Positions 1 through 64,000 of a stretch of DNA of 64,000 nt are shown here, in pieces. The DNA is taken from positions 608,001-672,000 of the forward strand of contig CAVPLM010000003.1 in NCBI GenBank assembly GCA_963706025.1, read 5' to 3'. Source of the stretch: an uncultured Actinomycetes bacterium. Its GTDB lineage: Bacteria; Actinomycetota; Thermoleophilia; RBG-16-64-13. The notes under the pieces are model-generated. The model made no database searches. It was not told where the DNA came from and saw nothing but the letters and a program-made list of their open reading frames with translations. The translations under genes and the position numbers were made by a program. Position 1 is the stretch's first letter; each line of letters starts with the position of its first letter.

Positions 1-211
1 CGTCGTCGTTACCTACGCACATCAGCACTAGGTCGCAATCCCCGGCCGCCTCGCGGGGGGTGGGGGCGGTCTTGCCGTCGTACTCCTTGGCCCACTGCGC
101 GGACCTGGCGGCGGTGCGGTTGTAGACCGTCACGTCGTGGCCCCCCTTCAACAGGTGGCCTGCCATCGGGTAGCCCATCACACCCAAACCAAGAAATGCG
201 AGTCTCGTCAT
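1..211 (-). CDS. NAD(P)-dependent oxidoreductase, 3-hydroxyisobutyrate dehydrogenase/beta-hydroxyacid dehydrogenase family (5' part, runs off window)
   Basis: Manual translation (not in ORF track): MTRLAFLGLGVMGYPMAGHLLKGGHDVTVYNRT...DLVLMCVGNDD, with the GLGxMGxxMA Rossmann signature. Confidence 0.9.
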   Translation of the reverse strand, partial: MTRLAFLGLGVMGYPMAGHLLKGGHDVTVYNRTAARSAQWAKEYDGKTAPTPREAAGDCDLVLMCVGNDD

Positions 212-617
212 CGTCTATCTCCCAACCTATTCTGTTGGAGTGGGGAAAGATCAATATTACAGCGCCGCCGTCGATACGCCCGCGTCAACTCGCGAAGCCG
301 GCGATCACCACCAACGAGGGAAGGACCGCAAGCAAGACGGTCGCGACGGCTGTTTGACGGGCCAACCGGCCCACTTCGCGTCGACGATCGGGAAGCGCAC
401 CGAAACTGTGCGCTCGACACTCGGAAAACAGGCAAAAAGGGAAGAATCCGGCCGCGCGTGATAAAGTGACTGCTTTAGAAGGCATGTCATCCGTGCTTTC
501 GCGAGCCAGCCGTCTTCTGCCACTTTCCATCGCGGGTCGATACGAACCCGGAAGAATCACATCACTCCTAGGGTGGGATGTCCCACCTACTCGAACGAAA
601 GAAGAGGGAGACCGCCA

Positions 618-890
618 GTGAGGAGCAAGAAGGAGGTGCGCTATGTCGTCTCCCGTCTCAAGGACCCCGACGATCTGGAAGGCGAGCGCGAGGCGATCGG
701 CTGCCACCCCTACCTAGATCTTGCCAAGAAACACGCCGACCGTCTCGGTCCCGGCACCTGTGTCGATGCGGAAGGGGGCACCTACTACTTCGATGGCCCC
801 TATAGGCGGCGCGAGCAATGGCAAGTGGAGTGGACCAACCGCAACCTCTATCAGGGTAGGAAGGCGAGAAGCCCAGCACCTGAGGTCTAG
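618..890 (+). CDS. small hypothetical protein (90 aa)
   Basis: GTG start after GAGGGAG RBS; protein-like composition; stop overlaps the convergent radical SAM gene. Confidence 0.5.
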   Translation: MRSKKEVRYVVSRLKDPDDLEGEREAIGCHPYLDLAKKHADRLGPGTCVDAEGGTYYFDGPYRRREQWQVEWTNRNLYQGRKARSPAPEV

Positions 891-2383
891 GATTGACGGA
901 AGAACCAGGTCGCCGGCAATTTGACAGCCGCGACCAGCTGCCGCAGCCGCTGCGCGGCGGCCTCCCACATTTCGACTAGGGTTGCGTGAGACCCGATCAA
1001 AGGTTCGACCTCGTCCGTGCGCGCCCCTGCCTGCCACAACGCCTCGTAAACCCTCACATGCAGCCTCGAGTTCCTGCGGGAGGTGAGGTTGCTGGCCAGG
1101 CCTAATAGGGGATTGCGCCCGGCCAGCACGTTGCGGCTCAGCCGAGCGAGGATATTCGGGACGGAGTAGAAGGTGCTGTTGCACTCGCTCATCTCCCGGA
1201 TGATCCGGTCCACGCTCAGGTGTTTGTATCGAGCGACCGGGTAGTTGAGCGTGTAGTACTTCCAGTCCTCGGGGAAGGCGTCCAGGGCGATCCTTCCCTC
1301 CGCCTCCAGCTGCCTCCAAAGGCGGGTCCCGGGTAGCGGGGTAAGGAACAGCACGTTTATGTTGTCCACCCCGTACCGGCCGGCCGCCTCGGCGATCAAC
1401 TTACCTACTCCGGGGCGATCGGAGTCCAATCCCATGATGAACGAGCCGACCACCAGAATGTTGTGGCGATGGATACGTTCTACCGAGGCGGGGATATTGC
1501 GCCCCGACAGCATGGCCGATTTCCTGCCCAACTCGGGAAGGCCCTCGGGTGTCACGGATTCGAATCCTATGAACAGGCCCGCGCAGCCGGCTTTCTCGGC
1601 CAAATGCAGTAGCTCTTCGTCATCGGCGATGTTGACGGTGGTCTGGCCGACCCAGCGCTTGCCGGTATCGGCCTCGGCCAGGGCCCGGAAGAGCTCTTTC
1701 GCGCGCTCGATATGCTGCGGCTTACGACCGATGAGGTTGTCGTCGACGATGAGCACCCGAGCCTCGGGGATAGACTTGAACTCCTCAACGACCTCGGCGA
1801 CCGGCCGTTGGCGATAGCGGGCCCCGTTGAACTCCGTGACGCTGCAGAAGGTGCAATTGAGCGAGCAGCCCCGGGTAGTCTGGATGGAGCCGAACGCGTA
1901 TCCATCGGGGAGGAGGTCGTGGCGGGCGGGGACGATCTGGTCCATGGCCGCCCGGCCGCCGTCATAGCGGGCTTTCAGACTGCCGGTCCGCACGTCTTCG
2001 AGCACATCCGCCCATACCGGTTCCGCCTCTCCCGTCACCAATGAGTCCACGTACCGACTCGCTTCCGCCCGGCACATCGTCGCGTGGATGCCGCCCATGA
2101 CCGTGGGAACGCCCCGGGCTCGAAACCATCCGGCTACTTCATAGGCCCTGGGCGCCTGAGAGGTGAAGGCGGTGATACCGACAACATCCGGCAGCGGCAG
2201 GGCGTCGTAATCGACCGGAGCGAGGTTCTCGTCGAGGATGGAGATCTCCCAATCGGTCGGGGTCAGACCGGCGAGCACCAGAAGGCCGAGCGGCTTCCAA
2301 AGCCTGAAGCGGTTCCAGTAGCTGCCTCGGTTGAAGGACATGCTGACGAGCGGGTTCGACGGGTTGATCAGGTACAGAAGCAT
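887..2383 (-). CDS. B12-binding domain radical SAM protein
   Basis: N-terminal PLGLLVLAGLTP...VVGITAFT...MGGIHAT cobalamin-binding domain; TRGCSLNCTFC (CxxxCxxC); FIGFES, LTPLPGT motifs. Confidence 0.9.
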   Translation of the reverse strand: MLLYLINPSNPLVSMSFNRGSYWNRFRLWKPLGLLVLAGLTPTDWEISILDENLAPVDYDALPLPDVVGITAFTSQAPRAYEVAGWFRARGVPTVMGGIHATMCRAEASRYVDSLVTGEAEPVWADVLEDVRTGSLKARYDGGRAAMDQIVPARHDLLPDGYAFGSIQTTRGCSLNCTFCSVTEFNGARYRQRPVAEVVEEFKSIPEARVLIVDDNLIGRKPQHIERAKELFRALAEADTGKRWVGQTTVNIADDEELLHLAEKAGCAGLFIGFESVTPEGLPELGRKSAMLSGRNIPASVERIHRHNILVVGSFIMGLDSDRPGVGKLIAEAAGRYGVDNINVLFLTPLPGTRLWRQLEAEGRIALDAFPEDWKYYTLNYPVARYKHLSVDRIIREMSECNSTFYSVPNILARLSRNVLAGRNPLLGLASNLTSRRNSRLHVRVYEALWQAGARTDEVEPLIGSHATLVEMWEAAAQRLRQLVAAVKLPATWFFRQS

Positions 2384-2541
2384 AGCGGCTCCAGGACGAA
2401 GATGACGGGCCGGCATCAACTTAGCGGCTCGTTTGCCTTGCGGCAATCGGCCGGTCGCGGATGATGGTCAAGTGGGGCCTGAGAACTTGAATCCCCGAGT
2501 GCGCCCAGTCCTAAACCGACGTGGACCGACGTGGGGATACA

Positions 2542-2569
2542 GAAACGCCGGCCCGAAGGCCGGCGTTTC
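2542..2569 (-). terminator. hairpin terminator after RNA-binding protein gene
   Basis: GAAACGCCGGCC-CGAA-GGCCGGCGTTTC perfect inverted repeat just downstream of the stop. Confidence 0.7.
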
Positions 2570-2593
2570 CTCAGTGCGCGTGTGAGGCGACTC

Positions 2594-2920
2594 TTACCAG
2601 CGGTTGCCGCTGTTGTAGCCGCTGCTGCCGCCGCCGTAGCCACCGCCGGAACGAGGGGCACGGGGCACCTGTTCTTTGGCCACATCGACCTTGAGGGCGC
2701 GACCGTCGAGCTGGGTGCCGTCCAGGGCGCCCTTGGCCTTCTGGGCTTCATCGGCCGAGCCCATCTCCACAAAACCGAAGCCCTTGGGGCGTCCGGAATC
2801 GCGATCGGTGATGAGATTGACCGAGGTCACCTCGCCGTGAGCTTCGAAAGCCGTCCTGATGCTGGCTTCGGAGGTCTCATAACTGAGATTGCCCACGTAC
2901 AGTTTTGCTGAATTTACCAC
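2594..2920 (-). CDS. RRM RNA-binding protein with Gly-rich tail
   Basis: KLYVGNL (RNP2), RPKGFGFVEM (RNP1), GGGYGGG tail ending RW; GGAGG RBS before GTG. Confidence 0.95.
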   Translation of the reverse strand: MVNSAKLYVGNLSYETSEASIRTAFEAHGEVTSVNLITDRDSGRPKGFGFVEMGSADEAQKAKGALDGTQLDGRALKVDVAKEQVPRAPRSGGGYGGGSSGYNSGNRW

Positions 2921-3094
2921 TACAGCCTCCATGAACGGAGTTACATTGCGACAAACGAGAGGGAAAGACTGGAGACTGGGCGAGGAGGTTCTGAAGCTCG
3001 GCGCTGCGCCTGGAGAAGATTCCTGTCGAATGCTTGCGTGAAGAGTAACACAACAACCCGTGGATGAAAAGGGCGCCGCACGACGGGCAGCCGC

Positions 3095-3837
3095 GGTCAG
3101 CTCGGGTGATCCTCGCCCGCCCGGGCTCCCCAGGTAGTCGTTGCGGACGTCTTGGGACACAAGCCCGTCCGTGACCTCGATGATGCGATCCGTCTGCTGG
3201 GCGATCGCCCGATCGTGAGTGACGATCACGAAGGTCGTGCCCATGTCGTTGTGTATCCGGCGGAACAGGTCGTAGACCATCGCTGAGTTCTTGGTGTCGA
3301 GGTTGCCGGTCGGCTCGTCGGCCAGCAGGATGTCGGGGGAGTTCATCAGCGCCCGTCCCGATGGCCACCCGCTGCTTCTGCCCTCCCGAGAGCTGTTCGG
3401 CGCTCTTGTCGGCGAGACCATCCAGTCCCAGGAAGGAGAGGATCTCGTCTGCTCGTTTGCGGGCGTTGCCCGCGCCCTTGATCGTCGCTTGCCGGCGCCC
3501 CGATCCAGGTGGGGAGGAGGAGGTTCTCCCTTACCGAGAACTCGGGCAGCAGATGGTGGAACTGAAAGACGAAGCCCAGATGCTCGTTCCGGAACGCGGC
3601 TCGCTCCTTCTTCCCCAACTTACCGACATCGGTTCCGAGCAGGTTCACAGTCCCCTCGGTGGGCCGGTCGAGCAGGCCGAGCAGGTTGAGCAGGGTCGAC
3701 TTCCCGCTGCCGGACTGCCCGATGATGGAGAGGAACTCCTTCTCCGCCACCCTGAAGGAGACCCCCCGCAGCGCCTGCGTCTTGACCGCGGTGCCGTATT
3801 CCTTGGTCACCTGGTCGATGCTGATGGTGTCAGGCAC
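3095..3837 (-). CDS. ABC transporter ATP-binding protein (LolD/MacB type), frameshifted; 3' end approximate
   Basis: GQSGSGKST Walker A and FVFQFHHLLPEF in ORF 3346..3837; LLADEPTGNLD and VTHD in a different frame (ORF 2594..3421). Confidence 0.85.
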
Positions 3838-4981
3838 TCTGGATCACCTCAATCGGGTCGAGGCGCGCGGTCTTGCGGTACGGGATGATGGCCGAGATAA
3901 GGGCGATGGCTATCCCGATGGCTGCGGAGAAAAGGATGAAGCTCAGTTGAGGCTCGATGGGGAAGAGCCCCGTGTCTCCGCTACTGGCTATCAAACTGAA
4001 GGCTCCGATCAACCCCAGGCTGATCCCGATGCCGAGCGCCGTCCCGATCACTCCGAGGATGCCCGCCTGCCAGAGGAAGACCAGGCCGGTACGTCCATCG
4101 GCCATGCCCAGAGCCTTGAGGATGCCGATCTGCCGGGTCTTCTGGACCGCGGAGATGGCCAGAGTGGAGGCTATCCCCAACATGACGGCGATGATCACGA
4201 AGACCTGGATCATGTACGACGATGTGCTCTGGCTCTGCAGAGCGGTGAGCAGCTCGCTGTTCTTGGCCTGCCATTCGGTCACCTGGAGCTGCGGATACTT
4301 CGCCGCTACGTCGGCCGCCACCTCGGGAGACGTGAAAACATCGTCGATCTGCGTCTCCACGGCACCCACCTCGTCGGTCGAACGGCCGAGCAGCCTGAGC
4401 TGGCGGCCTCCAGCCCCGCGAACACCGATTGCTGGTTGGCGGCCTGCGACCCCAGGTCGAAAACGCCTTCCAATCGCGCGTCGACGGTCGACCCATCGGC
4501 CAGCACCAACTTGACCGTGTCGCCCGGCGCGAGGGCGTACTGCTCGGCGAACTCCTTGCCTACCAGTATGCGGTCGCCGTCGAGGGTGACCTCTCCCGCG
4601 ACGATCTTCTCGGAGAGCTTGTAGATGGAGTCGATGTCTTCGTAAGTCCCGCCCTTGACCACGACCGGTGCGCTCGAACTCGCCCACGGGGACGAGGGCG
4701 GAGAGTATCTGTACCGGGGCGACGGCTGTGATCCGGGGGTCCGACTGTAGGTTCGCCCTGTCCTCGGCGGTGAACGTGAAGGCCGCTTCTCCGGCCGCCG
4801 GCTCCAGGGTGACGTGGGAACCCGACCCCACCGTGCTGTCCAGCAGGGAATCCTGGAGGCTGGTGATCAACGACCCCACGAAGATCTGGACCGCTATCCC
4901 CACCGCGATGCCGAAGATGATGAGGATCGATTGTGCCTTGCTGCGCCCCAAGAACCGCCAGGCGATCTTCAGCTCAAGCAT
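3830..4981 (-). CDS. ABC transporter permease (FtsX/LolE/MacB type), frameshifted
   Basis: MLELKIAWRFL...IIFGIAVGIAV; QKTRQIGILKALG; ARLDPIEVI C-terminus; middle part in another frame (4306..4662). Confidence 0.85.
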   Translation of the reverse strand: MLELKIAWRFLGRSKAQSILIIFGIAVGIAVQIFVGSLITSLQDSLLDSTVGSGSHVTLEPAAGEAAFTFTAEDRANLQSDPRITAVAPVQILSALVPVGEFERTGRGQGRDLRRHRLHLQALREDRRGRGHPRRRPHTGRQGVRRAVRPRAGRHGQVGAGRWVDRRRAIGRRFRPGVAGRQPAIGVRGAGGRQLRLLGRSTDEVGAVETQIDDVFTSPEVAADVAAKYPQLQVTEWQAKNSELLTALQSQSTSSYMIQVFVIIAVMLGIASTLAISAVQKTRQIGILKALGMADGRTGLVFLWQAGILGVIGTALGIGISLGLIGAFSLIASSGDTGLFPIEPQLSFILFSAAIGIAIALISAIIPYRKTARLDPIEVIQSA

Positions 4982-5702
4982 CGCCCGGCCCCTCCTCGCC
5001 ATTCGCGGCCGAACCATCGCCGGGCCGGGTGTGGGCGGGTCCCGTCCAGGCCGCCCGAGCCTGCGCGGCCAGTTCGTCCAGCAGCCCATCGACCGAATCG
5101 ACCGTGAACTCTTCCAAACCGGCGTCGGAATGAGCGAAGGCCGGCCCCCCGGCCACGATCCTTACTTCGGGCAGCAGCTCGCGCAACCTTCCGATGACCT
5201 CACGAAGGGCCGTCCTCTGGAAGTGGGTGGAGGCAGAGAGGCAGACCACGCTCGCGCTCTCGGAGCGGACACATCTCACCATCTCGTCAACGGGGGTCGC
5301 GGCGCCCACGTAGACAGTCCGGAAACCCCGCAGGTCGAAACGGTCGACCAGCATGCGTAGGCCCACGTCGTGCGTCTCCTCCGGCGGGCAGAAGAAGGCG
5401 ACCGTGACCGGGACGGCCTCGATCTGGGCCTTGCGTTCGAGGACCTTCGGGTAGAGGGCCTCGATGGCGGTGCGCACCGCGCCTACGATGAGGTGCTCCT
5501 CCCAGACTGCGGTCCGGCCTTCCTGCCAGCCCCGCCCGACCGACTCCAGGAAGGGCTCGAGCACGTGGGTGTAGAGATCCTCGATGGCCAGGCCGTCTTC
5601 GACGGCCCCCAGCACGACGCTCGCCGCACACTCCCGATCGTGGACCCGCAGGCACCTCTCCAGGCTTTCTTTGGTTTCGATCACCCTTTGTCGATCGGTC
5701 AC
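4974..5702 (-). CDS. stand-alone CarH-type cobalamin-binding domain protein (no DNA-binding domain)
   Basis: VGRGWQEGRTAVWEEH (W-x9-EH), PEETHDVGLRM (ExHxxG), YVGAATP, VCLSAST, VAGGPAF; GAGGAGG RBS. Confidence 0.85.
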   Translation of the reverse strand: MTDRQRVIETKESLERCLRVHDRECAASVVLGAVEDGLAIEDLYTHVLEPFLESVGRGWQEGRTAVWEEHLIVGAVRTAIEALYPKVLERKAQIEAVPVTVAFFCPPEETHDVGLRMLVDRFDLRGFRTVYVGAATPVDEMVRCVRSESASVVCLSASTHFQRTALREVIGRLRELLPEVRIVAGGPAFAHSDAGLEEFTVDSVDGLLDELAAQARAAWTGPAHTRPGDGSAANGEEGPGDA

Positions 5703-5831
5703 GAGCCGGCTACCTCCTCGGGACATTACGCAGCTTGTCCGGCCAGGGAGAACCCCTGAGCCCCCGTCAGATACCCGAGTTGTGGGATGATGCAAACACG
5801 ATGGACCGGAATCTGTGGTCAGGGGGTAGAG

Positions 5832-6353
5832 ATGGCGCAAGAGACCGTGGCCAAGGAGATCCTGGTCAACGACAAGATGCAGGAGGGCTACCGCTACCTG
5901 CTGACCGCGCCTGAGGGCCGCGACTTCGCCGATGACTTCAAGCCCGAACTGACCCCCGAGGAGATGCTCGAGTTGGGCGTGTTCGGCGGCAAGTACATGA
6001 CCGATTGCCGGGACGAGTTCCCCGCCTCGTGGTATGCCAACGCCAGGCTCTCGCCTGAGCGGAACGATCCCTCCCTCAACTTCTTCGGAGTGAACGCCTC
6101 GCTGCCCCTAGCCGAGTGGCGGCGGCGGGGCTGGATCTATGAGGAAGACCCGCGGGGGTGGTTCCAGTGGTACTGCCGCTACTACCTGGGCCGGAGGATC
6201 CCCGACGAAGACGCGCGGCAGATCGGGCGCTGGAAGGCGATGAAGAGACACGTGGCTCAGGTCAGAAAGAACTGCTTCGCCGGCGATCTGCACTGCCGCC
6301 AGCGACAACGCCAGGCCCTCCTGCATTGGGCCTACGACTCCCGAAAGATCTAG
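5832..6353 (+). CDS. conserved hypothetical protein (Trp/Tyr-rich)
   Basis: FKPELTPEEMLELGVFGGKY...DPRGWFQWYCRYYLGRR...RQRQALLHWAYD recalls a widespread uncharacterised family; strong codon bias. Confidence 0.8.
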   Translation: MAQETVAKEILVNDKMQEGYRYLLTAPEGRDFADDFKPELTPEEMLELGVFGGKYMTDCRDEFPASWYANARLSPERNDPSLNFFGVNASLPLAEWRRRGWIYEEDPRGWFQWYCRYYLGRRIPDEDARQIGRWKAMKRHVAQVRKNCFAGDLHCRQRQRQALLHWAYDSRKI

Positions 6354-6356
6354 TCT

Positions 6357-6563
6357 TCATGCGTCCTCTCGGCGAGCACCGTCGACGGACCGGTGGGGGA
6401 GGCCCTGGAAGGGCTCCCTTCCCCGGTGGGGGTCCTCTGGTCGAAGAGCGCGTCGTTCCACGCTTGACAGCTTCGCAGCCGGCCCGACCGTGGTGTAGAA
6501 ATAGACAGTGCTCCGAGTCACCCCGGTAGCCCGCTCTACCTCACAGATGGTCAATGGTCGCAT
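6357..6563 (-). pseudogene. MerR-type HTH remnant
   Basis: MRPLTICEVERATGVTRSTVYFY resembles the N-terminus of the regulator at 14346 (LTISALERETGVSRSTIHFY), then degenerates. Confidence 0.5.
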
Positions 6564-6599
6564 GCGTTCGGCCTACTGCTAGTCAACAGTCTCGCCACT

Positions 6600-7517
6600 C
6601 TACCTTCTCGGCGCCTTCTCCGGCGCGATCACCTTCCCGTAAGCGTTGTACGCCTCGATTCTCTCCTGTACTTCCGGCAGAGCGATCTGCGCCGGCTCTT
6701 CCTGGTGCTCGTGCCGCATTATCCACTCCAGATGGTGCATCTCCTTGGGTGTGGAGAAACGCGGTTCGCGCACGTCGTCGGGGTTCCAGGCTACTAAGAA
6801 CTTCCCGCCGCTGAACGCTACCGTGCCGTGTACCTCGCAGGTGGGGCACATGATCTCGGGTAAGTCCTTCTCGATGTAGATCACGTTGCAGTGACATACC
6901 GGACAGGAGACGCCGGCTTCCTCGCCCATGTATTCCCACTCGTCGAAGGGAAGGTCGAGGGCTCTGGCGACATTCTTGCCCAACGTGCGCGAGCGCTCGA
7001 CGGCCCCCGCGTTGTCCGGAGTGAGAGCCGCCCCCAGCGCTGCGCAGTGGTCGATCTGCACCTGGTCCACCAGAGTGGTGAAATGCTGAAGGAACAGATT
7101 GATCGATAGGAGCCCGAGGCTGGTCCAGCCGTCGTAGCCGGACCCTCCCACCGAGATGGCCGCCCCTATCCGCCGCCGCTCGAAGATGTCCGGCTTGCGC
7201 GAGAAGAGGTGGTTCGTCTTCTCGGCGATGATCATGAGGTTACTGCTGGACCGCAGGTGATAGACGGGGGCCGAGACGATGACGGCCGTGTCGCCCAACA
7301 GCGTCTGCTCGAGGATCCAGTCGACGTCGTCCTTGGCGCAGCGGCCCGTCTTCAGGCAGGCCCAGCAGGAGTTGCAGGGCAGCAACTTGAGATCGTGCGC
7401 CCTGATGATCTCCGACTCCACGCCTTCCTCCTCAGCCGCCATGAGGGCCGCCTTGAGGAAGTGCTCGCTGTTGCCGTTCTTCCTGCCGCACGAGAGGCCG
7501 ATGATCTTCTTGGCCAT
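6600..7517 (-). CDS. flavodoxin-fold iron-sulfur flavoprotein / NADPH-dependent FMN reductase family
   Basis: SCGRKNGNSE, PCNSCWACLKTGRC, SAPVY; C-terminal CPVC...CPTC zinc-ribbon-like motif. Confidence 0.85.
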   Translation of the reverse strand: MAKKIIGLSCGRKNGNSEHFLKAALMAAEEEGVESEIIRAHDLKLLPCNSCWACLKTGRCAKDDVDWILEQTLLGDTAVIVSAPVYHLRSSSNLMIIAEKTNHLFSRKPDIFERRRIGAAISVGGSGYDGWTSLGLLSINLFLQHFTTLVDQVQIDHCAALGAALTPDNAGAVERSRTLGKNVARALDLPFDEWEYMGEEAGVSCPVCHCNVIYIEKDLPEIMCPTCEVHGTVAFSGGKFLVAWNPDDVREPRFSTPKEMHHLEWIMRHEHQEEPAQIALPEVQERIEAYNAYGKVIAPEKAPRR

Positions 7518-7535
7518 GTTCTGCCTTCCGTAGCT

Positions 7536-8884
7536 CTAGTAGGTTCCGTACTGTTTCGCAGCCTGGATCATGGCCGCGAAATTCTCTTCCTTGGCGGTGT
7601 CGGCCCCGGCTCCGACGTCGAGGATGAAGCCGCCCTTGCCCTTCACCTCGTCGACAAGCGTGCGGCAGTATGCCGTCACTTCGCCGGCAGTCCCCAATTG
7701 CAGCAGCGACAGCGGCACGTTCCCCGCGATGCAGGCCACGCCGTCGAGGGCTTCCTTGGCCTTGCGCATGTCGGTCTGGTCGAAGTGCCACACGGTGCGG
7801 CCGGGCGGCAGGTCGCGGATGATCTCCAGCCGGGAGTTGTAGGCGCCCTCGGCGAAGAGGTAGGGTACCAGGCCCTCCTCGATGAGGCCTTGGCACATCT
7901 TGCGCAAGGTGGGCCAATAGAAGGTGCGGAACTGCTCGTCGTTCATGAAGCCGTCCGCGCCCTTGTGCAGGGGGATGAACACGGTCGGCGGCAGGAAGGG
8001 CGCAGCCTTACGAGTGACGTACTTGAGCAGCACAGGCAGCAGGCGTTCGCAGGCAGCCAGCACCTTCTCCGGATACCGGTAGAGATCGGTCACGATGCCC
8101 CGGGTACCGCGCAGGGTGTCGCCTAGGAAGTCGAAGGGTGCCCAGGTGACAAGGCCGAGATGCGCCGGGAAGCCCTCAGCCGCCAGGCGCATTTCCAAGC
8201 CGATGCTGAACTGTGCCCAAACGGCGGCCTGTTTGCCCGCCTCCATCAGCTTGGAGAACGCCTCCTGAAGCCGGGATCCCCCCAGCTTGCTGCCCAGTAG
8301 TCCGCTCCGCAGAGCTGGACCATGCCGAAAGGAGCGTCGAGTTTGGCCATACCGGCCAGGGCACCGTTGGTTCTGGGTATGTAGGTGCGCAGCATGTACC
8401 CGGTGGGGTCGTCTATGAGATCGTCGTACTCCTCGGGGAGCATCCACTCCCGCTCGACGTACTGGAAGCTGGCTTCCTTGGGCACGCCGTGGCCAGGCCA
8501 GCTGAAGAGCTTGTAGTCGAAAGCGTCGAAGATAGGCCCGGCACCCGCGGCGGCGATGGCGGACCCGACCACGGCATCAGGCTGGAGGCTGCGCGCATAG
8601 CTCACCCACGCTTCGCTCGCTTTCTCGGGGTCGTACATGACATCGTAAGGGGTGAACCCGGCTCGATCGGCCGGATAGAACTGGTTGAGGGTCGTGACCG
8701 GGACGCGGTCGGGCGCTTTCTGGAGAAGGATGGCGTCTCGCAGCCGGGCCGCCCTGGCCTTGTAGTCGATCTCAGCCTCGGGACTGACGAACGGCAGACG
8801 AGGGCTGGTGTAGAACTGGAAGCGCTGCTCCAGTTTCTCGTCGGCGGTCAGATCGGCCCACGAACGCTCGGCGTCCATACTCAT
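7536..8884 (-). CDS. uroporphyrinogen decarboxylase-family (MtaA/CmuA-like) corrinoid methyltransferase, one frameshift near 8270
   Basis: PDRVPV, APFDFLGDTLRG, FRTFYWPTL, CIAGNVP, GGFILDVG...KEENFAAM split over ORFs 8246..8947 and 7536..8447. Confidence 0.85.
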
Positions 8885-9021
8885 CTCCTGGTCGGTCTTG
8901 CTGAATGTTTGGCGAACAGGTCGATCACTGCTTCTCGCGCTCCGCACCGGGTCTTCTCTATCTCGGCCAGGAAACAGGCCAGCGCTTTCCCGCCGACGCC
9001 GATCTTGATGTTGGCGGGGGG

Positions 9022-9054
9022 GCCGGGGCCGGCGGCGAAGCCGCCGGCCCCGGC
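9022..9054 (-). terminator. GC-rich stem-loop after substrate-binding protein gene
   Basis: GCCGGGGCCGGCGGC-GAA-GCCGCCGGCCCCGGC, 15-bp perfect stem. Confidence 0.6.
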
Positions 9055-9108
9055 AACACCCCGTCGGGATCGACCCTAGGGGGTCAGAGACGATCCCAGG
9101 GGATCAGC

Positions 9109-10440
9109 CTAGTTGACGGTGTTCACCAGGACGAACTGGGCGCCCTTCACCTGCAACTCCACCATCTGCCCGGTCACGCCCTGAGAGGTCGCCTCAGGAG
9201 TGAAGTTGACGATGCCCTGCAGGGCGACGAAGTCCTTGAGGTTGATGAGGGCCTGGGCCACCTGCGGCTTTGTCGTCGGGGTCACCAGCCTGCTTCATGG
9301 CCTCAGCCAGGACAGCGACCAGGTCGGCGCCGGCAGCCGCGAAGAAGTCCGGCGCCTGGCCGTACTTGGCCTGATATGCCTCGTAGAAGGCCATCTGCGC
9401 GTCCTTCAGCGGCCAGTCATCGGGCAGGCCGGCCGGGTTGACCAGACCACCGGAGTCGAGCGACCAGGAAGCCCTTCGACCGCATCCGGACCCATGGCGA
9501 AGATGGCCGGGTGGGCGGCGGCGGGGCTGCCCTGGATCGGCACGTCCACGCCCAGGGACCGCAGGCCCTTGTAGAGCGGGGGCAGCGCGATCGGGTTGAC
9601 GATAGAGGAGCGACGGCATCCGGCTTCTGGGCGTTGTACGCTTCCATGATCTTGTTGAGGATCGGCTGGAAGTCGGTCTGGTCGAAGCCGAAGGTGTCGG
9701 GCAGCTTGGTGAAGGTGAAGCCCTCGGCCGGGCCGCTCTTCACGAGCAGGTCGAGCGTCTCCTGATGGATGGCGAGCACGTCGGCGATACCGAGGATGTT
9801 CTTCCAGCCGTTGGCCTTGATGACCTTGGTCGAGAGCGTCGGCCTGGGTCGGGGGAGCCGCCGAGAGCATGACGCTCATCTGATACTGCGTGCGTGGCAG
9901 CAAGCTGCTCGAGGGTGGCCGGGCCCATGCCCACCATGGGGGTGCCGGTCTGCTCGGCGATGCCGCGGGCCGGCTCCTGCATGAACTGGGCGAACGGCCC
10001 GACTGTCGCAGCGACCTTGTCTTCCTGGATCAGCTTGTTGATGTTGGCGATGCGCAGTGCGGGACGTCCGACTTGTCGTCGAGCGTGATGATCTCGAGCG
10101 GACGGCCGTTGATGCCGCCGTTGGCATTGACGTATCTCGACCATGAGGCCACGCCGTTGCCGGTCGAGTCAGCCGGGGCCGCGCTGAAACCCGGTGATGC
10201 TGTTGGAGAACCCGACCTTGATAGGTGCGCCGGTGGCCGGGCCGGCCGTCGTGGTGTCGGTGCTCGGGGCCGCCGTGGTCGGTGGTCGGGGCCGCCGTAG
10301 TTCGGTGCTCGGCGCCGCCGTGGTCGGTGGTCGGGGCCGCCGTGGTGGTGGTTTCCTCGTCGCCGCCGCAGGCGACCGCCGTCATGGCGACCACCAGCAC
10401 GAGCACGAGAAGACCCGACGATCAGGTACCGCTTCTTCAT
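9109..10440 (-). CDS. LIV-type ABC transporter substrate-binding lipoprotein, multiply frameshifted
   Basis: MKKRYLI...AVACGG lipobox; TTTAAPT linker; VNANGGINGRPLEIITLDDKSD; KLIQEDKV..VGP; pieces in several frames. Confidence 0.8.
10240..10355 (-). repeat. tandem Thr/Ala/Pro linker repeats in lipoprotein gene
   Basis: Repeated CGGGGCCGCCGTGGTCGGTGGT / GGTGCTCGG units on the + strand. Confidence 0.7.
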
Positions 10441-10500
10441 CTGTTCCTCCCTTGTGAACTTTCGCGTCCTACCTGCCCTGTATCGCTGAAAGCGTGCGTT

Positions 10501-11250
10501 CTAGTGCCGAGCCGTGCCCAGATAGCTCGCCTGCACGCGATCATCCGATTTCAGTGCGTCCGCCAGACCGGACACGACCACCTGTCCGGTCTGGAGGACG
10601 ATGCCCCGATGGGCCAGCGAGAGCGCCATCTCCGCGCTCTGCTCCACCATCAGCATGGTGAGACCCTCCTTGTTGAGCCTGGCCAGCGCCTCGAAGATGC
10701 GCTCCACCACGAGCGGGGCGAGACCCATGGAGGGCTCGTCGAGGAGCAGCAGCTGGGGCCGGCCGATGAGGGCCCGGCCGATGGCAAGCATCTGCTGCTC
10801 GCCGCCGGAGAGGGTCCCGGCCGGCTGCTTGCGCCGCTCCCCCAGGATGGGGAAGAGCTCGTAGACGTAGGCGATGTCGTCTGCAAGCGTCCCCCGCCAG
10901 TCTTTGCGGCCGGAACTGCCCACCACCAGGTTGTCCTGCACGGAGAGCTCCCGGAACAGCCGGCGCCCTTCGGGCACCTGGCACATGCCCCGGGCGGCGA
11001 TCTTGTCCGGGGCCAGGTGGGTGATGTCGAGCGCCCTGATAGCTGACGGAGCCGGCCTTGGGCCGCAGTAGGCCGGAGATGGTGTGGAGCAGCGTGCTCT
11101 TGCCCGCCCCGTTGGCCCCCAGAATCGCCACCACCTCGCCCTTGGGCACGGCGAAGGAGACGCCGCGCAGAGCCTCGATCGAGCCGTAGGAGGTGGTGAG
11201 GTCCTCGACCACCAGCAGGTCTTCGGGCTCGGGGCAACTGCCGTCGGCAA
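10501..11250 (-). CDS. livF: LivF-like ABC ATPase domain (frameshifted; probably C-terminal part of a fusion)
   Basis: GANGAGKST, QVPEGRRLF, LSGGEQQMLAIGRAL, LLLDEPSMGLAP. Confidence 0.8.
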   Translation of the reverse strand: MPTAVAPSPKTCWWSRTSPPPTARSRLCAASPSPCPRARWWRFWGPTGRARARCSTPSPAYCGPRPAPSAIRALDITHLAPDKIAARGMCQVPEGRRLFRELSVQDNLVVGSSGRKDWRGTLADDIAYVYELFPILGERRKQPAGTLSGGEQQMLAIGRALIGRPQLLLLDEPSMGLAPLVVERIFEALARLNKEGLTMLMVEQSAEMALSLAHRGIVLQTGQVVVSGLADALKSDDRVQASYLGTARH

Positions 11251-11279
11251 GCTCCCGGGTCTGGCAGAGGTCCGTGCGG

Positions 11280-12040
11280 TCGCTCCAGCTTGACCCCCAG
11301 ATAGGCCTCGATCACGGCCGGGTCCTTCTGCACCACCTCCGGCCGGCCCTGGGCGATCAGTCGCCCGTAGTCGAGGACGTAGACGTGCTCGGAGATGCCC
11401 ATGACCAGCTCGATGTCGTGCTCGACCAGGAGGACGGTGATGCCGGAGGCGCGGATGTTGCGGATCTGCTCGACCAGATAGGCGCGCTCGGAGGCGTTCA
11501 TGCCGGCCGCCGGCTCGTCGAGAAGCAGTAGGCGGGGCTCAGAGGCGAGCGCCCGGGCGATCTCCACCAGGCGCTGCGACCCATAGGGCAGGCTGGCGGC
11601 CGGCAGGTAGGCCTTGTCCTCGAGCCCCACCGCGGCCAGGGCCCGCATGGCCCGCTCCCGGGAAGCCTTCTCTTCGCGGCGCTGGTGAGGAAGCCCCAGC
11701 CCGCCGGCCCACAGCCCCGAGCGCTCGTGCCGGTGGCAGCCCACCAGCACGTTCTCGAGCACGGTCATGTTCACGTAGATGCGCAGGTTCTGGAAGGTTC
11801 GGGCCATGCCCAGGCGAGCGGTGTTGGCCGTCGACATCTTGGTGACGTCCTGTGCCCGCGAATTCGACGGAACCCCCCGTGAGCTTCTGCAGGCGGCTGA
11901 CGGCGTTGAAGAGCGTGGTCTTGCCGGCTCCGTTAGGGCCGATGAGGGCCACGATCTCACCTTCGTGGACCTCGAGCGAGACCTCATCGACCGCCTTCAG
12001 ACCGCCGAAGTGGACGGAAAGGTCCTCGACCGAGAAGCAG
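11280..12040 (-). CDS. livG: LivG-like ABC ATPase domain (frameshifted; probably middle part of a fusion)
   Basis: FGGLKAVDEVS, GPNGAGKTT, ARTFQN, LPYGSQRLVEIARAL, LLLDEPAAG, DPAVIEAYLG. Confidence 0.8.
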
Positions 12041-13209
12041 GGGCGACCGCTGGCGTCCGGCTGGCGCGATGCCGCGGCGGGTAGCCGGCCGCCGGTGCCG
12101 TCGTGGCGATCGCCGCTTCCCAGGCACGATGCGACCTCCGGCGAGACGGCCAGAGGCATGCCCACGGAGGTGGTGCACTGGCCCGGCTGGATCGTCCTCT
12201 TCGGCCGCCACCAGGCACTGGGCCGGCTCCTGCGAGCTTCTCCCGCCTGAGCAGGGCCTTGAGACGGGCCCGCTGGTCGGGCCGCAGGGCCAGCCCGGCA
12301 GGCAGGAAGATGAGGAGCAGGATCATGATGACCGAGTAGATGACCCCGCTGTACTGCTGGACGCTGCGAGAACCCGTTGATGACCCAGGTCATGAGGATG
12401 GCGCCGATCACCGAGCCCCAGACCGTCCCCCCGCCCAGGAGCATCATGACGATGGGCAGGATGGCGGCGGTGAAGGTGAAGGAGCTGGGGGTGACGGCCA
12501 TGGTGACGAAGGCATAGAGGCCGCCGGCCAGGCCGCAGATGACGGCGCTGGCCACGAAGGCCAGGAGCTTCCAGTTGGGCGTACGCACTCCCAGGCTCTG
12601 AGAGGCGATCTCGCTGGTGGCGATGGCCCGCAGCGCCCGGCCCGCCCGATACTTGAGGGCCCGGTCGACGAACAGGATGATGACGGCGGCCACCACCCAC
12701 ACCAAGTAGTACTGGCGGAGGTTGGTGTTGAAGTCGAATCCGAGGATGTTGAGCGTACGGGACGGGGGCCAAGCCCGTCGGTCGACCCGGTGACGCTGCG
12801 CAGTTGCTGCACCAGCACCAGGAAGATCTGACCCAGGCCGATGGTGGCAAGAGCCAGGTAGAAGTAGCGGAGCTTGAGCACCGGCCGCCCCACGATGAGG
12901 GCGATCATCCCGGCCACCAGGGCCCCGATGACGAGCGCCGCCAGGGTGGGGAACTCGGCCTTCATGGTGAGGATCGCGGCGGTGTAGGCGCCGATGCCGT
13001 AGAAGGCCGAGTGGCCGAAGGAGAGCTGGCCGGCCTGGCCCAGGATGATGACCACAGCGATGGTGAGGATGGTGAACAGACCGCCGGTGGTCATGATGCG
13101 CATGGCATATCCGCTCTGGTAGAGAAGCGGCCAGACCAGGAGGATGACCAGCAGCAGGGTCCTTGAAGAGGAAGCTGCGGCCCGCTCATGACAGCGCAGA
13201 GCGTTCCAT
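12041..13209 (-). CDS. livM: LivM-like ABC permease (frameshifted) with C-terminal linker
   Basis: GQAGQLSFGHSAFYGIGAY, YLALATIG, GRALRAI...SLGV...KLLAFVASA, MMLLGG. Confidence 0.8.
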
Positions 13210-14090
13210 CAGGCCTCACCCTCGCCCGAAGGCTGGCCGAGGATCCCGCTCGGGCGGAAGTAGAGGATGAGGATGAGGACGACGTAGGCGACGGCGTCCT
13301 GATAGCCCGCGGGCAGGAAACCGGTGGCCAGCGACTGGATGATCCCCAGAGCGAGGCCGCCCACCACCGCCCCGCTGCTCGAGCCCCAGCCCCCCAGGAT
13401 GGCGGCCACGAAGCCCTGAGAGCGCGTAGATGCCCCCGGAGAGGTATGAGGTCGAGTTGATGGGGGTGACGGCGATGCCCCCCAGGGCCCCGATGGCCGC
13501 CGAGATGGCAAAGGCGAGAAGGATCATGCGCCCCGTGTTGACCCCGGAGAGGCTGGCCGCACCCGGATCGTTAGAGGTGGCGGTCATCTGCTTGCCCATC
13601 CGGGTGCGGTTGGTCAGGAGGTACAGGCCGACGAGCACCAGGATCATGAGTCCGATCACCCACAGGCTCTGCGGGAAGACGGCCACCTTGCCGATGAAGA
13701 GGGCCTGGTCGCCGGTGAAGGCGGGCACGCTCTTGCCGTAGCCTCCCCACCTGAGCAGGGCCACGTTCTCGAAGAGGATGCTGAGAGCCATGGTGGCCAG
13801 GATGATCGACACCAGGGAGATCTTGATGAGAGGCCTGCAGCACCAGCAGGTACATGACGATGCGACCAAGACCGCCACGCGACGATGGCCAGCATCGCGG
13901 AGAGCCAATAGGGAAGCCCTATCTCGCTGAGGAACGAGTAGGTGAAGAAGGCCCCGAACATCACGAAGGCGCCCTGCGCCATGTTCACGATGCGCGACGT
14001 GCGGTAGATGGTCACGTATCCAAGAGCGATCAGAGAGTAAATACTCCCTACCGTGACCCCAGTCACCAATAACTGGATCCACTTGACCAC
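13209..14090 (-). CDS. livH: LivH-like ABC permease (frameshifted)
   Basis: GVTVGSIYSLIALGYVTIY...VNMAQG; TRMGKQMTA; GFVAAILGG; RPSGILG. Confidence 0.85.
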
Positions 14091-14345
14091 ACAAACCCCC
14101 TAGCGACCTCAAAAGAGCCGCGCTCTAACCACCCCAACCGTGAGCGTCATGCTAGGGCACGAGGTCTTCTTTGTCAATGATATTTAATGCTATGTGCAGT
14201 CGTTAACTCTTTACTGGATAGGTCAGTTAGTCTACTATGGTCTGGCCAACCGATGGACCACGGATGCGCGCCGGTCGATCGTCTGAGTCCTTGACCACGA
14301 TCGGTAAGTCAGACGAGGCACGGAGTCGACGTTTGTCAGGAGGGA

Positions 14346-15290
14346 TTGAGCATAGCTGAGGCTCTGACCATATCTGCTCTTGAGCGCGAGACGGGAGTCT
14401 CCCGAAGCACCATCCACTTCTACGTACGGGAAGGACTTCTGCCGGAACCCCAGAAGACGGCGACAAGCCGAGCCCTCTACGGCACGGACCACGTCGCGCT
14501 GCTTCGCAAGATAGGAGAACTCAAGAGCGCAGGCCGCTCGCTCGCCGAGATCAAGATCGAACTGGACGAAGACCTGGCCCAAGCGCGGGAGAACAGCGTC
14601 GATCTGGCAGGGCAGGAAAGTGAGCGGGTCCGTCGCGCCATCCTCCGCGTCGCCACCGAGGAGTTCGCCACCAAAGGATATGAGCGGACTCATGTCGACG
14701 CCATCATCCGGAAACTGGGGATCACTCCCCAGATCTTCTACAGCCACTTCCCCAGCAAGCTCCAGCTGCTGGTAGAGTCCTTCCAAACCTTCCTGAGCTG
14801 GAACCTTGACTTCGTCGAGCCCAGACTGATGGAGTCGACCGACCAGGGCGAGCGGCTCCTGGGGCGCCTGGTAGCAGACCATCGAGCGACTGAGTTCGGT
14901 TCAGACGTGTTTGCCCAAATCCGCATGGAGGGAGGTCGCGAGAAGGGCGACAGACTTAGGCTGGCCGAGCAGGCCTGGGCAGGCGTGGTCGGCTGGATCA
15001 TAAGGGACTTCGAGAGCGCCCGGGCGCTTGATTCTCCCCCACCACCGATACCTCTCGAGTTGCTCGCCTACAGTATGCTCGGCGCCCACCACAACGCGAG
15101 CGCCAGAGCTTCATGGGACGAACAGTACAGTCGCGCGGACCTCCTAAGGACCCATCTATGGCTCTGGCTGGCGGTCGTCGCAGCACTGAGCGGAGAGGTC
15201 GACATCGATTCGCGTATCGCCCGCTACGAAGATCTCATCAAGGAGACGGCCGTCCGTCGTCCCGAGACCCCGCCCGCGATCGAAGACTGA
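14346..15290 (+). CDS. MerR-HTH / TetR-HTH fusion transcriptional regulator
   Basis: N-terminal ISALERETGVSRSTIHFYVREGLLP (MerR), then RRAILRVATEEFATKGYERT..DAIIRKLGI...FYSHFPSKLQL (TetR). Confidence 0.9.
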   Translation: MSIAEALTISALERETGVSRSTIHFYVREGLLPEPQKTATSRALYGTDHVALLRKIGELKSAGRSLAEIKIELDEDLAQARENSVDLAGQESERVRRAILRVATEEFATKGYERTHVDAIIRKLGITPQIFYSHFPSKLQLLVESFQTFLSWNLDFVEPRLMESTDQGERLLGRLVADHRATEFGSDVFAQIRMEGGREKGDRLRLAEQAWAGVVGWIIRDFESARALDSPPPPIPLELLAYSMLGAHHNASARASWDEQYSRADLLRTHLWLWLAVVAALSGEVDIDSRIARYEDLIKETAVRRPETPPAIED

Positions 15291-15392
15291 CCTCGGCGCT
15301 TCTAGAAGAACACCCGGCACTCCATCCCCAGAGCCGCGGTGGCTCGGGCCATCACCCGATCGGCTGTGGCAAGGCCGCGTCCGCCGCGTCGG

Positions 15393-16517
15393 TCAGCCTT
15401 GCACGGAATCCACCATGGCTTTGACATTCTCGAACTTCGCGTCGGGTGGAATAGCGCAGCCTTGGGCGATGATGAACCCATCGGGGCCGACTTCCGTAAG
15501 CAGGCGGTCGCAGTAGGCACGGACCTCGTCGCTGGTCCCCAGGGTCAGAAGGGCCGGAGGCACGTCGCCCAGGAGGCACATGTGTCCGCCCAAGATCTTC
15601 TTGGCCCGGAAGATGTCGGTCTTCCCGTCGAGGGCCAGAACGCACTTGGCCCTGGGCAGGTCTTTGAGGCGCTCGATCTCCCGGTCCCAGTTGGCATCGA
15701 AGTGAAGGACGGGGGTGCCGCCCTCCTCGGCCACGATATCTACCAGTTCCTTGAGGTAGGGCCATACGAAACGGTCCCACAGCCGAGGGGAGAGGAATTC
15801 AGGTGCCGTTCTCCAGCCGCCCACCCAATAGCCGATGGGGCCCACGGCCCGGACCACGTGTCTGGTCTGCTCCCGTTTGTCGGCCATCATCACGTCCATG
15901 ACCGCCTGCACCTTGTCCGGTATGTGATAGAGGTCGAGCATGAACTCCTTGACCGAACGCCCGCCGCACAGGTGCTCGAAGGGGTGGTCGACGGTCATGG
16001 GGGAGAACACCGCATACCCCCGCTTCATGTACTCGCCCGCCCAGCGGGGACCGGCCTCTTGCAGGGTCTGCCCGGCGGCTGCCGCCTCGCCGAGGTGCCT
16101 GCCGATGTACTGCCCGAACCAAGGGCGCCAGCCTTCGCTCAGGATACGGTCGTAGTCCTCGGGGACGATGCGTACCTGCTCGTCGAGCTGCCACAGGCTG
16201 TCTTCCGGTAGGTCCCGGCCGGGGAGCTTGACCGGGGCCAGCCACAACATGCCGAGTACCTGTGGCATGTACGCTGCGAACTGGATGGAGTCCACGTCCC
16301 CCAGGAGTTCCATGGTGGAGAGCATCGCCTGCCCGGCCACATCGATGTCTCTTACGAAGTCGGAGAGCTTGACTCCCATGGTCCTGGCGGCGAAGGCGTC
16401 CATGACCAGAGAGAGGGGCACCCGATCCGGGGTGCCCAGAGCGACGGCTGTGTGCAGGCGGCCCATCCGTTCGCCCAGCAGTTGCTCGGGCGTCTTGCCA
16501 GTCATGCTATCTCCCAT
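15393..16517 (-). CDS. uroporphyrinogen decarboxylase-family corrinoid methyltransferase
   Basis: PDRVPL, FLSPRLWDRFVWPY, LHFD, CLLGDVP, GFIIAQGCAIPPDAKFENVKAM. Confidence 0.88.
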   Translation of the reverse strand: MGDSMTGKTPEQLLGERMGRLHTAVALGTPDRVPLSLVMDAFAARTMGVKLSDFVRDIDVAGQAMLSTMELLGDVDSIQFAAYMPQVLGMLWLAPVKLPGRDLPEDSLWQLDEQVRIVPEDYDRILSEGWRPWFGQYIGRHLGEAAAAGQTLQEAGPRWAGEYMKRGYAVFSPMTVDHPFEHLCGGRSVKEFMLDLYHIPDKVQAVMDVMMADKREQTRHVVRAVGPIGYWVGGWRTAPEFLSPRLWDRFVWPYLKELVDIVAEEGGTPVLHFDANWDREIERLKDLPRAKCVLALDGKTDIFRAKKILGGHMCLLGDVPPALLTLGTSDEVRAYCDRLLTEVGPDGFIIAQGCAIPPDAKFENVKAMVDSVQG

Positions 16518-17151
16518 CTAGCTCACCCCCAGCACTTTCCTGGCGGCCGACCACCCCGTCTTGGGCGGTCCGGCAGTAGACGTCGGCGCCCACGTAGTCG
16601 CAGGTGGCCTGATCCACCGGTCCGCCGCCAATCAAGATGGTGACCTGGTCTCTAAGGCCGGCGGCTTTGATGGCCCCGATGGTCTCTTTCATGTCGTCAA
16701 AGACGGTGGTCAGAAGACAGCTCAGGCCCACCAGCTCCGGACGGTGTTCTCGTATGGCCTGGACGAAGGCCTGGTGCTCCACGCTCACCCCCAGGTCGAT
16801 AACCTGGATGCCGTTAGAGGTCATGACCGTTCCCACGATGTCTTTGCCGAAGTCGTGGATGTCGTTCTTGACCGTACCTAAGACCAGGGTGCCCACCGTG
16901 CTCTGGGCGGCGCTCTTTAAGCCCTCTTGCAAGGGAGCTCCGGCTTTCTTAAAGATGTCGGCCGCGTAGATGAGCTCGGAGAGGAAGTACTCTTCGCCTT
17001 CGAACCTCTCCCCTACGATGTTCATACCGGCCTGGAGCTCTTCTAAGATGGAAAGGGCCTCTTCCCCGGAAGAGAGCTTCTCCTCGACCAGACTGATGGC
17101 GGTAGCTTCATCAAGATCGCCCAGGGCTTGGGCGAGGGGTGAGGTGGACAT
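16518..17151 (-). CDS. methyltransferase corrinoid protein (MtbC/MttC/OdmA-like); probable frameshift in last codons
   Basis: Helical cap (GMNIVGERFE..EYFLSELI); DIHDFGKDIV (DxHxxG); VGLSCLLTT; LIGGGPV. Confidence 0.92.
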
Positions 17152-17324
17152 GGGGCGGCTCCTTTCCTATGGCGCAGTCAACATATGGAGATGATGGCGA
17201 TGATACACACACCGGCCGACTCGGGCTCCCGGCCGCCCCTAAATGATACAATATATAGACCAATATGTTTCCGGCGTAAGTGGGGCACGTCTTGCTCCGA
17301 TCGGCACCCGAGAAAGGAGACGCC

Positions 17325-18182
17325 ATGCTCAAATTCATGCTCGCCGCCAGGCGTAAGCGGGAAGACACGCAGCAGCGCTACTTCTTCGAATGGGGCATCA
17401 TCCACGTGTCGCTGATGCTCCAGACTCCCTCGGTGATGGACAGCTTCCGCCGCTACGTGCAGCACTACTCCATCAGCGGGATCGACAACGACATGCTCAT
17501 CTACCCGTTGTCGCCGATGGAATGGGACAACATGGCCGACCACGTGGTGGACGACTACGAGGCCATCGGCATCCCCTTCAAGGACCAGGACTATCCGAAC
17601 CGCATGCAGCCGCACAAGTTCGGCGGCGACGAATTCGCCGTCGAGCTCCTCGACTGGGAGACCCTCTACGAGGAAGAAGGCTTCTACGCCGGCGGGGTCA
17701 AGCTGATCCACTGGCTGCGTAAGCGGCCGGAACTGTCATACGAGGAGTTCAACGCCAGGTGGCGCGAGCACGGCCGGAAGATGGTCGGGATCGTCCCGGA
17801 AGGGCTCATCCGCAAACTGGTGATCGACAAGCACGTGCCGATGGACCCTGCCGTATTCAAGGGCACGCTCTTCGAGTTCGGCAACGTGGGGCACTACGCC
17901 GGGGTCGAGGAGATCTGGTTCCGAAGCGTGGAGGACGTGGCCAAGTTGCGCCGCGATCCTGCCCTCTACACGGCACTCCGGGCAAGCTACGAGACCTTCG
18001 TCGATGCCGAAGACACCTTCTCGATGGTCACCACCGAGCGGGTCATCTACGACTTCATAACTCCCGGTCACATCTCGCCCAAGGCGTCCGTTCTGATCCC
18101 GGGAACCCTGGAACACGCCGTCGACAAGCAGGGCTACTCTGGATGGAACGTCCCGGGATGGGACAAGGACCTGTACGGCTAG
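17325..18182 (+). CDS. tandem EthD-domain (dimeric alpha+beta barrel) protein
   Basis: Two repeats of K...RK/RR...F...W...H (KFMLAARRK...YFFEWGIIH; KLIHWLRKRPELSYEEFNARWREH), YAGVEEIWF; AAAGGAG RBS. Confidence 0.75.
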   Translation: MLKFMLAARRKREDTQQRYFFEWGIIHVSLMLQTPSVMDSFRRYVQHYSISGIDNDMLIYPLSPMEWDNMADHVVDDYEAIGIPFKDQDYPNRMQPHKFGGDEFAVELLDWETLYEEEGFYAGGVKLIHWLRKRPELSYEEFNARWREHGRKMVGIVPEGLIRKLVIDKHVPMDPAVFKGTLFEFGNVGHYAGVEEIWFRSVEDVAKLRRDPALYTALRASYETFVDAEDTFSMVTTERVIYDFITPGHISPKASVLIPGTLEHAVDKQGYSGWNVPGWDKDLYG

Positions 18183-18277
18183 GCCCTGGACAATGCGACC
18201 GACCGGCCCGGATCGACGAAGAACCTAGAACCGCCGCGCGGGCGCGCCGCCCGGCGCCCGCGCCTCGCCGCCTGCGA

Positions 18278-19024
18278 TCAAGGGCCGGAAGGGCTGATCC
18301 CTGCGGCGTCAAGTGCCTTGACGATCAGCTTCCTCACGAGCTCGATGTGTCGCCGCATCTCTTCGGCCGCTCGCTCGCGGTCTCGGGCGCGGATGGCCTC
18401 CAAGATGGCGTTATGGCTGTCGTGGACCTGCTGGGGCCGGTCCTCAAGACGGGCCAGATCGACCGGGATGAACAACTCGCCCCGGGCGTCCATCATGGCT
18501 TGTTCCAATCGGGGACTGCGCGCCGCCCGAGCTATGCTCCTATGCACGTCCATGTCGGCACGGTAGAGCGACGACCAATCCTTGGGGCCCAACTCCCCGG
18601 CGACGGCGTTCCCTATCATCTCCAGGTCGTCGTCCGTGCGTCTCTCGGCAGCCAGGAAGGCCAATCTGGTCTCGACGGTCATCCGGAACTCGAAGATATC
18701 CCCCAGTTCCCCGGAGTGGTGCCGCATCCACTGGCTCCAACACTCGAGCAGGGAGGCGGCGTCGGTGACCCGCGAACCGCCGCGTGAACCCCTTGTGGTG
18801 ACTATGTATCCGGTGCTTTCCAGGGCTTTGAGGGCGAGTCGCAGGGTCATGCGGGAGATGCCCAGGCGGGCTCCCAGGTCTCTCTCTGGAGGGAGTCTAT
18901 CGCCGGGGCCCAACTCGCCCGAGAAGATCATCGCCCGGAGGAAGTGGACCGCGCTATCGCTGGCAGTCTCGGGGGTGAGCGACACCGTGTTGCCCATCTT
19001 GGCGTTCGGAAGGTCTGCGTACAT
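18278..19024 (-). CDS. GntR/FadR-family regulator
   Basis: IFSGELGPGDRLPPERDLGARLGISRMTLRLALKAL; FCD motif H..IL.AI..RD...A...MRRH. Confidence 0.92.
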   Translation of the reverse strand: MYADLPNAKMGNTVSLTPETASDSAVHFLRAMIFSGELGPGDRLPPERDLGARLGISRMTLRLALKALESTGYIVTTRGSRGGSRVTDAASLLECWSQWMRHHSGELGDIFEFRMTVETRLAFLAAERRTDDDLEMIGNAVAGELGPKDWSSLYRADMDVHRSIARAARSPRLEQAMMDARGELFIPVDLARLEDRPQQVHDSHNAILEAIRARDRERAAEEMRRHIELVRKLIVKALDAAGISPSGP

Positions 19025-19079
19025 CGCGACTCCGTGTCCTGAAACCCCGGTGCGGCCCACTGTGCTGAAGCTCGCGACC

Positions 19080-19114
19080 TTGACAACAAGGTATAAACAC
19101 CTACTATATAGACC
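19080..19114 (+). promoter_or_regulatory. sigma70-type promoter with overlapping putative FadR operator
   Basis: TTGACA-16-TACTAT with AGGTATAAACACCT between the boxes; near-identical copy at 21390..21416. Confidence 0.7.
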
Positions 19115-19167
19115 AAATTTGGGCAAGATTCAAGCCCAGCTCCCAACATCACAAAGGTAAGGTAGCC

Positions 19168-20478
19168 ATGGCCGGCAAGCAGGCATTTGCCAAGAACATC
19201 GACGTTCTCGCGTACCACGACATCGACGGCAAACCGTGGTTCCAGATGGCCATGCAGGAGGTCGACGGGCGATACTACCTGTACGCCTCCCATTTCAAGG
19301 CTTCGGGCTGGGCCATCGTCGAGGTCACCGATCCGACGAAGCCCGAGTATCTGAAGTTCATCCCCGGCCCTGATCTCGAGGGCCAGACCACGCCCAAGCT
19401 CCAGGTGGCCGAGGGCATCATGGTCACCGCTCTGGGCGGGTCGCTGCCCATGTTGCACGGCACCAAGATGGACGACCCCTACGAGGAAGGCGTCTACATC
19501 TGGGACGTCAAGGACCCGGTCAATCCCAAGCGTCTGTCCTACTGGCCTACGGGTGGTCCCCTCGGTGTTCACCGCTTCTTCTACGACGGAGGTCGTTACG
19601 TCCACCTATCCGCCTCGTGCAAGGGATTCGCCGGATTCATCTATCGGATCCTCGACATCGTCGATCCCAAGAACCCCGTGGAGGTGGGTCGTTGGTGGGC
19701 GCCCGAGCAGTGGGCGGCGGGCTACATCGAGGACAAGGCCGCGAACATCGAGGCCCTGCTCGACGGCCCCATGATGCACGGCCCGGCATATCCCAAGGGC
19801 GATCTGGCCTACGTGAGCTGGGGCGGCGCCGGCATGATGATCCTCGACATCTCCGACATCACCCTTCCCAAGCTGGTCGGGCAGTTGCGGCATCATCCGC
19901 CCTTCGCCGGCAAGCTCTCCGGGGCCCGCTGCCACACCGTCGTGCCGCTCTCGGAAAGGCCCTACGCGGTCATGACCAGCGAGGGTGAGCGCTACACGGT
20001 CTATAGCGAGAAGATCGTGAACGGCGTGGCTCAGCCCCTCAACTTCATCGGCATGGTGGATATCTCAAACCCGGCCGACCCCACCCTGATCTCCACCTTC
20101 CCCTATCCGGAGATCCCGGAGGGATTCCCGTACAGGAACTTCAACGAGATCCCTGGAGTGGGCGCCGGGCCGTTCGGGCCCCACAACCTGCACGAGCCTC
20201 ACTACCACCCGGCTCTGGAAGACCGCAACGACCGCATCTACTGCGCCTATTTCCACGCGGGTCTGCGGGTCTACGACATCAGCGATCCCTTCGTGCCCCG
20301 GGAGATCGCCTACTTCATCCCGCCCGATCCGGACAAGTGGGCCTTCAACAACGAAACCGGGGATCTCTTCCCGGGTCCGAACATCGCCACCACCGAGGAC
20401 GTGATCGTGGACAATCGAGGCAACATCTTCATGGATACCTCGCATCAAGGCTTGTACGTGATGCGCTGCACCGTGTGA
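19168..20478 (+). CDS. LVIVD-repeat (beta-propeller) protein, candidate ring-cleaving hydrolase
   Basis: Repeats AIVEVTDPTKP, YIWDVKDPVNP, ILDIVDPKNP, ILDISDITLP, MVDISNPADP, VYDISDPFVP; conserved His (GVHR, MHGP, CHT, GPHN). Confidence 0.85.
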   Translation: MAGKQAFAKNIDVLAYHDIDGKPWFQMAMQEVDGRYYLYASHFKASGWAIVEVTDPTKPEYLKFIPGPDLEGQTTPKLQVAEGIMVTALGGSLPMLHGTKMDDPYEEGVYIWDVKDPVNPKRLSYWPTGGPLGVHRFFYDGGRYVHLSASCKGFAGFIYRILDIVDPKNPVEVGRWWAPEQWAAGYIEDKAANIEALLDGPMMHGPAYPKGDLAYVSWGGAGMMILDISDITLPKLVGQLRHHPPFAGKLSGARCHTVVPLSERPYAVMTSEGERYTVYSEKIVNGVAQPLNFIGMVDISNPADPTLISTFPYPEIPEGFPYRNFNEIPGVGAGPFGPHNLHEPHYHPALEDRNDRIYCAYFHAGLRVYDISDPFVPREIAYFIPPDPDKWAFNNETGDLFPGPNIATTEDVIVDNRGNIFMDTSHQGLYVMRCTV

Positions 20479-20544
20479 GACGCCTCGTCGGAGGACGAAC
20501 GGGGGGCCGGTCAGCCGCCCGGACCGGTCACCGACCGGCGCCCG

Positions 20545-21280
20545 TCACGACCCTTTGGGCGACCCGTTCAGGTTGAGACCGAGTTCCTCCACGCGATGCA
20601 AGAACAGCTTCTCCGTGAATTCGAGGTGGAACTGCATCGCTTCGGCGGCGCGGGACGGGTCTCGCTCCACCACGGCCGAGAGGATGTCCTCGTGCAGGCT
20701 TCGGAGTGTGGGCACGCTGAGGTCGTCGAGGCCGGTCTGCACCGGTGCGAACAACTCGGCCTGTATCGCGTTCGTGGCCCGCTCGAAGTATTCGTTGTGC
20801 GCTGCTCTGCACAGGGCGCGGTGGAATTGGGTATGCCACAAGTTCATCCACGTGGGACTGTGTTCCATCGAGTCGGTCAGCGTCCGGAGCTCGCGAAGGT
20901 CGTCGTCGGTGCGCCGTTCGGCCGCGAGCGAGGCGATCTGCATATCGATCGTCCTGCGGAATTCCAGGAGGCTTTCGAGCTTATGCACGTTGAGACGGAG
21001 CCAATCGTGCCAGCATCGGGCGAGTATGGGAGCGTTGCTGACCCGGGAACCGCCCTTGGCTCCCACCGTGGTCCGGATGAAGCCGGTGCTCTCCAGTGAC
21101 TTGAGCGCCTCCCTCAAGGGGGACCCGCGACACACCAAGCTGTTGGGACAGGATGCGCTCGGGTGGGAGCTTTTCCCCCGGACCCAGCTCTCCGGAGAAG
21201 ATCATGGACTTGATCGATAGCTCGGCGCAGTCGCGGGCCGTGCTGGGTCCCAGATCCAACCAGTAGTAGTACGTGCGCAC
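20545..21280 (-). CDS. GntR/FadR-family regulator (paralog of 18278 gene), frameshift near 21130
   Basis: MIFSGELGPGEKLPPERILSQQLGVSR / PLREALKSLESTGFI; LAAERRTDDDL; H..IL.AV..RD. Confidence 0.85.
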
Positions 21281-21380
21281 TTGGGCCTCCCGCTTTGCGC
21301 CTGCAGGACCCCAGCAGACGCCCATCGGAGCGGAAACAGGGGTCGGGTGGAGTGTAGCACGGAGCTCTGGGGCGAACGAC

Positions 21381-21416
21381 TTGCCAAAAAAGGTATAAAC
21401 ACCTATCATATAGACC
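21381..21416 (+). promoter_or_regulatory. sigma70-type promoter with overlapping putative FadR operator
   Basis: TTGCCA-17-TATCAT with AGGTATAAACACCT between the boxes. Confidence 0.7.
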
Positions 21417-21498
21417 GCTGGCAGGTGACGGGGGTGAATCTCGTGCCGGACGGCCTCAGGCGGTAGCTCCTTAGCCTCAAAGGGGGACTGACAAAACG

Positions 21499-23685
21499 AT
21501 GTACGGAACACCATACGCCCTCGACCTGGAAGGCGCGGCGAGACTCATCGAAGATGCTCTGGCGGCCGGCAGGTCGGCTCTCGATGAATACGAATCCAAA
21601 GTGTTGTTCTCGGCTTACGGCATCCCCGTCCCGGAGGGGGCTTTGGTGAATAGCGAGGCCGAGGCGGCCGAGACCGCCGCCCGCCTCGAGGGCAAGATGG
21701 TCATGAAGGCGGTGGGCGGCGAGATCCATCACAAGACCGAGCTCGGTCTGGTGCTGTTGGGCATCGAAGGTCCGGAAGCCGCCGCCGAGAGCTATCGGCT
21801 GCTCGAAGAGCGGGCCGGCGTCGCCCTCGAGGGCGTGTTGATAGAGCGGATGGTATCCAGCAACCGCGAGCTCATGGTGGGCATGAAGCGTGATCCCCTG
21901 TTCGGCCCGGTGGTGGCCTTCGGTCTGGGCGGGGTGCTTACGGAGGCCCTGGGTGACGTGGTTCTGGCGGTGGCGCCGGTGGACGACGGAGACGCGGCTG
22001 AACTGCCCGGCTTGATCCGGGCCAAGAGGTTGTTGGGTGCCTTCCGGGGCTACCCGCCGGTGGATCAAGCGGCTCTGACGAAGATCATCCAGGCGATGGG
22101 ACAGATGGCGCTCGACCATCCCCGCATCTCCGAGATAGACGTGAACCCGTTGTTGATCGAGGGCGACCGGCCGGTGGCGGCGGACGCCCTGATCATCCTG
22201 TCGGCGCAGGAGTCGCCCGAACAGAGGCGGGGAAGCGGCGCGTTCGTTCCCAACTTGCGGGCTTTGCTGGCTCCCCGGTCGATGGCGTTGGTGGGCGCGT
22301 CGGGCGATGTAACCAAGTGGGGTGGATCCGCGCTTCGCACCATCCTTGACGGCGGCTACACGGGTAAGGTCTATCCGGTCAATCCCAAAGGCGGGACGTT
22401 CTTCGGTCTACAGGCCTACACGAGCCTGGAGGAGTTGCCTGAAGCCCCCGACCTTGCCCTACTGGCCGTGGGTGGCCATCAACTGGCGGCCATGTTGGAG
22501 CAATGCGGCCGCAAGGGTATTCCGGCGGCGATCGCGATCGCCGCCGGCTTCTCCGAGACCGGGGCCCAAGGCGCTGAAGCCGAACGAGAGATCGCCCGGG
22601 TGGCCACCGAAGGCGGGGTCACCCTCATGGGGCCGAACTGCTTGGGGATGGTCTCCAACGAGGTGCAGCTGCATGCTGTCGGGTTCGTCGTCCTGCACCC
22701 GACCAGGGGCACCCTGAGTTTCGTCTCCCAGTCCGGGAATATCGGTACTCAGATAGTAGACGGATGCGGGCGTCGCGGCATCGGCATCGACAAGTTCGCG
22801 AGCGTGGGGAACGAGGCCCAGATCGGTGCCGTGGAGGTCCTCGATTACCTCCGTGACGACCCGAACACCACGAGCATCATGATGTACATCGAGGGCATCG
22901 ACGATGGACGGCGCTTCCTGGAGGTAGCCCGGCGCACCGCGGCGGTGAAACCGGTGGTGGTTTTGCGAGCCGGGCTGACCGAGTACGGCGTCAGGGCGGC
23001 CGCATCTCACACCGGCGCCATGGCCGGGTCGGCAGCCGTATGGGAGGCGGCCGCGCGGCAGGCTGGGGTCGTCACCTGCACCACCACGCAGGAGGTCGTC
23101 GATCTTGGAGCCTGTCTTGCCTACCTTCCGCTCCCCAAGGGCCGGCGCATCGCGGTCGTGACCAATGGAGGCGGAGCCGGCGTCATGACCGCGGACGAGG
23201 TAGCCCGTCACGGCTTGACTCTGGCCGAACTGCCGCCCGAGCTGTACGCCGCGCTCGACGAGATCCTCCCCCCCTTCTGGAGCAAGCAGAATCCCCTGGA
23301 TATGGTGGCCTCGGCCGGTGGGGACGTGGGCCCGCGGGTACTCAGGCTGGTAGCCGAGTGCGACGCGGTGGATGCCATCATCATGCTCTCCGTGTTGGGA
23401 GTGCCCAACAGCGGCGACGAGGTTCGGGCCACCTACGACGATGGAGAGTATGCAGGGCTCAGTCCCTGGGAGGCTGCCTTCCTGGACCTGGTCGCGGAAC
23501 TCATTGAGTCGACCGGCAAGCCCATCATCAATGTGCCCGATACGCCGATCCGTGGATCGCTGTTCGATCGCGGGAAACACTACAGCCCGATAGTCCTTTC
23601 ATCGCCCGAGGCGGCGGCCCGCGTTCTGGACAGGATGGAATGGTATGGTGCCTTTCGGCGTAGAACCAGAGACGCAACCCAGTGA
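21499..23685 (+). CDS. ADP-forming acyl-CoA synthetase (ACD), beta-alpha domain order
   Basis: N-terminal ATP-grasp (EYESK..YGIPVP, IHHKTE, RDPLFGP, EIDVNPL), then CoA-binding (VGAS, YPVNPK, MGPNCLG, SQSG) and AASHTG phospho-His. Confidence 0.92.
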   Translation: MYGTPYALDLEGAARLIEDALAAGRSALDEYESKVLFSAYGIPVPEGALVNSEAEAAETAARLEGKMVMKAVGGEIHHKTELGLVLLGIEGPEAAAESYRLLEERAGVALEGVLIERMVSSNRELMVGMKRDPLFGPVVAFGLGGVLTEALGDVVLAVAPVDDGDAAELPGLIRAKRLLGAFRGYPPVDQAALTKIIQAMGQMALDHPRISEIDVNPLLIEGDRPVAADALIILSAQESPEQRRGSGAFVPNLRALLAPRSMALVGASGDVTKWGGSALRTILDGGYTGKVYPVNPKGGTFFGLQAYTSLEELPEAPDLALLAVGGHQLAAMLEQCGRKGIPAAIAIAAGFSETGAQGAEAEREIARVATEGGVTLMGPNCLGMVSNEVQLHAVGFVVLHPTRGTLSFVSQSGNIGTQIVDGCGRRGIGIDKFASVGNEAQIGAVEVLDYLRDDPNTTSIMMYIEGIDDGRRFLEVARRTAAVKPVVVLRAGLTEYGVRAAASHTGAMAGSAAVWEAAARQAGVVTCTTTQEVVDLGACLAYLPLPKGRRIAVVTNGGGAGVMTADEVARHGLTLAELPPELYAALDEILPPFWSKQNPLDMVASAGGDVGPRVLRLVAECDAVDAIIMLSVLGVPNSGDEVRATYDDGEYAGLSPWEAAFLDLVAELIESTGKPIINVPDTPIRGSLFDRGKHYSPIVLSSPEAAARVLDRMEWYGAFRRRTRDATQ

Positions 23686-23700
23686 CCGGGTGGAGGAGAT

Positions 23701-25593
23701 ATGACACCTGTGGTTGAGACGGCGGAAGCAGTAGAGGTGGAAAAGGCGGAGCTACTCTCGGGGAACGAGGCCATCGCTCGTGGGGCCTGGGAAGCCGGGG
23801 TCAAGCTGGCTTCTGCCTATCCGGGTACGCCGAGCACCGAGATCCTAGAAGAGCTCGCCAAGTACGACGACGTCTACTGCGAGTGGTCACCCAACGAGAA
23901 GGTGGCCATGGAGGTGGGCATAGGCGCGTCGATGGCCGGCGCCCGGGCCTTGGTCTGCATGAAGCACGTAGGCCTGAACGTGGCTGCCGACCCGTTCTTC
24001 TCCGCCGCCTACGTCGGAGTCGAAGGCGGCCTGGTGGTGGTCTCGGCGGACGACCCCGGCATGCACAGCTCCCAAGACGAGCAGGACAACCGGAACTTCG
24101 CCAAGTTCACCCGCACCCCGCTGCTCGAGCCCTCCGACAGCTCTGAGGCAAGGGAGTTCCTTATCGCCGCGTTCGAACTCTCCGAGCGTTTCGACACCCC
24201 GGTCCTGTTCCGCACCACCACGCGCACTTCCCACTCCAAGAGCATCGTCACCTTGGCGGAGCGGGCGGCGCCAGAGCCTATCGTCAAGCTGAACCGCAAC
24301 TACCACAAGTACACCATGATGCCGGCCAACGCGACCGCGCGGCACCCGATCATCGAGCAGAGGGTGCGCGACCTGGCCGAATACGCCGAGACCTGTCCGT
24401 TCAACCGTATCGAGATGGGCGATCCGCGCGTCGGCATCATCACCTCGGGCTCCGCCTACGGATACTCCCGCGAGGCTTTCCCGCAGGCCAGCTATCTCAA
24501 GCTCGGTCTGACGTACCCGCTCCCGGCCAAGCTCATCGCCGAGTTCCGGGCGAAGGTCGAGGAGCTTTACGTGGTGGAAGAGCTGGACCCCTTCCTCGAA
24601 GAGAACATCAGGCTCATGGGCATCCAGATCGACGGAGGCAAGGAGCTGAACACGCTCCTCGGTGAGATCGAACCCGGCATTATCGCCCGCAACCTGGCTG
24701 CGGCCGGGGTACCCGGGGTCAACCCGGACCTGCTGGCCGCTCCCCGACCGGGGGTCGATGGTCTGCCCGGGCGTCCGCCCACGCTCTGCCCCGGCTGCTC
24801 TCATCGCGGCATATTCGTGGTGCTGAAGAAGCTGCGGGTCTTCGTGAGCGGCGACATCGGCTGTTACACGCTGGGCGCTCTCGAGCCGTTCAACTCGGTG
24901 CACTGCAGCACCTGCATGGGCGCCAGCATCAGCATGGCCCACGGCATGAGCAAGGTGATGGATCCCCCGGCGGAGGGGGTCGCGCCCGATCTGCGCAACA
25001 AGCCTGTCGGCATCATCGGCGACAGCACGTTCTTCCACTCCGGGGTCACTTCTCTCATGGACGTGGCCTACAACGGGGGCAAGACCCTCAACATAATCGT
25101 GGACAACAGCACCACGGCCATGACCGGCGGTCAGGAGAACCCGGGGACCGGCAAGACCCTCCTGGGCGAGCCCTCGGCCACTGTGGACATCCCCGCCCTG
25201 TGCAAAGCCCTCGGCATCAAGCGGGTGACCACCGTCGACCCCTACGACCTGGCCGAGGTCGAGCGGGTGCTGCGGGAGGAACTGGCGGCGGACGAGGCCT
25301 CGGTGGTCATCGCCAGGGCGCCGTGTATCCTCGAGTACAAGATCCGCCGCCCCATCTACCAGGTGGACGCCGAGCTCTGCATCGGCTGCAAGCGCTGCCT
25401 GCAGGCCGGCTGCATGGCCCTCAACCTGCTGGTCGACGCCGAAGACGAGCGCAAGGTGGAGATCAATCCCGACCAATGCAACGGGTGCGGGGTCTGCTCC
25501 CAACTGTGCAAGGAGGACGCCATCGTCCGGCCGGGGCCCGCTTCGAGCGGCGCCGCCGGACCGGATGCGTCGCCCAAAGGGAAGGGGGCCTGA
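23701..25593 (+). CDS. iorA: indolepyruvate:ferredoxin oxidoreductase alpha subunit
   Basis: LLSGNEAIARGA, YPGTPSTE, NEKVA.E, MKHVGLNVAAD, PTLCPGCSHR, GDIGCY, GDSTFFHSG, two C-terminal ferredoxin motifs. Confidence 0.96.
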   Translation: MTPVVETAEAVEVEKAELLSGNEAIARGAWEAGVKLASAYPGTPSTEILEELAKYDDVYCEWSPNEKVAMEVGIGASMAGARALVCMKHVGLNVAADPFFSAAYVGVEGGLVVVSADDPGMHSSQDEQDNRNFAKFTRTPLLEPSDSSEAREFLIAAFELSERFDTPVLFRTTTRTSHSKSIVTLAERAAPEPIVKLNRNYHKYTMMPANATARHPIIEQRVRDLAEYAETCPFNRIEMGDPRVGIITSGSAYGYSREAFPQASYLKLGLTYPLPAKLIAEFRAKVEELYVVEELDPFLEENIRLMGIQIDGGKELNTLLGEIEPGIIARNLAAAGVPGVNPDLLAAPRPGVDGLPGRPPTLCPGCSHRGIFVVLKKLRVFVSGDIGCYTLGALEPFNSVHCSTCMGASISMAHGMSKVMDPPAEGVAPDLRNKPVGIIGDSTFFHSGVTSLMDVAYNGGKTLNIIVDNSTTAMTGGQENPGTGKTLLGEPSATVDIPALCKALGIKRVTTVDPYDLAEVERVLREELAADEASVVIARAPCILEYKIRRPIYQVDAELCIGCKRCLQAGCMALNLLVDAEDERKVEINPDQCNGCGVCSQLCKEDAIVRPGPASSGAAGPDASPKGKGA

Positions 25594-26393
25594 TGGCCGC
25601 CCGTCCGACCGTGAACCTGCTCCTCTCCGGCGTGGGTGGCCAGGGCGTGGTTCTGGCCAGCTACGTCCTCAGCCAGGTGGCTCTCGCCGAGGGCTACGAC
25701 GTGAAGCAGAGCGAAGTCCACGGCATGAGCCAGCGGGGTGGCAGCGTCACTAGCCACTTCCGGTTCGGCGACAAGGTGTGGGAGCCCCTGGTGATCCAGG
25801 GCGTCGCCGATATCCTGCTGGCCTTCGAAGCTCTGGAGGCTCTGCGCTACGTCAACTGGCTCAAACCCCAGGGCCTGCTCATCTACAACAGCCTGCGCAT
25901 CAACCCCAGCCCGGTTGCGGCCGGTCTGACCACCTATCCCGAGGATATCGACGCCCGCATCGCGGAAGCCCATCCGAACGTACGGCGCGTCAACGCGAAT
26001 GATCTGGCCCAGGAAGCCGGGACGGTCAAGGCGGCCAACGTGGTCATGCTGGGAGCGGTATCGCCCGCCCTTCCTTTCGCCTCGGATACCTGGGAAGCGG
26101 TCATCCGCAGGGTGGTGCCCCCCAAGACCGTAGACGTGAACCTCGAAGCTTTCCGGCTCGGGATGGGTGCCGGAGCCGCCCAGCATCCAGTGTCTCTGCC
26201 CGCGCATCTGAACAGCGCCCGGCAGGCTGAGCAAGCGGGCGCATGCTGCCCGGAATCGAGGTCAGGGAGGTGGTGTTTCGGCCCGAGGCATTCATCCCGA
26301 GTTGAGCTCTTCTGTATCCGGGCGGCACTGCGACTCGGTACCCTGGAGCGCATACGCGCGGTCATAGCCTACGCCGTCCCCGGGTGGCCTTGA
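25593..26393 (+). CDS. iorB: indolepyruvate:ferredoxin oxidoreductase beta subunit (homology ends ~26170; extended tail)
   Basis: GVGGQGVVLAS, SEVHGMSQRGGSV, FEALEALRY, ANVVMLG, NLEAFRLG; TGATG overlap with iorA. Confidence 0.9.
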   Translation: MAARPTVNLLLSGVGGQGVVLASYVLSQVALAEGYDVKQSEVHGMSQRGGSVTSHFRFGDKVWEPLVIQGVADILLAFEALEALRYVNWLKPQGLLIYNSLRINPSPVAAGLTTYPEDIDARIAEAHPNVRRVNANDLAQEAGTVKAANVVMLGAVSPALPFASDTWEAVIRRVVPPKTVDVNLEAFRLGMGAGAAQHPVSLPAHLNSARQAEQAGACCPESRSGRWCFGPRHSSRVELFCIRAALRLGTLERIRAVIAYAVPGWP

Positions 26394-26526
26394 TGGACGA
26401 GGGGTCGACGTGGTATGGGACACGCGGGTGCACGATGGCGTCGTCTGCGCTTTCGTCCGGGACAACTCAGGCAATCTGGTGGAGTTCGTGGAACGGGAGT
26501 TGCCACATACTGCAGGGGTTCCGTAG
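26270..26526 (+). pseudogene. VOC/glyoxalase-family remnant
   Basis: RVELF and IAYAV in the iorB tail frame, then GVDVVWDTRVHDGVVCAFVRDNSGNLVEFVE in another frame (F-x-D-x-x-GN-x-x-E VOC motif). Confidence 0.5.
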
Positions 26527-26927
26527 GGCAGTGACGAGAACCGGCAGAAATGGGTGACCGTGAAGGCCTTCGGCCAATGATGGCGTGAACCGGGACTACT
26601 TCCCCTTACAACAATATCTGATTCGTACTAGAACGACGCCCATATGCGAAATCTTGTATTCATCAAATGATATGGTAGTATCGTCAATGGCAATCTACTC
26701 CTGGGGCCGGAGGAGTGGCATGGCGGTTGCGAGGGGCGGCGCGGCTTGCTTGGCCTGTTCGCCGATCTCTGATCGACTGTTGCCGACTTTGGTCCCCGGA
26801 GAAGTGCCCGTGTCCGCCCGCTGGCGACTAGCGTCTCGGCCATGATAGTGTAAGGACCGCGTGAGCCGAGTCCCGCGGGGCGGCGGCCACGTCGACGAGG
26901 ATCCGCGGGACATCGCGAGGGGGATGC

Positions 26928-27788
26928 ATGAGCCAAGCGTTGGTCACAGGACTGAACGGACTCTCTTACGCGTTCATCCTGTTCCTGTTGGCGGCCGGCT
27001 TCTCCCTCACCTTCGGCGTCATGGGTGTCCTCAACCTTGCCCACGGCGCCTTATACATGTTCGGTGCCTACGTGGGGCTTCAAGTCATCGCCGTGGTGGA
27101 TGCGTTCTGGCTGGCCGCAATCATCGCCGCCCTGTGTCTGGCCGTCATAGGTTTGGGCCTCTACTTCTTCTTCCTCAGGCATCTCTACAACAAGATACCC
27201 GAGCAGGCGGTGCTGACCATCGGCATCAGCTACATGGTGGCGAACGTCGTCCTATGGATCTGGGGCCCCAGGGCGCAGATCGGGATGACTCCGGAGTGGC
27301 TGCAGGGAACGATCTCGATCGGCGAATTGAGCTTCCCCATCTACCGCCTCTTCATCATGGGAGTCGGCCTCGTGATCCTGGGCCTTCTCTGGTGGATGCA
27401 GGACAAGACCCGCGCGGGAGCCATCATCCGAGCAGGCATGGATAACAAGGAGATGACGGTCAGCCTCGGCATCAACTACGGCCTGGTCAGTACTCTGGTG
27501 TTCTTGCTCGGGATGGCGCTGGCCGGACTGGCCGGTGTCATCGGCACGCCGGTCATAGGCGCGTACCCCTCGATGGGCGACAACCTGCTGCTCTTGACGC
27601 TCATCGTTGTCGTGGTCGGCGGCACCGGATACATCCAGGGCACCATGCTGGGGGCGCTTGTCATCGGTCTCGTGGATACGTTCGGCAAAGCGTACATCCC
27701 CGAGGCGGCCCTGTTCTTCTCCTACATCATCTTCTTGGCCGTTCTGCTGGTGAGGCCCAGCGGACTCATGGGTCGGAAGGTGTTCTGA
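26928..27788 (+). CDS. livH: LivH-like ABC permease
   Basis: GFSLTFGVMGVLNLAHG; GAIIRA; VVVGG.G; RPSGLMG. Confidence 0.93.
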   Translation: MSQALVTGLNGLSYAFILFLLAAGFSLTFGVMGVLNLAHGALYMFGAYVGLQVIAVVDAFWLAAIIAALCLAVIGLGLYFFFLRHLYNKIPEQAVLTIGISYMVANVVLWIWGPRAQIGMTPEWLQGTISIGELSFPIYRLFIMGVGLVILGLLWWMQDKTRAGAIIRAGMDNKEMTVSLGINYGLVSTLVFLLGMALAGLAGVIGTPVIGAYPSMGDNLLLLTLIVVVVGGTGYIQGTMLGALVIGLVDTFGKAYIPEAALFFSYIIFLAVLLVRPSGLMGRKVF

Positions 27789-28849
27789 TGGCCGAGCCGG
27801 CGGGAGGGCCTCCTCAGGGCGAAGATCGGAGTGTCAAGGGCGCGGGGTCTGCCGCTGCTCGCCGGACTCCACGTCCGTTCATCGCGGTCACCCTGCCGAT
27901 CCTCGTGATCGGTGTCATCGTCCTGGTGCTGCCGCTATTCATTCCCACGTTCGTGTCCAGCCTGGTCACGAAGATGATGATCTACGCCCTCTTCGGGTTG
28001 TCCCTGAACATAATCTGGGGCTATGCCGGTATCCCCAGCTTCGGCCACGCGGCCTTTTTCGGGGTGGGGGGCTACGCGACCGGGATCCTTATCCTGAAGG
28101 CCGGCATCGAGAGCTTCTGGCTCAACCTGCTGCTGGCCATCATCGCGACGGCGGTCATCGCCGCCATCCTCGGCGTTCCCGCGTTCCGGGTGTTCGGGGT
28201 GGGGGCAGGCGCCTCCAACCCGATCTACTTCCTGCTCGCCACGATCGCGTTCGGAGAGCTCCTGTCCAGGGGGGCCATCGCGCTGCGCCCGATCACCGGG
28301 GGATCCACCGGCTTGGCCGGGATCCCCGAACCCAACCTCGGCTTCGGCATCCAGATCGACTCCGGCAACTACTACTACATGGTGTTCGTCTTCTTGATCA
28401 TCTGTGCCTACATCATGTATCGGATAGTGAACTCCCACTACGGCTATGCTCTCCGAGGCATACACGACAACGAGCGACGCATGCAGGCCCTGGGCTACAA
28501 CACCTGGCTCTACAAGTACACGTCGTGGATCATCGCCGCCGTGTTCGGCGGTGTGGCCGGTGTCCTGTTCGCCTATTTCGGCTCCACTATGGTTCCGAAC
28601 AGCCTGGCCATGATCACCAGCGACATCGCCTTCCTGCTCGTCATAATGGGGAGCACGACCGTCTTCTTCGGCCCGATCGTCGCGAGCGTCGTCTACGTGG
28701 GGATCGAGTACATCGCCAGCCTCTACCTGCCCGCACGTTGGCCTCTCATCTTCGGGGCCATGTTCGTGGTGACCATCATGGTCATCCCGGAAGGGCTGGG
28801 AGTCTGGATACTCAAGGGTTGGAGGAGGCTCATCCGTGGCACTTCTTGA
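27788..28849 (+). CDS. livM: LivM-like ABC permease
   Basis: WGYAGIPSFGHAAFFGVGGY; YFLLATIAF; GYALRGIHDNE.RM.ALG; PEGL. Confidence 0.93.
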   Translation: MAEPAGGPPQGEDRSVKGAGSAAARRTPRPFIAVTLPILVIGVIVLVLPLFIPTFVSSLVTKMMIYALFGLSLNIIWGYAGIPSFGHAAFFGVGGYATGILILKAGIESFWLNLLLAIIATAVIAAILGVPAFRVFGVGAGASNPIYFLLATIAFGELLSRGAIALRPITGGSTGLAGIPEPNLGFGIQIDSGNYYYMVFVFLIICAYIMYRIVNSHYGYALRGIHDNERRMQALGYNTWLYKYTSWIIAAVFGGVAGVLFAYFGSTMVPNSLAMITSDIAFLLVIMGSTTVFFGPIVASVVYVGIEYIASLYLPARWPLIFGAMFVVTIMVIPEGLGVWILKGWRRLIRGTS

Positions 28850-29597
28850 GACCCAAGGGCTTTCGGTGTATTTCGGCGGGTTGGCCGCGGTCAAGGACGT
28901 GACCTTCGGCATCGAACCGGGCGAAAGGTTGGCGCTTATCGGTCCAAATGGGGCCGGCAAGACGACGCTGTTCAACCTTCTCACCGGCCAATTGAAACCC
29001 TCGGCAGGCAAGGTGTATTTCAAGGGGCAGGACATCACCAATGCCTCGGTATTCTCCCGCACGCACATGGGCATGGCCCGCTCGTTCCAGATCACCAGCC
29101 TCTTCCCCTACCAGACGGTCGAGGTCAACGCTCTGATCGGACTCCAGGGAGTCGAGAAGAGCAGGTACGGCGTCTTTCGGCATTTCTTGAAGGACAAGGC
29201 ACTGCGGACCGCGGCTCAGGGGCTGCTCGAGTCCGTAGAGCTGTGGGATCTGAGAGACGAGACAGTCAGCTCGCTCGCTTACGGTCAGCAACGGAAGCTG
29301 GAGATGGCACTCAGCCTGGCCAGCGATCCGGAGCTGCTGATGCTGGACGAGCCAAGCTGCGGACTCACCACCACCGAAAGCGCGGACATCACCTCGCGCA
29401 TACGCGATCTAGGCTCCAAGATCACCGTCCTCATGATCGCTCACGACATGGATCTCGTCTTCGGCGTGGCCGAGCGGGTGATGCTCCTGCACTACGGAGA
29501 GATCGCCTGCGAGGGTACCTGCGAGGAGATCCGCTCCAACCAGATGGTGAGAGACATCTACATGGGCTCCCGCAAATCCCTGACCCATAGCGAGTGA
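28836..29597 (+). CDS. livG: LivG-like ABC ATPase
   Basis: FGGLAAV, GPNGAGKTT, ARSFQ, LAYGQQRKLE, LMLDEP. Confidence 0.93.
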   Translation: MALLETQGLSVYFGGLAAVKDVTFGIEPGERLALIGPNGAGKTTLFNLLTGQLKPSAGKVYFKGQDITNASVFSRTHMGMARSFQITSLFPYQTVEVNALIGLQGVEKSRYGVFRHFLKDKALRTAAQGLLESVELWDLRDETVSSLAYGQQRKLEMALSLASDPELLMLDEPSCGLTTTESADITSRIRDLGSKITVLMIAHDMDLVFGVAERVMLLHYGEIACEGTCEEIRSNQMVRDIYMGSRKSLTHSE

Positions 29598-29604
29598 GCG
29601 ATCG

Positions 29605-30309
29605 ATGCTCGAGCTTCATGACATCCACACCTGGTATGGCGATAGCTACATACTCCAGGGTGTGACGCTGGAGGTGAAGGACGCGACCATCGTCGCCCTT
29701 CTCGGCAGGAACGGGATGGGTAAGACCACGACCATCCGCTCGATCATGGGGCTCACGCCGCCACGCATGGGAAGGATCGTGTTCAACGGCCAGGAGACCG
29801 TCGGGCTCAGTCCGCACAAGATCGCTCGGCTAGGCATCGGACTGGTTCCCCAGGGCAGGCTGATCTTCTCCTCACTCTCGGTGACCGAGAACCTGAAGAT
29901 GGCGGCGCGGGTAGGTGACAAGAAGGATCCCTGGACTCTCGAGAAGGTCTTCTCCGTATTCCCCAAGCTGGAGGAAAGGCGCAAGAACAAGGGCAATCTC
30001 CTGAGCGGCGGCGAGCAGCAGATGCTCACGATCGCCCGAGCGCTCATGACCAATCCCGATCTCGTCCTGTTCGACGAGCCTTCCGAGGGCCTTGCCCCCG
30101 TGGTGGTCGAAGAGGTGTTCAGGGTCATCGAGAACCTCAAGGCGTCCGGGCAGTCCATCCTCTTGGTGGAGCAGGACTTCGGTATGGCCATGAGCGTAGC
30201 CGACTATGCCTATATAATGAGCAAAGGCACTATCGTCTACGAATCCACGCCGGACGAACTGATCAACAACGAGAGCGTCAAGAGCGCATATCTGGGCGTG
30301 GGCGAGTGA
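29605..30309 (+). CDS. livF: LivF-like ABC ATPase
   Basis: GRNGMGKTT, VPQGR, LSGGEQQML, DEPSEGLAP. Confidence 0.93.
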   Translation: MLELHDIHTWYGDSYILQGVTLEVKDATIVALLGRNGMGKTTTIRSIMGLTPPRMGRIVFNGQETVGLSPHKIARLGIGLVPQGRLIFSSLSVTENLKMAARVGDKKDPWTLEKVFSVFPKLEERRKNKGNLLSGGEQQMLTIARALMTNPDLVLFDEPSEGLAPVVVEEVFRVIENLKASGQSILLVEQDFGMAMSVADYAYIMSKGTIVYESTPDELINNESVKSAYLGVGE

Positions 30310-30380
30310 GGTGCGGATGGAGTAGATGTCAGGACGATGGGGCGATGAGGGAAGATCCACGAAGAAGGAGGGGTGAAAGG

Positions 30381-31670
30381 ATGAACAAGAGACTTCTGAT
30401 CCTACTATTGGTAGCGGTCCTCGCGGTCAGTGTGTTCGCCGTCGCCTGCGGCGAAGAAGAGGAGACCACCACTACGGCGCCGCCCAGCAGCGAGACCACG
30501 GCACCACCGAGCAGCGAGACTACGGCGCCGCCCAGCAGCGACACTACTGTGGCGCCGAGCGGAGAACCGGTCAAGATCGGGTTCAACGAAGGCTTCACCG
30601 GCTTCATGGCCTACGACTGCGAGCTGGCCGAGAGGGGCATCAAGACCGCCTTCGCCATGCTCGACAACCAGATCCTGGGCCGGCCGATCGAGTACTTCCC
30701 CGAAGACAACGGTTCCGACCCCGTTGTGGCGGTCGACAAGGCCCGCAAACAGGTGGAGAGCGACGGGATCAACGTCATGATCGGCCCGATCTTCTCGCCT
30801 TCCGCCAAGGCGGTGGCCGACTTCCTGGGCAAGTCTACCGGCATACCGCAGATGTCCATCGTGGGGCAGCCCACGGAGAACCTGGAAACGGCCAATGGGC
30901 TGGCTTTCATTCACACCGGCTTCTTCGACTCCCATGGCTACTACTTCGGCAAGTTCCTGGCGGAGAAGGGCTACAAGACGGCCAACGTCATCAACTACGA
31001 TGACACTCCCGCTTACGCACTGACGGCCGGCCTTAAGAAGGCATTCGTCGACGAAGGTGGCGGAGAGGTGCTCAGCGAGAACTACGTGCCCCTGGACACG
31101 GTCGATTTCAGCGCCTATCTGTCGGCGATGAAGCCGGCCGACGTCACTGTTGTCTGGATCTTTGGCAACGGGGCCGTCCCCTTCGTGAAGCAGTACAACG
31201 ACTACGGCCTGACCGCACCGCTGGCCCACACGATGTCCAACAACTTCAGCGACGCCCAGTTGGCGGATTTGGGCGATCTCTCGTTGGGCATGCTGGCCTG
31301 CGACTACTACGCCTATGCGGTGGACAACCCCCTGAACGCGGAGTTCGTCGCGGCGCACCGGGAACTCTACAACGGTGAGCCGCCCACCCCGCAGGGCTAC
31401 GGGGCCTGGCAGGGCGTGATGATGTATGCCGAAGCCTTGAAGCTGACCAACGGCGACACCACTCCGGCGAAAGTGATCGAAGCCATGTCCGCCATGACCC
31501 TGGACACGCCCACCGGTAAGCTGGCGATGGTCCCCTACGAGGGGGCGTTCATCGGCACTCGCGACTTCTACATGCTAGAAGTGCAGAAGTTGGGCGATGT
31601 CTGGACCTGGGTGCCGGTCAAGACCTTCGAGAACGTCCTTCTGGGCACGCTCGACCAAGTAGTGAAATAG
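30381..31670 (+). CDS. LIV-type ABC substrate-binding lipoprotein
   Basis: MNKRLLILL...AVACG lipobox; (TTAPPSSE)x3 linker; GRPIEY..EDN; MIGP.FS; DFSAYL. Confidence 0.9.
   Translation: MNKRLLILLLVAVLAVSVFAVACGEEEETTTTAPPSSETTAPPSSETTAPPSSDTTVAPSGEPVKIGFNEGFTGFMAYDCELAERGIKTAFAMLDNQILGRPIEYFPEDNGSDPVVAVDKARKQVESDGINVMIGPIFSPSAKAVADFLGKSTGIPQMSIVGQPTENLETANGLAFIHTGFFDSHGYYFGKFLAEKGYKTANVINYDDTPAYALTAGLKKAFVDEGGGEVLSENYVPLDTVDFSAYLSAMKPADVTVVWIFGNGAVPFVKQYNDYGLTAPLAHTMSNNFSDAQLADLGDLSLGMLACDYYAYAVDNPLNAEFVAAHRELYNGEPPTPQGYGAWQGVMMYAEALKLTNGDTTPAKVIEAMSAMTLDTPTGKLAMVPYEGAFIGTRDFYMLEVQKLGDVWTWVPVKTFENVLLGTLDQVVK
30466..30560 (+). repeat. 24-bp tandem repeats encoding TTAPPSSE/D
   Basis: ACTACGGCGCCGCCCAGCAGCGAG-like unit repeated three to four times. 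Confidence 0.85.
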
Positions 31671-31710
31671 TGTTCGTGCCGTCCTAGAGCGATCAGGACG
31701 CGAGATTTCC

Positions 31711-31745
31711 GCGGGGGGCTTCACGCTCGGCGTGAAGCCCCCCGC
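31711..31745 (+). terminator. intrinsic terminator after ABC operon
   Basis: GCGGGGGGCTTCACG-CTCGG-CGTGAAGCCCCCCGC followed by TTCTCTT. Confidence 0.8.
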
Positions 31746-31851
31746 TTCTCTTGAACCGGCTTTTCCTGGGGCGGCCGCCTCCATCCCGCCGATCGGCGCC
31801 CGCTGAGCGGCGCCGCGCTCAAGCCACACGCGAAATCACGCGTATATAGCG

Positions 31852-31867
31852 TGGTATAGTTATACCA
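31852..31867. promoter_or_regulatory. palindromic operator candidate
   Basis: TGGTATA-GT-TATACCA perfect palindrome ~50 bp upstream of the dehydrogenase-BKACE-SDR operon. Confidence 0.6.
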
Positions 31868-31917
31868 ACGTGACCGCACGTATCCCGCGCTGGAACGAAC
31901 GACACAAGGGGCATCTC

Positions 31918-32877
31918 GTGAAGATCGACGACGTCAAGAAGGTGGCGATTTTTGGGGCCGGCACGATGGGACCCGGCTTGGCGCAGGTGTTCGCTACCGC
32001 CGGTTACGATGTGACTATGTACTCCCGCAAGGCCGAGACCCTCGACAAGGCCATGTCTGTGGCCAAAGCGAATCTCGCCACCTTCGTCGAGAGCGGGCTC
32101 CTCTCCGAGGACGCGGTCCCCGGGGTTCTCGACCGGATCACGATTACCCAGTCGGTGGAGGAAGCCGGCAAGGACGCGGACTTCGTCATCGAGAGCATCG
32201 CCGAGAAGATGGATGCCAAAAAGGCGCTCTACGAGGAACTGGACCGCATCTGCCCCGAGAGGACCATCTTAACCAGCAATACCTCATATCTGAACATCTA
32301 CGAGGTCATGCCGGCCGGGCGGCTGCCTCAGACCGTCATCGCTCACTGGTTCGCGCCTCCGCACATCGTCCCCCTGGTCGAGGTCGTCAAGGGGCCGGAG
32401 ACGAGTCAGGAGACGGTGGACTTCGTGGTGGAGCTGCTCCAGAAGGTGGAGAGGGTGCCCACGGTGCTGGAAAGGTTCGTCCCCGGGTTCTGTATAAACC
32501 GTTTTCTACGGATCATGGGCCGCGAGATCTTCTTCCTGCTGGATAACGGCTACATGACCGCCGACCAGCTCGATCTTGCCGTGAAGGCCAGTATCGTCCC
32601 CAGGGCGATGGTGTTGGGCTTCGTCCAGCGCTACGACTTCACCGGGATCGATCTCAGCTATGGCAACCTGCAGAACAAGGATTTCATCGAGCCCCCGATC
32701 GACAACAATCCGCGCAGTTTGGTGGAACTCATGGAACGGGGTGAGCTGGGGGTGAAGAGCGGCAAAGGCTTCTTCGACTACAGCGACCGTCCCCTCGAGC
32801 AGGTCTTGAGAGAACGGGATGCTGCGCTGATCAAGGTGTTCGAAGACGTGAAGGATCTGATCTACAAACGGGTATAG
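31918..32877 (+). CDS. 3-hydroxyacyl-CoA dehydrogenase-family protein
   Basis: GAGTMGPGLA, ESIAE, SNTS, AHWFAPPHIVPLVEVV, PGFCINR, GELGVKSGKGFFDY. Confidence 0.9.
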   Translation: MKIDDVKKVAIFGAGTMGPGLAQVFATAGYDVTMYSRKAETLDKAMSVAKANLATFVESGLLSEDAVPGVLDRITITQSVEEAGKDADFVIESIAEKMDAKKALYEELDRICPERTILTSNTSYLNIYEVMPAGRLPQTVIAHWFAPPHIVPLVEVVKGPETSQETVDFVVELLQKVERVPTVLERFVPGFCINRFLRIMGREIFFLLDNGYMTADQLDLAVKASIVPRAMVLGFVQRYDFTGIDLSYGNLQNKDFIEPPIDNNPRSLVELMERGELGVKSGKGFFDYSDRPLEQVLRERDAALIKVFEDVKDLIYKRV

Positions 32878-32894
32878 GAGTCACGGGAGTCACC

Positions 32895-33749
32895 ATGAAG
32901 CTACCTGCAGGCAAAGTCATCATCACCGCCTCCCTCAACGGCGCGTTCGTCACCAAAGAGATGAACCCCAACGTCCCTGAGCAGCCGAACGAGATCGCCC
33001 AAGCCGCGCTGGACTGCTACAACGCCGGGGCCGCCATCGTGCACATCCATGCCCGCGATGAGAAAGGTCAACCCACCGGCACCAAAGAGAAGTTCGAAGA
33101 GATCATGGCTGCCGTCCGGGGCAAGTGCGGCGAGATTATCGTGCAGTTCTCCACCGGCGGAGGGGCGAACCTCACCATCGAGGAGCGCGTTCGTTGCCTC
33201 GACGCCAAACCGGAATCGGCCTCGCTCAACATGGGCACCCTCATGCGTCAGACCGGCGCCTACGCCGGCACTCCCTTCTCCAACCTCACCAAAGACATCG
33301 AGGCTTGGGCGGCCAAGATGAAGGAACTCGACATCAAGCCCGAGATGGAATGCTACTCGCAGAGCATGTACCGGGACGTGAACAATCTGATCAAAAAGGA
33401 ACTGATCAAGCCTCCCTACTACGTGAACTTCGTGCTTGGGATGATGTACCAGGGCGCCATCGAAGCGTCTCCGGAGACGCTGGTGTCCATGTACCAGTTC
33501 CTGCCCGGGAACTGCTACTTCAACTGCACCGCCACCTCCGCGGCCCAACTCCCCGTCACGACGATGGCGATGATCATGGGCGGCTGCGTTCGGGTCGGAC
33601 TCGAAGACAATATCTACTACTCGAAAGGGGCGCTGGCCACGAGCAATGCTCAATTGGTCGAGCGCTCGGCTCGGATCGCCCGGGAGCTGAACATCGAGCC
33701 CGCGACTCCCGATGAAGCCCGGGAGATCCTTGGTATCGTCAAGCGCTGA
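32895..33749 (+). CDS. beta-keto acid cleavage enzyme (BKACE / DUF849 / Kce family)
   Basis: IITASLNG, P.VPEQP.EIA, GAAIVHIHAR (HxH), STGG, SLNMG, PEMECY, VRVGLEDN, ATPDEAREILG. Confidence 0.95.
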   Translation: MKLPAGKVIITASLNGAFVTKEMNPNVPEQPNEIAQAALDCYNAGAAIVHIHARDEKGQPTGTKEKFEEIMAAVRGKCGEIIVQFSTGGGANLTIEERVRCLDAKPESASLNMGTLMRQTGAYAGTPFSNLTKDIEAWAAKMKELDIKPEMECYSQSMYRDVNNLIKKELIKPPYYVNFVLGMMYQGAIEASPETLVSMYQFLPGNCYFNCTATSAAQLPVTTMAMIMGGCVRVGLEDNIYYSKGALATSNAQLVERSARIARELNIEPATPDEAREILGIVKR

Positions 33750-33798
33750 CGGGCAGGGCCGGCAGGCAGGGCTGACAACAGAACGCCGTCAGGAAAGG

Positions 33799-34587
33799 AT
33801 GGTTGCAGCAACCATGGACGATCTGTTCTCCTTGAAGGGTAAGAACGCCGTCATCGTGGGTGGAGCCGGAGGTATCGGCCGTGGACTGGCGGAAGGGTTC
33901 GTGCGCCACGGCGCTCAGGTGGCCATCGCCGACGTCAACCTGACCGGCTTGGAAGACGCGGTCGCGGAGATCGAAGCCGCGACCGGCCAGAAGGTCAAGG
34001 CCTATCCGGTCGACACCGGCCAGGAGAGCAAAGTCCAGGAACTCGTGGCGAAAACGGTGGGCGACATGGGGCGCGTCCACGTGCTCGTCAACGCCCAGGG
34101 CTTCAATATCAAGGCGCCGGCGACGGAGTTCCCCGTCGAAGACTGGGACAGGCTCTTCTCCGTGAACGTCCGTGGAGTCATGATCTGCTGCAAGCACTTC
34201 GCGGCGCACATGGTCGAGCAGGGGGGCGGCAAGATCATCAACCTCTCGTCGATCCGGGGAGCGCGGGCGGCGTTGGGCGGCAATCTCGCCTATTGCGCCA
34301 GCAAGGGTGCCGTGGACATGCTGACCAGGCAGCTGGCGGTCGAACTGGCGTCGAAGAAGGTGCTGGTCAACGCCATTGCGCCGATCATCACCATCACGCC
34401 CATGACTGAGGAACGGGTCAGGCGGGACGCGGACCGCTACGAGAAGATGCTGGTCAACGTCCCCCTGAACCGTATGGGCACCGTCGCCGATCTGGTGGGA
34501 CCGGCGGTGTTCCTGGCCTCGGCCGCGTCCGACTTCGTAACGGGGACGATCCTGTATCCGGACGGCGGGACGATGGCTTTTGTGTGA
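33799..34587 (+). CDS. short-chain dehydrogenase/reductase
   Basis: VGGAGGIG, VNAQG, IINLSS, YCASK, VNAIAP, DGG. Confidence 0.93.
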   Translation: MVAATMDDLFSLKGKNAVIVGGAGGIGRGLAEGFVRHGAQVAIADVNLTGLEDAVAEIEAATGQKVKAYPVDTGQESKVQELVAKTVGDMGRVHVLVNAQGFNIKAPATEFPVEDWDRLFSVNVRGVMICCKHFAAHMVEQGGGKIINLSSIRGARAALGGNLAYCASKGAVDMLTRQLAVELASKKVLVNAIAPIITITPMTEERVRRDADRYEKMLVNVPLNRMGTVADLVGPAVFLASAASDFVTGTILYPDGGTMAFV

Positions 34588-34645
34588 TCAGTGAGACTGC
34601 GATGAGACTGTGGCGGTTCGGGAGTAGTGAGAGCGGGAAGCGACT

Positions 34646-35470
34646 ATGCCAAGACCACGCGTGATGTCCGAGCAACATGAGAAGACGGCGAGCGCCGGTG
34701 ACGGTGCTTTCATCGTCCGGGCCCTGGCCAAAGGGCTCGCGGTGCTGGGGCTGTTCGACGCGGAGAACCGCGATTGGACCCTGGACGAGATCGCGGAGGG
34801 AGCCGGTCTTCCCAGGATGACCGCGTATCGCATGATCCGGACCATGGAAGCGGCGGGTTACCTGGTCCGGGACCCCGTGACCAGTCGCTACCATCTCGGC
34901 CCCGCTCTGTTGGCGACCACCTACATCTCAGAGACCTACTCGGAACTCGTCGCCATCGCGCGGCCCTACCTGCGCGACCTGGCTGCGGAGACGGGGGAGT
35001 CGGCCACCCTGGCAGTGGAGGTGGACGCAGTCGCGGTCAGCGTGGATACGGTGGACACCGCCCGTCCCTTCAGAAGAGAGGTGGCGCAAGGACGGATCAT
35101 CGGCGATACGGCCAACGCGCACGGCAAGGTGTTCGCGGCCTTCAAGTCCGAGGCCGAAAAGGCGGAGATACTCGCCCTGCCGCGTGAACAGACGACGCCC
35201 CACACCATCACCGATCCGGCAGCGCTCGCCGCCGAACTGGAGCTCGTTATACGGGAGGGGATCGCCTTCGACCTCGAGGAGCGGAACATCGGCACGTGTG
35301 CCGTGGCCGCCCCCGTGCGCGACCAATTGGGCAAGGTGATCGCGTCCATATCGCTGGTCGTCCCCACGGGGCGCTTCGGTGACGAGGAGAGATTGCGCTT
35401 TGTACAGGCCACGAAGACCGCCGCCGCTTCTCTTTCTGCCTTTCTGGGCTACTCGAACCGAGAGGGCTAG
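34646..35470 (+). CDS. IclR-family regulator
   Basis: VRALAKGLAVL..F; TAYRMIRTM; HGKVF; GIAFDLEE...GTCAVAAPV. Confidence 0.93.
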   Translation: MPRPRVMSEQHEKTASAGDGAFIVRALAKGLAVLGLFDAENRDWTLDEIAEGAGLPRMTAYRMIRTMEAAGYLVRDPVTSRYHLGPALLATTYISETYSELVAIARPYLRDLAAETGESATLAVEVDAVAVSVDTVDTARPFRREVAQGRIIGDTANAHGKVFAAFKSEAEKAEILALPREQTTPHTITDPAALAAELELVIREGIAFDLEERNIGTCAVAAPVRDQLGKVIASISLVVPTGRFGDEERLRFVQATKTAAASLSAFLGYSNREG

Positions 35471-35529
35471 CGGAAGAGAGAGCCGGCAGAGCCGCCAGAG
35501 ACGACCCGGATGAGAAGACCGAAACGAGA

Positions 35530-35567
35530 GAAGCCCCGGGGCCGGCTAACGCCGGCCCCGGGGCTTC
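35530..35567. terminator. hairpin between convergent genes
   Basis: GAAGCCCCGGGGCCGGC-TAAC-GCCGGCCCCGGGGCTTC. Confidence 0.75.
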
Positions 35568-35607
35568 GTACTGCACGGACTGTCGTCGAGAAGTATCAGT
35601 CCCGCCG

Positions 35608-37827
35608 CTAGATCTCCTGCATCATGGTGGTGGGCACGAAACCGTACTCCTCGTTGCGGAAGACCTCTTCCTTCAGCTCTTCGTCCTTGGCCTTGTACAC
35701 CTTGCAGAGCAGGCAGGTCAGGTCCGGTGAGCCGTACATGGGGTCTAGGTGGTCGTTGCTCGTCAGGACGTTCGGGTTGGAGATCCAGATGCCGTGGTAG
35801 CCCTCGGCCGGCTCCTCCGGGTAGAAGCAGTTGGCCGTGGCCATCAAGACGCCCTTCTTGATGCCGGGGAAGCAACGCAGCTTCTGCCTGATCCTTCCTC
35901 GGGGCGACTCGATCCAGACGATGTCGCCGTCCTCGACGCCGTAGAGCTCTGCCGTCTCCGGATGGAGCTGGCACGTCGGGAACTCCATGAAGCTGCGCAG
36001 CCACGGGATGTTGCGGTACTGCCCGAGGAAATAGAAGGGCTGGCGGTAGCCGCTGCTCATCACGATGGGGTATTCCTTGTACAGCTCGGGGGTCGAGACA
36101 GGGCTTTCCCCGGGCTCGCTATAGACCGGCAGGGGATCGTACCCAAGAGACTCCAGGTGATTCGAGTGGAACTCGAACTTACCCGAGGGGGTCGGGAAGC
36201 CGCCGCCCTCTCTCCAGTAGTCGGTCTTGTACTTGTAATAAACCTGATCGGGGCCCCAGCAGCCGCTCACGAGCTTCTCGCTGAAATCTTTCCACTTCAG
36301 TGGGCCGCCATCGGGGCTCTCTCCCCTCCTGAGCTCGTAGTCGAGCATATCTTCGACGTTGTCCCACCACTTGTCGGGAACGACCCGCCTGCCGATCTCG
36401 TTGAAGATCCAAGCGTCGGACATAGCCTCACCGGGCGGATCGACGACTTTGTTGTGAGCTTCGATCATGAAGCGTGGGTGCATGTCGTAGACGTCGTCCA
36501 ACTCCAGCCAGTGGGCGGCCGGCAGCACGATGTCGGCCGCTTCGGCCATCGGGCCCATGAAGAGATCGGTGTGCGACATGAACTCGACCTTCTCGATGGC
36601 CGCGACAACCTCTTTGGTGTTGGCCATATGCACGATCTGCTGCCCGCCGACACTGAACCACACCTTGACGGGCGCTTCGCCGGCAAGGAGCTTCTTGACC
36701 ATGGTGTCGGGGTTACACGTGCGGGTGGCGCCCATCTTGAACCTATCGCCACCGATGATCTTGGCCTTCATCTCGTCGGTGATCGGCAGCTCGAGGTTGA
36801 AGTCCTCGATGAGGCCGGTGTCCGGCAGCACCCAGCTGATCATGCTGCCTGGGCGCTCGATGTTGCCGGCGAGGCCCATGAGGCAGGTTATGGCCCGGAG
36901 GGTGTGGCCACAGTTGGCCTGCCGCTCGAGGGAGCTGCCTACCTGGATGCAGCCCGGCGTGTCGACGGCCCACATCCGGGCCGCTTCGACGACCTGCTCC
37001 TTAGGGATCCAGCAGGTGTCGGACACCTTCTCGGGCGTCCACTCCTTGACGCGCTCGCGCAGCTCGTCGACGCCGAACGTCCAGTTGTCGACGAACTCCT
37101 TGTCCCAGAGCTCCTCTTCGAAGATGACGTTCATCATGCCCATGGCCAGCGCGCAGTCCGTTCCCGGCCGGGGCTGGATCCAGAGGGAGGCGCGGGTCGC
37201 ATATGCACTTGCCCGCGGGTCGATGATGATGAGGTTCTTGCAGTAGTCCACGGAGCGCATGAACCAGTAACCCATCTCGGAGTCGGCGCTGCTGATCTCG
37301 AGCTGCTTCGCCCACATGATCTGGGTCTTCGGGAACTCGCCGCCCCAGCCGTGGTAGTCGCAGTACAGGCGTCCATAGCCCGTCACGAGGGCGTAGAGGC
37401 CAAGGCGGGGGCTGTGGCATACGTAGCCCGGCGTGATGGCGTTGCCTGTGCTGAGGGAGCGCGCCAGCCGCATCGTGTAGCGGTTATACCCGCGCCCCGT
37501 CCCCTGGGAGATGGCAATGGTCTCCGGTCCGAAGTCCTTGATCGCCGCCTTCATCTTGTCTGCGATCGTGTCGAGGGCCTCATCCCACGAGATCCTCTGC
37601 CACTTACCGTGGCCTTTGGGTCCCACCTGCTTCATGGGGTACTTGAGGCGATAGGGGTTGTCGATGTGCTGGATGCTCGAGAGACCCTTGGAGCACATCG
37701 TGCCCCCGGTCAACGAGTCGGGATTGCCCTCGATGTGGATGACGACCCCGTCTTCCTTGGTCACTCTGACGCCGCAGCCACCATGGCAGCTCTTGCATGT
37801 GGAAAGTACGACTTCTCTTTTTGCCAT
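35608..37827 (-). CDS. Mo/W-bisPGD oxidoreductase catalytic subunit, acetylene hydratase / catechol dehydroxylase clade, no Tat signal
   Basis: MAKREVVLSTCKSCHGGC...MCSKG [4Fe-4S]; RLKYPMK..G.KG.GKWQRISWDEALD; GYVCHSPR putative Cys ligand; PRPGTD.AL; GFPTPSGKFE; LHPETA; GAGGAG RBS. Confidence 0.9.
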   Translation of the reverse strand: MAKREVVLSTCKSCHGGCGVRVTKEDGVVIHIEGNPDSLTGGTMCSKGLSSIQHIDNPYRLKYPMKQVGPKGHGKWQRISWDEALDTIADKMKAAIKDFGPETIAISQGTGRGYNRYTMRLARSLSTGNAITPGYVCHSPRLGLYALVTGYGRLYCDYHGWGGEFPKTQIMWAKQLEISSADSEMGYWFMRSVDYCKNLIIIDPRASAYATRASLWIQPRPGTDCALAMGMMNVIFEEELWDKEFVDNWTFGVDELRERVKEWTPEKVSDTCWIPKEQVVEAARMWAVDTPGCIQVGSSLERQANCGHTLRAITCLMGLAGNIERPGSMISWVLPDTGLIEDFNLELPITDEMKAKIIGGDRFKMGATRTCNPDTMVKKLLAGEAPVKVWFSVGGQQIVHMANTKEVVAAIEKVEFMSHTDLFMGPMAEAADIVLPAAHWLELDDVYDMHPRFMIEAHNKVVDPPGEAMSDAWIFNEIGRRVVPDKWWDNVEDMLDYELRRGESPDGGPLKWKDFSEKLVSGCWGPDQVYYKYKTDYWREGGGFPTPSGKFEFHSNHLESLGYDPLPVYSEPGESPVSTPELYKEYPIVMSSGYRQPFYFLGQYRNIPWLRSFMEFPTCQLHPETAELYGVEDGDIVWIESPRGRIRQKLRCFPGIKKGVLMATANCFYPEEPAEGYHGIWISNPNVLTSNDHLDPMYGSPDLTCLLCKVYKAKDEELKEEVFRNEEYGFVPTTMMQEI

Positions 37828-37856
37828 CAGTGTCTCCTCAACACCAAGCTGGTGCT

Positions 37857-38828
37857 CTAGTAGGCGTGGCCTTTGGGTAGGAGGGGCCTGTAGATGCCGA
37901 CCTTCAGTACGCCATACTTGAGGGAGAACGCCCCGATGGTATGGCAGATGATCGCGAAGATGAGCAGTCCTGTCGCGGCCTCTCCGGCGAAGTAGCTGAC
38001 GATCGATATCACGAGCGGAACGATAATACCCAGCCCAACGATGCCCAGCCAGAACACCCAGGCCAGTTTTCCACGGATGAGCTCTTTCACCGACAACTCG
38101 GCTGTGACCGACTGATAGTTCGCGTTCACCAGATAGGACAAGATCAGCAGGGCGTTTATGATCAGCATGATCCGGGTGACCGACTCTGCCGGTCCGATCA
38201 CGTCTTCGCCGGTAACCAGGCCGACGCCCATGATCAAGGCCAAGCCGTCCGCGATGCCCATGAAGAGGAACACGATGGGCAGTAGCCCAGTGTTCCAGAA
38301 GGGGACGCTCTTGCAGTAGCTCATGGCGAATCCGCAGTAGACCCCGGTGAGGACCACGAAGATGCCGGCCAGGGCCATGAAGACCCAGTTGGCGAAGTGG
38401 ACGGCGTCGTAGGCCGAGCCGGAGACCACATCGTAAGCAAGCAGGTACAGCAGCACCAGCTGAATGGCTCCCAAGGCCACAAAGATCACGGTGAAGACTA
38501 TTCCCCGGGCAAACCACGAAGTCTTCCACGCCTTGCTGAAGGGCGGGAAGGTCTTCCAGAAGCGCAGAGGCTTGCCGAGGTAGGCAAAATGCAGGGGCAG
38601 CTTGAAGAACACGATCATGATCCAGCCGAAAAGCGCTCCCCACCAGGCGGTCTTGGGAGCGGTCTCGGTGAAGAATAGCGACACCAGATAGAGACCGGAA
38701 CCGAGAGCCGAGAAGACCTCCGCGATCCAGACGAGTATTCCCTTGCCGTCGATCCATTCGGTCTGAGCCATGGGTTTGATCATCCACTCATGGGGGACCA
38801 TCCATTGACGGGCGGTTCTTGCGTTCAT
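37857..38828 (-). CDS. NrfD/PsrC/DmsC-family membrane anchor
   Basis: About 8 hydrophobic segments; LHFAYLGKPLRFW (HLG.P.R-like), SWFARG, VPFWN, FWLGIV. Confidence 0.88.
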   Translation of the reverse strand: MNARTARQWMVPHEWMIKPMAQTEWIDGKGILVWIAEVFSALGSGLYLVSLFFTETAPKTAWWGALFGWIMIVFFKLPLHFAYLGKPLRFWKTFPPFSKAWKTSWFARGIVFTVIFVALGAIQLVLLYLLAYDVVSGSAYDAVHFANWVFMALAGIFVVLTGVYCGFAMSYCKSVPFWNTGLLPIVFLFMGIADGLALIMGVGLVTGEDVIGPAESVTRIMLIINALLILSYLVNANYQSVTAELSVKELIRGKLAWVFWLGIVGLGIIVPLVISIVSYFAGEAATGLLIFAIICHTIGAFSLKYGVLKVGIYRPLLPKGHAY

Positions 38829-38844
38829 GTGGCCACTCCCCTAC

Positions 38845-39621
38845 CTAGTCCGCGTTCTTCTTGGCGAGTTTTTCCTTGGACGGAGCGTAGACGGTGCTCA
38901 AGTGCTGGATGTGGCTGCCAGTTTGAGCCTCGATAGGCGCCTTGTTTGAAGGAGCGCCCCCGAGCTTGTAGTCGATGTAGTAAACGGACGGCTCGGTCCC
39001 GTACTCCGCGTGCAGAACGAATCCGGCCTTGTCCCGGATCAGCTTGGAAACGTTGCTGTTGGGATCCTCCAGGTCGCCAAAGGTGAGAGCGCCCGCCTGG
39101 CAGATGTTCACGCAGGCCGGCGTGGCGGCCCGGTCGACACCGGGCACCAGGCCTTTTTCAAGACCGGCGTCGATCCGCTCGGCACAGAAGTTGCACTTCT
39201 GCGTCGTCCCGACCTGGTGCGGATAGAGCTCTTTCCCTTTCTTCTCGAAACCGGTCTGATCGTGCTCGGGGAAGTAGTTCGGGTTCCTCTTTCTGGAAAG
39301 GTACGTGCGGTTCTGATAGGGGCAGGCGATAACGCAGTAACGGCAGCCAAAGCACTTGTCGGAATCGATCGCGACGATACCGTCCTCGCGCTTGTGGGAT
39401 GCCTCAGTGGGGCAGGCATCCACGCACGGCGCCTCCTTGCACTGATTGCATCGGACCGGATAGGTGGTGACGTCGACAGTGATGCCGTCGTCCACTTCGA
39501 GGGCGATGAGCCTCGGCCAGGTCACCCGAAGCGGTAGGAAGTGCTCGATCCTGCACGCGACCACGCACGCGTGGCAGCGGATGCACTTCGCGAGGTTGAT
39601 CACCATTCCATATCTCGCCAT
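38845..39621 (-). CDS. 4Fe-4S dicluster electron-transfer subunit (DmsB/NrfC type)
   Basis: MARYGMVINLAKCIRCHACVVAC; CNQC..APCV..CP; CFGCRYCVIACPY; KCNFC...PACV..C. Confidence 0.95.
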   Translation of the reverse strand: MARYGMVINLAKCIRCHACVVACRIEHFLPLRVTWPRLIALEVDDGITVDVTTYPVRCNQCKEAPCVDACPTEASHKREDGIVAIDSDKCFGCRYCVIACPYQNRTYLSRKRNPNYFPEHDQTGFEKKGKELYPHQVGTTQKCNFCAERIDAGLEKGLVPGVDRAATPACVNICQAGALTFGDLEDPNSNVSKLIRDKAGFVLHAEYGTEPSVYYIDYKLGGAPSNKAPIEAQTGSHIQHLSTVYAPSKEKLAKKNAD

Positions 39622-39937
39622 CGGCCCCTCCTATGTCCCGTTAGGCTTTCGTGTGCAGTTGCCCGCCCCGAGACCGCGCTCAAGGGGGGTTTCCCAGTGC
39701 GCTTATGGATCGAACCACACTGATTGTAGCACAGACAATGATATCGACATAATGCACAACGTTAAATACAATACCGTTTGTAGACGTGTGTGCTCCCCGG
39801 GTGCGGCGGGCGCCACAGGGACCCCTGCGCCCGCTCAAGAGGTTTGCGCGGCGCCCGCGGAGCAGTTAGGATGAGGGCGTGGGACGCGCTCGTGGGACGA
39901 AAGTGGGCTCGATGTCCGAGATGGGAGGTACTCTCCA

Positions 39938-41818
39938 ATGGCATACGGTTACGCGGGAAAACTGCTCTTTGTCGACCTGACCGCCGGTACCATCCGCGAA
40001 GAAACGCCCGAAGAAGGTTTCTATCGCGAATGGATCGGAGGGACCGGCCTGGGGGCCAGGGTCATGATGGAGCGCACCAAGCCGGGTATCGATCCCCTGG
40101 GCCCCGAGAACATGCTGGCCTTCACGACGGGACCGCTCACCGCGACGGGCGTCTACGGCGGGGGCAGGTATACCGTCACCGCCAAGTCACCATTGACAGG
40201 GGCCTGGGCCGACTCCAACTCCGGCGGATACTTCGGGCCGGAATTGAAGAACGCCGGCTACGATGGGGTCTTTTTCACGGGCGCCGCCGAGCGCCCTGCC
40301 TGCTTGGTCATCGATGCCGGGCGGGCGCGGCTGATCGAGGCCGCGCAGCTCTGGGGGAAAGACACCTATGAGACCGACGACGCGCTGCAGGCCGAGCTGG
40401 GAGATCCGGGGAGCTGGAGGATCGCCTGCATCGGTCCGTCGGGCGAGCAGTGTTCCCTGCTGGCCGGGATCGTCAACGAGAAGGGCAGGATAGCCGCCCG
40501 CTCCGGCGTGGGGGCGGTCATGGGCTCGAAGAAGCTGAAGGCGATCGCGGTCCGAGCCGCCAAGGGCGCCCGCATCGGCGTGGCCGACAAGGCCGGGCTC
40601 AAAGCCGCACAGAAGGAGTACGCTGAGGTCCTCAAGAGCCATCCCTTTCACTCCGGGCTCACCGCTGCCGGTACGGGTGGAAGCACGAGCTTCCTGCTCT
40701 CCATCGGAGACTCCCCGGTGGACAACTGGACACGTACGGGCAGCGACGCCCTGCCCGGATGCAGCAGTCTCGACGGCCCCAAAATGGACGTCTACAAACT
40801 GAAGGCCTACGGTTGTAGCACCTGTCCCGTCCGCTGCGGCGCGCTGGTACGGATCGACGAAGGCCCGTTCGCCAGCCAGGACGAGCTTCACCGGCCCGAA
40901 TACGAGACGCTGGCCGCTCTCGGGGTCAACTGCCGCAACGACAATGTGCAGGCTGTCATACGTGCGAACGAGATCTGCAATCGCTACGGTCTCGACACCA
41001 TGGGCGTGGGCAATAGCATCTCGTTCGCGATGGAGTGCTACGAGAACGGTCTCATCGGCTCGAGCGATACGGGGGGTTTGGAGCTCACTTGGGGGCACGC
41101 GGAGGCCCTCGTCGCTCTCACCGAGCTGATCGCAAGGCGGGAGGGTCTTGGCGCAGCCTTGGCCGACGGCTCCAAGGTGGCGTCCCAGCAGATAGGCCGG
41201 GGCAGTGAGGAGTACGCCATGCACGTGGCCGGCCGAGCGGTTCCCTATCACGACCCTCGCATGGCGCCCAGCAGCGGCACCTTCTATATCGGTGATGCCC
41301 AGCCGGCCCAACATCTGGGACCCCAAAGCATGGCGTTGCTCGAGCAAGGGGCGCCTCTGGGGCCCGACCCCCTGCTGCAACCGGGCGATTCGGGCGAGCT
41401 CTATGGTGACTACGACAAGAAGGGCGACATCTACGCCCGCGGAGCGGCCTGTATCCAGCTGCTGAGCTCGGCCGGACTCTGTGCGCTGTATGCTCATTTC
41501 TACACTCCCCCGTTGGTCGAGCTCTTGCGGCCGGTCACCGGTTGGGACATCGACTGGAGCGAGGGGCTGAAGACGGGAAGGCGGATCCTCACTCTGCGGC
41601 AGGCGTTCAACCACCGCGAGGGGCTCACTCCGGACGAGTTCCGGCTGCCTAAGAGATTCGAGGCGCCGTTGAGCGTCGGACCCGCCGCGGGACATGCGAT
41701 CCCCTTCGCCCACTTGAGGGACAAGTACTTCGAGACCATGGGCTGGGATCCGCGGACGGGCAGTCCCCTGCCGGAGACGCTCTCCGATCTGGGTATAGAC
41801 CCTTCGCTGGTGGTTTGA
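39938..41818 (+). CDS. tungsten aldehyde:ferredoxin oxidoreductase (AOR family)
   Basis: GYAGKLLFVDLT, GG.GLG, KSPLTG, CIGPSGE, ARSGVGAVMGSKKLKAI, CSTCPVRC, PEYET, GLDT. Confidence 0.94.
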   Translation: MAYGYAGKLLFVDLTAGTIREETPEEGFYREWIGGTGLGARVMMERTKPGIDPLGPENMLAFTTGPLTATGVYGGGRYTVTAKSPLTGAWADSNSGGYFGPELKNAGYDGVFFTGAAERPACLVIDAGRARLIEAAQLWGKDTYETDDALQAELGDPGSWRIACIGPSGEQCSLLAGIVNEKGRIAARSGVGAVMGSKKLKAIAVRAAKGARIGVADKAGLKAAQKEYAEVLKSHPFHSGLTAAGTGGSTSFLLSIGDSPVDNWTRTGSDALPGCSSLDGPKMDVYKLKAYGCSTCPVRCGALVRIDEGPFASQDELHRPEYETLAALGVNCRNDNVQAVIRANEICNRYGLDTMGVGNSISFAMECYENGLIGSSDTGGLELTWGHAEALVALTELIARREGLGAALADGSKVASQQIGRGSEEYAMHVAGRAVPYHDPRMAPSSGTFYIGDAQPAQHLGPQSMALLEQGAPLGPDPLLQPGDSGELYGDYDKKGDIYARGAACIQLLSSAGLCALYAHFYTPPLVELLRPVTGWDIDWSEGLKTGRRILTLRQAFNHREGLTPDEFRLPKRFEAPLSVGPAAGHAIPFAHLRDKYFETMGWDPRTGSPLPETLSDLGIDPSLVV

Positions 41819-41877
41819 GGAAGTTGTTCTCTTTAGTTACGAGTACCCCTGCGGTGACCGGAAAGGATTAAGAAGCC

Positions 41878-43254
41878 ATGATCTCTGAAGCCGAACTGAA
41901 AGAGCTTTCGTTCCCCGATGCTCCCCAGATGGTCTGTGAGGTCCCTGGGCCCCGAGTGATGGCGCTCATGGCCGAATCGGCCAAATATGAAGCCTTCACC
42001 CGAGGGGGCGGGGGATTCCCGGTCATCTTGGAGCACGGCAAGGGAGCCACGGTCAAAGACGCCGACGGCAACCTCTACATCGACATGGCGGCCGGCGTGG
42101 CCGTGAACGCGGTGGGGCGGGGCCACCCCAAGATACTGGAAGCCATCCAGCGCCAGTCGGGCGTCATCATGCACACCACCGACATCACCAACCCCAAGAG
42201 GATCGAACTTGCGAAGAAGGTCTCCGGAGTCATGCCCCCCGGGCTGCGGGGCAACTGCCACACCTCCTTCTTCCAGGCCGGTTCCGATGCGGTAGAGACG
42301 GCCATCAAGTTCTCCCGGCGTCACACCGGCCGCACCCAGATCATCGCCTTCCAGGGCGCCTACCACGGCGTGTGGTGCGGCACCTCGGCTCTCACCACCG
42401 GGTACAACTACCGGCACGGCTGGGGCCCTCTGATCGCCGGGGTCCAGCACCTACCGTACGCCTACTGCTACCGCTGCCCCTTCAACATGACCTATCCGGC
42501 CTGCGATGTGCAGTGCGCTCAGTACGTGGACTACGTCTTGAACACGCCCTATACGGCCGCCGATGACGTCGCCGCCGTCATCATCGAATCCGAGCAGGGC
42601 GAGGGGGGCTACGTGGCCCCGCCGCCCGAGTTCTTCCAGATCATAAAGGCAGCCTGCGAGAAATACGGCTGCCTCTATGTGGCCGACGAGGTGCAGTCCG
42701 GGGCCGGCCGCACCGGCAAGATGTGGTGCATCGAGCACGCGGGTGTGGAGCCGGACATGCTCACCTGGGGCAAGGGCATGGGTGGGGACATACCCATGGC
42801 CGGGATCACCTACCGGGCCGATATCGAAAAGAGTCTGTCCGAAGGCTCGCAGCCCAGCACCTTCGCCGGCAACGCTCTGGGGTGTGAGGTCTGCATGACC
42901 AACATCGACCTTATCACCGACCCGGAGATGGATCTCATGGGCCGGGCGGCCACGCTTGGGGAGGAGATCCGGGGACTGTTCACCGAGGCCATGAAGTCGG
43001 TCACGGCCATCGGCGACGTACGCGGAAGAGGTCTCATGATCGGGGTCGAGATCGTGGCTGACCAGAAGACCAAGGAGCCTCCGGCACCCGCCAAGGTGGG
43101 CGAGCTGGCCATGAAGCTCCTCAACCGCGGGATCCTGATAACGCCGTGCGGCCGCTACGGCAACGTGTTCCGCTTCATGCCGCCACTCACCATTCCCCGA
43201 GACTACGCCCTCAAGGCCACCGACGTCATGATCGACGTCCTCAAGGAGTGGTAG
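41878..43254 (+). CDS. class III PLP aminotransferase (omega-amine/GABA-AT type)
   Basis: DADGNLYIDM, GSDAVETAIK, GAYHG, ESEQGEGG, ADEVQSGAGRTG, WGKGMGG (PLP Lys), STFAGN, VRGRGLMIG. Confidence 0.94.
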   Translation: MISEAELKELSFPDAPQMVCEVPGPRVMALMAESAKYEAFTRGGGGFPVILEHGKGATVKDADGNLYIDMAAGVAVNAVGRGHPKILEAIQRQSGVIMHTTDITNPKRIELAKKVSGVMPPGLRGNCHTSFFQAGSDAVETAIKFSRRHTGRTQIIAFQGAYHGVWCGTSALTTGYNYRHGWGPLIAGVQHLPYAYCYRCPFNMTYPACDVQCAQYVDYVLNTPYTAADDVAAVIIESEQGEGGYVAPPPEFFQIIKAACEKYGCLYVADEVQSGAGRTGKMWCIEHAGVEPDMLTWGKGMGGDIPMAGITYRADIEKSLSEGSQPSTFAGNALGCEVCMTNIDLITDPEMDLMGRAATLGEEIRGLFTEAMKSVTAIGDVRGRGLMIGVEIVADQKTKEPPAPAKVGELAMKLLNRGILITPCGRYGNVFRFMPPLTIPRDYALKATDVMIDVLKEW

Positions 43255-43354
43255 CAGGCTGTGGGGCTCTTCGTCTAGCTGCGCACAATACTGAAGCGAA
43301 GCAGTCTTCGTGCGGAGTCGGCCGCCGAGATCCGCTACCAGGAAGGGAGCGAAT

Positions 43355-44281
43355 GTGTCCCTGAAGTACAAGGTGTTCTTGCATAGCTACCTCGGCTTCA
43401 ACAGCAACTCCACCTTGTTCTACGGGGAGAAGGATGCAGTTCTGATCGATGCCTCTCAACTCCTGAGCGACACCCACAAGATGGTCGCCCAGATGATCCC
43501 CATGAGGAAGAACCTGACCCACATCTACGTCTCGCACTTCCACCCGGACCATCATTTCGGGCTGGGCGTGCTGCAGAGCGCCTTCCCGCAGGCGAAGATC
43601 GTGGCCCTGCCGAGTGTCGTCAAGGACGTGGTCTTCACCTCCAGCGACAAAGTCGACATGTGGGCCATCGATCGCTTTGGCCCCGACATCCCCACCAAGA
43701 CCACGATCCCCATGCCGCTCCACGAGCCTCGTCTCGAGCTGGAAGGCCAGGAGCTGCTTTTCTCGGACGACTGGGAGGGAGATAGCATCAACAACTCCGT
43801 GGTCTGGGTCCCCTCGATCGGGGTTGCCTGCGCGACGGACGTGGCCTTTCACGACTGCAACCTGTGGCCCATCGAGAGCAACGTCGAGCGGCGGGTGAGA
43901 TGGAGGAGCTCGATCAGCAAGCTCATGGACTTCGGCCCCCGGATCGTCATCCCCGGCCACCACGACGAGGCCAAGTTGCGGATCCTCGAGGAGGTCCAGG
44001 AGGACTCCTCCCGCACGTACACCGATTGCGTCGATTGGTCGCTTCGATACCTGGACGTCTATGACGAGGTGTACAGCACCGCTACGAACGGCGCTGAGCT
44101 GGTCGAAGGCATGAACAAGTACTACGGGGACGTGAAAGCCGAGGACTTCGCCCTCCACTGGCAGGCGAGACTGCTCTTCCCGCGTAGCTGCCCCGACTGG
44201 TTCACTCCGCTGCCGGGAGAACCCGGGAAGATCTTTCTGAATCCCAGCGGCGGGTTCGACGGCGATCCACCCAAGGAATAG
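43355..44281 (+). CDS. MBL-fold metallo-hydrolase
   Basis: VLID, SHFHPDHHFG (HxHxDH), TD, VIPGH. Confidence 0.9.
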   Translation: MSLKYKVFLHSYLGFNSNSTLFYGEKDAVLIDASQLLSDTHKMVAQMIPMRKNLTHIYVSHFHPDHHFGLGVLQSAFPQAKIVALPSVVKDVVFTSSDKVDMWAIDRFGPDIPTKTTIPMPLHEPRLELEGQELLFSDDWEGDSINNSVVWVPSIGVACATDVAFHDCNLWPIESNVERRVRWRSSISKLMDFGPRIVIPGHHDEAKLRILEEVQEDSSRTYTDCVDWSLRYLDVYDEVYSTATNGAELVEGMNKYYGDVKAEDFALHWQARLLFPRSCPDWFTPLPGEPGKIFLNPSGGFDGDPPKE

Positions 44282-44347
44282 GCTCCGTCGTTCTGTTCGG
44301 GAGGGAGATGGACCGCACGCACTTCCCACGAGAAGGGGGGCAAAGAG

Positions 44348-45163
44348 ATGCAGTTGGAAGGTAGGGTGGCACTCATCACCGGGGGCGGCACGGGCATCGG
44401 CGCAGCGGTCGCCGAGCGCTTCGTGGCGGAGGGTGCACGAGTATGCATCACCGGCCGGCGCCGGGAGATGCTGGAGAAGGTGGCAGAGTCGTTGCCCCCC
44501 GGAAGCGTCACCGTGTTCGCCGGCGACGTCAGCGAGGACGGGGCTGCGGAGCGCATGGTCGACGCGGCTCTCGGCATCGGCGGCCGGCTCGATATCCTGG
44601 TCAACAACGCGGCGATCGAGCACAACGCGAACATCGTCGAGATGGACCCGGCGGTCTGGCGGCAGACGCTCGAGGTCAACCTCACCGGGCCGTTCCTCAT
44701 GATGAAAGCAGCCATCCCGAGAATGATCGACGGGGGTGAAGGCTCGATAATCAATGTGTCCTCCCTGGCCGGAGTGGTGGCCGTACCCGGCGCGCCGGCC
44801 TACTGCGCCACGAAGGCTGGGATAATCCATCTCACCAAGCAGGTGGCGCTTGACTATGGCAAGCACAACGTGCGCTGCAACGTCATCTGCCCGGGTCCCA
44901 TACGGACCGGCATGCTCGAGATGAATTTCAAGCCCTTGGCGGAGCTCCTGAAGACCGACATGGACGGAGTGTTCGAAAAGGTGCGCGAGAACGTGCCCTT
45001 GCGCCGCATCGCCAACCCGGCCGACCTCGCCGGCGTGTTTGTCTTCCTGGCGAGTGACGATTCGCGCTTCATGACCGGCTCGACGGTGCTTGCCGACGGC
45101 GGCGTGCATTTCGTCGACGCGTTCGCCGCGGGGGTGGGCCATTACGGGGCGACCTGGGGGTAG
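44348..45163 (+). CDS. short-chain dehydrogenase/reductase (probably NADP-preferring)
   Basis: TGGGTGIG, ITGRR, VNNA, IINVSS, YCATK, CPGPI.T, DGG. Confidence 0.93.
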   Translation: MQLEGRVALITGGGTGIGAAVAERFVAEGARVCITGRRREMLEKVAESLPPGSVTVFAGDVSEDGAAERMVDAALGIGGRLDILVNNAAIEHNANIVEMDPAVWRQTLEVNLTGPFLMMKAAIPRMIDGGEGSIINVSSLAGVVAVPGAPAYCATKAGIIHLTKQVALDYGKHNVRCNVICPGPIRTGMLEMNFKPLAELLKTDMDGVFEKVRENVPLRRIANPADLAGVFVFLASDDSRFMTGSTVLADGGVHFVDAFAAGVGHYGATWG

Positions 45164-45497
45164 AGGTTGGGGGTCATGTGGGTCCTCTTCCAGCTGCGCA
45201 CAAAGGCCTGTGCGACTCTTCCAGAGAACCCACATGACCTCCCCAGACTGAAAGATGAGGAGCAGGGCCCGGCGCCAAGACGCGACGCGCGCAAGTCACG
45301 CACGTGCAGGGTCCCGGGGATCTGACGTGGCGCGGTTCATGGCCCTTTGAAGGAAGAATCGCACCCGCGCTGCTGGGACAAAGGGCCATGACCGAAGCTT
45401 GTGCGACCCTTCCGGGGAACCCGTTCGGCCCCTCTTCTTGATGGCAGGCGGGCTGAAGAGCCTCAGAGGACCACGCCGGTCCATTTCCGGCCGTAGA

Positions 45498-45896
45498 CTA
45501 CGCGCTGGTTTCTTCTTTGAGAAACGCGCGAACACGGTCGCGGTCCTCGTTCTCCTTGTCACCCTTGAAGTAGATCTCGACCAGAACAACTCGGTCTCGC
45601 GCGGCTTCATATCCATAGATCACCCTCATGCCGCTCTTGCTACCGGTGCCCTTGAGTGCCCTGCAGGCCATGCGAACTACCTTGAACACCACGATCTCTT
45701 CCGAGATTTGGACGCCGGCCATTCTTTCAATATGCCCAGCGTCGACGCCCAAGTGATGAAACGGATGAAGACCACTCTTGATAAGAGTCCCTAGGTCCTC
45801 GTCAAGGGAGCGATACTTCTTCTTTAGAGCCTTCAGGTCGCGGTTGAACTCGGGGCGCCGCTCGATGATGCCGAAGGGGGAATCAGCCAAGATCAC
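45498..45896 (-). CDS. RelE/ParE-like toxin
   Basis: PEFNRDLKALKKKYRSLDEDL...FKVVRM...GSKSGMRVIY...LVEIYFKGDKEN; overlaps upstream antitoxin stop. Confidence 0.75.
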   Translation of the reverse strand: MILADSPFGIIERRPEFNRDLKALKKKYRSLDEDLGTLIKSGLHPFHHLGVDAGHIERMAGVQISEEIVVFKVVRMACRALKGTGSKSGMRVIYGYEAARDRVVLVEIYFKGDKENEDRDRVRAFLKEETSA

Positions 45897-46675
45897 GCCT
45901 TACGGAGTACTCCGGGGTCCGATAGAACACGCTCTCGTAGTCCAGAACCTCACCCTCATCGGCAACGAGCCACGGCACGTCTCTGTGTGAGTATTCCGCA
46001 ATCTTGGAGGCGTTCATGTCGGAGAGTCGGCAGATGACTTCATCAATGGTCTGGATTTCCCGGCCGTTGAGAACAGATAGGTCCGGTTCGCGGAGAGCCA
46101 TGTATCGCTTCTGTCTCATGCCGTAGTACTCAGACCCGTAAGCCTGCAGATCGTTCTCAGCCACCATCGTTCGAGCTATGTCCTGGAACTCAACCGGGAG
46201 AGGTCCGAATTCCCTCTTTAACATACGTAGCCCCGACCAGCTGCTCCTCATACCGCTCGTAGTAATCGAAGTCGATGAAATAGAGGAGCTTGTAGAGAAC
46301 GGTCTCTCCCACATTGGGCTTCCCGCCGACACGGGTCAACAAGTAAAGGAGGGTCTCCTTGAACTTCTGAACGTTTTTCTGCGGAACGCTAATGCGGAGC
46401 CCGGCATCCCTCTTCAAAGGGGCGGCGCGTTGCTCGAGAACCACCTGCGGCCGTCTTGTGGGATCCACTAGGTAGTCAGCCGGGATTCCAAGAGCACAGG
46501 AAAACCTCTGCAACTCGTCTGCAGTCACCTTACGTCTTCCGGCTTCGATCTGGCCAATCGCCACTCGCGACAGACCGACCAGCCGACCCAGGTCTTCCTG
46601 TGTCATTTCGAGCTCTGTGCGAACCTTACCTATCTGTTCGCCGAGCCGACGATCAAACTCCGTTCCTCTGCTCAT
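45883..46675 (-). CDS. XRE-HTH + DUF4065 (Panacea/SocA/GepA) antitoxin, frameshift near 46215
   Basis: IGKVRTELEMTQEDLGRLVGLSRVAIGQIEAGRR; VLYKLLYFIDFDYYE...GATYVK / FGPLP; ASKIAEYSHRDVPW. Confidence 0.82.
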
Positions 46676-46901
46676 GGAGCCTCCCTTTCGAGAGACACTC
46701 TAGACGATGTCATCAATATCTGTCAATCATAAGAAAGAAAAGCCTTCATCATCCCAGCCGCGACTCATCGGCGTCGGCAAGTTCCCGTGCACCCCAGCTA
46801 CTCGGACAACACCAACGCCGCTACCCGGCAAGCAGCTGCAAACGCCGGCTCGACCTCCTGACGGTGGTCGCGGAGTCCGAGGAGGGAGATGGGCGAAAAG
46901 A

Positions 46902-46933
46902 TGGCCCCCCGCCGCTTCTCGCGGCGGGGGGCC
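46902..46933 (-). terminator. hairpin terminator after transhydroxylase-like beta gene
   Basis: GGCCCCCCGCCGC-TTCTC-GCGGCGGGGGGCC with A-rich flank on +. Confidence 0.7.
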
Positions 46934-46990
46934 GATCGTCTCCGGTACTTCGCCTGACCCCGGGGCTGCTTGGAGCCCTGACGGGCGCAG

Positions 46991-47809
46991 TTACTTGGTC
47001 AGAGCGATGTCTCCGAGGTTGACGTCCTTCTCCGTGCTGATCTCATCGAAGGTCTTGGCGGCGAAGCCCTTGGCCGAGATGGTCAGCTTGTAGGTGCCGT
47101 CGGCCAGTCCCTTGAACCAGAAATCGCCGAAGGCGTCGGTGGTGGCGGTAAGCGTCGCGCCTTTGTCCGGTCCGGTCAGGGTACAGGTCGCTCCGATGAC
47201 CACTTCTTTGTCGACCGGATCGTAGACCGTGCCCGCGACGAACTTCTTGGGGATGTTCAGGTAGTAGACCCGGGGTTTGGCCCCGAGCTCGGGCTTCAAT
47301 ACCTCAGCCTTGGCGATGTCGGCGGCGAATTCGCTCTCCTCACCGAATTTGATGGCCAGAGTGGGGCACGCGTCGGCGCACCTGGGGATCTTCCACTCGC
47401 CGCCATCGAGCAGGTGGGCGCAGCCGGTGCATTTCTGCGCGAGGTTCAGGTCGTCGTTGAAGTAGATGGCGTCGTAAGGACAGGCATCGACGCATAGCCT
47501 ACAACCCGTACACTTCACCGAGTCGATGATGACCAGCCCGTCTTCTCTCTTGTAGATGGCGCCCTCGATGGGGCAGGGCGGGATGCACGGAGGCTCATCG
47601 CAGTGCATGCAGGGGTTCGGGACATAGTGCATTTCGACCTTCGGCACGGTCCCTCTGATGTGTTCGTCCAGCCTCATCCAGAATTGCCCGGTATCCGGCT
47701 GGGGCTTGGCGATCGGCGACCAGTCATTGCCGACGTGCTCGTCTTTGCAGACGAACTGGCAGGCGTAGCAACCTACGCAGAGACCAACGTCAATAACGAA
47801 TACCTTCAT
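46991..47809 (-). CDS. pyrogallol transhydroxylase-type beta subunit (Fe-S + C-terminal beta-sandwich)
   Basis: CVGCYACQFVCKDEH; CMHC..PPC; YKREDGLVIID; QKCTGCAH; TTDAFGDFWF. Confidence 0.9.
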   Translation of the reverse strand: MKVFVIDVGLCVGCYACQFVCKDEHVGNDWSPIAKPQPDTGQFWMRLDEHIRGTVPKVEMHYVPNPCMHCDEPPCIPPCPIEGAIYKREDGLVIIDSVKCTGCRLCVDACPYDAIYFNDDLNLAQKCTGCAHLLDGGEWKIPRCADACPTLAIKFGEESEFAADIAKAEVLKPELGAKPRVYYLNIPKKFVAGTVYDPVDKEVVIGATCTLTGPDKGATLTATTDAFGDFWFKGLADGTYKLTISAKGFAAKTFDEISTEKDVNLGDIALTK

Positions 47810-50437
47810 CTAGTCCCTGCCTCCTTCGATCCAGGCGTCGAAGCGCAGTCCGGCGCCTTGGTCGTATTCCCTGGCGAAAGCTTCGGGGTGATCCCTACGC
47901 CATGCTTCCCATTCCTCGTTCTTGACCTTCTGCACGTCGACCAGGTAACCACTCGTGGCCTGGCCGCACGCGTTCTTGGAAGTGAGCCCGTTCGGGGCGA
48001 TCGTGTTGATGGCCCCACCCCGGTCGACCTTGCCGGGAACCAGGGGATCGTGGCGAGCACCGTGGTCGACGTAGACGACACCGGGCTTGATCCTTTCCCA
48101 GACGCGGGCGCCGACAAGCACGATGCCCCGCTCGTTGAAGACCTTGACGACGTCACCGTCCTTGATGCCGCGCTCGGCGGCGTCGAGCGGGTTGATCCAG
48201 ATGGGTTCGTACCGGTAGCCGTCGAACCCAAGCACTTTGCCGGTGGGTGTCTCGCGGGCCCAGCTGATGTCGTCACCCTGGGCGTGCGTGCGCCAGCGCG
48301 GGTGGTTGGAGATGATGAGCAGCGGAAACATGTCGGCCCGCTCACTGGACAGGGCCTCGTCGTGAGTGACGCCCTTCTCGATCCACTTCGGGAACGGCGG
48401 CCGTTCCTTGTCGTCGGGGAAGTGCTGCGCCAGGCGCTCGGAGTAGAACTCCAGGAGGCCGCTGGGGGTCTTGAGCGGGTTGGTCTTCGGGTCTTCGTAG
48501 AACAAGCGGAAGCCGGGCGGGTCCTTCTCCCAATCATGAGCGGTGGCATAGACGTAGGTCTTCTTCTCGTAGAAGTCCTCCCAGGTGGTGAGCTTGTCCA
48601 TCTTCATGGCGTCGAAGACGACCTTCTGGAGGTCCTTGGTCGTCATGCCGCCGGTGAACTCCTCGCCCTTGCCCAGCTTCTCGGCGATCGCGGCCACGAT
48701 CTCGTAGTCGCTCTTCGACTCGCCGACCGGGAGGACCGACTGCTCCTGGATGGAGACGCTGGCGAAGTGCGGTCCCTGCCGGACCGTGGTGACGATGTCC
48801 TCGACCTCGAGCGTGGTGTTGGCCGGCAGGATGATGTCGGCATAGAGGCAGTCGTTCTCGAGCCAGGGATGCTGAGCGACCACGCACTCGATGCTCGCGT
48901 CCTTCATGGCCTCGATGGTCCAGTTGCCGTGGTTCCAGCAGGTGATGCGGCACGGCGTGTCGGTCCAGATCATGTGGATCGGGACGCCGCCCTTTTCCTT
49001 CGCTATCGGATACGTGTACCGGTCGAATTGCTCCTCGGTCTGGCACTCCTGGCCGCCGCTCCCGTAGAAGACCAGCGGCGCCTTGAGGATGGCGTCCTGG
49101 ATGAGGGTCTTGGGGATGAGTTGCGGGCCCCAGGCATGGACCGTGGTCCAGCACGGCTTGGTGAGGCGCTCGGGCAGTTCGGGGTTGAAGAAGCGGACGC
49201 TTCCCAGCCCTTCCGCCCTGGGCATGCCGAAGTACGTCATCTGGCACTGGTGAACGCCGGGCCCACCGAGCCCCTGCATGCCCAGGAGGACGCATTCCAG
49301 CCGGCCGGGCTCATGCGAGTAGGGGCCCCGGAAGGCTGAGCCGCCGAAGTAGTGGATGATGGAAGTGGTGTTCTTGGCGAACTCGCGCGCCAACGCTTTG
49401 ATGGTCCATTCCGGCACGCCGCACTTGGGGGCGGCCCACTCGGGAGTCTTGGCTATGCCCTCCTCGTCGTTGCCGAGGACGTATTCGGCGACCTTGTCCA
49501 TGCCGACCGCGTGGGTCTTGACGTACTCTTTGTCCCAGGTGCCCTCGGTGAGCCACACATAGATGATGGCCAACTGGAGAGCGGCGTCGGTATTGGGGAG
49601 CACCGGGATCCACTTGTCGGCGTGGACGGCAGCGGCGTAGTTGAGGTCGGGGCAGATATACACCTGCTTGATGCCGGCGCGGGTCCAGAACTGCGAGATG
49701 CGGCTGGCGTACTGCCCCGTGAACCCCCAGGGTGTGGTCTCCTCGTCGCAGCCCCACTTGAGCACCAGGTCGCAGTTCTCCGAGATGTCTTTGATGAGGT
49801 TGGCTGCGGGCGACATCATGCCCTGGAAGCCCTGGCCCCACACGTGCTTGGCCCCCCAGTACCAACCTTCCCAGCTATCCGGGTTGCGGACCTGCTGGGT
49901 GAAGCCGCCCATCATGTCGAGTAGTCGGGCCTGGTGACCGTGCGGCGTGTGGATGGTCTTGTTCTCGCCGTGTCCGTCGCCCTGAGCCAGTACGGCGAGC
50001 GGACCGTACTCCTTGTGTATCCGTCTGATCTCCGCGGCGATGATATCGGTGGCCTCGTCCCAGGAGATCCTCTTGTACTTGCTCTTGCCCCGGTTCTGAG
50101 GGTTCCTTTCCCCGTCGGGGTCCCAGTCGACCCGCTTCATGGGGAACTTGACGCGATTCGGGGAGAAGGTCCTCTTCTTGTAGGCGAGCGAGAAGGGAGC
50201 CGGCAGGGCCTTCGGCAGCGGGCTCAGCGTCTCGCCATTGCGCTCGATGGTCCACGGGTTCAGCTTGTCGAAGTCGTGCTTCCAGTCGTACTTGTACGGT
50301 CTGATCCTGACGGCCTTGCCGTCTTTCACGTCGACGAAACACTCGCCGCCGCCGCCGAGCAGACCGCCCATGGCCAAGTTCTTGATCGTTATCTTGTCGA
50401 CGCTTACATCAACCTTCTTGCGCTCCTCGTCCGTCAT
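47810..50437 (-). CDS. pyrogallol transhydroxylase-family Mo-bisPGD alpha subunit (divergent paralog)
   Basis: No N-terminal Fe-S Cys; VDVKDGK; PMKRVDWDPDGERNPQNRG; RNPDSWEGWYWG (Ser ligand); KTPEWA; HPRWRTHAQ. Confidence 0.9.
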   Translation of the reverse strand: MTDEERKKVDVSVDKITIKNLAMGGLLGGGGECFVDVKDGKAVRIRPYKYDWKHDFDKLNPWTIERNGETLSPLPKALPAPFSLAYKKRTFSPNRVKFPMKRVDWDPDGERNPQNRGKSKYKRISWDEATDIIAAEIRRIHKEYGPLAVLAQGDGHGENKTIHTPHGHQARLLDMMGGFTQQVRNPDSWEGWYWGAKHVWGQGFQGMMSPAANLIKDISENCDLVLKWGCDEETTPWGFTGQYASRISQFWTRAGIKQVYICPDLNYAAAVHADKWIPVLPNTDAALQLAIIYVWLTEGTWDKEYVKTHAVGMDKVAEYVLGNDEEGIAKTPEWAAPKCGVPEWTIKALAREFAKNTTSIIHYFGGSAFRGPYSHEPGRLECVLLGMQGLGGPGVHQCQMTYFGMPRAEGLGSVRFFNPELPERLTKPCWTTVHAWGPQLIPKTLIQDAILKAPLVFYGSGGQECQTEEQFDRYTYPIAKEKGGVPIHMIWTDTPCRITCWNHGNWTIEAMKDASIECVVAQHPWLENDCLYADIILPANTTLEVEDIVTTVRQGPHFASVSIQEQSVLPVGESKSDYEIVAAIAEKLGKGEEFTGGMTTKDLQKVVFDAMKMDKLTTWEDFYEKKTYVYATAHDWEKDPPGFRLFYEDPKTNPLKTPSGLLEFYSERLAQHFPDDKERPPFPKWIEKGVTHDEALSSERADMFPLLIISNHPRWRTHAQGDDISWARETPTGKVLGFDGYRYEPIWINPLDAAERGIKDGDVVKVFNERGIVLVGARVWERIKPGVVYVDHGARHDPLVPGKVDRGGAINTIAPNGLTSKNACGQATSGYLVDVQKVKNEEWEAWRRDHPEAFAREYDQGAGLRFDAWIEGGRD

Positions 50438-50538
50438 CGCAATCGTCGTCCTTTCGCTTTTCCGTGGTTGACGTGCTCGGAATCTTTCTAGTACGAGGGG
50501 AATCCCATCCCTCTTACTACCGTAACCACCGGGAATAA

Positions 50539-51414
50539 TCAAGGGGCTGGGCCTGGCACCAGGCGCGGGGAACGCCGGCCCGAAGAAGGCCTGTTGGGAT
50601 GGCGTCCGCTCATCCGTGCCGGCAGACTCGGATTCCAGCCCAGATAGGCTGAGAACGAGGCGGCTGTGGCTCTCACCGCCTCGGCGCACAGCGCGCTCTC
50701 GGCCGCGCCGAAGCGTCCCGCCGGGACCACGACCGAGATGGCGGCTATCACCGTTCCCAACTGATCGCGCACCGGGGCACCCACCGCACAGATGCCGGGA
50801 TAGAGCCCTTCGAGGTCGAAGGCCACGTTGTTCTTCGCTATCTGGTCCAGTTCCAGCGCGAGCTCGCGTGCATCGGTGATGGTGTGGGGGGTCCGCTGGG
50901 GACGGGGCTGGGACAGGATCGCGTCCCTTTCCTCCGGCGGCTTGAAGGCGGTGAAGATCTTGCCGTGGACCGACGCGATGTCGCCGAGGATCCGTCCGGG
51001 CGCCGTCTTACGCTTGAAGGGGCGGGTCGTATTGATGATGTCGACGCACACCGGGAACCCGTCGGCCTCGACAGCCAGGGTGACCGACTCCCCCGTTTCC
51101 TGCACGAGCGACTCGAGGAACGGCCGAGCCGAATCCACAAACTCCGAGTGGTCATCCGAGACGTAGGTGATCGCCAGCGTCGCCGGGCCGAGACGGTAGC
51201 GATTGGTCGTAAGGTCGCGGACAAGAAAGGCCATGGATTCGAGCGTCCGCACCATGCGATAGACGGTCATGCGCACGAGGCCGGTCTGCTCGGCCATCTC
51301 GTCGATGGTCCACTCGCGGTGGTCCACGTCGAAAAGGCAGAGGATGGAGAGTCCTCTGGCCAGCGCCCGGACCTGGAACGGGTCGGTCTCATGCAGTCCT
51401 GTGGTCGCGCCCAT
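50539..51414 (-). CDS. IclR-family regulator (paralog of 34646 gene)
   Basis: VRALARGLSIL..F; TVYRMVRTL; HGKIF; GICAVGAPVRD. Confidence 0.92.
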   Translation of the reverse strand: MGATTGLHETDPFQVRALARGLSILCLFDVDHREWTIDEMAEQTGLVRMTVYRMVRTLESMAFLVRDLTTNRYRLGPATLAITYVSDDHSEFVDSARPFLESLVQETGESVTLAVEADGFPVCVDIINTTRPFKRKTAPGRILGDIASVHGKIFTAFKPPEERDAILSQPRPQRTPHTITDARELALELDQIAKNNVAFDLEGLYPGICAVGAPVRDQLGTVIAAISVVVPAGRFGAAESALCAEAVRATAASFSAYLGWNPSLPARMSGRHPNRPSSGRRSPRLVPGPAP

Positions 51415-51501
51415 GTATCTCCTGTAGATCAGAACCGACCTGCAAGGCAGGCGTGCATCTTGCAAATGGACCGTGCCTACTCTACGATATTAGCAGTAAT
51501 G

Positions 51502-51516
51502 CTCGATAATATCGAG
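51502..51516. promoter_or_regulatory. palindromic operator candidate in divergent IclR/transhydroxylase intergenic region
   Basis: CTCGAT-AAT-ATCGAG in an AT-rich patch. Confidence 0.5.
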
Positions 51517-51574
51517 ATATCGTTTTGTCCCTCGGACTGCCGACCATCTCTGATCTCAGGGGAGCTGATGATTG

Positions 51575-54100
51575 ATGGCTGAAAAGGTTTTCGCGAACTG
51601 TACCAACAGCGGGCCCGTCTCTGTGTATGTCAAGGACGGGAAGATCACGAGGGTCCGTCCCCTGGTGGTGGACGAGAAGGACATGAAGCCCTGGGTGATC
51701 GAGGCCGGCGGGAAGAGTTACTCTCCCCCGAAGAAGGTCACCCTCTCGCCTTACATCCATGCCGAGCGGCGGCGCATCTACTCCGACGAGCGGATCAAAT
51801 ACCCCATGAAGCGGGTCGACTTCGATCCGAACGGCGAGCGCAATCCCCAGAACCGCGGCAAGTCCCGCTACGAGCGTATCTCCTGGGACGAGGCTGCGAC
51901 TCTGGTGGCGACTGAGCTCAAGCGGGTGAAAGACACCTATGGCGGGTCGGCCATCAGTGGCATGACCTCGTCGCATCACAACTGGGGCATCGTCGGCTAC
52001 AAGATGGGGCCGTTCGCCCGCTTCCTCAACATGATGGAAGGCACTCCGGTGCTGGACAACCCCGATAGCTGGGAGGGGTGGCATTGGGGAGCGACGCACA
52101 GCTACGGCTTCTTCTGGCGGCTGGGCATGCCCGAGCCGTACGACATGCTGGGCGACGCCCTGCAGAACGCGGAGATGATCGTCTATTGGTCCAACGACCC
52201 TGACAGCACCCGGGGTACGTACTCCGGCCAGGACTCGGCTCTCTGGCGGCAGTGGCTCAAGGAGAAGGGCGTCAAGATGGTCTTCATCGACCCCTTCTAC
52301 AACTACACCAACGCCGTCATGGGCGGCAAGTGGATCACCCCTCGCCTGGGCACCGACACCGCTGTGGCCATGGCCATCGCCTTCGTCTGGATCACCGAGG
52401 ATACCTACAACAAGGACTACATCCAGAACCGCACCATCGGTTTCGACGAGTTCAAGAAGTACGTCCTCGGCGAGATCGACGGGCAGCCCAAGACCCCGGA
52501 ATGGGCCGCGGAGGAGTCGGGCGTCGATGCCCGCGTGATCCGCACCCTGGCCCGCGAATGGGCCGCCAAGCGCACGGTCTTGTCGGGCGGTTCCCGTGGG
52601 GGGGAAGGCGGCGCCTGCCGGACGGCCTACGGCACCGAGTGGGCTCGTATGATGGTGCTGTTGCAGGCCATGCAGGGACTGGGCGCTCCGGGCCGTAGCA
52701 TCTGGGGTACGACCATGGGGGCGCCTTCAGACACCACCAGGTGGGTCCCCAGCTATGGCGAGCCGGAAGCCCGGATATCGATGTCCACCAAGGCGTGCAA
52801 GTACATCCCGGTGAACACGACCAAGCAGCGCCTGTGGCGTCTCACCGTGCCCGAAGCGATCCTGGACCCGCCGGTGGACTGGTACGGGGAAGGTTTCTGC
52901 GGCCGGAGCCTGGAGCAGCAGTTCATGCACTTCGTGTATCCGATGGAGGGGCACTCCGAGATGAAGCTGTGGTACCGCTACGGAGGCTCCTTCATGGGCA
53001 CCATGAGCGACACCAGCAAGTGGGTGCGGATGTACCAGAGTCCCAAGCTGGAGTTCGTGGTCAACCAGGACATCTGGTACAACAGCGAGACCCGCATGGC
53101 CGACGTGATCCTGCCGGCCTGCACCAACTTCGAGCGCGACGACATGGGCGAGTGGGCAGCCATCAACGGCTACACGGTGCACGCCAGCTGCGGCTGCAAC
53201 TACCGGGTAGTGGTGCGCGAGCAGAAGTGCATCGAGCCCCTGTGGGAATCCAAGTCGGACTACGAGATCTTCGCGCTCATCTTCGAGAAGATGGGCCTTA
53301 GAGACGAGTACACCGACGGCGGCAAGACCGAGGTCGACTGGGTGAAAGCCTTCTTCGACATCTCCGACCTGCCCAAAGACGTGAGCTGGGAGGAGTTCAA
53401 CCGGAAGGGCTACCACATCATCAACATCAACGACGACTACAAGCCGACGCCGGGGATGCGCTGGTTCTACGAGGGGCGCGACTGCGACACTCCCGACTTG
53501 GGTAACCCCAAGCGCCTCACGGAAAAGCGCGCCGAGCTCGGCACGTTCAGCGGCAAGATCGAGTTCGAGTCGGTGAGCCTCAAGCAGTACTTCCCCGACG
53601 ACGAGGAGCGACCGGTGGTGCCGCGCTACATCCCCAGCTGGGAAGGGCACCACACCACCGAGCTCTACGAGAAGTACCCACTGCAGCTCCTTTCCCCGCA
53701 CCCGCGGTTCACCTTCCACTGCCACTACGACAAGCACACCGACTGGCTGAACGATATCCCCGGGCACCGCATCAAGAAGGACGGCTATGCCTGGTGGCCG
53801 GCGCGCCTCAATCCCGAGGACGCGGCCAAGCGGGGCATCAACAGCCACGACATCGTCCGTCTCTACAACGACCGCGGCTCGGTGCTCTGCATCGCCGTGG
53901 TCACCGGACGGGTCAGTCCCGGGGTCATACACTCCTATGCCTCGTCGGCCCTTTACGATCCGCTGATGCCGGGCAACGCGGACTCCGTGGACAAAGGCGG
54001 CTGTGTCAGCATCCTCACCCCGTCGCGCATGCTGTCCAAGAACGCGCCGGGAATGACGCCCAATTCGTGCCTCATCGAGATCGAAAAATGGGAGGGCTAA
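51575..54100 (+). CDS. pyrogallol:phloroglucinol transhydroxylase-like alpha subunit (AthL-like)
   Basis: GPVSVYVKDGKI, FDPNGERNPQ.RG, SSHHNWG, NPDSWEGWHWG, GGACR..YGTEWAR, YRYGG, SPHPRF; follows the Pelobacter AthL motif pattern as recalled. Confidence 0.9.
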   Translation: MAEKVFANCTNSGPVSVYVKDGKITRVRPLVVDEKDMKPWVIEAGGKSYSPPKKVTLSPYIHAERRRIYSDERIKYPMKRVDFDPNGERNPQNRGKSRYERISWDEAATLVATELKRVKDTYGGSAISGMTSSHHNWGIVGYKMGPFARFLNMMEGTPVLDNPDSWEGWHWGATHSYGFFWRLGMPEPYDMLGDALQNAEMIVYWSNDPDSTRGTYSGQDSALWRQWLKEKGVKMVFIDPFYNYTNAVMGGKWITPRLGTDTAVAMAIAFVWITEDTYNKDYIQNRTIGFDEFKKYVLGEIDGQPKTPEWAAEESGVDARVIRTLAREWAAKRTVLSGGSRGGEGGACRTAYGTEWARMMVLLQAMQGLGAPGRSIWGTTMGAPSDTTRWVPSYGEPEARISMSTKACKYIPVNTTKQRLWRLTVPEAILDPPVDWYGEGFCGRSLEQQFMHFVYPMEGHSEMKLWYRYGGSFMGTMSDTSKWVRMYQSPKLEFVVNQDIWYNSETRMADVILPACTNFERDDMGEWAAINGYTVHASCGCNYRVVVREQKCIEPLWESKSDYEIFALIFEKMGLRDEYTDGGKTEVDWVKAFFDISDLPKDVSWEEFNRKGYHIININDDYKPTPGMRWFYEGRDCDTPDLGNPKRLTEKRAELGTFSGKIEFESVSLKQYFPDDEERPVVPRYIPSWEGHHTTELYEKYPLQLLSPHPRFTFHCHYDKHTDWLNDIPGHRIKKDGYAWWPARLNPEDAAKRGINSHDIVRLYNDRGSVLCIAVVTGRVSPGVIHSYASSALYDPLMPGNADSVDKGGCVSILTPSRMLSKNAPGMTPNSCLIEIEKWEG

Positions 54101-54104
54101 GATC

Positions 54105-54944
54105 ATGGCGCGCCTGAGCCTGCTCATCGACGTGACCAAGTGCAGCGGTTGCCACAACTGCTTCCTGGCCTGCCGCGACGAGTACTACGACAACGACTAC
54201 AGCCCCTACTCTGCCCCCCAGCCTCTCGAAGGTCAGTTCTGGATGCAGGTCAAGGAGATAGAGCGAGGCAGCTATCCCAAGCCCAAGCTCGACTACATCC
54301 CTCTTCCCTGTCAGCACTGTGAGACGGCTCCCTGCGTGGAAGTCGCCGCGGACGAAGCCGTGTATCGTCGCAAAGACGGCATCGTGTTGATCGACCCGCA
54401 GAAGTCAAAGGGCCAGAAAGCGATCGTCAATTCCTGTCCCTACCGGGTGGTCTTCTGGAACGCGGAGCTCGAGATACCGCAGAAGTGCACCCTGTGTGCC
54501 CATCGGCTGGACGAAGGCGCCAAGGAGCCGCGCTGCGTAGAGGCCTGCCCCACCGGCGCGTTGGTGTTCGGCGACCTGGACGACCCGAGCAGCGAGATCG
54601 CCAAGCTCTCGGCCTCAATGAAGGTCGAGACCTATCATCCTGAGTACAACGCGGCTCCCCTGGTCAAGTACGTGGGCATCCCCAAACGCTTCGTCGTCGG
54701 CGAAGTGGTGCGGCGAGATGTCCCCGAGGAGTGTGCTGAGGGGGTTCTGATCGCGCTCGAAGGCGGCGGCGCGAAGCTGAAGACCCGCTCGGACAGCTAC
54801 GGCGACTTCGAATTCGAAGGCCTTGAAAGGAACACGGCCTATCGCGTCCGGGTCGAGCTCGACGGCTACGCGCCGCAGGAGTTCGATGTCGTCACGCAGA
54901 AGGATGTGGACCTGGGCGAGATCGTCCTGGACCCAGTGAGCTGA
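54105..54944 (+). CDS. transhydroxylase-like beta subunit (BthL-like)
   Basis: IDVTKCSGCHNCFLACRDE; ERG.YP; CQHC..APC; YRRKDGIVLIDP; CPY; QKCTLCAH; SDSYGDFEF. Confidence 0.9.
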   Translation: MARLSLLIDVTKCSGCHNCFLACRDEYYDNDYSPYSAPQPLEGQFWMQVKEIERGSYPKPKLDYIPLPCQHCETAPCVEVAADEAVYRRKDGIVLIDPQKSKGQKAIVNSCPYRVVFWNAELEIPQKCTLCAHRLDEGAKEPRCVEACPTGALVFGDLDDPSSEIAKLSASMKVETYHPEYNAAPLVKYVGIPKRFVVGEVVRRDVPEECAEGVLIALEGGGAKLKTRSDSYGDFEFEGLERNTAYRVRVELDGYAPQEFDVVTQKDVDLGEIVLDPVS

Positions 54945-54969
54945 TGACAAACGACCCGGGAAAGGTCTC

Positions 54970-56169
54970 ATGAACGAGGTAGTGATCGTCAGCGCCGTGA
55001 GAACGGCGGTGGGTAGACTGGGTGGAGGTCTCAAGGACGTCGAGCCGGAAGACCTCGCGAAGCTGGTCATCATAGAAGCCCTGGCGCGGGCTCAGGTGGA
55101 ACCGGAAGCGGTCGACGAGGTCATCATGGGCCAGACCAAGCAGAGCGCCGACGCCGCCAACCTGGCCCGGGTGGCCGCGCTGAAAGCGGGCCTACCGGTG
55201 GAGGTGCCGGCCTACACGGTGATGCGGCAGTGCGGTTCGGGCCTGCAGGCCGTCCACAACGCGGCGGAGAGCATCATGATCGGCCAAGCCGACATCGTCG
55301 TGGCGGGCGGGGTCGAGAACATGAGCAAGGCCCCCTACTATTTGAGAAGCGCCCGGTACGGCTACGGGGCGGGCAACGCGGTGCTGGTGGACTCCAACAC
55401 CGAGAGCCAGCCGCGTTCGCAGCCGTATGAGGTCTACGGCAACCTGACCATGGGTCTCACGGCCGAGAACCTGGCGGTCAAGTACGGCATCAGCCGGGAG
55501 GAACAGGACGCCTTTTCCCTCCAGAGCCAGGAGAGGGCTTTCGCGGCCATCGAATCAGGCCGGTTCAAGGACGAGATCGTGCCGGTGGAGATCCCGCAGC
55601 GGAAAGGCGCGCCGTTGGTGTTCGACACCGACGAGCATCCACGCAGGAGCACCCTTGAGGGGTTGGCCGCGCTGCCCGCGGTGTTCAAGGAGGGCGGCAC
55701 GGTGACCGCGGGGAACGCCTCGGGCCGCAACGACGGCGCGGCCTGCACCGTCGTCATGTCGGCGAAGGAGGCGTCTAGAAGAGGTCTCAAGCCGATGGCG
55801 ACCATCAGGAGCATGGCTGTAGCCGGGGTGCCGCCGGAGATCATGGGCATCGGACCGGCGCCTGCCAGCCGCAAAGCCCTCGCCCGGGCAGGTCTGACCT
55901 TGGACGACATCGGACTGATCGAACTCAACGAGGCCTTCGCTGCCCAGGCTCTCTCGGTGGTCAAAGAATTGGGCATCGGCGACCGTATGGCCGAGTTGAA
56001 CGTGAACGGTGGGGCCATTGCTCTCGGACACCCTCTGGGGTGTTCCGGGGCCCGGATATTCACCACCCTGCTCTACGAGATGAAGAAGCGCGGGACCCGC
56101 TACGGGCTGGCGACGCTGTGCATCGCCGGGGGTCAGGGGATAGCGACCGTCGTCGAAGCTGGGGAATAG
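54970..56169 (+). CDS. acetyl-CoA C-acyltransferase (thiolase)
   Basis: QCGSG, GGVENMS, NASG.NDGA, NEAFA, GGAIALGHP.GCSG, CIAGGQG. Confidence 0.96.
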   Translation: MNEVVIVSAVRTAVGRLGGGLKDVEPEDLAKLVIIEALARAQVEPEAVDEVIMGQTKQSADAANLARVAALKAGLPVEVPAYTVMRQCGSGLQAVHNAAESIMIGQADIVVAGGVENMSKAPYYLRSARYGYGAGNAVLVDSNTESQPRSQPYEVYGNLTMGLTAENLAVKYGISREEQDAFSLQSQERAFAAIESGRFKDEIVPVEIPQRKGAPLVFDTDEHPRRSTLEGLAALPAVFKEGGTVTAGNASGRNDGAACTVVMSAKEASRRGLKPMATIRSMAVAGVPPEIMGIGPAPASRKALARAGLTLDDIGLIELNEAFAAQALSVVKELGIGDRMAELNVNGGAIALGHPLGCSGARIFTTLLYEMKKRGTRYGLATLCIAGGQGIATVVEAGE

Positions 56170-56209
56170 GTCGCGCGAAGGCAGACTGCCGATCGGATCG
56201 ACCCCCTTG

Positions 56210-56243
56210 GCCCCCCGCGAGCCTCTGGCTGCGGGGGGTCTTT
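56210..56243 (+). terminator. intrinsic terminator after thiolase
   Basis: GCCCCCCGC...GCGGGGGGT followed by CTTT. Confidence 0.6.
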
Positions 56244-56311
56244 CTATCTGTGTTCGCGGCGCCGTTTGTGCAACGCTGCTCTGAGCGCGGCGAGTCGGTA
56301 TCTGCGGTCGC

Positions 56312-57028
56312 CTAGGGCGCCAGGGAGATGCGGGGACTATCGGCCGTCAGGTAGTCGATCCGGCTGGTTCCTCCGCAGAAGCGTTGTATCAGCTCGGCCA
56401 CCTCGGCACACGCGGCTTCGATCTCGGCCGGGCTGACTGGAGGCAGTCCGTCCACATTGAACTCTATGGCTCGAGTCTCCGGTAGGGTCAGGGTGTGATT
56501 GCCCTGACGCCAGGTCCAGCGGCGGGTCAGCACTGTTTTGCCTTCTACAAAGACCACTTCCCCCGGGAGCGGATGCTCCATCTCCTCCGACCCGAAGGGG
56601 ACGAACTCCTCCTCGCCGGTGGCGAAGCGCAGTTCGATGTCGCCGCCCAGCAGGTCGATGGCGTGGCCGCCGGCCGGGATCAGATGGCGCAAGGAAATCA
56701 CGTTGCCGATATCGACCAGCGCGCTGATGGCGGGGAGCTCGTCTCCGCGAAGCGCCCGCCGGGCCATGGCCTCAACCGACGAGCGGTACTCGGCGGGCTT
56801 GGCGCCGAAGGCGCGGTAGGCCTCGCGCCAGCACTTGATGCGCGGCTCCTCGGCTATCTGTTCCAGGTTCACGCGGGTACGCACCGATTCCTCGGCTTCG
56901 CGTAGCATCTGCACCAGCTCCGCCGGCGAGGGGCCGTTACGGACTTCGTGGGCGATTACGACGCCGCGCACGTAACCGGGGAAACGCCCAAATATCTCGG
57001 GAGATATGCTGTAACTGAAGTGCTCCAT
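56312..57028 (-). CDS. stand-alone B3/B4 (PheRS editing-like) domain protein
   Basis: WREAYRAFG.KP...RSSVEA..RR; LP.I..LVDIGN.IS; GEVVF; TRRWTWRQ. Confidence 0.9.
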   Translation of the reverse strand: MEHFSYSISPEIFGRFPGYVRGVVIAHEVRNGPSPAELVQMLREAEESVRTRVNLEQIAEEPRIKCWREAYRAFGAKPAEYRSSVEAMARRALRGDELPAISALVDIGNVISLRHLIPAGGHAIDLLGGDIELRFATGEEEFVPFGSEEMEHPLPGEVVFVEGKTVLTRRWTWRQGNHTLTLPETRAIEFNVDGLPPVSPAEIEAACAEVAELIQRFCGGTSRIDYLTADSPRISLAP

Positions 57029-57270
57029 AACGGCGTCCGCCCCTCTGGTCGAAGTGTTCCTGGCCGGGATTCTACCCGAAAACCGCCTGGCCCCGCCGCC
57101 CATACGCGGCACCCGCCCGGCACTCGCATGGCACGCCGCCCTGCGCTGAGCGCGCCACCCGGCGCGATACTCGGTGCGCGGCTGCGTCCGTCCGCCCGCT
57201 TGCCGCCGGGGAGGCGCCTGCGCTAGGCTGAGTGCCTACTTGAAGCGCGGGCCGAGGAGGGACACACGTC

Positions 57271-58551
57271 ATGCGGATCGATGTGCCCTGGGGCACCAGA
57301 ACGACTCTCGTCGAGGTGGACGCCCGCCGGGTGGCCGGCGTACTGGGCGCCAATGTGGAGAGGGCTGAGGATCCGGACGCGATACTGCGGGCGGCGATCG
57401 CGCGACCAGAGGCGGGCCTCAAGGAGTTCCTGGCCGGAGCTCCCTCGCCGCTGCTCGTGGTCGTGAACGATGCGACCCGGCCTACCCCGTCGGCCGATGT
57501 GCTGCGCGTGCTCCGGGCCGATCTGGAAAAGTGGCTGGGGAACCCGGGCAATGAACTGGCGTTCGTCATCGCCACCGGGACGCACAGGGTGGCGCTCCCC
57601 GAGGAGGTCGAGCACCTTTTCGGTTCTGAACTGGCGGGAGCACACGGGGACCGCATCTTCTGCCATGACTCCAAAGACGAAGGGCAGCTCGTTCGCATCG
57701 GCCGGACCGCGCGCGGCACCCAGATCTGGGTCAACCGACTCCTGGCGGAGGCCGGCAGCGTGCTCCTCATCAACTCGGTGGAGCCGCACTACTTCGCCGG
57801 CTACACGGGTGGGAGGAAATCGCTGTTCCCCGGCTTGGCCGGCTACGAAACGGTGTGGGCCAACCACAGGCTTTCGATGGAGACCGGCTCCGAGACCCTG
57901 GTCCTGAGGGGCAACCCGGTGCATGAAGACCTTGAAGACGCGATGACGATCGGCGTCGGGGAGAAGCAGGTCTTCTCCATCCAACTGGTGCTCGACAAAG
58001 ACCACCGCATCGGCTTCGCTGCCGCCGGCGATCTGGACGATACGTTCCGGCAGGCCGTCGCGGTGGCCGACAAGCAGTTCGTTCTGGACATAGAGCGGCG
58101 CTTCGAGATCGTGGTAGCCGTCGCGCCCCATCCCATGGACTGCAACTTCTACCAGACCAACAAGGCCATCCAGAGCGGGGCGCTGGCCGTCAAGGACGGG
58201 GGCGTCCTCATCGTGGTGTCGGAGTGCCCTTTCGGGCTGGGAGAGAACCAGATCCTGTTCGACATGCTGGCCGCGGCCGAGTCGCCCGCGGAGGCGCTCG
58301 AGCACGCCGATCAGGAGGAGTATCGGCTGGGGGTACAACAGGCCACACGCATCGCGGCCATCCTCGAACGGGTTGAGATCTGGGCCGTCACCTCGCTTAG
58401 GGACGAGGAGGTGCGCGCCATGTTCATGACTCCCTTCCCCGACGTGCAGACGGCCGTGGATGCCGCCTTGGCCAAACACGGCGAAGAGGCGCAGGTGCTC
58501 TTTCTGAAGGAGGCCAGCATCACGGTGCCCAGAGTGCGCGGGGCAGGCTAA
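57271..58551 (+). CDS. nickel-pincer-dependent 2-hydroxyacid racemase, LarA family
   Basis: VVVNDATRPTP, IATGTHR, CHD, EPHYFAGYTGGRKS..PG, NH, YQT.KA, GGVLIVVSEC..G. Confidence 0.9.
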   Translation: MRIDVPWGTRTTLVEVDARRVAGVLGANVERAEDPDAILRAAIARPEAGLKEFLAGAPSPLLVVVNDATRPTPSADVLRVLRADLEKWLGNPGNELAFVIATGTHRVALPEEVEHLFGSELAGAHGDRIFCHDSKDEGQLVRIGRTARGTQIWVNRLLAEAGSVLLINSVEPHYFAGYTGGRKSLFPGLAGYETVWANHRLSMETGSETLVLRGNPVHEDLEDAMTIGVGEKQVFSIQLVLDKDHRIGFAAAGDLDDTFRQAVAVADKQFVLDIERRFEIVVAVAPHPMDCNFYQTNKAIQSGALAVKDGGVLIVVSECPFGLGENQILFDMLAAAESPAEALEHADQEEYRLGVQQATRIAAILERVEIWAVTSLRDEEVRAMFMTPFPDVQTAVDAALAKHGEEAQVLFLKEASITVPRVRGAG

Positions 58552-58620
58552 CCGAGAGTGCGCGACGCAGGCTAAGGCCGGCCGCCCCGAAGCGGCCGGC
58601 TTGGAGCGCGCGAAGCGCTG

Positions 58621-59043
58621 CTAGGCCTCCACTATGCGGAACGACGACTTGATCGTCGTCCCCGGCTTGAGCATGGCCCAGACCGGGCACAACTGTTCCT
58701 CAGCTATCCGCAGGCTGCGCGTGATCACCTCGGGATCCTGGCCGGAGCCGTGCACCACGAACTCCAGATCGATATCGGTGAGGACGGTGGGGTGCTCGTC
58801 CCGGCGCGTCCCCCTTGCTTCGACCTCGAGGCCTTTCGGGCTCGCATCCACCCGACGAAGCAGCATGGCGAGGGTTCCGCCCGCGCACGCTGCGAGACTG
58901 GCGAGGAGCATCTCCAGCGGCGTAGGGCCGGAGGTCTCGCCTGGCTGCAGGGGGTAATCAAGATGCACCGAATGCTCGCCGGTACCTACGAGGAAGTGCA
59001 TGCCATCCTGGTGGACTGCGCGCGCACATAGTTCTTTGGACAT
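58621..59043 (-). CDS. OsmC/Ohr-family protein
   Basis: GPTPLEMLLASLAAC...EQLCPVWAML. Confidence 0.9.
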   Translation of the reverse strand: MSKELCARAVHQDGMHFLVGTGEHSVHLDYPLQPGETSGPTPLEMLLASLAACAGGTLAMLLRRVDASPKGLEVEARGTRRDEHPTVLTDIDLEFVVHGSGQDPEVITRSLRIAEEQLCPVWAMLKPGTTIKSSFRIVEA

Positions 59044-59246
59044 GTGGACCTCCCAGCTGTCTATCGAATTCGTATCATCATAGACGCGGTTGGCACTGCC
59101 GTGGCGCCCATTATCGGAGGAGCCGTCGGAGGATTGCTCTACCACTATCTGATCGGGAAGCCAAAGGCCGAGCCAGAGACCGCCTGACCCCAGATCCGAC
59201 CGTCAGGCCAGGGGGCTCCCGGTGTCATGGGAGCCCCTGTTTCTTC

Positions 59247-59275
59247 TTGAAATGACCCTATCCTTTGGGTATCAT
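59247..59275 (+). promoter_or_regulatory. sigma70 promoter of tRNA cluster
   Basis: TTGAAA-17-TATCAT ~30 bp upstream of tRNA-Tyr. Confidence 0.6.
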
Positions 59276-59307
59276 GCGAGTTCGCCTCCGCGTGGGGTTT
59301 CACGCGT

Positions 59308-59391
<84 letters not shown>

Positions 59392-59446
59392 TGAACCGGC
59401 GGTGGCCACAGCCAGTGTGGCGGCCAGTGGCAAGCTGGTCCGACGG

Positions 59447-59522
59447 GCCTCCATAGCTCAGTTGGCAGAGCACTTCCATGGTAAGGAAGGGGTCCTCGGT
59501 TCAAATCCGAGTGGGGGCTCCA
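59447..59522 (+). tRNA. tRNA-Thr(GGT)
   Basis: CTTCC-ATGGTAA-GGAAG anticodon arm, GGTTCAAATCC, 3' CCA. Confidence 0.95.
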
Positions 59523-59528
59523 TGACGG

Positions 59529-59602
59529 GGCGGCGTAGCTCAGTCGGTCAGAGCAGCGGAATCATAATCCGCGTGTCAGAGGTTCGAGTCCTCTCGCCGC
59601 TA
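59529..59602 (+). tRNA. tRNA-Met(CAT), elongator type, CCA not encoded
   Basis: GCGGA-ATCATAA-TCCGC anticodon arm, GGTTCGAGTCC. Confidence 0.9.
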
Positions 59603-59656
59603 TTAGGGTTTGTGGTAGCATGCACGGGCGTTATATGACTAGGGAGTGGTGAAGTA

Positions 59657-59806
59657 ATGCGGGTACGGGTAACGATGGCCTGCCAAGAATGCAAGCGCCG
59701 TAACTACACCACCATGAAGAACAAGCGCAACGATCCCGAGCGGATCGAGCTGCGCAAGTACTGCAAGTGGTGCGATACGGTCACGGCCCACAAAGAGACC
59801 AAGTAA
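59657..59806 (+). CDS. rpmG: 50S ribosomal protein L33 (Zn-binding form)
   Basis: Manual translation: [49 protein letters not shown]. Confidence 0.96.
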
Positions 59807-59833
59807 TCGGGCACCGGAAGGCTGGGTAGGCGT

Positions 59834-59909
59834 AGGGCAGTAGCTCCAACGGTAGAGCGCCGGTCTCCAAAACCGGATGTTGGGGGTTCGAATCCCTCCT
59901 GCCCTGCCA
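59834..59909 (+). tRNA. tRNA-Trp(CCA)
   Basis: CCGGT-CTCCAAA-ACCGG arm, GGTTCGAATCC, 3' GCCA; upstream of secE. Confidence 0.96.
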
Positions 59910-59935
59910 CTTCTTCTGGAGATCGAGTAGAGACC

Positions 59936-60256
59936 ATGGCAAAGATAGTGAGTGACAAGTCAGCGGGCGAGGCCCAGCCCAAGCAGGCTGGTACCAAGAA
60001 GAGCGCTACTTCGCGCATCGCCGGCGTGCGTCCGTCCTCAGCTCCACGAGGGGCGGTGAGCACCAAGCCGCACGGCCGCGTTCGCACCTTCCTGCGCGAA
60101 GTCAAGATCGAGATGAGCAAGGTCACCTGGCCGCCGCGCAGGGAACTGCTGCAGGCCACCGGGGTGGTCATCATCGCGGTCGTCATAGCCGCTGTCTACA
60201 TCGGCGTGTTCGATTTCATCTGGAACGTGATCGTTCAAACGGTCGGGCTGGGCTGA
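59936..60256 (+). CDS. secE: preprotein translocase SecE
   Basis: FLREVKIEMSKVTWP plus one TM segment. Confidence 0.95.
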   Translation: MAKIVSDKSAGEAQPKQAGTKKSATSRIAGVRPSSAPRGAVSTKPHGRVRTFLREVKIEMSKVTWPPRRELLQATGVVIIAVVIAAVYIGVFDFIWNVIVQTVGLG

Positions 60257-60298
60257 TCGACGGACCCCAGTCCAACATCGCCGGGAGTCACCACAGCC

Positions 60299-60823
60299 AT
60301 GGATGCCAAGTGGTACGTCATCAATACGTACTCTGGTCACGAGAACAAGGCCCGCGCCAACCTGGAGCACCGCATCCAGTCGATGAACCAGGCGCAGTAT
60401 TTCGAAGAGATCGTCGTGCCGACGGAGCAGGTGGTGGAGACGAAGGGCGGCGAGAAGATCCAGGTGGAGAAGCGCATCTTCCCGGGCTATCTCTTGGTCA
60501 AGATGATCATCACCGACGATTCCTGGTCGCTGGTCAAGAACACCCCGGGGGTGACCGGCTTCGTGGGCTCGGAGAACAAGCCGACCCCGCTCATGCCCTC
60601 GGAGGTCGATCGTATCTTGCACACGTCCACGGTGGAGAAGCCCAAGGCGAAGGCCGAGTTCGTCGTGGGCGACCAGGTGCGGGTGGTTAGCGGACCCCTC
60701 ACCGATTTCACCGGGGAAGTGTCCGAGGTCAATATCGAGCAGAGCAAGCTGAAGGTCATGGTGTCCATCTTCGGGAGGGACACACCGACCGAGCTTGGTT
60801 TCGAGCAGGTCAAGAAGATCTAG
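60299..60823 (+). CDS. nusG: transcription factor NusG
   Basis: WYVINTYSGHENK, IFPGY, NTPGVTGFVG, KOW, IFGRDTP. Confidence 0.98.
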   Translation: MDAKWYVINTYSGHENKARANLEHRIQSMNQAQYFEEIVVPTEQVVETKGGEKIQVEKRIFPGYLLVKMIITDDSWSLVKNTPGVTGFVGSENKPTPLMPSEVDRILHTSTVEKPKAKAEFVVGDQVRVVSGPLTDFTGEVSEVNIEQSKLKVMVSIFGRDTPTELGFEQVKKI

Positions 60824-60866
60824 GTCGGTCGGACCGCGGATCCTGAGATAGAGACGGAGATTCAAG

Positions 60867-61292
60867 GTGGCGAAGAAGGTACGGGCGATAGTCAAATTGC
60901 AGATAGTGGGAGGCAAGGCCAGCCCGGCACCCCCAGTCGGCCCCGCGTTGGGTCAGCACGGCGTCAATATCATGGAGTTCTGCAAGGCTTACAACGCGGC
61001 CACCCAGGACCGCATCGACCAGGTAGTCCCCGTGGAGCTGACGGTTTTCGAAGACCGTTCATTCACCTTTGTACTCAAGACCGCCCCGGCTGCGGTCCTC
61101 ATCCGCCAGGCCGCCGGTATCGCCAAGGGGTCCGGCAACCCCCGCAAGGAGAAGGTGGGCAAGATCACCAAGGATCAGCTACGGCAGATCGCCGAGGTGA
61201 AGATGCCCGACCTGAACGCTCTCGACGTCGAAGCCGCCATGAACATCCTGGCCGGCACGGCGCGCAGCATGGGAGTCACCGTAGACGAATAA
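60867..61292 (+). CDS. rplK: 50S ribosomal protein L11
   Basis: [21 protein letters not shown]...GTARSMG. Confidence 0.98.
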
Positions 61293-61314
61293 GCCCGCAG
61301 CCCGCGGGCCGGAA

Positions 61315-61350
61315 GGTGGGAGGGCTCTGTCGCCCGTCTGACCACCAGGA
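61315..61350 (+). promoter_or_regulatory. putative L1-binding autoregulatory element upstream of rplA
   Basis: GGTGGGAGGGC...GCCCGTCTGACCACC stem with internal loop abutting the AGGAGG RBS. Confidence 0.6.
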
Positions 61351-61359
61351 GGTAGCAAG

Positions 61360-62073
61360 TTGAGCAAAAATTCCAAGCGCTTCCAGGAAGCCAAGAAAGC
61401 GATCGAGCCGGGTCGCGTCTATACGCCGCTGGAGGCAGCCAAGTTGCTGAAGGGCATGACTACGGCCAACTTCGACGAGACCGTGGAAGCCCACATCAAG
61501 CTGGGAGTCAATCCTCGTCACGCCGACCAGCAGGTGCGGGGCACGGTCATGCTGCCTCACGGCACCGGCAAGACCGTGCGAGTGGCCGTCTTCGCCAAAG
61601 GGGAGAAGGCCGCCGAGGCCGAGGCCGCCGGCGCCGATCTGGTGGGCGCCGAAGACTTGGCCGCGCAAGTGGAAGGTGGCATGCTCGATTTCGACGCGGC
61701 CATCGCCACCCCGGACATGATGGGCGTGGTGGGTAAGCTGGGCCGGGTGCTCGGTCCCCGTGGTCTCATGCCCAACCCCAAGGCGGGCACGGTGACTTTC
61801 GAGGTGGGCAAGGCCGTGCAGGACATGAAGGCCGGCAAGGTCGAGTACCGTACCGACAAGTTCGGGGTCGTGCACCTGATCGTGGGCAAGAAGTCCTTCG
61901 AAGCCGAGCATTTGGTGGCCAACTACAGCGAGGTGCTGGGGGAGATCGTCCGGGCCAAACCGGCTGCCGCCAAAGGCAAGTACCTGCGCAGCATCACCAT
62001 GACCACAACCATGGGCCCCGGCGTCCCCCTGGATACATCCAAGACCCGGGCTCTCTTGGAAGAAGAAGCCTAG
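61360..62073 (+). CDS. rplA: 50S ribosomal protein L1
   Basis: [32 protein letters not shown]. Confidence 0.98.
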
Positions 62074-62175
62074 CCGGCGAGGCGGCGGAGCGGGTGCCTT
62101 CTCTGGACACCGGCTGCGCGCCGGTCGCCGATGTGGTCATTTGGACCCGTGCTATAATGCCGGGCGTTATCCGCC

Positions 62176-62320
62176 AGAGACAGCTGGTGCCGCCAAGGCG
62201 GCAGAAGCGGTGAGGTCTTTGGGCCGACCCGCCAGCCGAGGTAGAGTGAGACCGACATAACGGCTCTGTTGAGCCTGTTTCAAGTCATCGTCCGCCTCTG
62301 CTATCGGAGGTGGACGATTT
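62176..62320 (+). promoter_or_regulatory. L10 leader (rplJ autoregulatory RNA)
   Basis: AGACAGCTGG...CCAGCCGAGG core followed by CGTCCGCCTCTG...CGGAGGTGGACG hairpin upstream of rplJ. Confidence 0.7.
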
Positions 62321-62343
62321 GTTTTCGAAGGAGGTGAAACAGT

Positions 62344-62868
62344 ATGCCGAGACCGGACAAGGTCGAAGCGGTCAGGGAGATAGCGGCCGACCTTCGGGCC
62401 ACCGATGTCTACTACTTCGTGGACTATCGGGGACTGACTTTCTCGGAGGCCACCGAACTGAGGGCCCGCCTGGTGAAGGTCGACGCCAGCCTCAAGGTGG
62501 TCAAGAACACTCTGGCTAAGATCGCCGCGGTCGATGCCGGCGTGGAGGGTCTGAGCGAACTCCTGCAAGGACCCACGGCCATCGCCTATTGCCATGGCGA
62601 TCCCGTACGGGTGGCCAAGACCATCCAGGACTTCATCAAGGAGAAGAAGAAGGCCGCCATTCGTGGGGGCAAGCTTCAGCGCTCGATGCTGACGGCGTCA
62701 GAAGTGGAGAGACTGGCCGCGCTTCCCAGCCGCGAGCAGCTCATCGCTCAGATGGTCGGCGCCATCGCCGCCCCGTTGACGGGGCTCGTGGGTGTGTTGA
62801 ACGGTCCCATCCGGGGACTGGTGATGGTGCTTGCTCAAGTGCAGGAGCAGAAGGCCAATGCCGCCTGA
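62344..62868 (+). CDS. rplJ: 50S ribosomal protein L10
   Basis: DYRGLT, VVKNTL, GPTAIA, LPSREQL. Confidence 0.98.
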   Translation: MPRPDKVEAVREIAADLRATDVYYFVDYRGLTFSEATELRARLVKVDASLKVVKNTLAKIAAVDAGVEGLSELLQGPTAIAYCHGDPVRVAKTIQDFIKEKKKAAIRGGKLQRSMLTASEVERLAALPSREQLIAQMVGAIAAPLTGLVGVLNGPIRGLVMVLAQVQEQKANAA

Positions 62869-62947
62869 GAACCGCGCCCTGGGGGGCGCCAGGTGGCTCT
62901 AATGTAGCGAAGGTATGGCAATCGAGATTGGAAGGAGTTGAGCTAAG

Positions 62948-63325
62948 GTGACCCCTCAAGAGCTCATCGAAGAGATCAAGAAGATGTCGGTGCTCGAGCT
63001 GTCGACGCTGGTCAAGGCTCTGGAAGAGGAATTCGGTGTGAGCGCCGCCATGCCCATGGCTATGGCTGCCGCTCCGGCCGGTGCGGCGGCTGCCGCGGTC
63101 GAGGAAGAAGAGAAGACTGAGTTCGACGTTATCCTCAAGGCCGCGGGCGAGAAGAAGATCCAGGTGATCAAAGTCGTGCGGGCCCTCACGGGTCTGGGTC
63201 TGAAAGAAGCGAAGGACCTGGTCGACGGAGCTCCCAATGCGGTGAAGCAGGCCGTGAACAAGGAGGAGGCCGAAGACATCAAGAAGCAACTGGAAGAAGT
63301 GGGCGCGGAGATCGAGGTCAAGTAA
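62948..63325 (+). CDS. rplL: 50S ribosomal protein L7/L12
   Basis: [26 protein letters not shown]. Confidence 0.98.
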
Positions 63326-63515
63326 GGTGCGACGCCGTGCCGGGCGCCGGCGAGGCCGGCGCCCGGCACCGTATTTCAGGCTGGCGCCGGCTGTCGCCGG
63401 AGGGACATTGGTCCGACGACGGCCTTGCTTGTTGCGCGCAAAACGGCATGGTAGTATACCTGGTTGCGCGTTGAACCGCTGTGCAAAACCCCTGGCATGC
63501 GAGGAGTGATCCCCT

Positions 63516-64000
63516 TTGGGCGAAAGGAAGACTCCCAGACCGCGTAAATCCTTCTCCAGATTACCCCATATTCTGGACGTTCCCAATCTGATCGCCATCC
63601 AGACCGAGTCGTTCGATTGGTTCAAGACCAAGGGACTCAAAGAGACGATCGAGGACATCAACCCTATCGAGGACTACACGGGCAACTACGCTGTGGAGTT
63701 TGGAGAGTACGAGTTCCACGAGCCGTCGGTCTCGCTGAAGGAATGCCGGGACAAAGACCAGACCTATGCCGCGCCTCTGTTCATAACGGTGCGGTTCGTC
63801 AACCGAGAATCGGGAGAGATACGGGAGCAGAGCGTCTTCATGGGCGACTTCCCCATGATGACCGAGCAAGGCACCTTCATCATCAACGGTACCGAGCGGG
63901 TGATCGTCACCCAGTTGGTGCGGTCGCCGGGCGCCTACGTGATGGCCGCCAAGGACCCCACCAAACAGGTCCTTATCGCCAACCTCATGCCGGCCCGCGG
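63516..64000 (+). CDS. rpoB: RNA polymerase beta subunit (5' part)
   Basis: TTG start after GAGGAG: MGERKTPRPRKSFSRLPHILDVPNLIAIQTESFDWF...VFMGDFPMMT..GTFIINGTERVIVTQLVRSPG. Confidence 0.97.
   Translation, partial: MGERKTPRPRKSFSRLPHILDVPNLIAIQTESFDWFKTKGLKETIEDINPIEDYTGNYAVEFGEYEFHEPSVSLKECRDKDQTYAAPLFITVRFVNRESGEIREQSVFMGDFPMMTEQGTFIINGTERVIVTQLVRSPGAYVMAAKDPTKQVLIANLMPAR

Follow-up and report, generated by a model that had tools for sequence, protein, structure and literature searches.

Results

The window analysed here is a 64,000-nucleotide stretch from an uncultured environmental Actinomycetota MAG (92% complete) and not from a gut Coriobacteriia; the initial annotation had suggested that the organism may not be one. 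On its minus strand, three co-directional genes fill positions 35608-39621 exactly and form a compact operon with intergenic gaps of 16 and 29 nt. They encode an Fe-S electron-transfer subunit (38845-39621; 258 aa, with Pfam 4Fe-4S dicluster domains), an NrfD/PsrC-type membrane anchor (37857-38828; 323 aa, Pfam NrfD) and a catalytic bis-MGD (Mo or W) subunit resembling acetylene hydratase (35608-37827; 739 aa, identified by Pfam, alignment and structure model). The three-gene operon, with the features first described for it, was confirmed to be real.

The true start of the catalytic gene is the ATG at 37827 (MAKREVV...), with GAGGAG just upstream. A longer listed ORF (35608-38787, 1059 aa) was rejected as the catalytic gene, being a run-on that extends over nrfD in a different frame. 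A sigma-70-like promoter match (39738-39765, minus strand), which is a consensus match only, precedes the Fe-S gene and lies in the divergent region between it and an adjoining aldehyde:ferredoxin oxidoreductase (AOR) gene; three such matches were observed in the region against 1.0 expected. At the other end, a GC-rich hairpin of 17 bp (15 GC) at 35530-35567 on the minus strand, 41 nt past the stop of the catalytic gene, is likely to be the terminator.

Members of the family are closely similar (66-94% identity) and were found in 235 species genomes from several phyla. The gene order Fe-S - NrfD - Mo was retained in 75 of 80 related loci, the operon being interrupted by contig ends in the remaining five.

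The catalytic subunit carries PF04879 (Molybdop_Fe4S4, residues 6-57, 1.8e-11), PF00384 (5e-42) and PF01568 (2e-16), all above their cut-offs; these Fe4S4 (N-terminal), Molybdopterin and Molydop_binding domains place it in the DMSO reductase (MopB, bis-MGD) superfamily. Its structure model (pLDDT 93.6) also matched the folds of bis-MGD enzymes. No NCBIfam cut-off was reached; the top name was thiosulfate reductase PhsA, with 245.2 bits where 694 are needed. The two motifs highlighted in the initial annotation, CKSCHGGC (residues 11-18) and GYVCHSPR (residues 134-141), are both present and are invariant in 77/77 relatives. The [4Fe-4S] cysteines are Cys 11/14/18/45, accompanied by Lys47. Conservation across phyla extends well beyond these motifs, as 312 of the 739 positions are at least 97% identical. 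Only 10 residues precede the first Cys, without an RR motif, so that the absence of a twin-arginine leader from the catalytic subunit, proposed together with the three-subunit architecture, was borne out; this leading stretch is 9-17 residues long in all 77 relatives.

Among solved or characterised proteins, acetylene hydratase from Pelobacter acetylenicus (2e7z) came nearest, both in sequence (E 4.2e-86, versus 2.1e-50 for the next) and in fold (TM 0.87 and rmsd 2.7 A to the model, with 28% identity), which agrees with the kinship claimed at first. Both enzymes have an N-terminal [4Fe-4S] domain, a Cys metal ligand, no signal peptide and a cytoplasmic location, predicted in the case of the window enzyme. 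Asp13 is the catalytic residue of acetylene hydratase. In the alignment, His15 takes the position of Asp13, Cys137 that of the metal ligand Cys141 and His138 that of Ile142; the His at the Asp13 position and Cys137 are both invariant in the relatives. Cys137 is the predicted metal ligand, flanked by His15 and His138. A His after the second Cys was found in 47 of 137 superclade representatives and is therefore not diagnostic.

The window enzyme retains the Cys ligand of the acetylene hydratase functional family, but it lacks the catalytic Asp and, unlike that soluble non-redox monomer, has a four-cluster Fe-S partner and an anchor. In closeness to the window protein, acetylene hydratase itself is surpassed by over 150 clusters (at 50% identity), and representatives of the true acetylene hydratase type (P0213, 646.5 bits to 2e7z) are distant from the window family in the tree. 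A non-redox hydratase, with the Fe-S and NrfD subunits serving just as a tether, would have the nearest solved fold and the divergent AOR gene next door in its favour. However, both active-site replacements, the tree position and the conserved 16-Cys wire and anchor, which would be pointless for such an enzyme, make this reading extremely improbable, and the AOR gene accompanies an aminotransferase gene and does so in Actinomycetota loci only.

In the Fe-S subunit, 16 Cys are arranged in four [4Fe-4S] motifs, and all 16 are invariant in the 22/22 aligned relatives. Its top NCBIfam match, DsrO (173.9 bits), was under the cut-off of 200. There is no Tat leader on this subunit, in which 12 residues precede the first Cys (likewise short in all 22 aligned sequences), nor on any of the three subunits. 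The anchor has eight predicted helices, with K76, H80 and S104 conserved. Its Lys and Arg residues cluster at the N-terminus, in loops 2-3, 4-5 and 6-7 and at the C-terminus, giving 18 on the termini side versus 2 on the other side (means of 17.0 versus 1.2 across 72 family anchors). This concentration predicts cytoplasmic termini. The E. coli NrfD control gave 6 versus 7, just mildly the opposite. According to the available part of PMC8076601, the termini of PsrC are on the P-side, where PsrB binds; as almost all of the Lys and Arg in the window anchor are on the Fe-S-binding side defined by PsrC, an inverted, cytoplasm-facing complex is predicted. The orientation rests on the positive-inside rule and is itself a prediction. 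Together with the Tat-less subunits, it makes a membrane-bound bis-MGD complex facing the cytoplasm, as in the first interpretation, highly probable.

A comparable design has been described for SoeABC, the sulfite:quinone oxidoreductase of Allochromatium vinosum and Aquifex aeolicus, which is expected to face the cytoplasm on an inverted anchor (PMC8076601, as far as the accessible text goes). It likewise combines a Mo subunit, a four-cluster Fe-S subunit and an eight-helix NrfD-like anchor without signal peptides, but its catalytic subunit belongs to another clade and its substrate is sulfite; the likeness considered here is in architecture. PsrABC/PhsABC (2vpw) has the same subunit set with an NrfD/PsrC anchor, and the fold match was good (TM 0.81), but these complexes are Tat-exported and face the periplasm, whereas the window genes run B-C-A and the catalytic subunit has neither the Tat leader nor a score reaching the equivalog cut-off of PhsA/PsrA. 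The possibility that the complex is a non-aromatic reductase or oxidase, acting on S, Se or As oxyanions, polysulfide or, as SoeABC does, sulfite, with aromatic genes as mere neighbours, would explain the PhsA name, the inward architecture and the fold matches to PsrA and ArrA (TM 0.81-0.82). We consider it very unlikely, as the PhsA score is far below its cut-off, acetylene hydratase is clearly nearer by sequence and fold, and the linkage with transhydroxylase-like and ring-cleavage genes recurs across several phyla.

The characterised catechol dehydroxylases of Eggerthella lenta (Dadh, Cadh, Hcdh) and Gordonibacter (Dodh, Cldh) are bis-MGD enzymes whose nearest characterised relative is acetylene hydratase (PMC7028382, partial text). 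The initial annotation stated that both genera pair these enzymes with Fe-S and anchor subunits. In the portion of that source available, this holds for E. lenta, whose enzymes bear Tat signals, act on aromatic hydroxyl groups and are partnered by a membrane anchor and a 4Fe-4S protein, but not for Gordonibacter, whose enzymes are Tat-less, small, probably soluble and without an anchor, the Dodh type having a small 4Fe-4S partner and an adjacent MFS transporter. Compared with these descriptions, the window enzyme shares with the E. lenta type the affinity to acetylene hydratase and the 4Fe-4S and anchor neighbours, but not the Tat signal, and at 739 aa it is much smaller (E. lenta Hcdh is 133.9 kDa). 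It is small and Tat-less like the Gordonibacter (Dodh) type, yet it has an NrfD anchor, a 258-aa four-cluster partner and no MFS transporter; importers near the operon are of TRAP or ABC type, not MFS. By description, therefore, a small Tat-less catalytic subunit plus an anchor is unlike either set. The nearest named Eggerthellaceae protein found (Raoultibacter, P0228, Tat-bearing) was 30-31% identical to the window enzyme.

The surrounding genes also bear on the substrate. Convergent with the operon is an IclR-type regulator gene (34646-35470, plus strand), and 21 loci have a relative of it close to the operon. Beside it on the plus strand are 3-hydroxyacyl-CoA-dehydrogenase-like (HCDH), BKACE and SDR genes (31870-34587), a set that resembles the ring reduction and beta-keto-acid cleavage of the phloroglucinol pathway. 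The resemblance is only approximate, because the BKACE was under both NCBIfam equivalog cut-offs (296 vs 382 and 220 vs 430) and no cyclase gene was found in the window, the nearest of six elsewhere in the genome being about 265 kb off. An ABC importer (26928-31670, plus strand) comprises two permeases, two ATPases and a Peripla_BP_6 binding protein; the permeases (26928-27788, 27788-28849) and the first ATPase (28836-29597) were labelled by position and by conserved relatives in related loci. On the other side of the operon are two transhydroxylase-like pairs: TH1 on the minus strand (46991-50440; alpha 47810-50440, beta 46991-47809) and TH2 on the plus strand (alpha 51572-54100, beta 54105-54944), which is followed by a thiolase gene (51572-56169 in total). 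TH2 is a close homologue of pyrogallol-phloroglucinol transhydroxylase (883.7 bits to 4v4c_A). That enzyme, AthL/BthL of Pelobacter acidigallici (4v4c), is a bis-MGD enzyme of the cytoplasm that works on ring hydroxyls, as is proposed for the window enzyme, and its homologues are recurrent neighbours of the operon; it is a partner and not a family member, having a Ser ligand, an alpha subunit without a [4Fe-4S] cluster and a TM of just 0.75 to the window model.

The association is found in other genomes as well. A transhydroxylase-like alpha gene is directly downstream of the operon in 26 of 80 loci and anywhere in the flanks in 29, and TH1 orthologues (62-93% identity) are linked to the operon in 15 loci, including those of other phyla. 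In Actinomycetota loci, SDR, BKACE, HCDH and IclR genes are beside the operon, and in one locus (L041) IclR, SDR and two cyclase genes are upstream of it. Transhydroxylase-like genes with PF21423 were found in 5/5 Dehalococcoidales/Chloroflexi genomes tested versus 0/14 control genomes. Among 301 Actinomycetota genomes, the family was detected in two and PF21423 in only three, both family carriers being among those three. The context points to a metabolism of tri- or tetrahydroxybenzenes with transhydroxylase-like enzymes, rather than of dopamine- or DOPAC-type catechols. The first interpretation is thus supported in part: the kinship to acetylene hydratase, the anchored, Tat-less architecture with its predicted orientation and the environmental host agree with it, and the reading of the substrate shifts.

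Discussion

This uncharacterised, membrane-anchored Mo/W enzyme appears to face inward and lies among genes for anaerobic breakdown of plant polyphenols, so that its probable reaction is the addition or removal of a hydroxyl group on the ring with the help of membrane quinones. We regard coupling of the complex to the quinone pool as likely, and action at a ring hydroxyl of a polyhydroxybenzene, in either direction, as slightly favoured. The reading we prefer is a (de)hydroxylase that is linked to quinol and acts on the ring of tri- or tetrahydroxybenzenes. In this proposal, the inverted NrfD-type anchor would exchange electrons with the menaquinone pool and the four-cluster Fe-S subunit would wire it to the cytoplasmic acetylene-hydratase-like Mo/W-bis-MGD subunit. 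The latter could strip a hydroxyl from an imported polyhydroxybenzene of the pyrogallol, hydroxyhydroquinone or tetrahydroxybenzene type, or a carboxylated form, with quinol as the reductant. The complex may work in series with transhydroxylase-like enzymes that shift hydroxyls around the ring, and its product could enter a phloroglucinol-type reductive ring-cleavage route.

The reductive direction is proposed tentatively, and quinol-driven dehydroxylation by an inward-facing complex as a whole is held with the same reserve. In its favour, those redox-active relatives of acetylene hydratase that have been characterised dehydroxylate catechols reductively (PMC7028382, in the part available). 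The host genome encodes NuoH and a NiFe hydrogenase and contains only two NrfD complexes, and searches of it for COX1, cytochrome bd and NarG gave no match above the cut-off. Counting against the proposal, transhydroxylase relatives of the resorcinol hydroxylase type are oxidative and require an electron acceptor, and a haem-less cytoplasm-facing quinol oxidase would have no obvious energy conservation on its own.

In the opposite direction, a di- or trihydroxybenzene would be hydroxylated with water, and menaquinone would receive the electrons; this reading draws on identical evidence from architecture and context. The complex could, for example, supply the tetrahydroxybenzene co-substrate that transhydroxylases require, or convert resorcinol or catechol to a trihydroxybenzene that is then isomerised by transhydroxylase-like enzymes. 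The host has one copy of the complex versus 21 full-length transhydroxylase-like genes, which fits a shared helper enzyme, and the very high conservation across phyla fits a single small universal substrate. SdhA/FrdA-like genes are present in the host genome and could accept electrons, so another quinol sink, and with it an oxidative role, is possible. Related bis-MGD phenol hydroxylases are also known, such as resorcinol hydroxylase (PMC10100899 and PMC10084136, both in part). However, in the available text of PMC10100899 these belong to the Ser-ligated transhydroxylase clade and not to the Cys-ligated acetylene hydratase clade, of which the redox-active members known from PMC7028382 are reductases. 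The lack of oxidase or NarG matches in the host implies that there is no high-potential acceptor, and menaquinone is, by a rough estimate, a poor oxidant for ring hydroxylation. We therefore consider oxidation unlikely.

In about 30 of the 80 loci, those of Dehalococcoidales, there is no transhydroxylase-like neighbour, which also counts against the preferred dehydroxylation of tri- or tetrahydroxybenzenes. Such loci, with their esterase and O-demethylase-like neighbours that would free catechols, and the missing BKACE in four of five Dehalococcoidales genomes, would suit a respiratory catechol dehydroxylase that works on its own, unrelated to the transhydroxylase route, with catechols such as dopamine, DOPAC, hydrocaffeate or catechin-type compounds as its terminal acceptors. 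Membership of the acetylene hydratase/dehydroxylase superclade and the anchor and Fe-S partners, as in E. lenta Dadh/Cadh/Hcdh (PMC7028382, partial text), are in line with this. The Tat export and far larger size of the E. lenta enzymes, the distance of the best named Eggerthellaceae relative, the transhydroxylase-like gene directly after the operon in so many loci and the trihydroxybenzene island around the window operon speak against it, and we find it improbable. For dehydroxylation of polyhydroxybenzenes, the absence of BKACE from those four genomes counts in favour of the reductive direction, as do the cytochrome b, UbiA and methyltransferase genes included in some Dehalococcoidales operons, where the substrate could merely be an electron sink.

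Operon structure and predicted orientation of the complex

Three co-directional minus-strand genes, encoding an Fe-S subunit, an NrfD anchor and a catalytic subunit, were found at 35608-39621, and the coordinates proposed in the initial annotation were therefore borne out. The Fe-S subunit (38845-39621, minus strand, 258 aa) carries 4Fe-4S dicluster domains and the anchor (37857-38828, minus strand, 323 aa) an NrfD domain, while the catalytic subunit (35608-37827, minus strand, 739 aa) has the Pfam domains Molybdop_Fe4S4 (residues 6-57), Molybdopterin and Molydop_binding. The catalytic ORF as listed, 35608-38787 (1059 aa), was rejected as a run-on over nrfD in a different frame; the true start is the ATG at 37827, with GAGGAG ahead of it, and the 739-aa product opens with MAKREVVLSTCKSCHGGC. 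The spacing between the genes is 16 and 29 nt, and the unit is flanked on one side by a promoter-like match (39765-39738, minus strand) and on the other by a GC-rich hairpin of 17 bp (35567-35530, minus strand). No NCBIfam model reached its cut-off, the top one being PhsA (245 bits against 694).

Neither of the two soluble subunits carries an export signal. Ahead of the first cysteine, the catalytic subunit has 9-17 residues in all 77 family members and the Fe-S subunit has 12 residues in all 22 aligned sequences, with 16 cysteines invariant. The anchor has eight hydrophobic segments, the boundaries of which were drawn by eye on the family hydropathy profile; the automatic pass missed helix 1. 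Its Lys and Arg residues sit on the N-terminus, on loops 2-3, 4-5 and 6-7 and on the C-terminus, giving 18 on the termini side versus 2 on the opposite side (family mean 17.0 versus 1.2, n = 72), compared with 6 versus 7 for E. coli NrfD in the same alignment. The partner of E. coli NrfD, NrfC, has a Tat signal. This anchor was used as the control because the only other NrfD complex of the host genome (contig C5, 987166-991416, plus strand; Mo subunit of about 898 aa, Fe-S subunit of 212 aa and NrfD, in A-B-C order) likewise lacks a Tat leader on both soluble subunits.

For PsrC, the review PMC8076601 places both termini on the P-side, the site of the Fe-S subunit and of the quinone site, and it expects SoeC to be inverted. 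Based on the positive-inside rule, the Lys/Arg bias predicts that the anchor described here is inverted like SoeC, so that the Fe-S and Mo subunits would face the cytoplasm. Residues K76, H80 and S104 of the anchor, which lie close to the region equivalent to the quinone pocket, are retained in at least 71 of 72 sequences, and we infer that the anchor binds quinone.

Kinship of the catalytic subunit

When solved structures were searched by sequence, acetylene hydratase from Pelobacter acetylenicus (2e7z) came first (E 4.2e-86), followed by FdhF (2.1e-50) and PsrA (1.5e-44). In the alignment to 2e7z, Asp13 corresponds to His15, the ligand Cys141 to Cys137 and Ile142 to His138. The hydratase was also the best fold match of the AlphaFold model (pLDDT 93.6), with a TM-score of 0.87, an rmsd of 2.7 Å and 28% identity; the TM-scores of ArrA, PsrA and transhydroxylase were 0.82, 0.81 and 0.75, respectively.

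Judged by sequence, acetylene hydratase is no especially near relative of the window protein. The library covered 1.84 billion representatives clustered at 50% identity and gave 1486 proteins that match with E up to 1e-30, and all of the best 150 of these 1486 outscore the 293 bits of the hydratase. Among the matches listed, the closest full-length representative is 53% identical and the others are at most 41% identical. The residue after the second Cys is His in 47 and Asp in 5 of the 137 full-length representatives, 10 of which have an N-terminal RR motif. In a FastTree phylogeny of 152 rows, which was limited to representatives of 660-900 aa and to 20 of the 77 family members, the window protein and 20 relatives made up one side of a branch with a support of 100. 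Their sister, P0124, is on a long stem at a path distance of 1.27 from the window protein, versus 2.53 for P0213, a true hydratase-type representative (646.5 bits to 2e7z). The next clade, with weak support (77), includes a Tat-bearing protein of Raoultibacter (Eggerthellaceae), which is 30-31% identical.

The catalytic subunit belongs to the acetylene hydratase/dehydroxylase radiation, and the complex would operate as a CISM-type quinol oxidoreductase does, but with the inward orientation that is rare and is expected for SoeABC. It differs from acetylene hydratase in lacking both the defining Asp13 and the soluble monomer state, from the E. lenta dehydroxylases in not matching their Tat signal and size, and from the Gordonibacter type in having an anchor, which the Gordonibacter enzymes do not.

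Family distribution and conservation

The scan covered one genome per species and yielded 235 relatives, with 80 loci retained. Relative to the window protein, identity was 86-94% for records named Actinomycetota, Actinomycetes and Gaiellales, 80-85% for Thermoleophilia, 74-80% for Desulfobacterales, Desulfatiglans, SAR324, Acidobacteriota and Proteobacteria (with a few Dehalococcoidales records at 74-79%) and 66-71% for Dehalococcoidales and Chloroflexi. The family, at 66-94% identity, spans Actinomycetota, Desulfobacterota, Acidobacteriota, SAR324, Pseudomonadota and Dehalococcoidales. Identity is 97% or higher at 312 of the 739 positions of the catalytic subunit, and all 77 members share C11, C14, H15, C18, C45, K47, Y135, C137, H138, S139, P140 and R141; three further members without the N-terminal motif (two of them cut by locus ends) were dropped. 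The order Fe-S, NrfD, Mo was found in 75 of the 80 loci, and the remaining five are cut by contig ends.

Gene context

On one side of the operon there is an ABC importer (26928-31670), together with a 3-hydroxyacyl-CoA-dehydrogenase-like (HCDH) gene, a BKACE gene, an SDR gene and an IclR regulator. On the opposite side, a tungsten-family aldehyde:ferredoxin oxidoreductase (AOR) and a class-III aminotransferase (39938-43254, plus strand) are divergent from the operon and are followed by an MBL-fold hydrolase (43310-44281, plus strand) and a second SDR (44348-45163, plus strand). These last two genes overlay a 664-aa ORF (43241-45235, minus strand) without a Pfam family, which is probably a spurious product of high GC. 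The adjoining AOR hinted at a hydratase with an aldehyde product; this was rejected because the AOR accompanies the aminotransferase, and the pair recurs beside the operon in Actinomycetota loci only.

Further along are two transhydroxylase-like alpha/beta pairs, TH1 and TH2. In TH1, the beta gene (46991-47809) matches the beta chain of the Pelobacter acidigallici transhydroxylase, 4v4c_B, with E 4.6e-55, and the alpha gene (47810-50440) scores 408.9 bits to 4v4c_A. TH2 (51572-54944, plus strand) is a close homologue of the pyrogallol-phloroglucinol transhydroxylase of P. acidigallici, its alpha scoring 883.7 bits to 4v4c_A, and a second IclR gene (50539-51465, minus strand) lies between the two pairs. 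The TH2 set extends over 51572-56169 (plus strand) with a thiolase alongside; its alpha has an AhtL-like first domain and its beta a C-terminal CarboxypepD_reg-like domain.

The phloroglucinol route, as outlined in PMC10470551, uses SDR, 'cyclase', 3-hydroxyacyl-CoA-dehydrogenase-like and BKACE enzymes. The operon neighbours, by their sequences, resemble this route and no more than that, because the BKACE of the window is under both NCBIfam equivalog cut-offs and the cyclase gene is absent from the window, the six copies of the genome all being elsewhere. A stricter reading, in which the neighbours constitute the phloroglucinol pathway itself, was dropped, as none of the SDR, HCDH, BKACE, MBL or transhydroxylase-like genes of the window had an NCBIfam equivalog.

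Of the 80 related loci, 26 have a transhydroxylase-like alpha gene on the same strand at most 700 bp downstream, and 29 have one anywhere in the flanks. In 15 loci, which come from Thermoleophilia, Acidobacteriota, Desulfatiglandales and close Actinomycetota, the operon is linked to a TH1 orthologue (62-93% identity), and the Desulfobacterales-type downstream gene is, like TH1, distant from the Pelobacter enzyme (412.8 bits). TRAP transporter, MoaA, MobB and sigma-54 activator genes recur around related operons. Only Actinomycetota loci have the HCDH/BKACE/SDR/IclR neighbourhood (HCDH in 17 of 80), and in one locus, L041, the operon is preceded by IclR, SDR and two cyclase genes.

None of the Dehalococcoidales loci has an adjacent transhydroxylase-like gene. 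Their neighbours are of two types, one with cytochrome b, UbiA, UbiE-like methyltransferase and radical-SAM genes, and the other with carboxylesterase, URO-D-type methyltransferase, Zn-dehydrogenase and LuxR genes. In four Chloroflexi/Dehalococcoidales loci (L059, L060, L062 and L064, at about 12100-15500), genes for a cytochrome b561-like protein, a UbiA prenyltransferase and a UbiE-like methyltransferase come after the operon, with a radical-SAM/SPASM gene as well in L059; this set resembles a cassette for a prenylated quinone-like carrier.

At the genome level, genes with PF21423, a marker for transhydroxylase-like genes, were present in 5 of 5 Dehalococcoidales/Chloroflexi carrier genomes tested (2-10 each) versus 0 of 14 control genomes, and BKACE in 1 of the 5. 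Among 301 sampled Actinomycetota genomes, the family was found only in the genome of the window and one same-family genome, and PF21423 in three, two of which are these carriers; as the two carriers are kin, their co-occurrence counts as one observation. The same-family genome has 15 PF21423 matches. The host MAG (3.66 Mb, completeness 92%, contamination 7.3%) has a large expansion of transhydroxylase-like paralogues, with 21 full-length alpha genes, a count that is approximate because of the contamination. Five of them are in tandem on contig C17 (e.g. 25360-41469). The complex itself is present as a single copy plus one paralogue, which is 37% identical.

Direction of the reaction

The substrate would be an imported polyhydroxybenzene, and the anchor would trade electrons with menaquinone. 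Quinol would then drive the removal of a ring hydroxyl, in concert with the transhydroxylase-like enzymes. A serious rival is the oxidative direction, in which the ring would be hydroxylated with quinone as the acceptor, for example making the tetrahydroxybenzene co-substrate. The reductive direction is favoured for several reasons. The host has NuoH and a NiFe hydrogenase, while COX1 and cytochrome bd had no match in the MAG and NarG none above cut-off, so quinone reducers are present and quinol sinks are few; SdhA/FrdA-like genes, which could provide another quinol sink, are present too. The ring-cleavage marker is missing in most Dehalococcoidales carriers, and some Dehalococcoidales operons resemble a self-contained electron-delivery chain. 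In addition, those relatives of acetylene hydratase that are redox-active and have been characterised are reductive dehydroxylases (PMC7028382).

To our knowledge, known anaerobic trihydroxybenzene routes rest on one soluble transhydroxylase, and the family would bring a quinone-linked step into this chemistry. The complex would join SoeABC as an inward-facing NrfD-anchored molybdoenzyme, which raises the question of its energy conservation, and the gut 'catechol dehydroxylase' enzyme class would be widened to abundant uncultured environmental anaerobes. Anaerobic polyphenol turnover in peat, soil and sediment bears on carbon storage through the 'enzyme latch' idea, as put forward in part of PMC10470551. 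The literature searched held no description of the family, which offers a concrete clonable target for assays. Hug et al. 2013 reported Chloroflexi scaffolds with 'acetylene hydratase-like' genes beside pyrogallol hydroxytransferases. According to PMC10084136, the membrane subunit of the resorcinol/3,5-dihydroxybenzoate clusters is of DoxX type and so lies outside this family.

A more speculative arrangement, which we regard as improbable, is a 'split transhydroxylase', in which the complex and a transhydroxylase-like alpha-beta enzyme are two halves that pass electrons directly between them. The alpha-beta enzyme would hydroxylate the ring with water, two electrons would travel via the beta clusters to the Fe-S subunit, and the acetylene-hydratase-like site would then take off a different hydroxyl, with the inverted anchor only buffering both enzymes against the quinone pool. 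Ring hydroxyls could in that case be relocated with neither oxygen nor a tetrahydroxybenzene co-substrate, and one hub could serve all 21 paralogues of the host. When a co-operonic Fe-S subunit was modelled together with transhydroxylase beta, the predicted complex scored 0.42 versus 0.03 for the best of three controls (runs 0.29, 0.47 and 0.42; shared contacts 52% or more; partner pLDDT at least 88), a pass at a level that the prediction tool rates as wrong more often than right. Of 80 solved complexes, 58 reached the mark, as did 2 of 110 mismatched pairs; at scores of 0.60 or lower, only 7 of the 80 did so, together with both mismatches. The modelling thus hints weakly at direct coupling between the two subunits.

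Other genes of the window and of related loci

At 15393-17151 (minus strand), a URO-D-type methyltransferase adjoins a B12-binding corrinoid protein, as in anaerobic O-demethylases of methoxylated aromatics, and an EthD-domain gene (17280-18182) adjoins this pair. An ADP-forming acyl-CoA synthetase (ATP-grasp_5, Succ_CoA_lig) followed by an indolepyruvate-type 2-oxoacid:ferredoxin oxidoreductase pair lies at 21499-26393 (plus strand). The edge of the island carries a LarA-like gene of the lactate racemase family (57271-58551, plus strand) and a B3/4-domain gene (56312-57112, minus strand). In one related locus, L027 (1663-6226, plus strand), Fe-S (214 aa), NrfD (292 aa) and transhydroxylase-like (883 aa) genes are in a row in the same B-C-A order as in the operon, which may represent a membrane-anchored version of the transhydroxylase-like enzyme.
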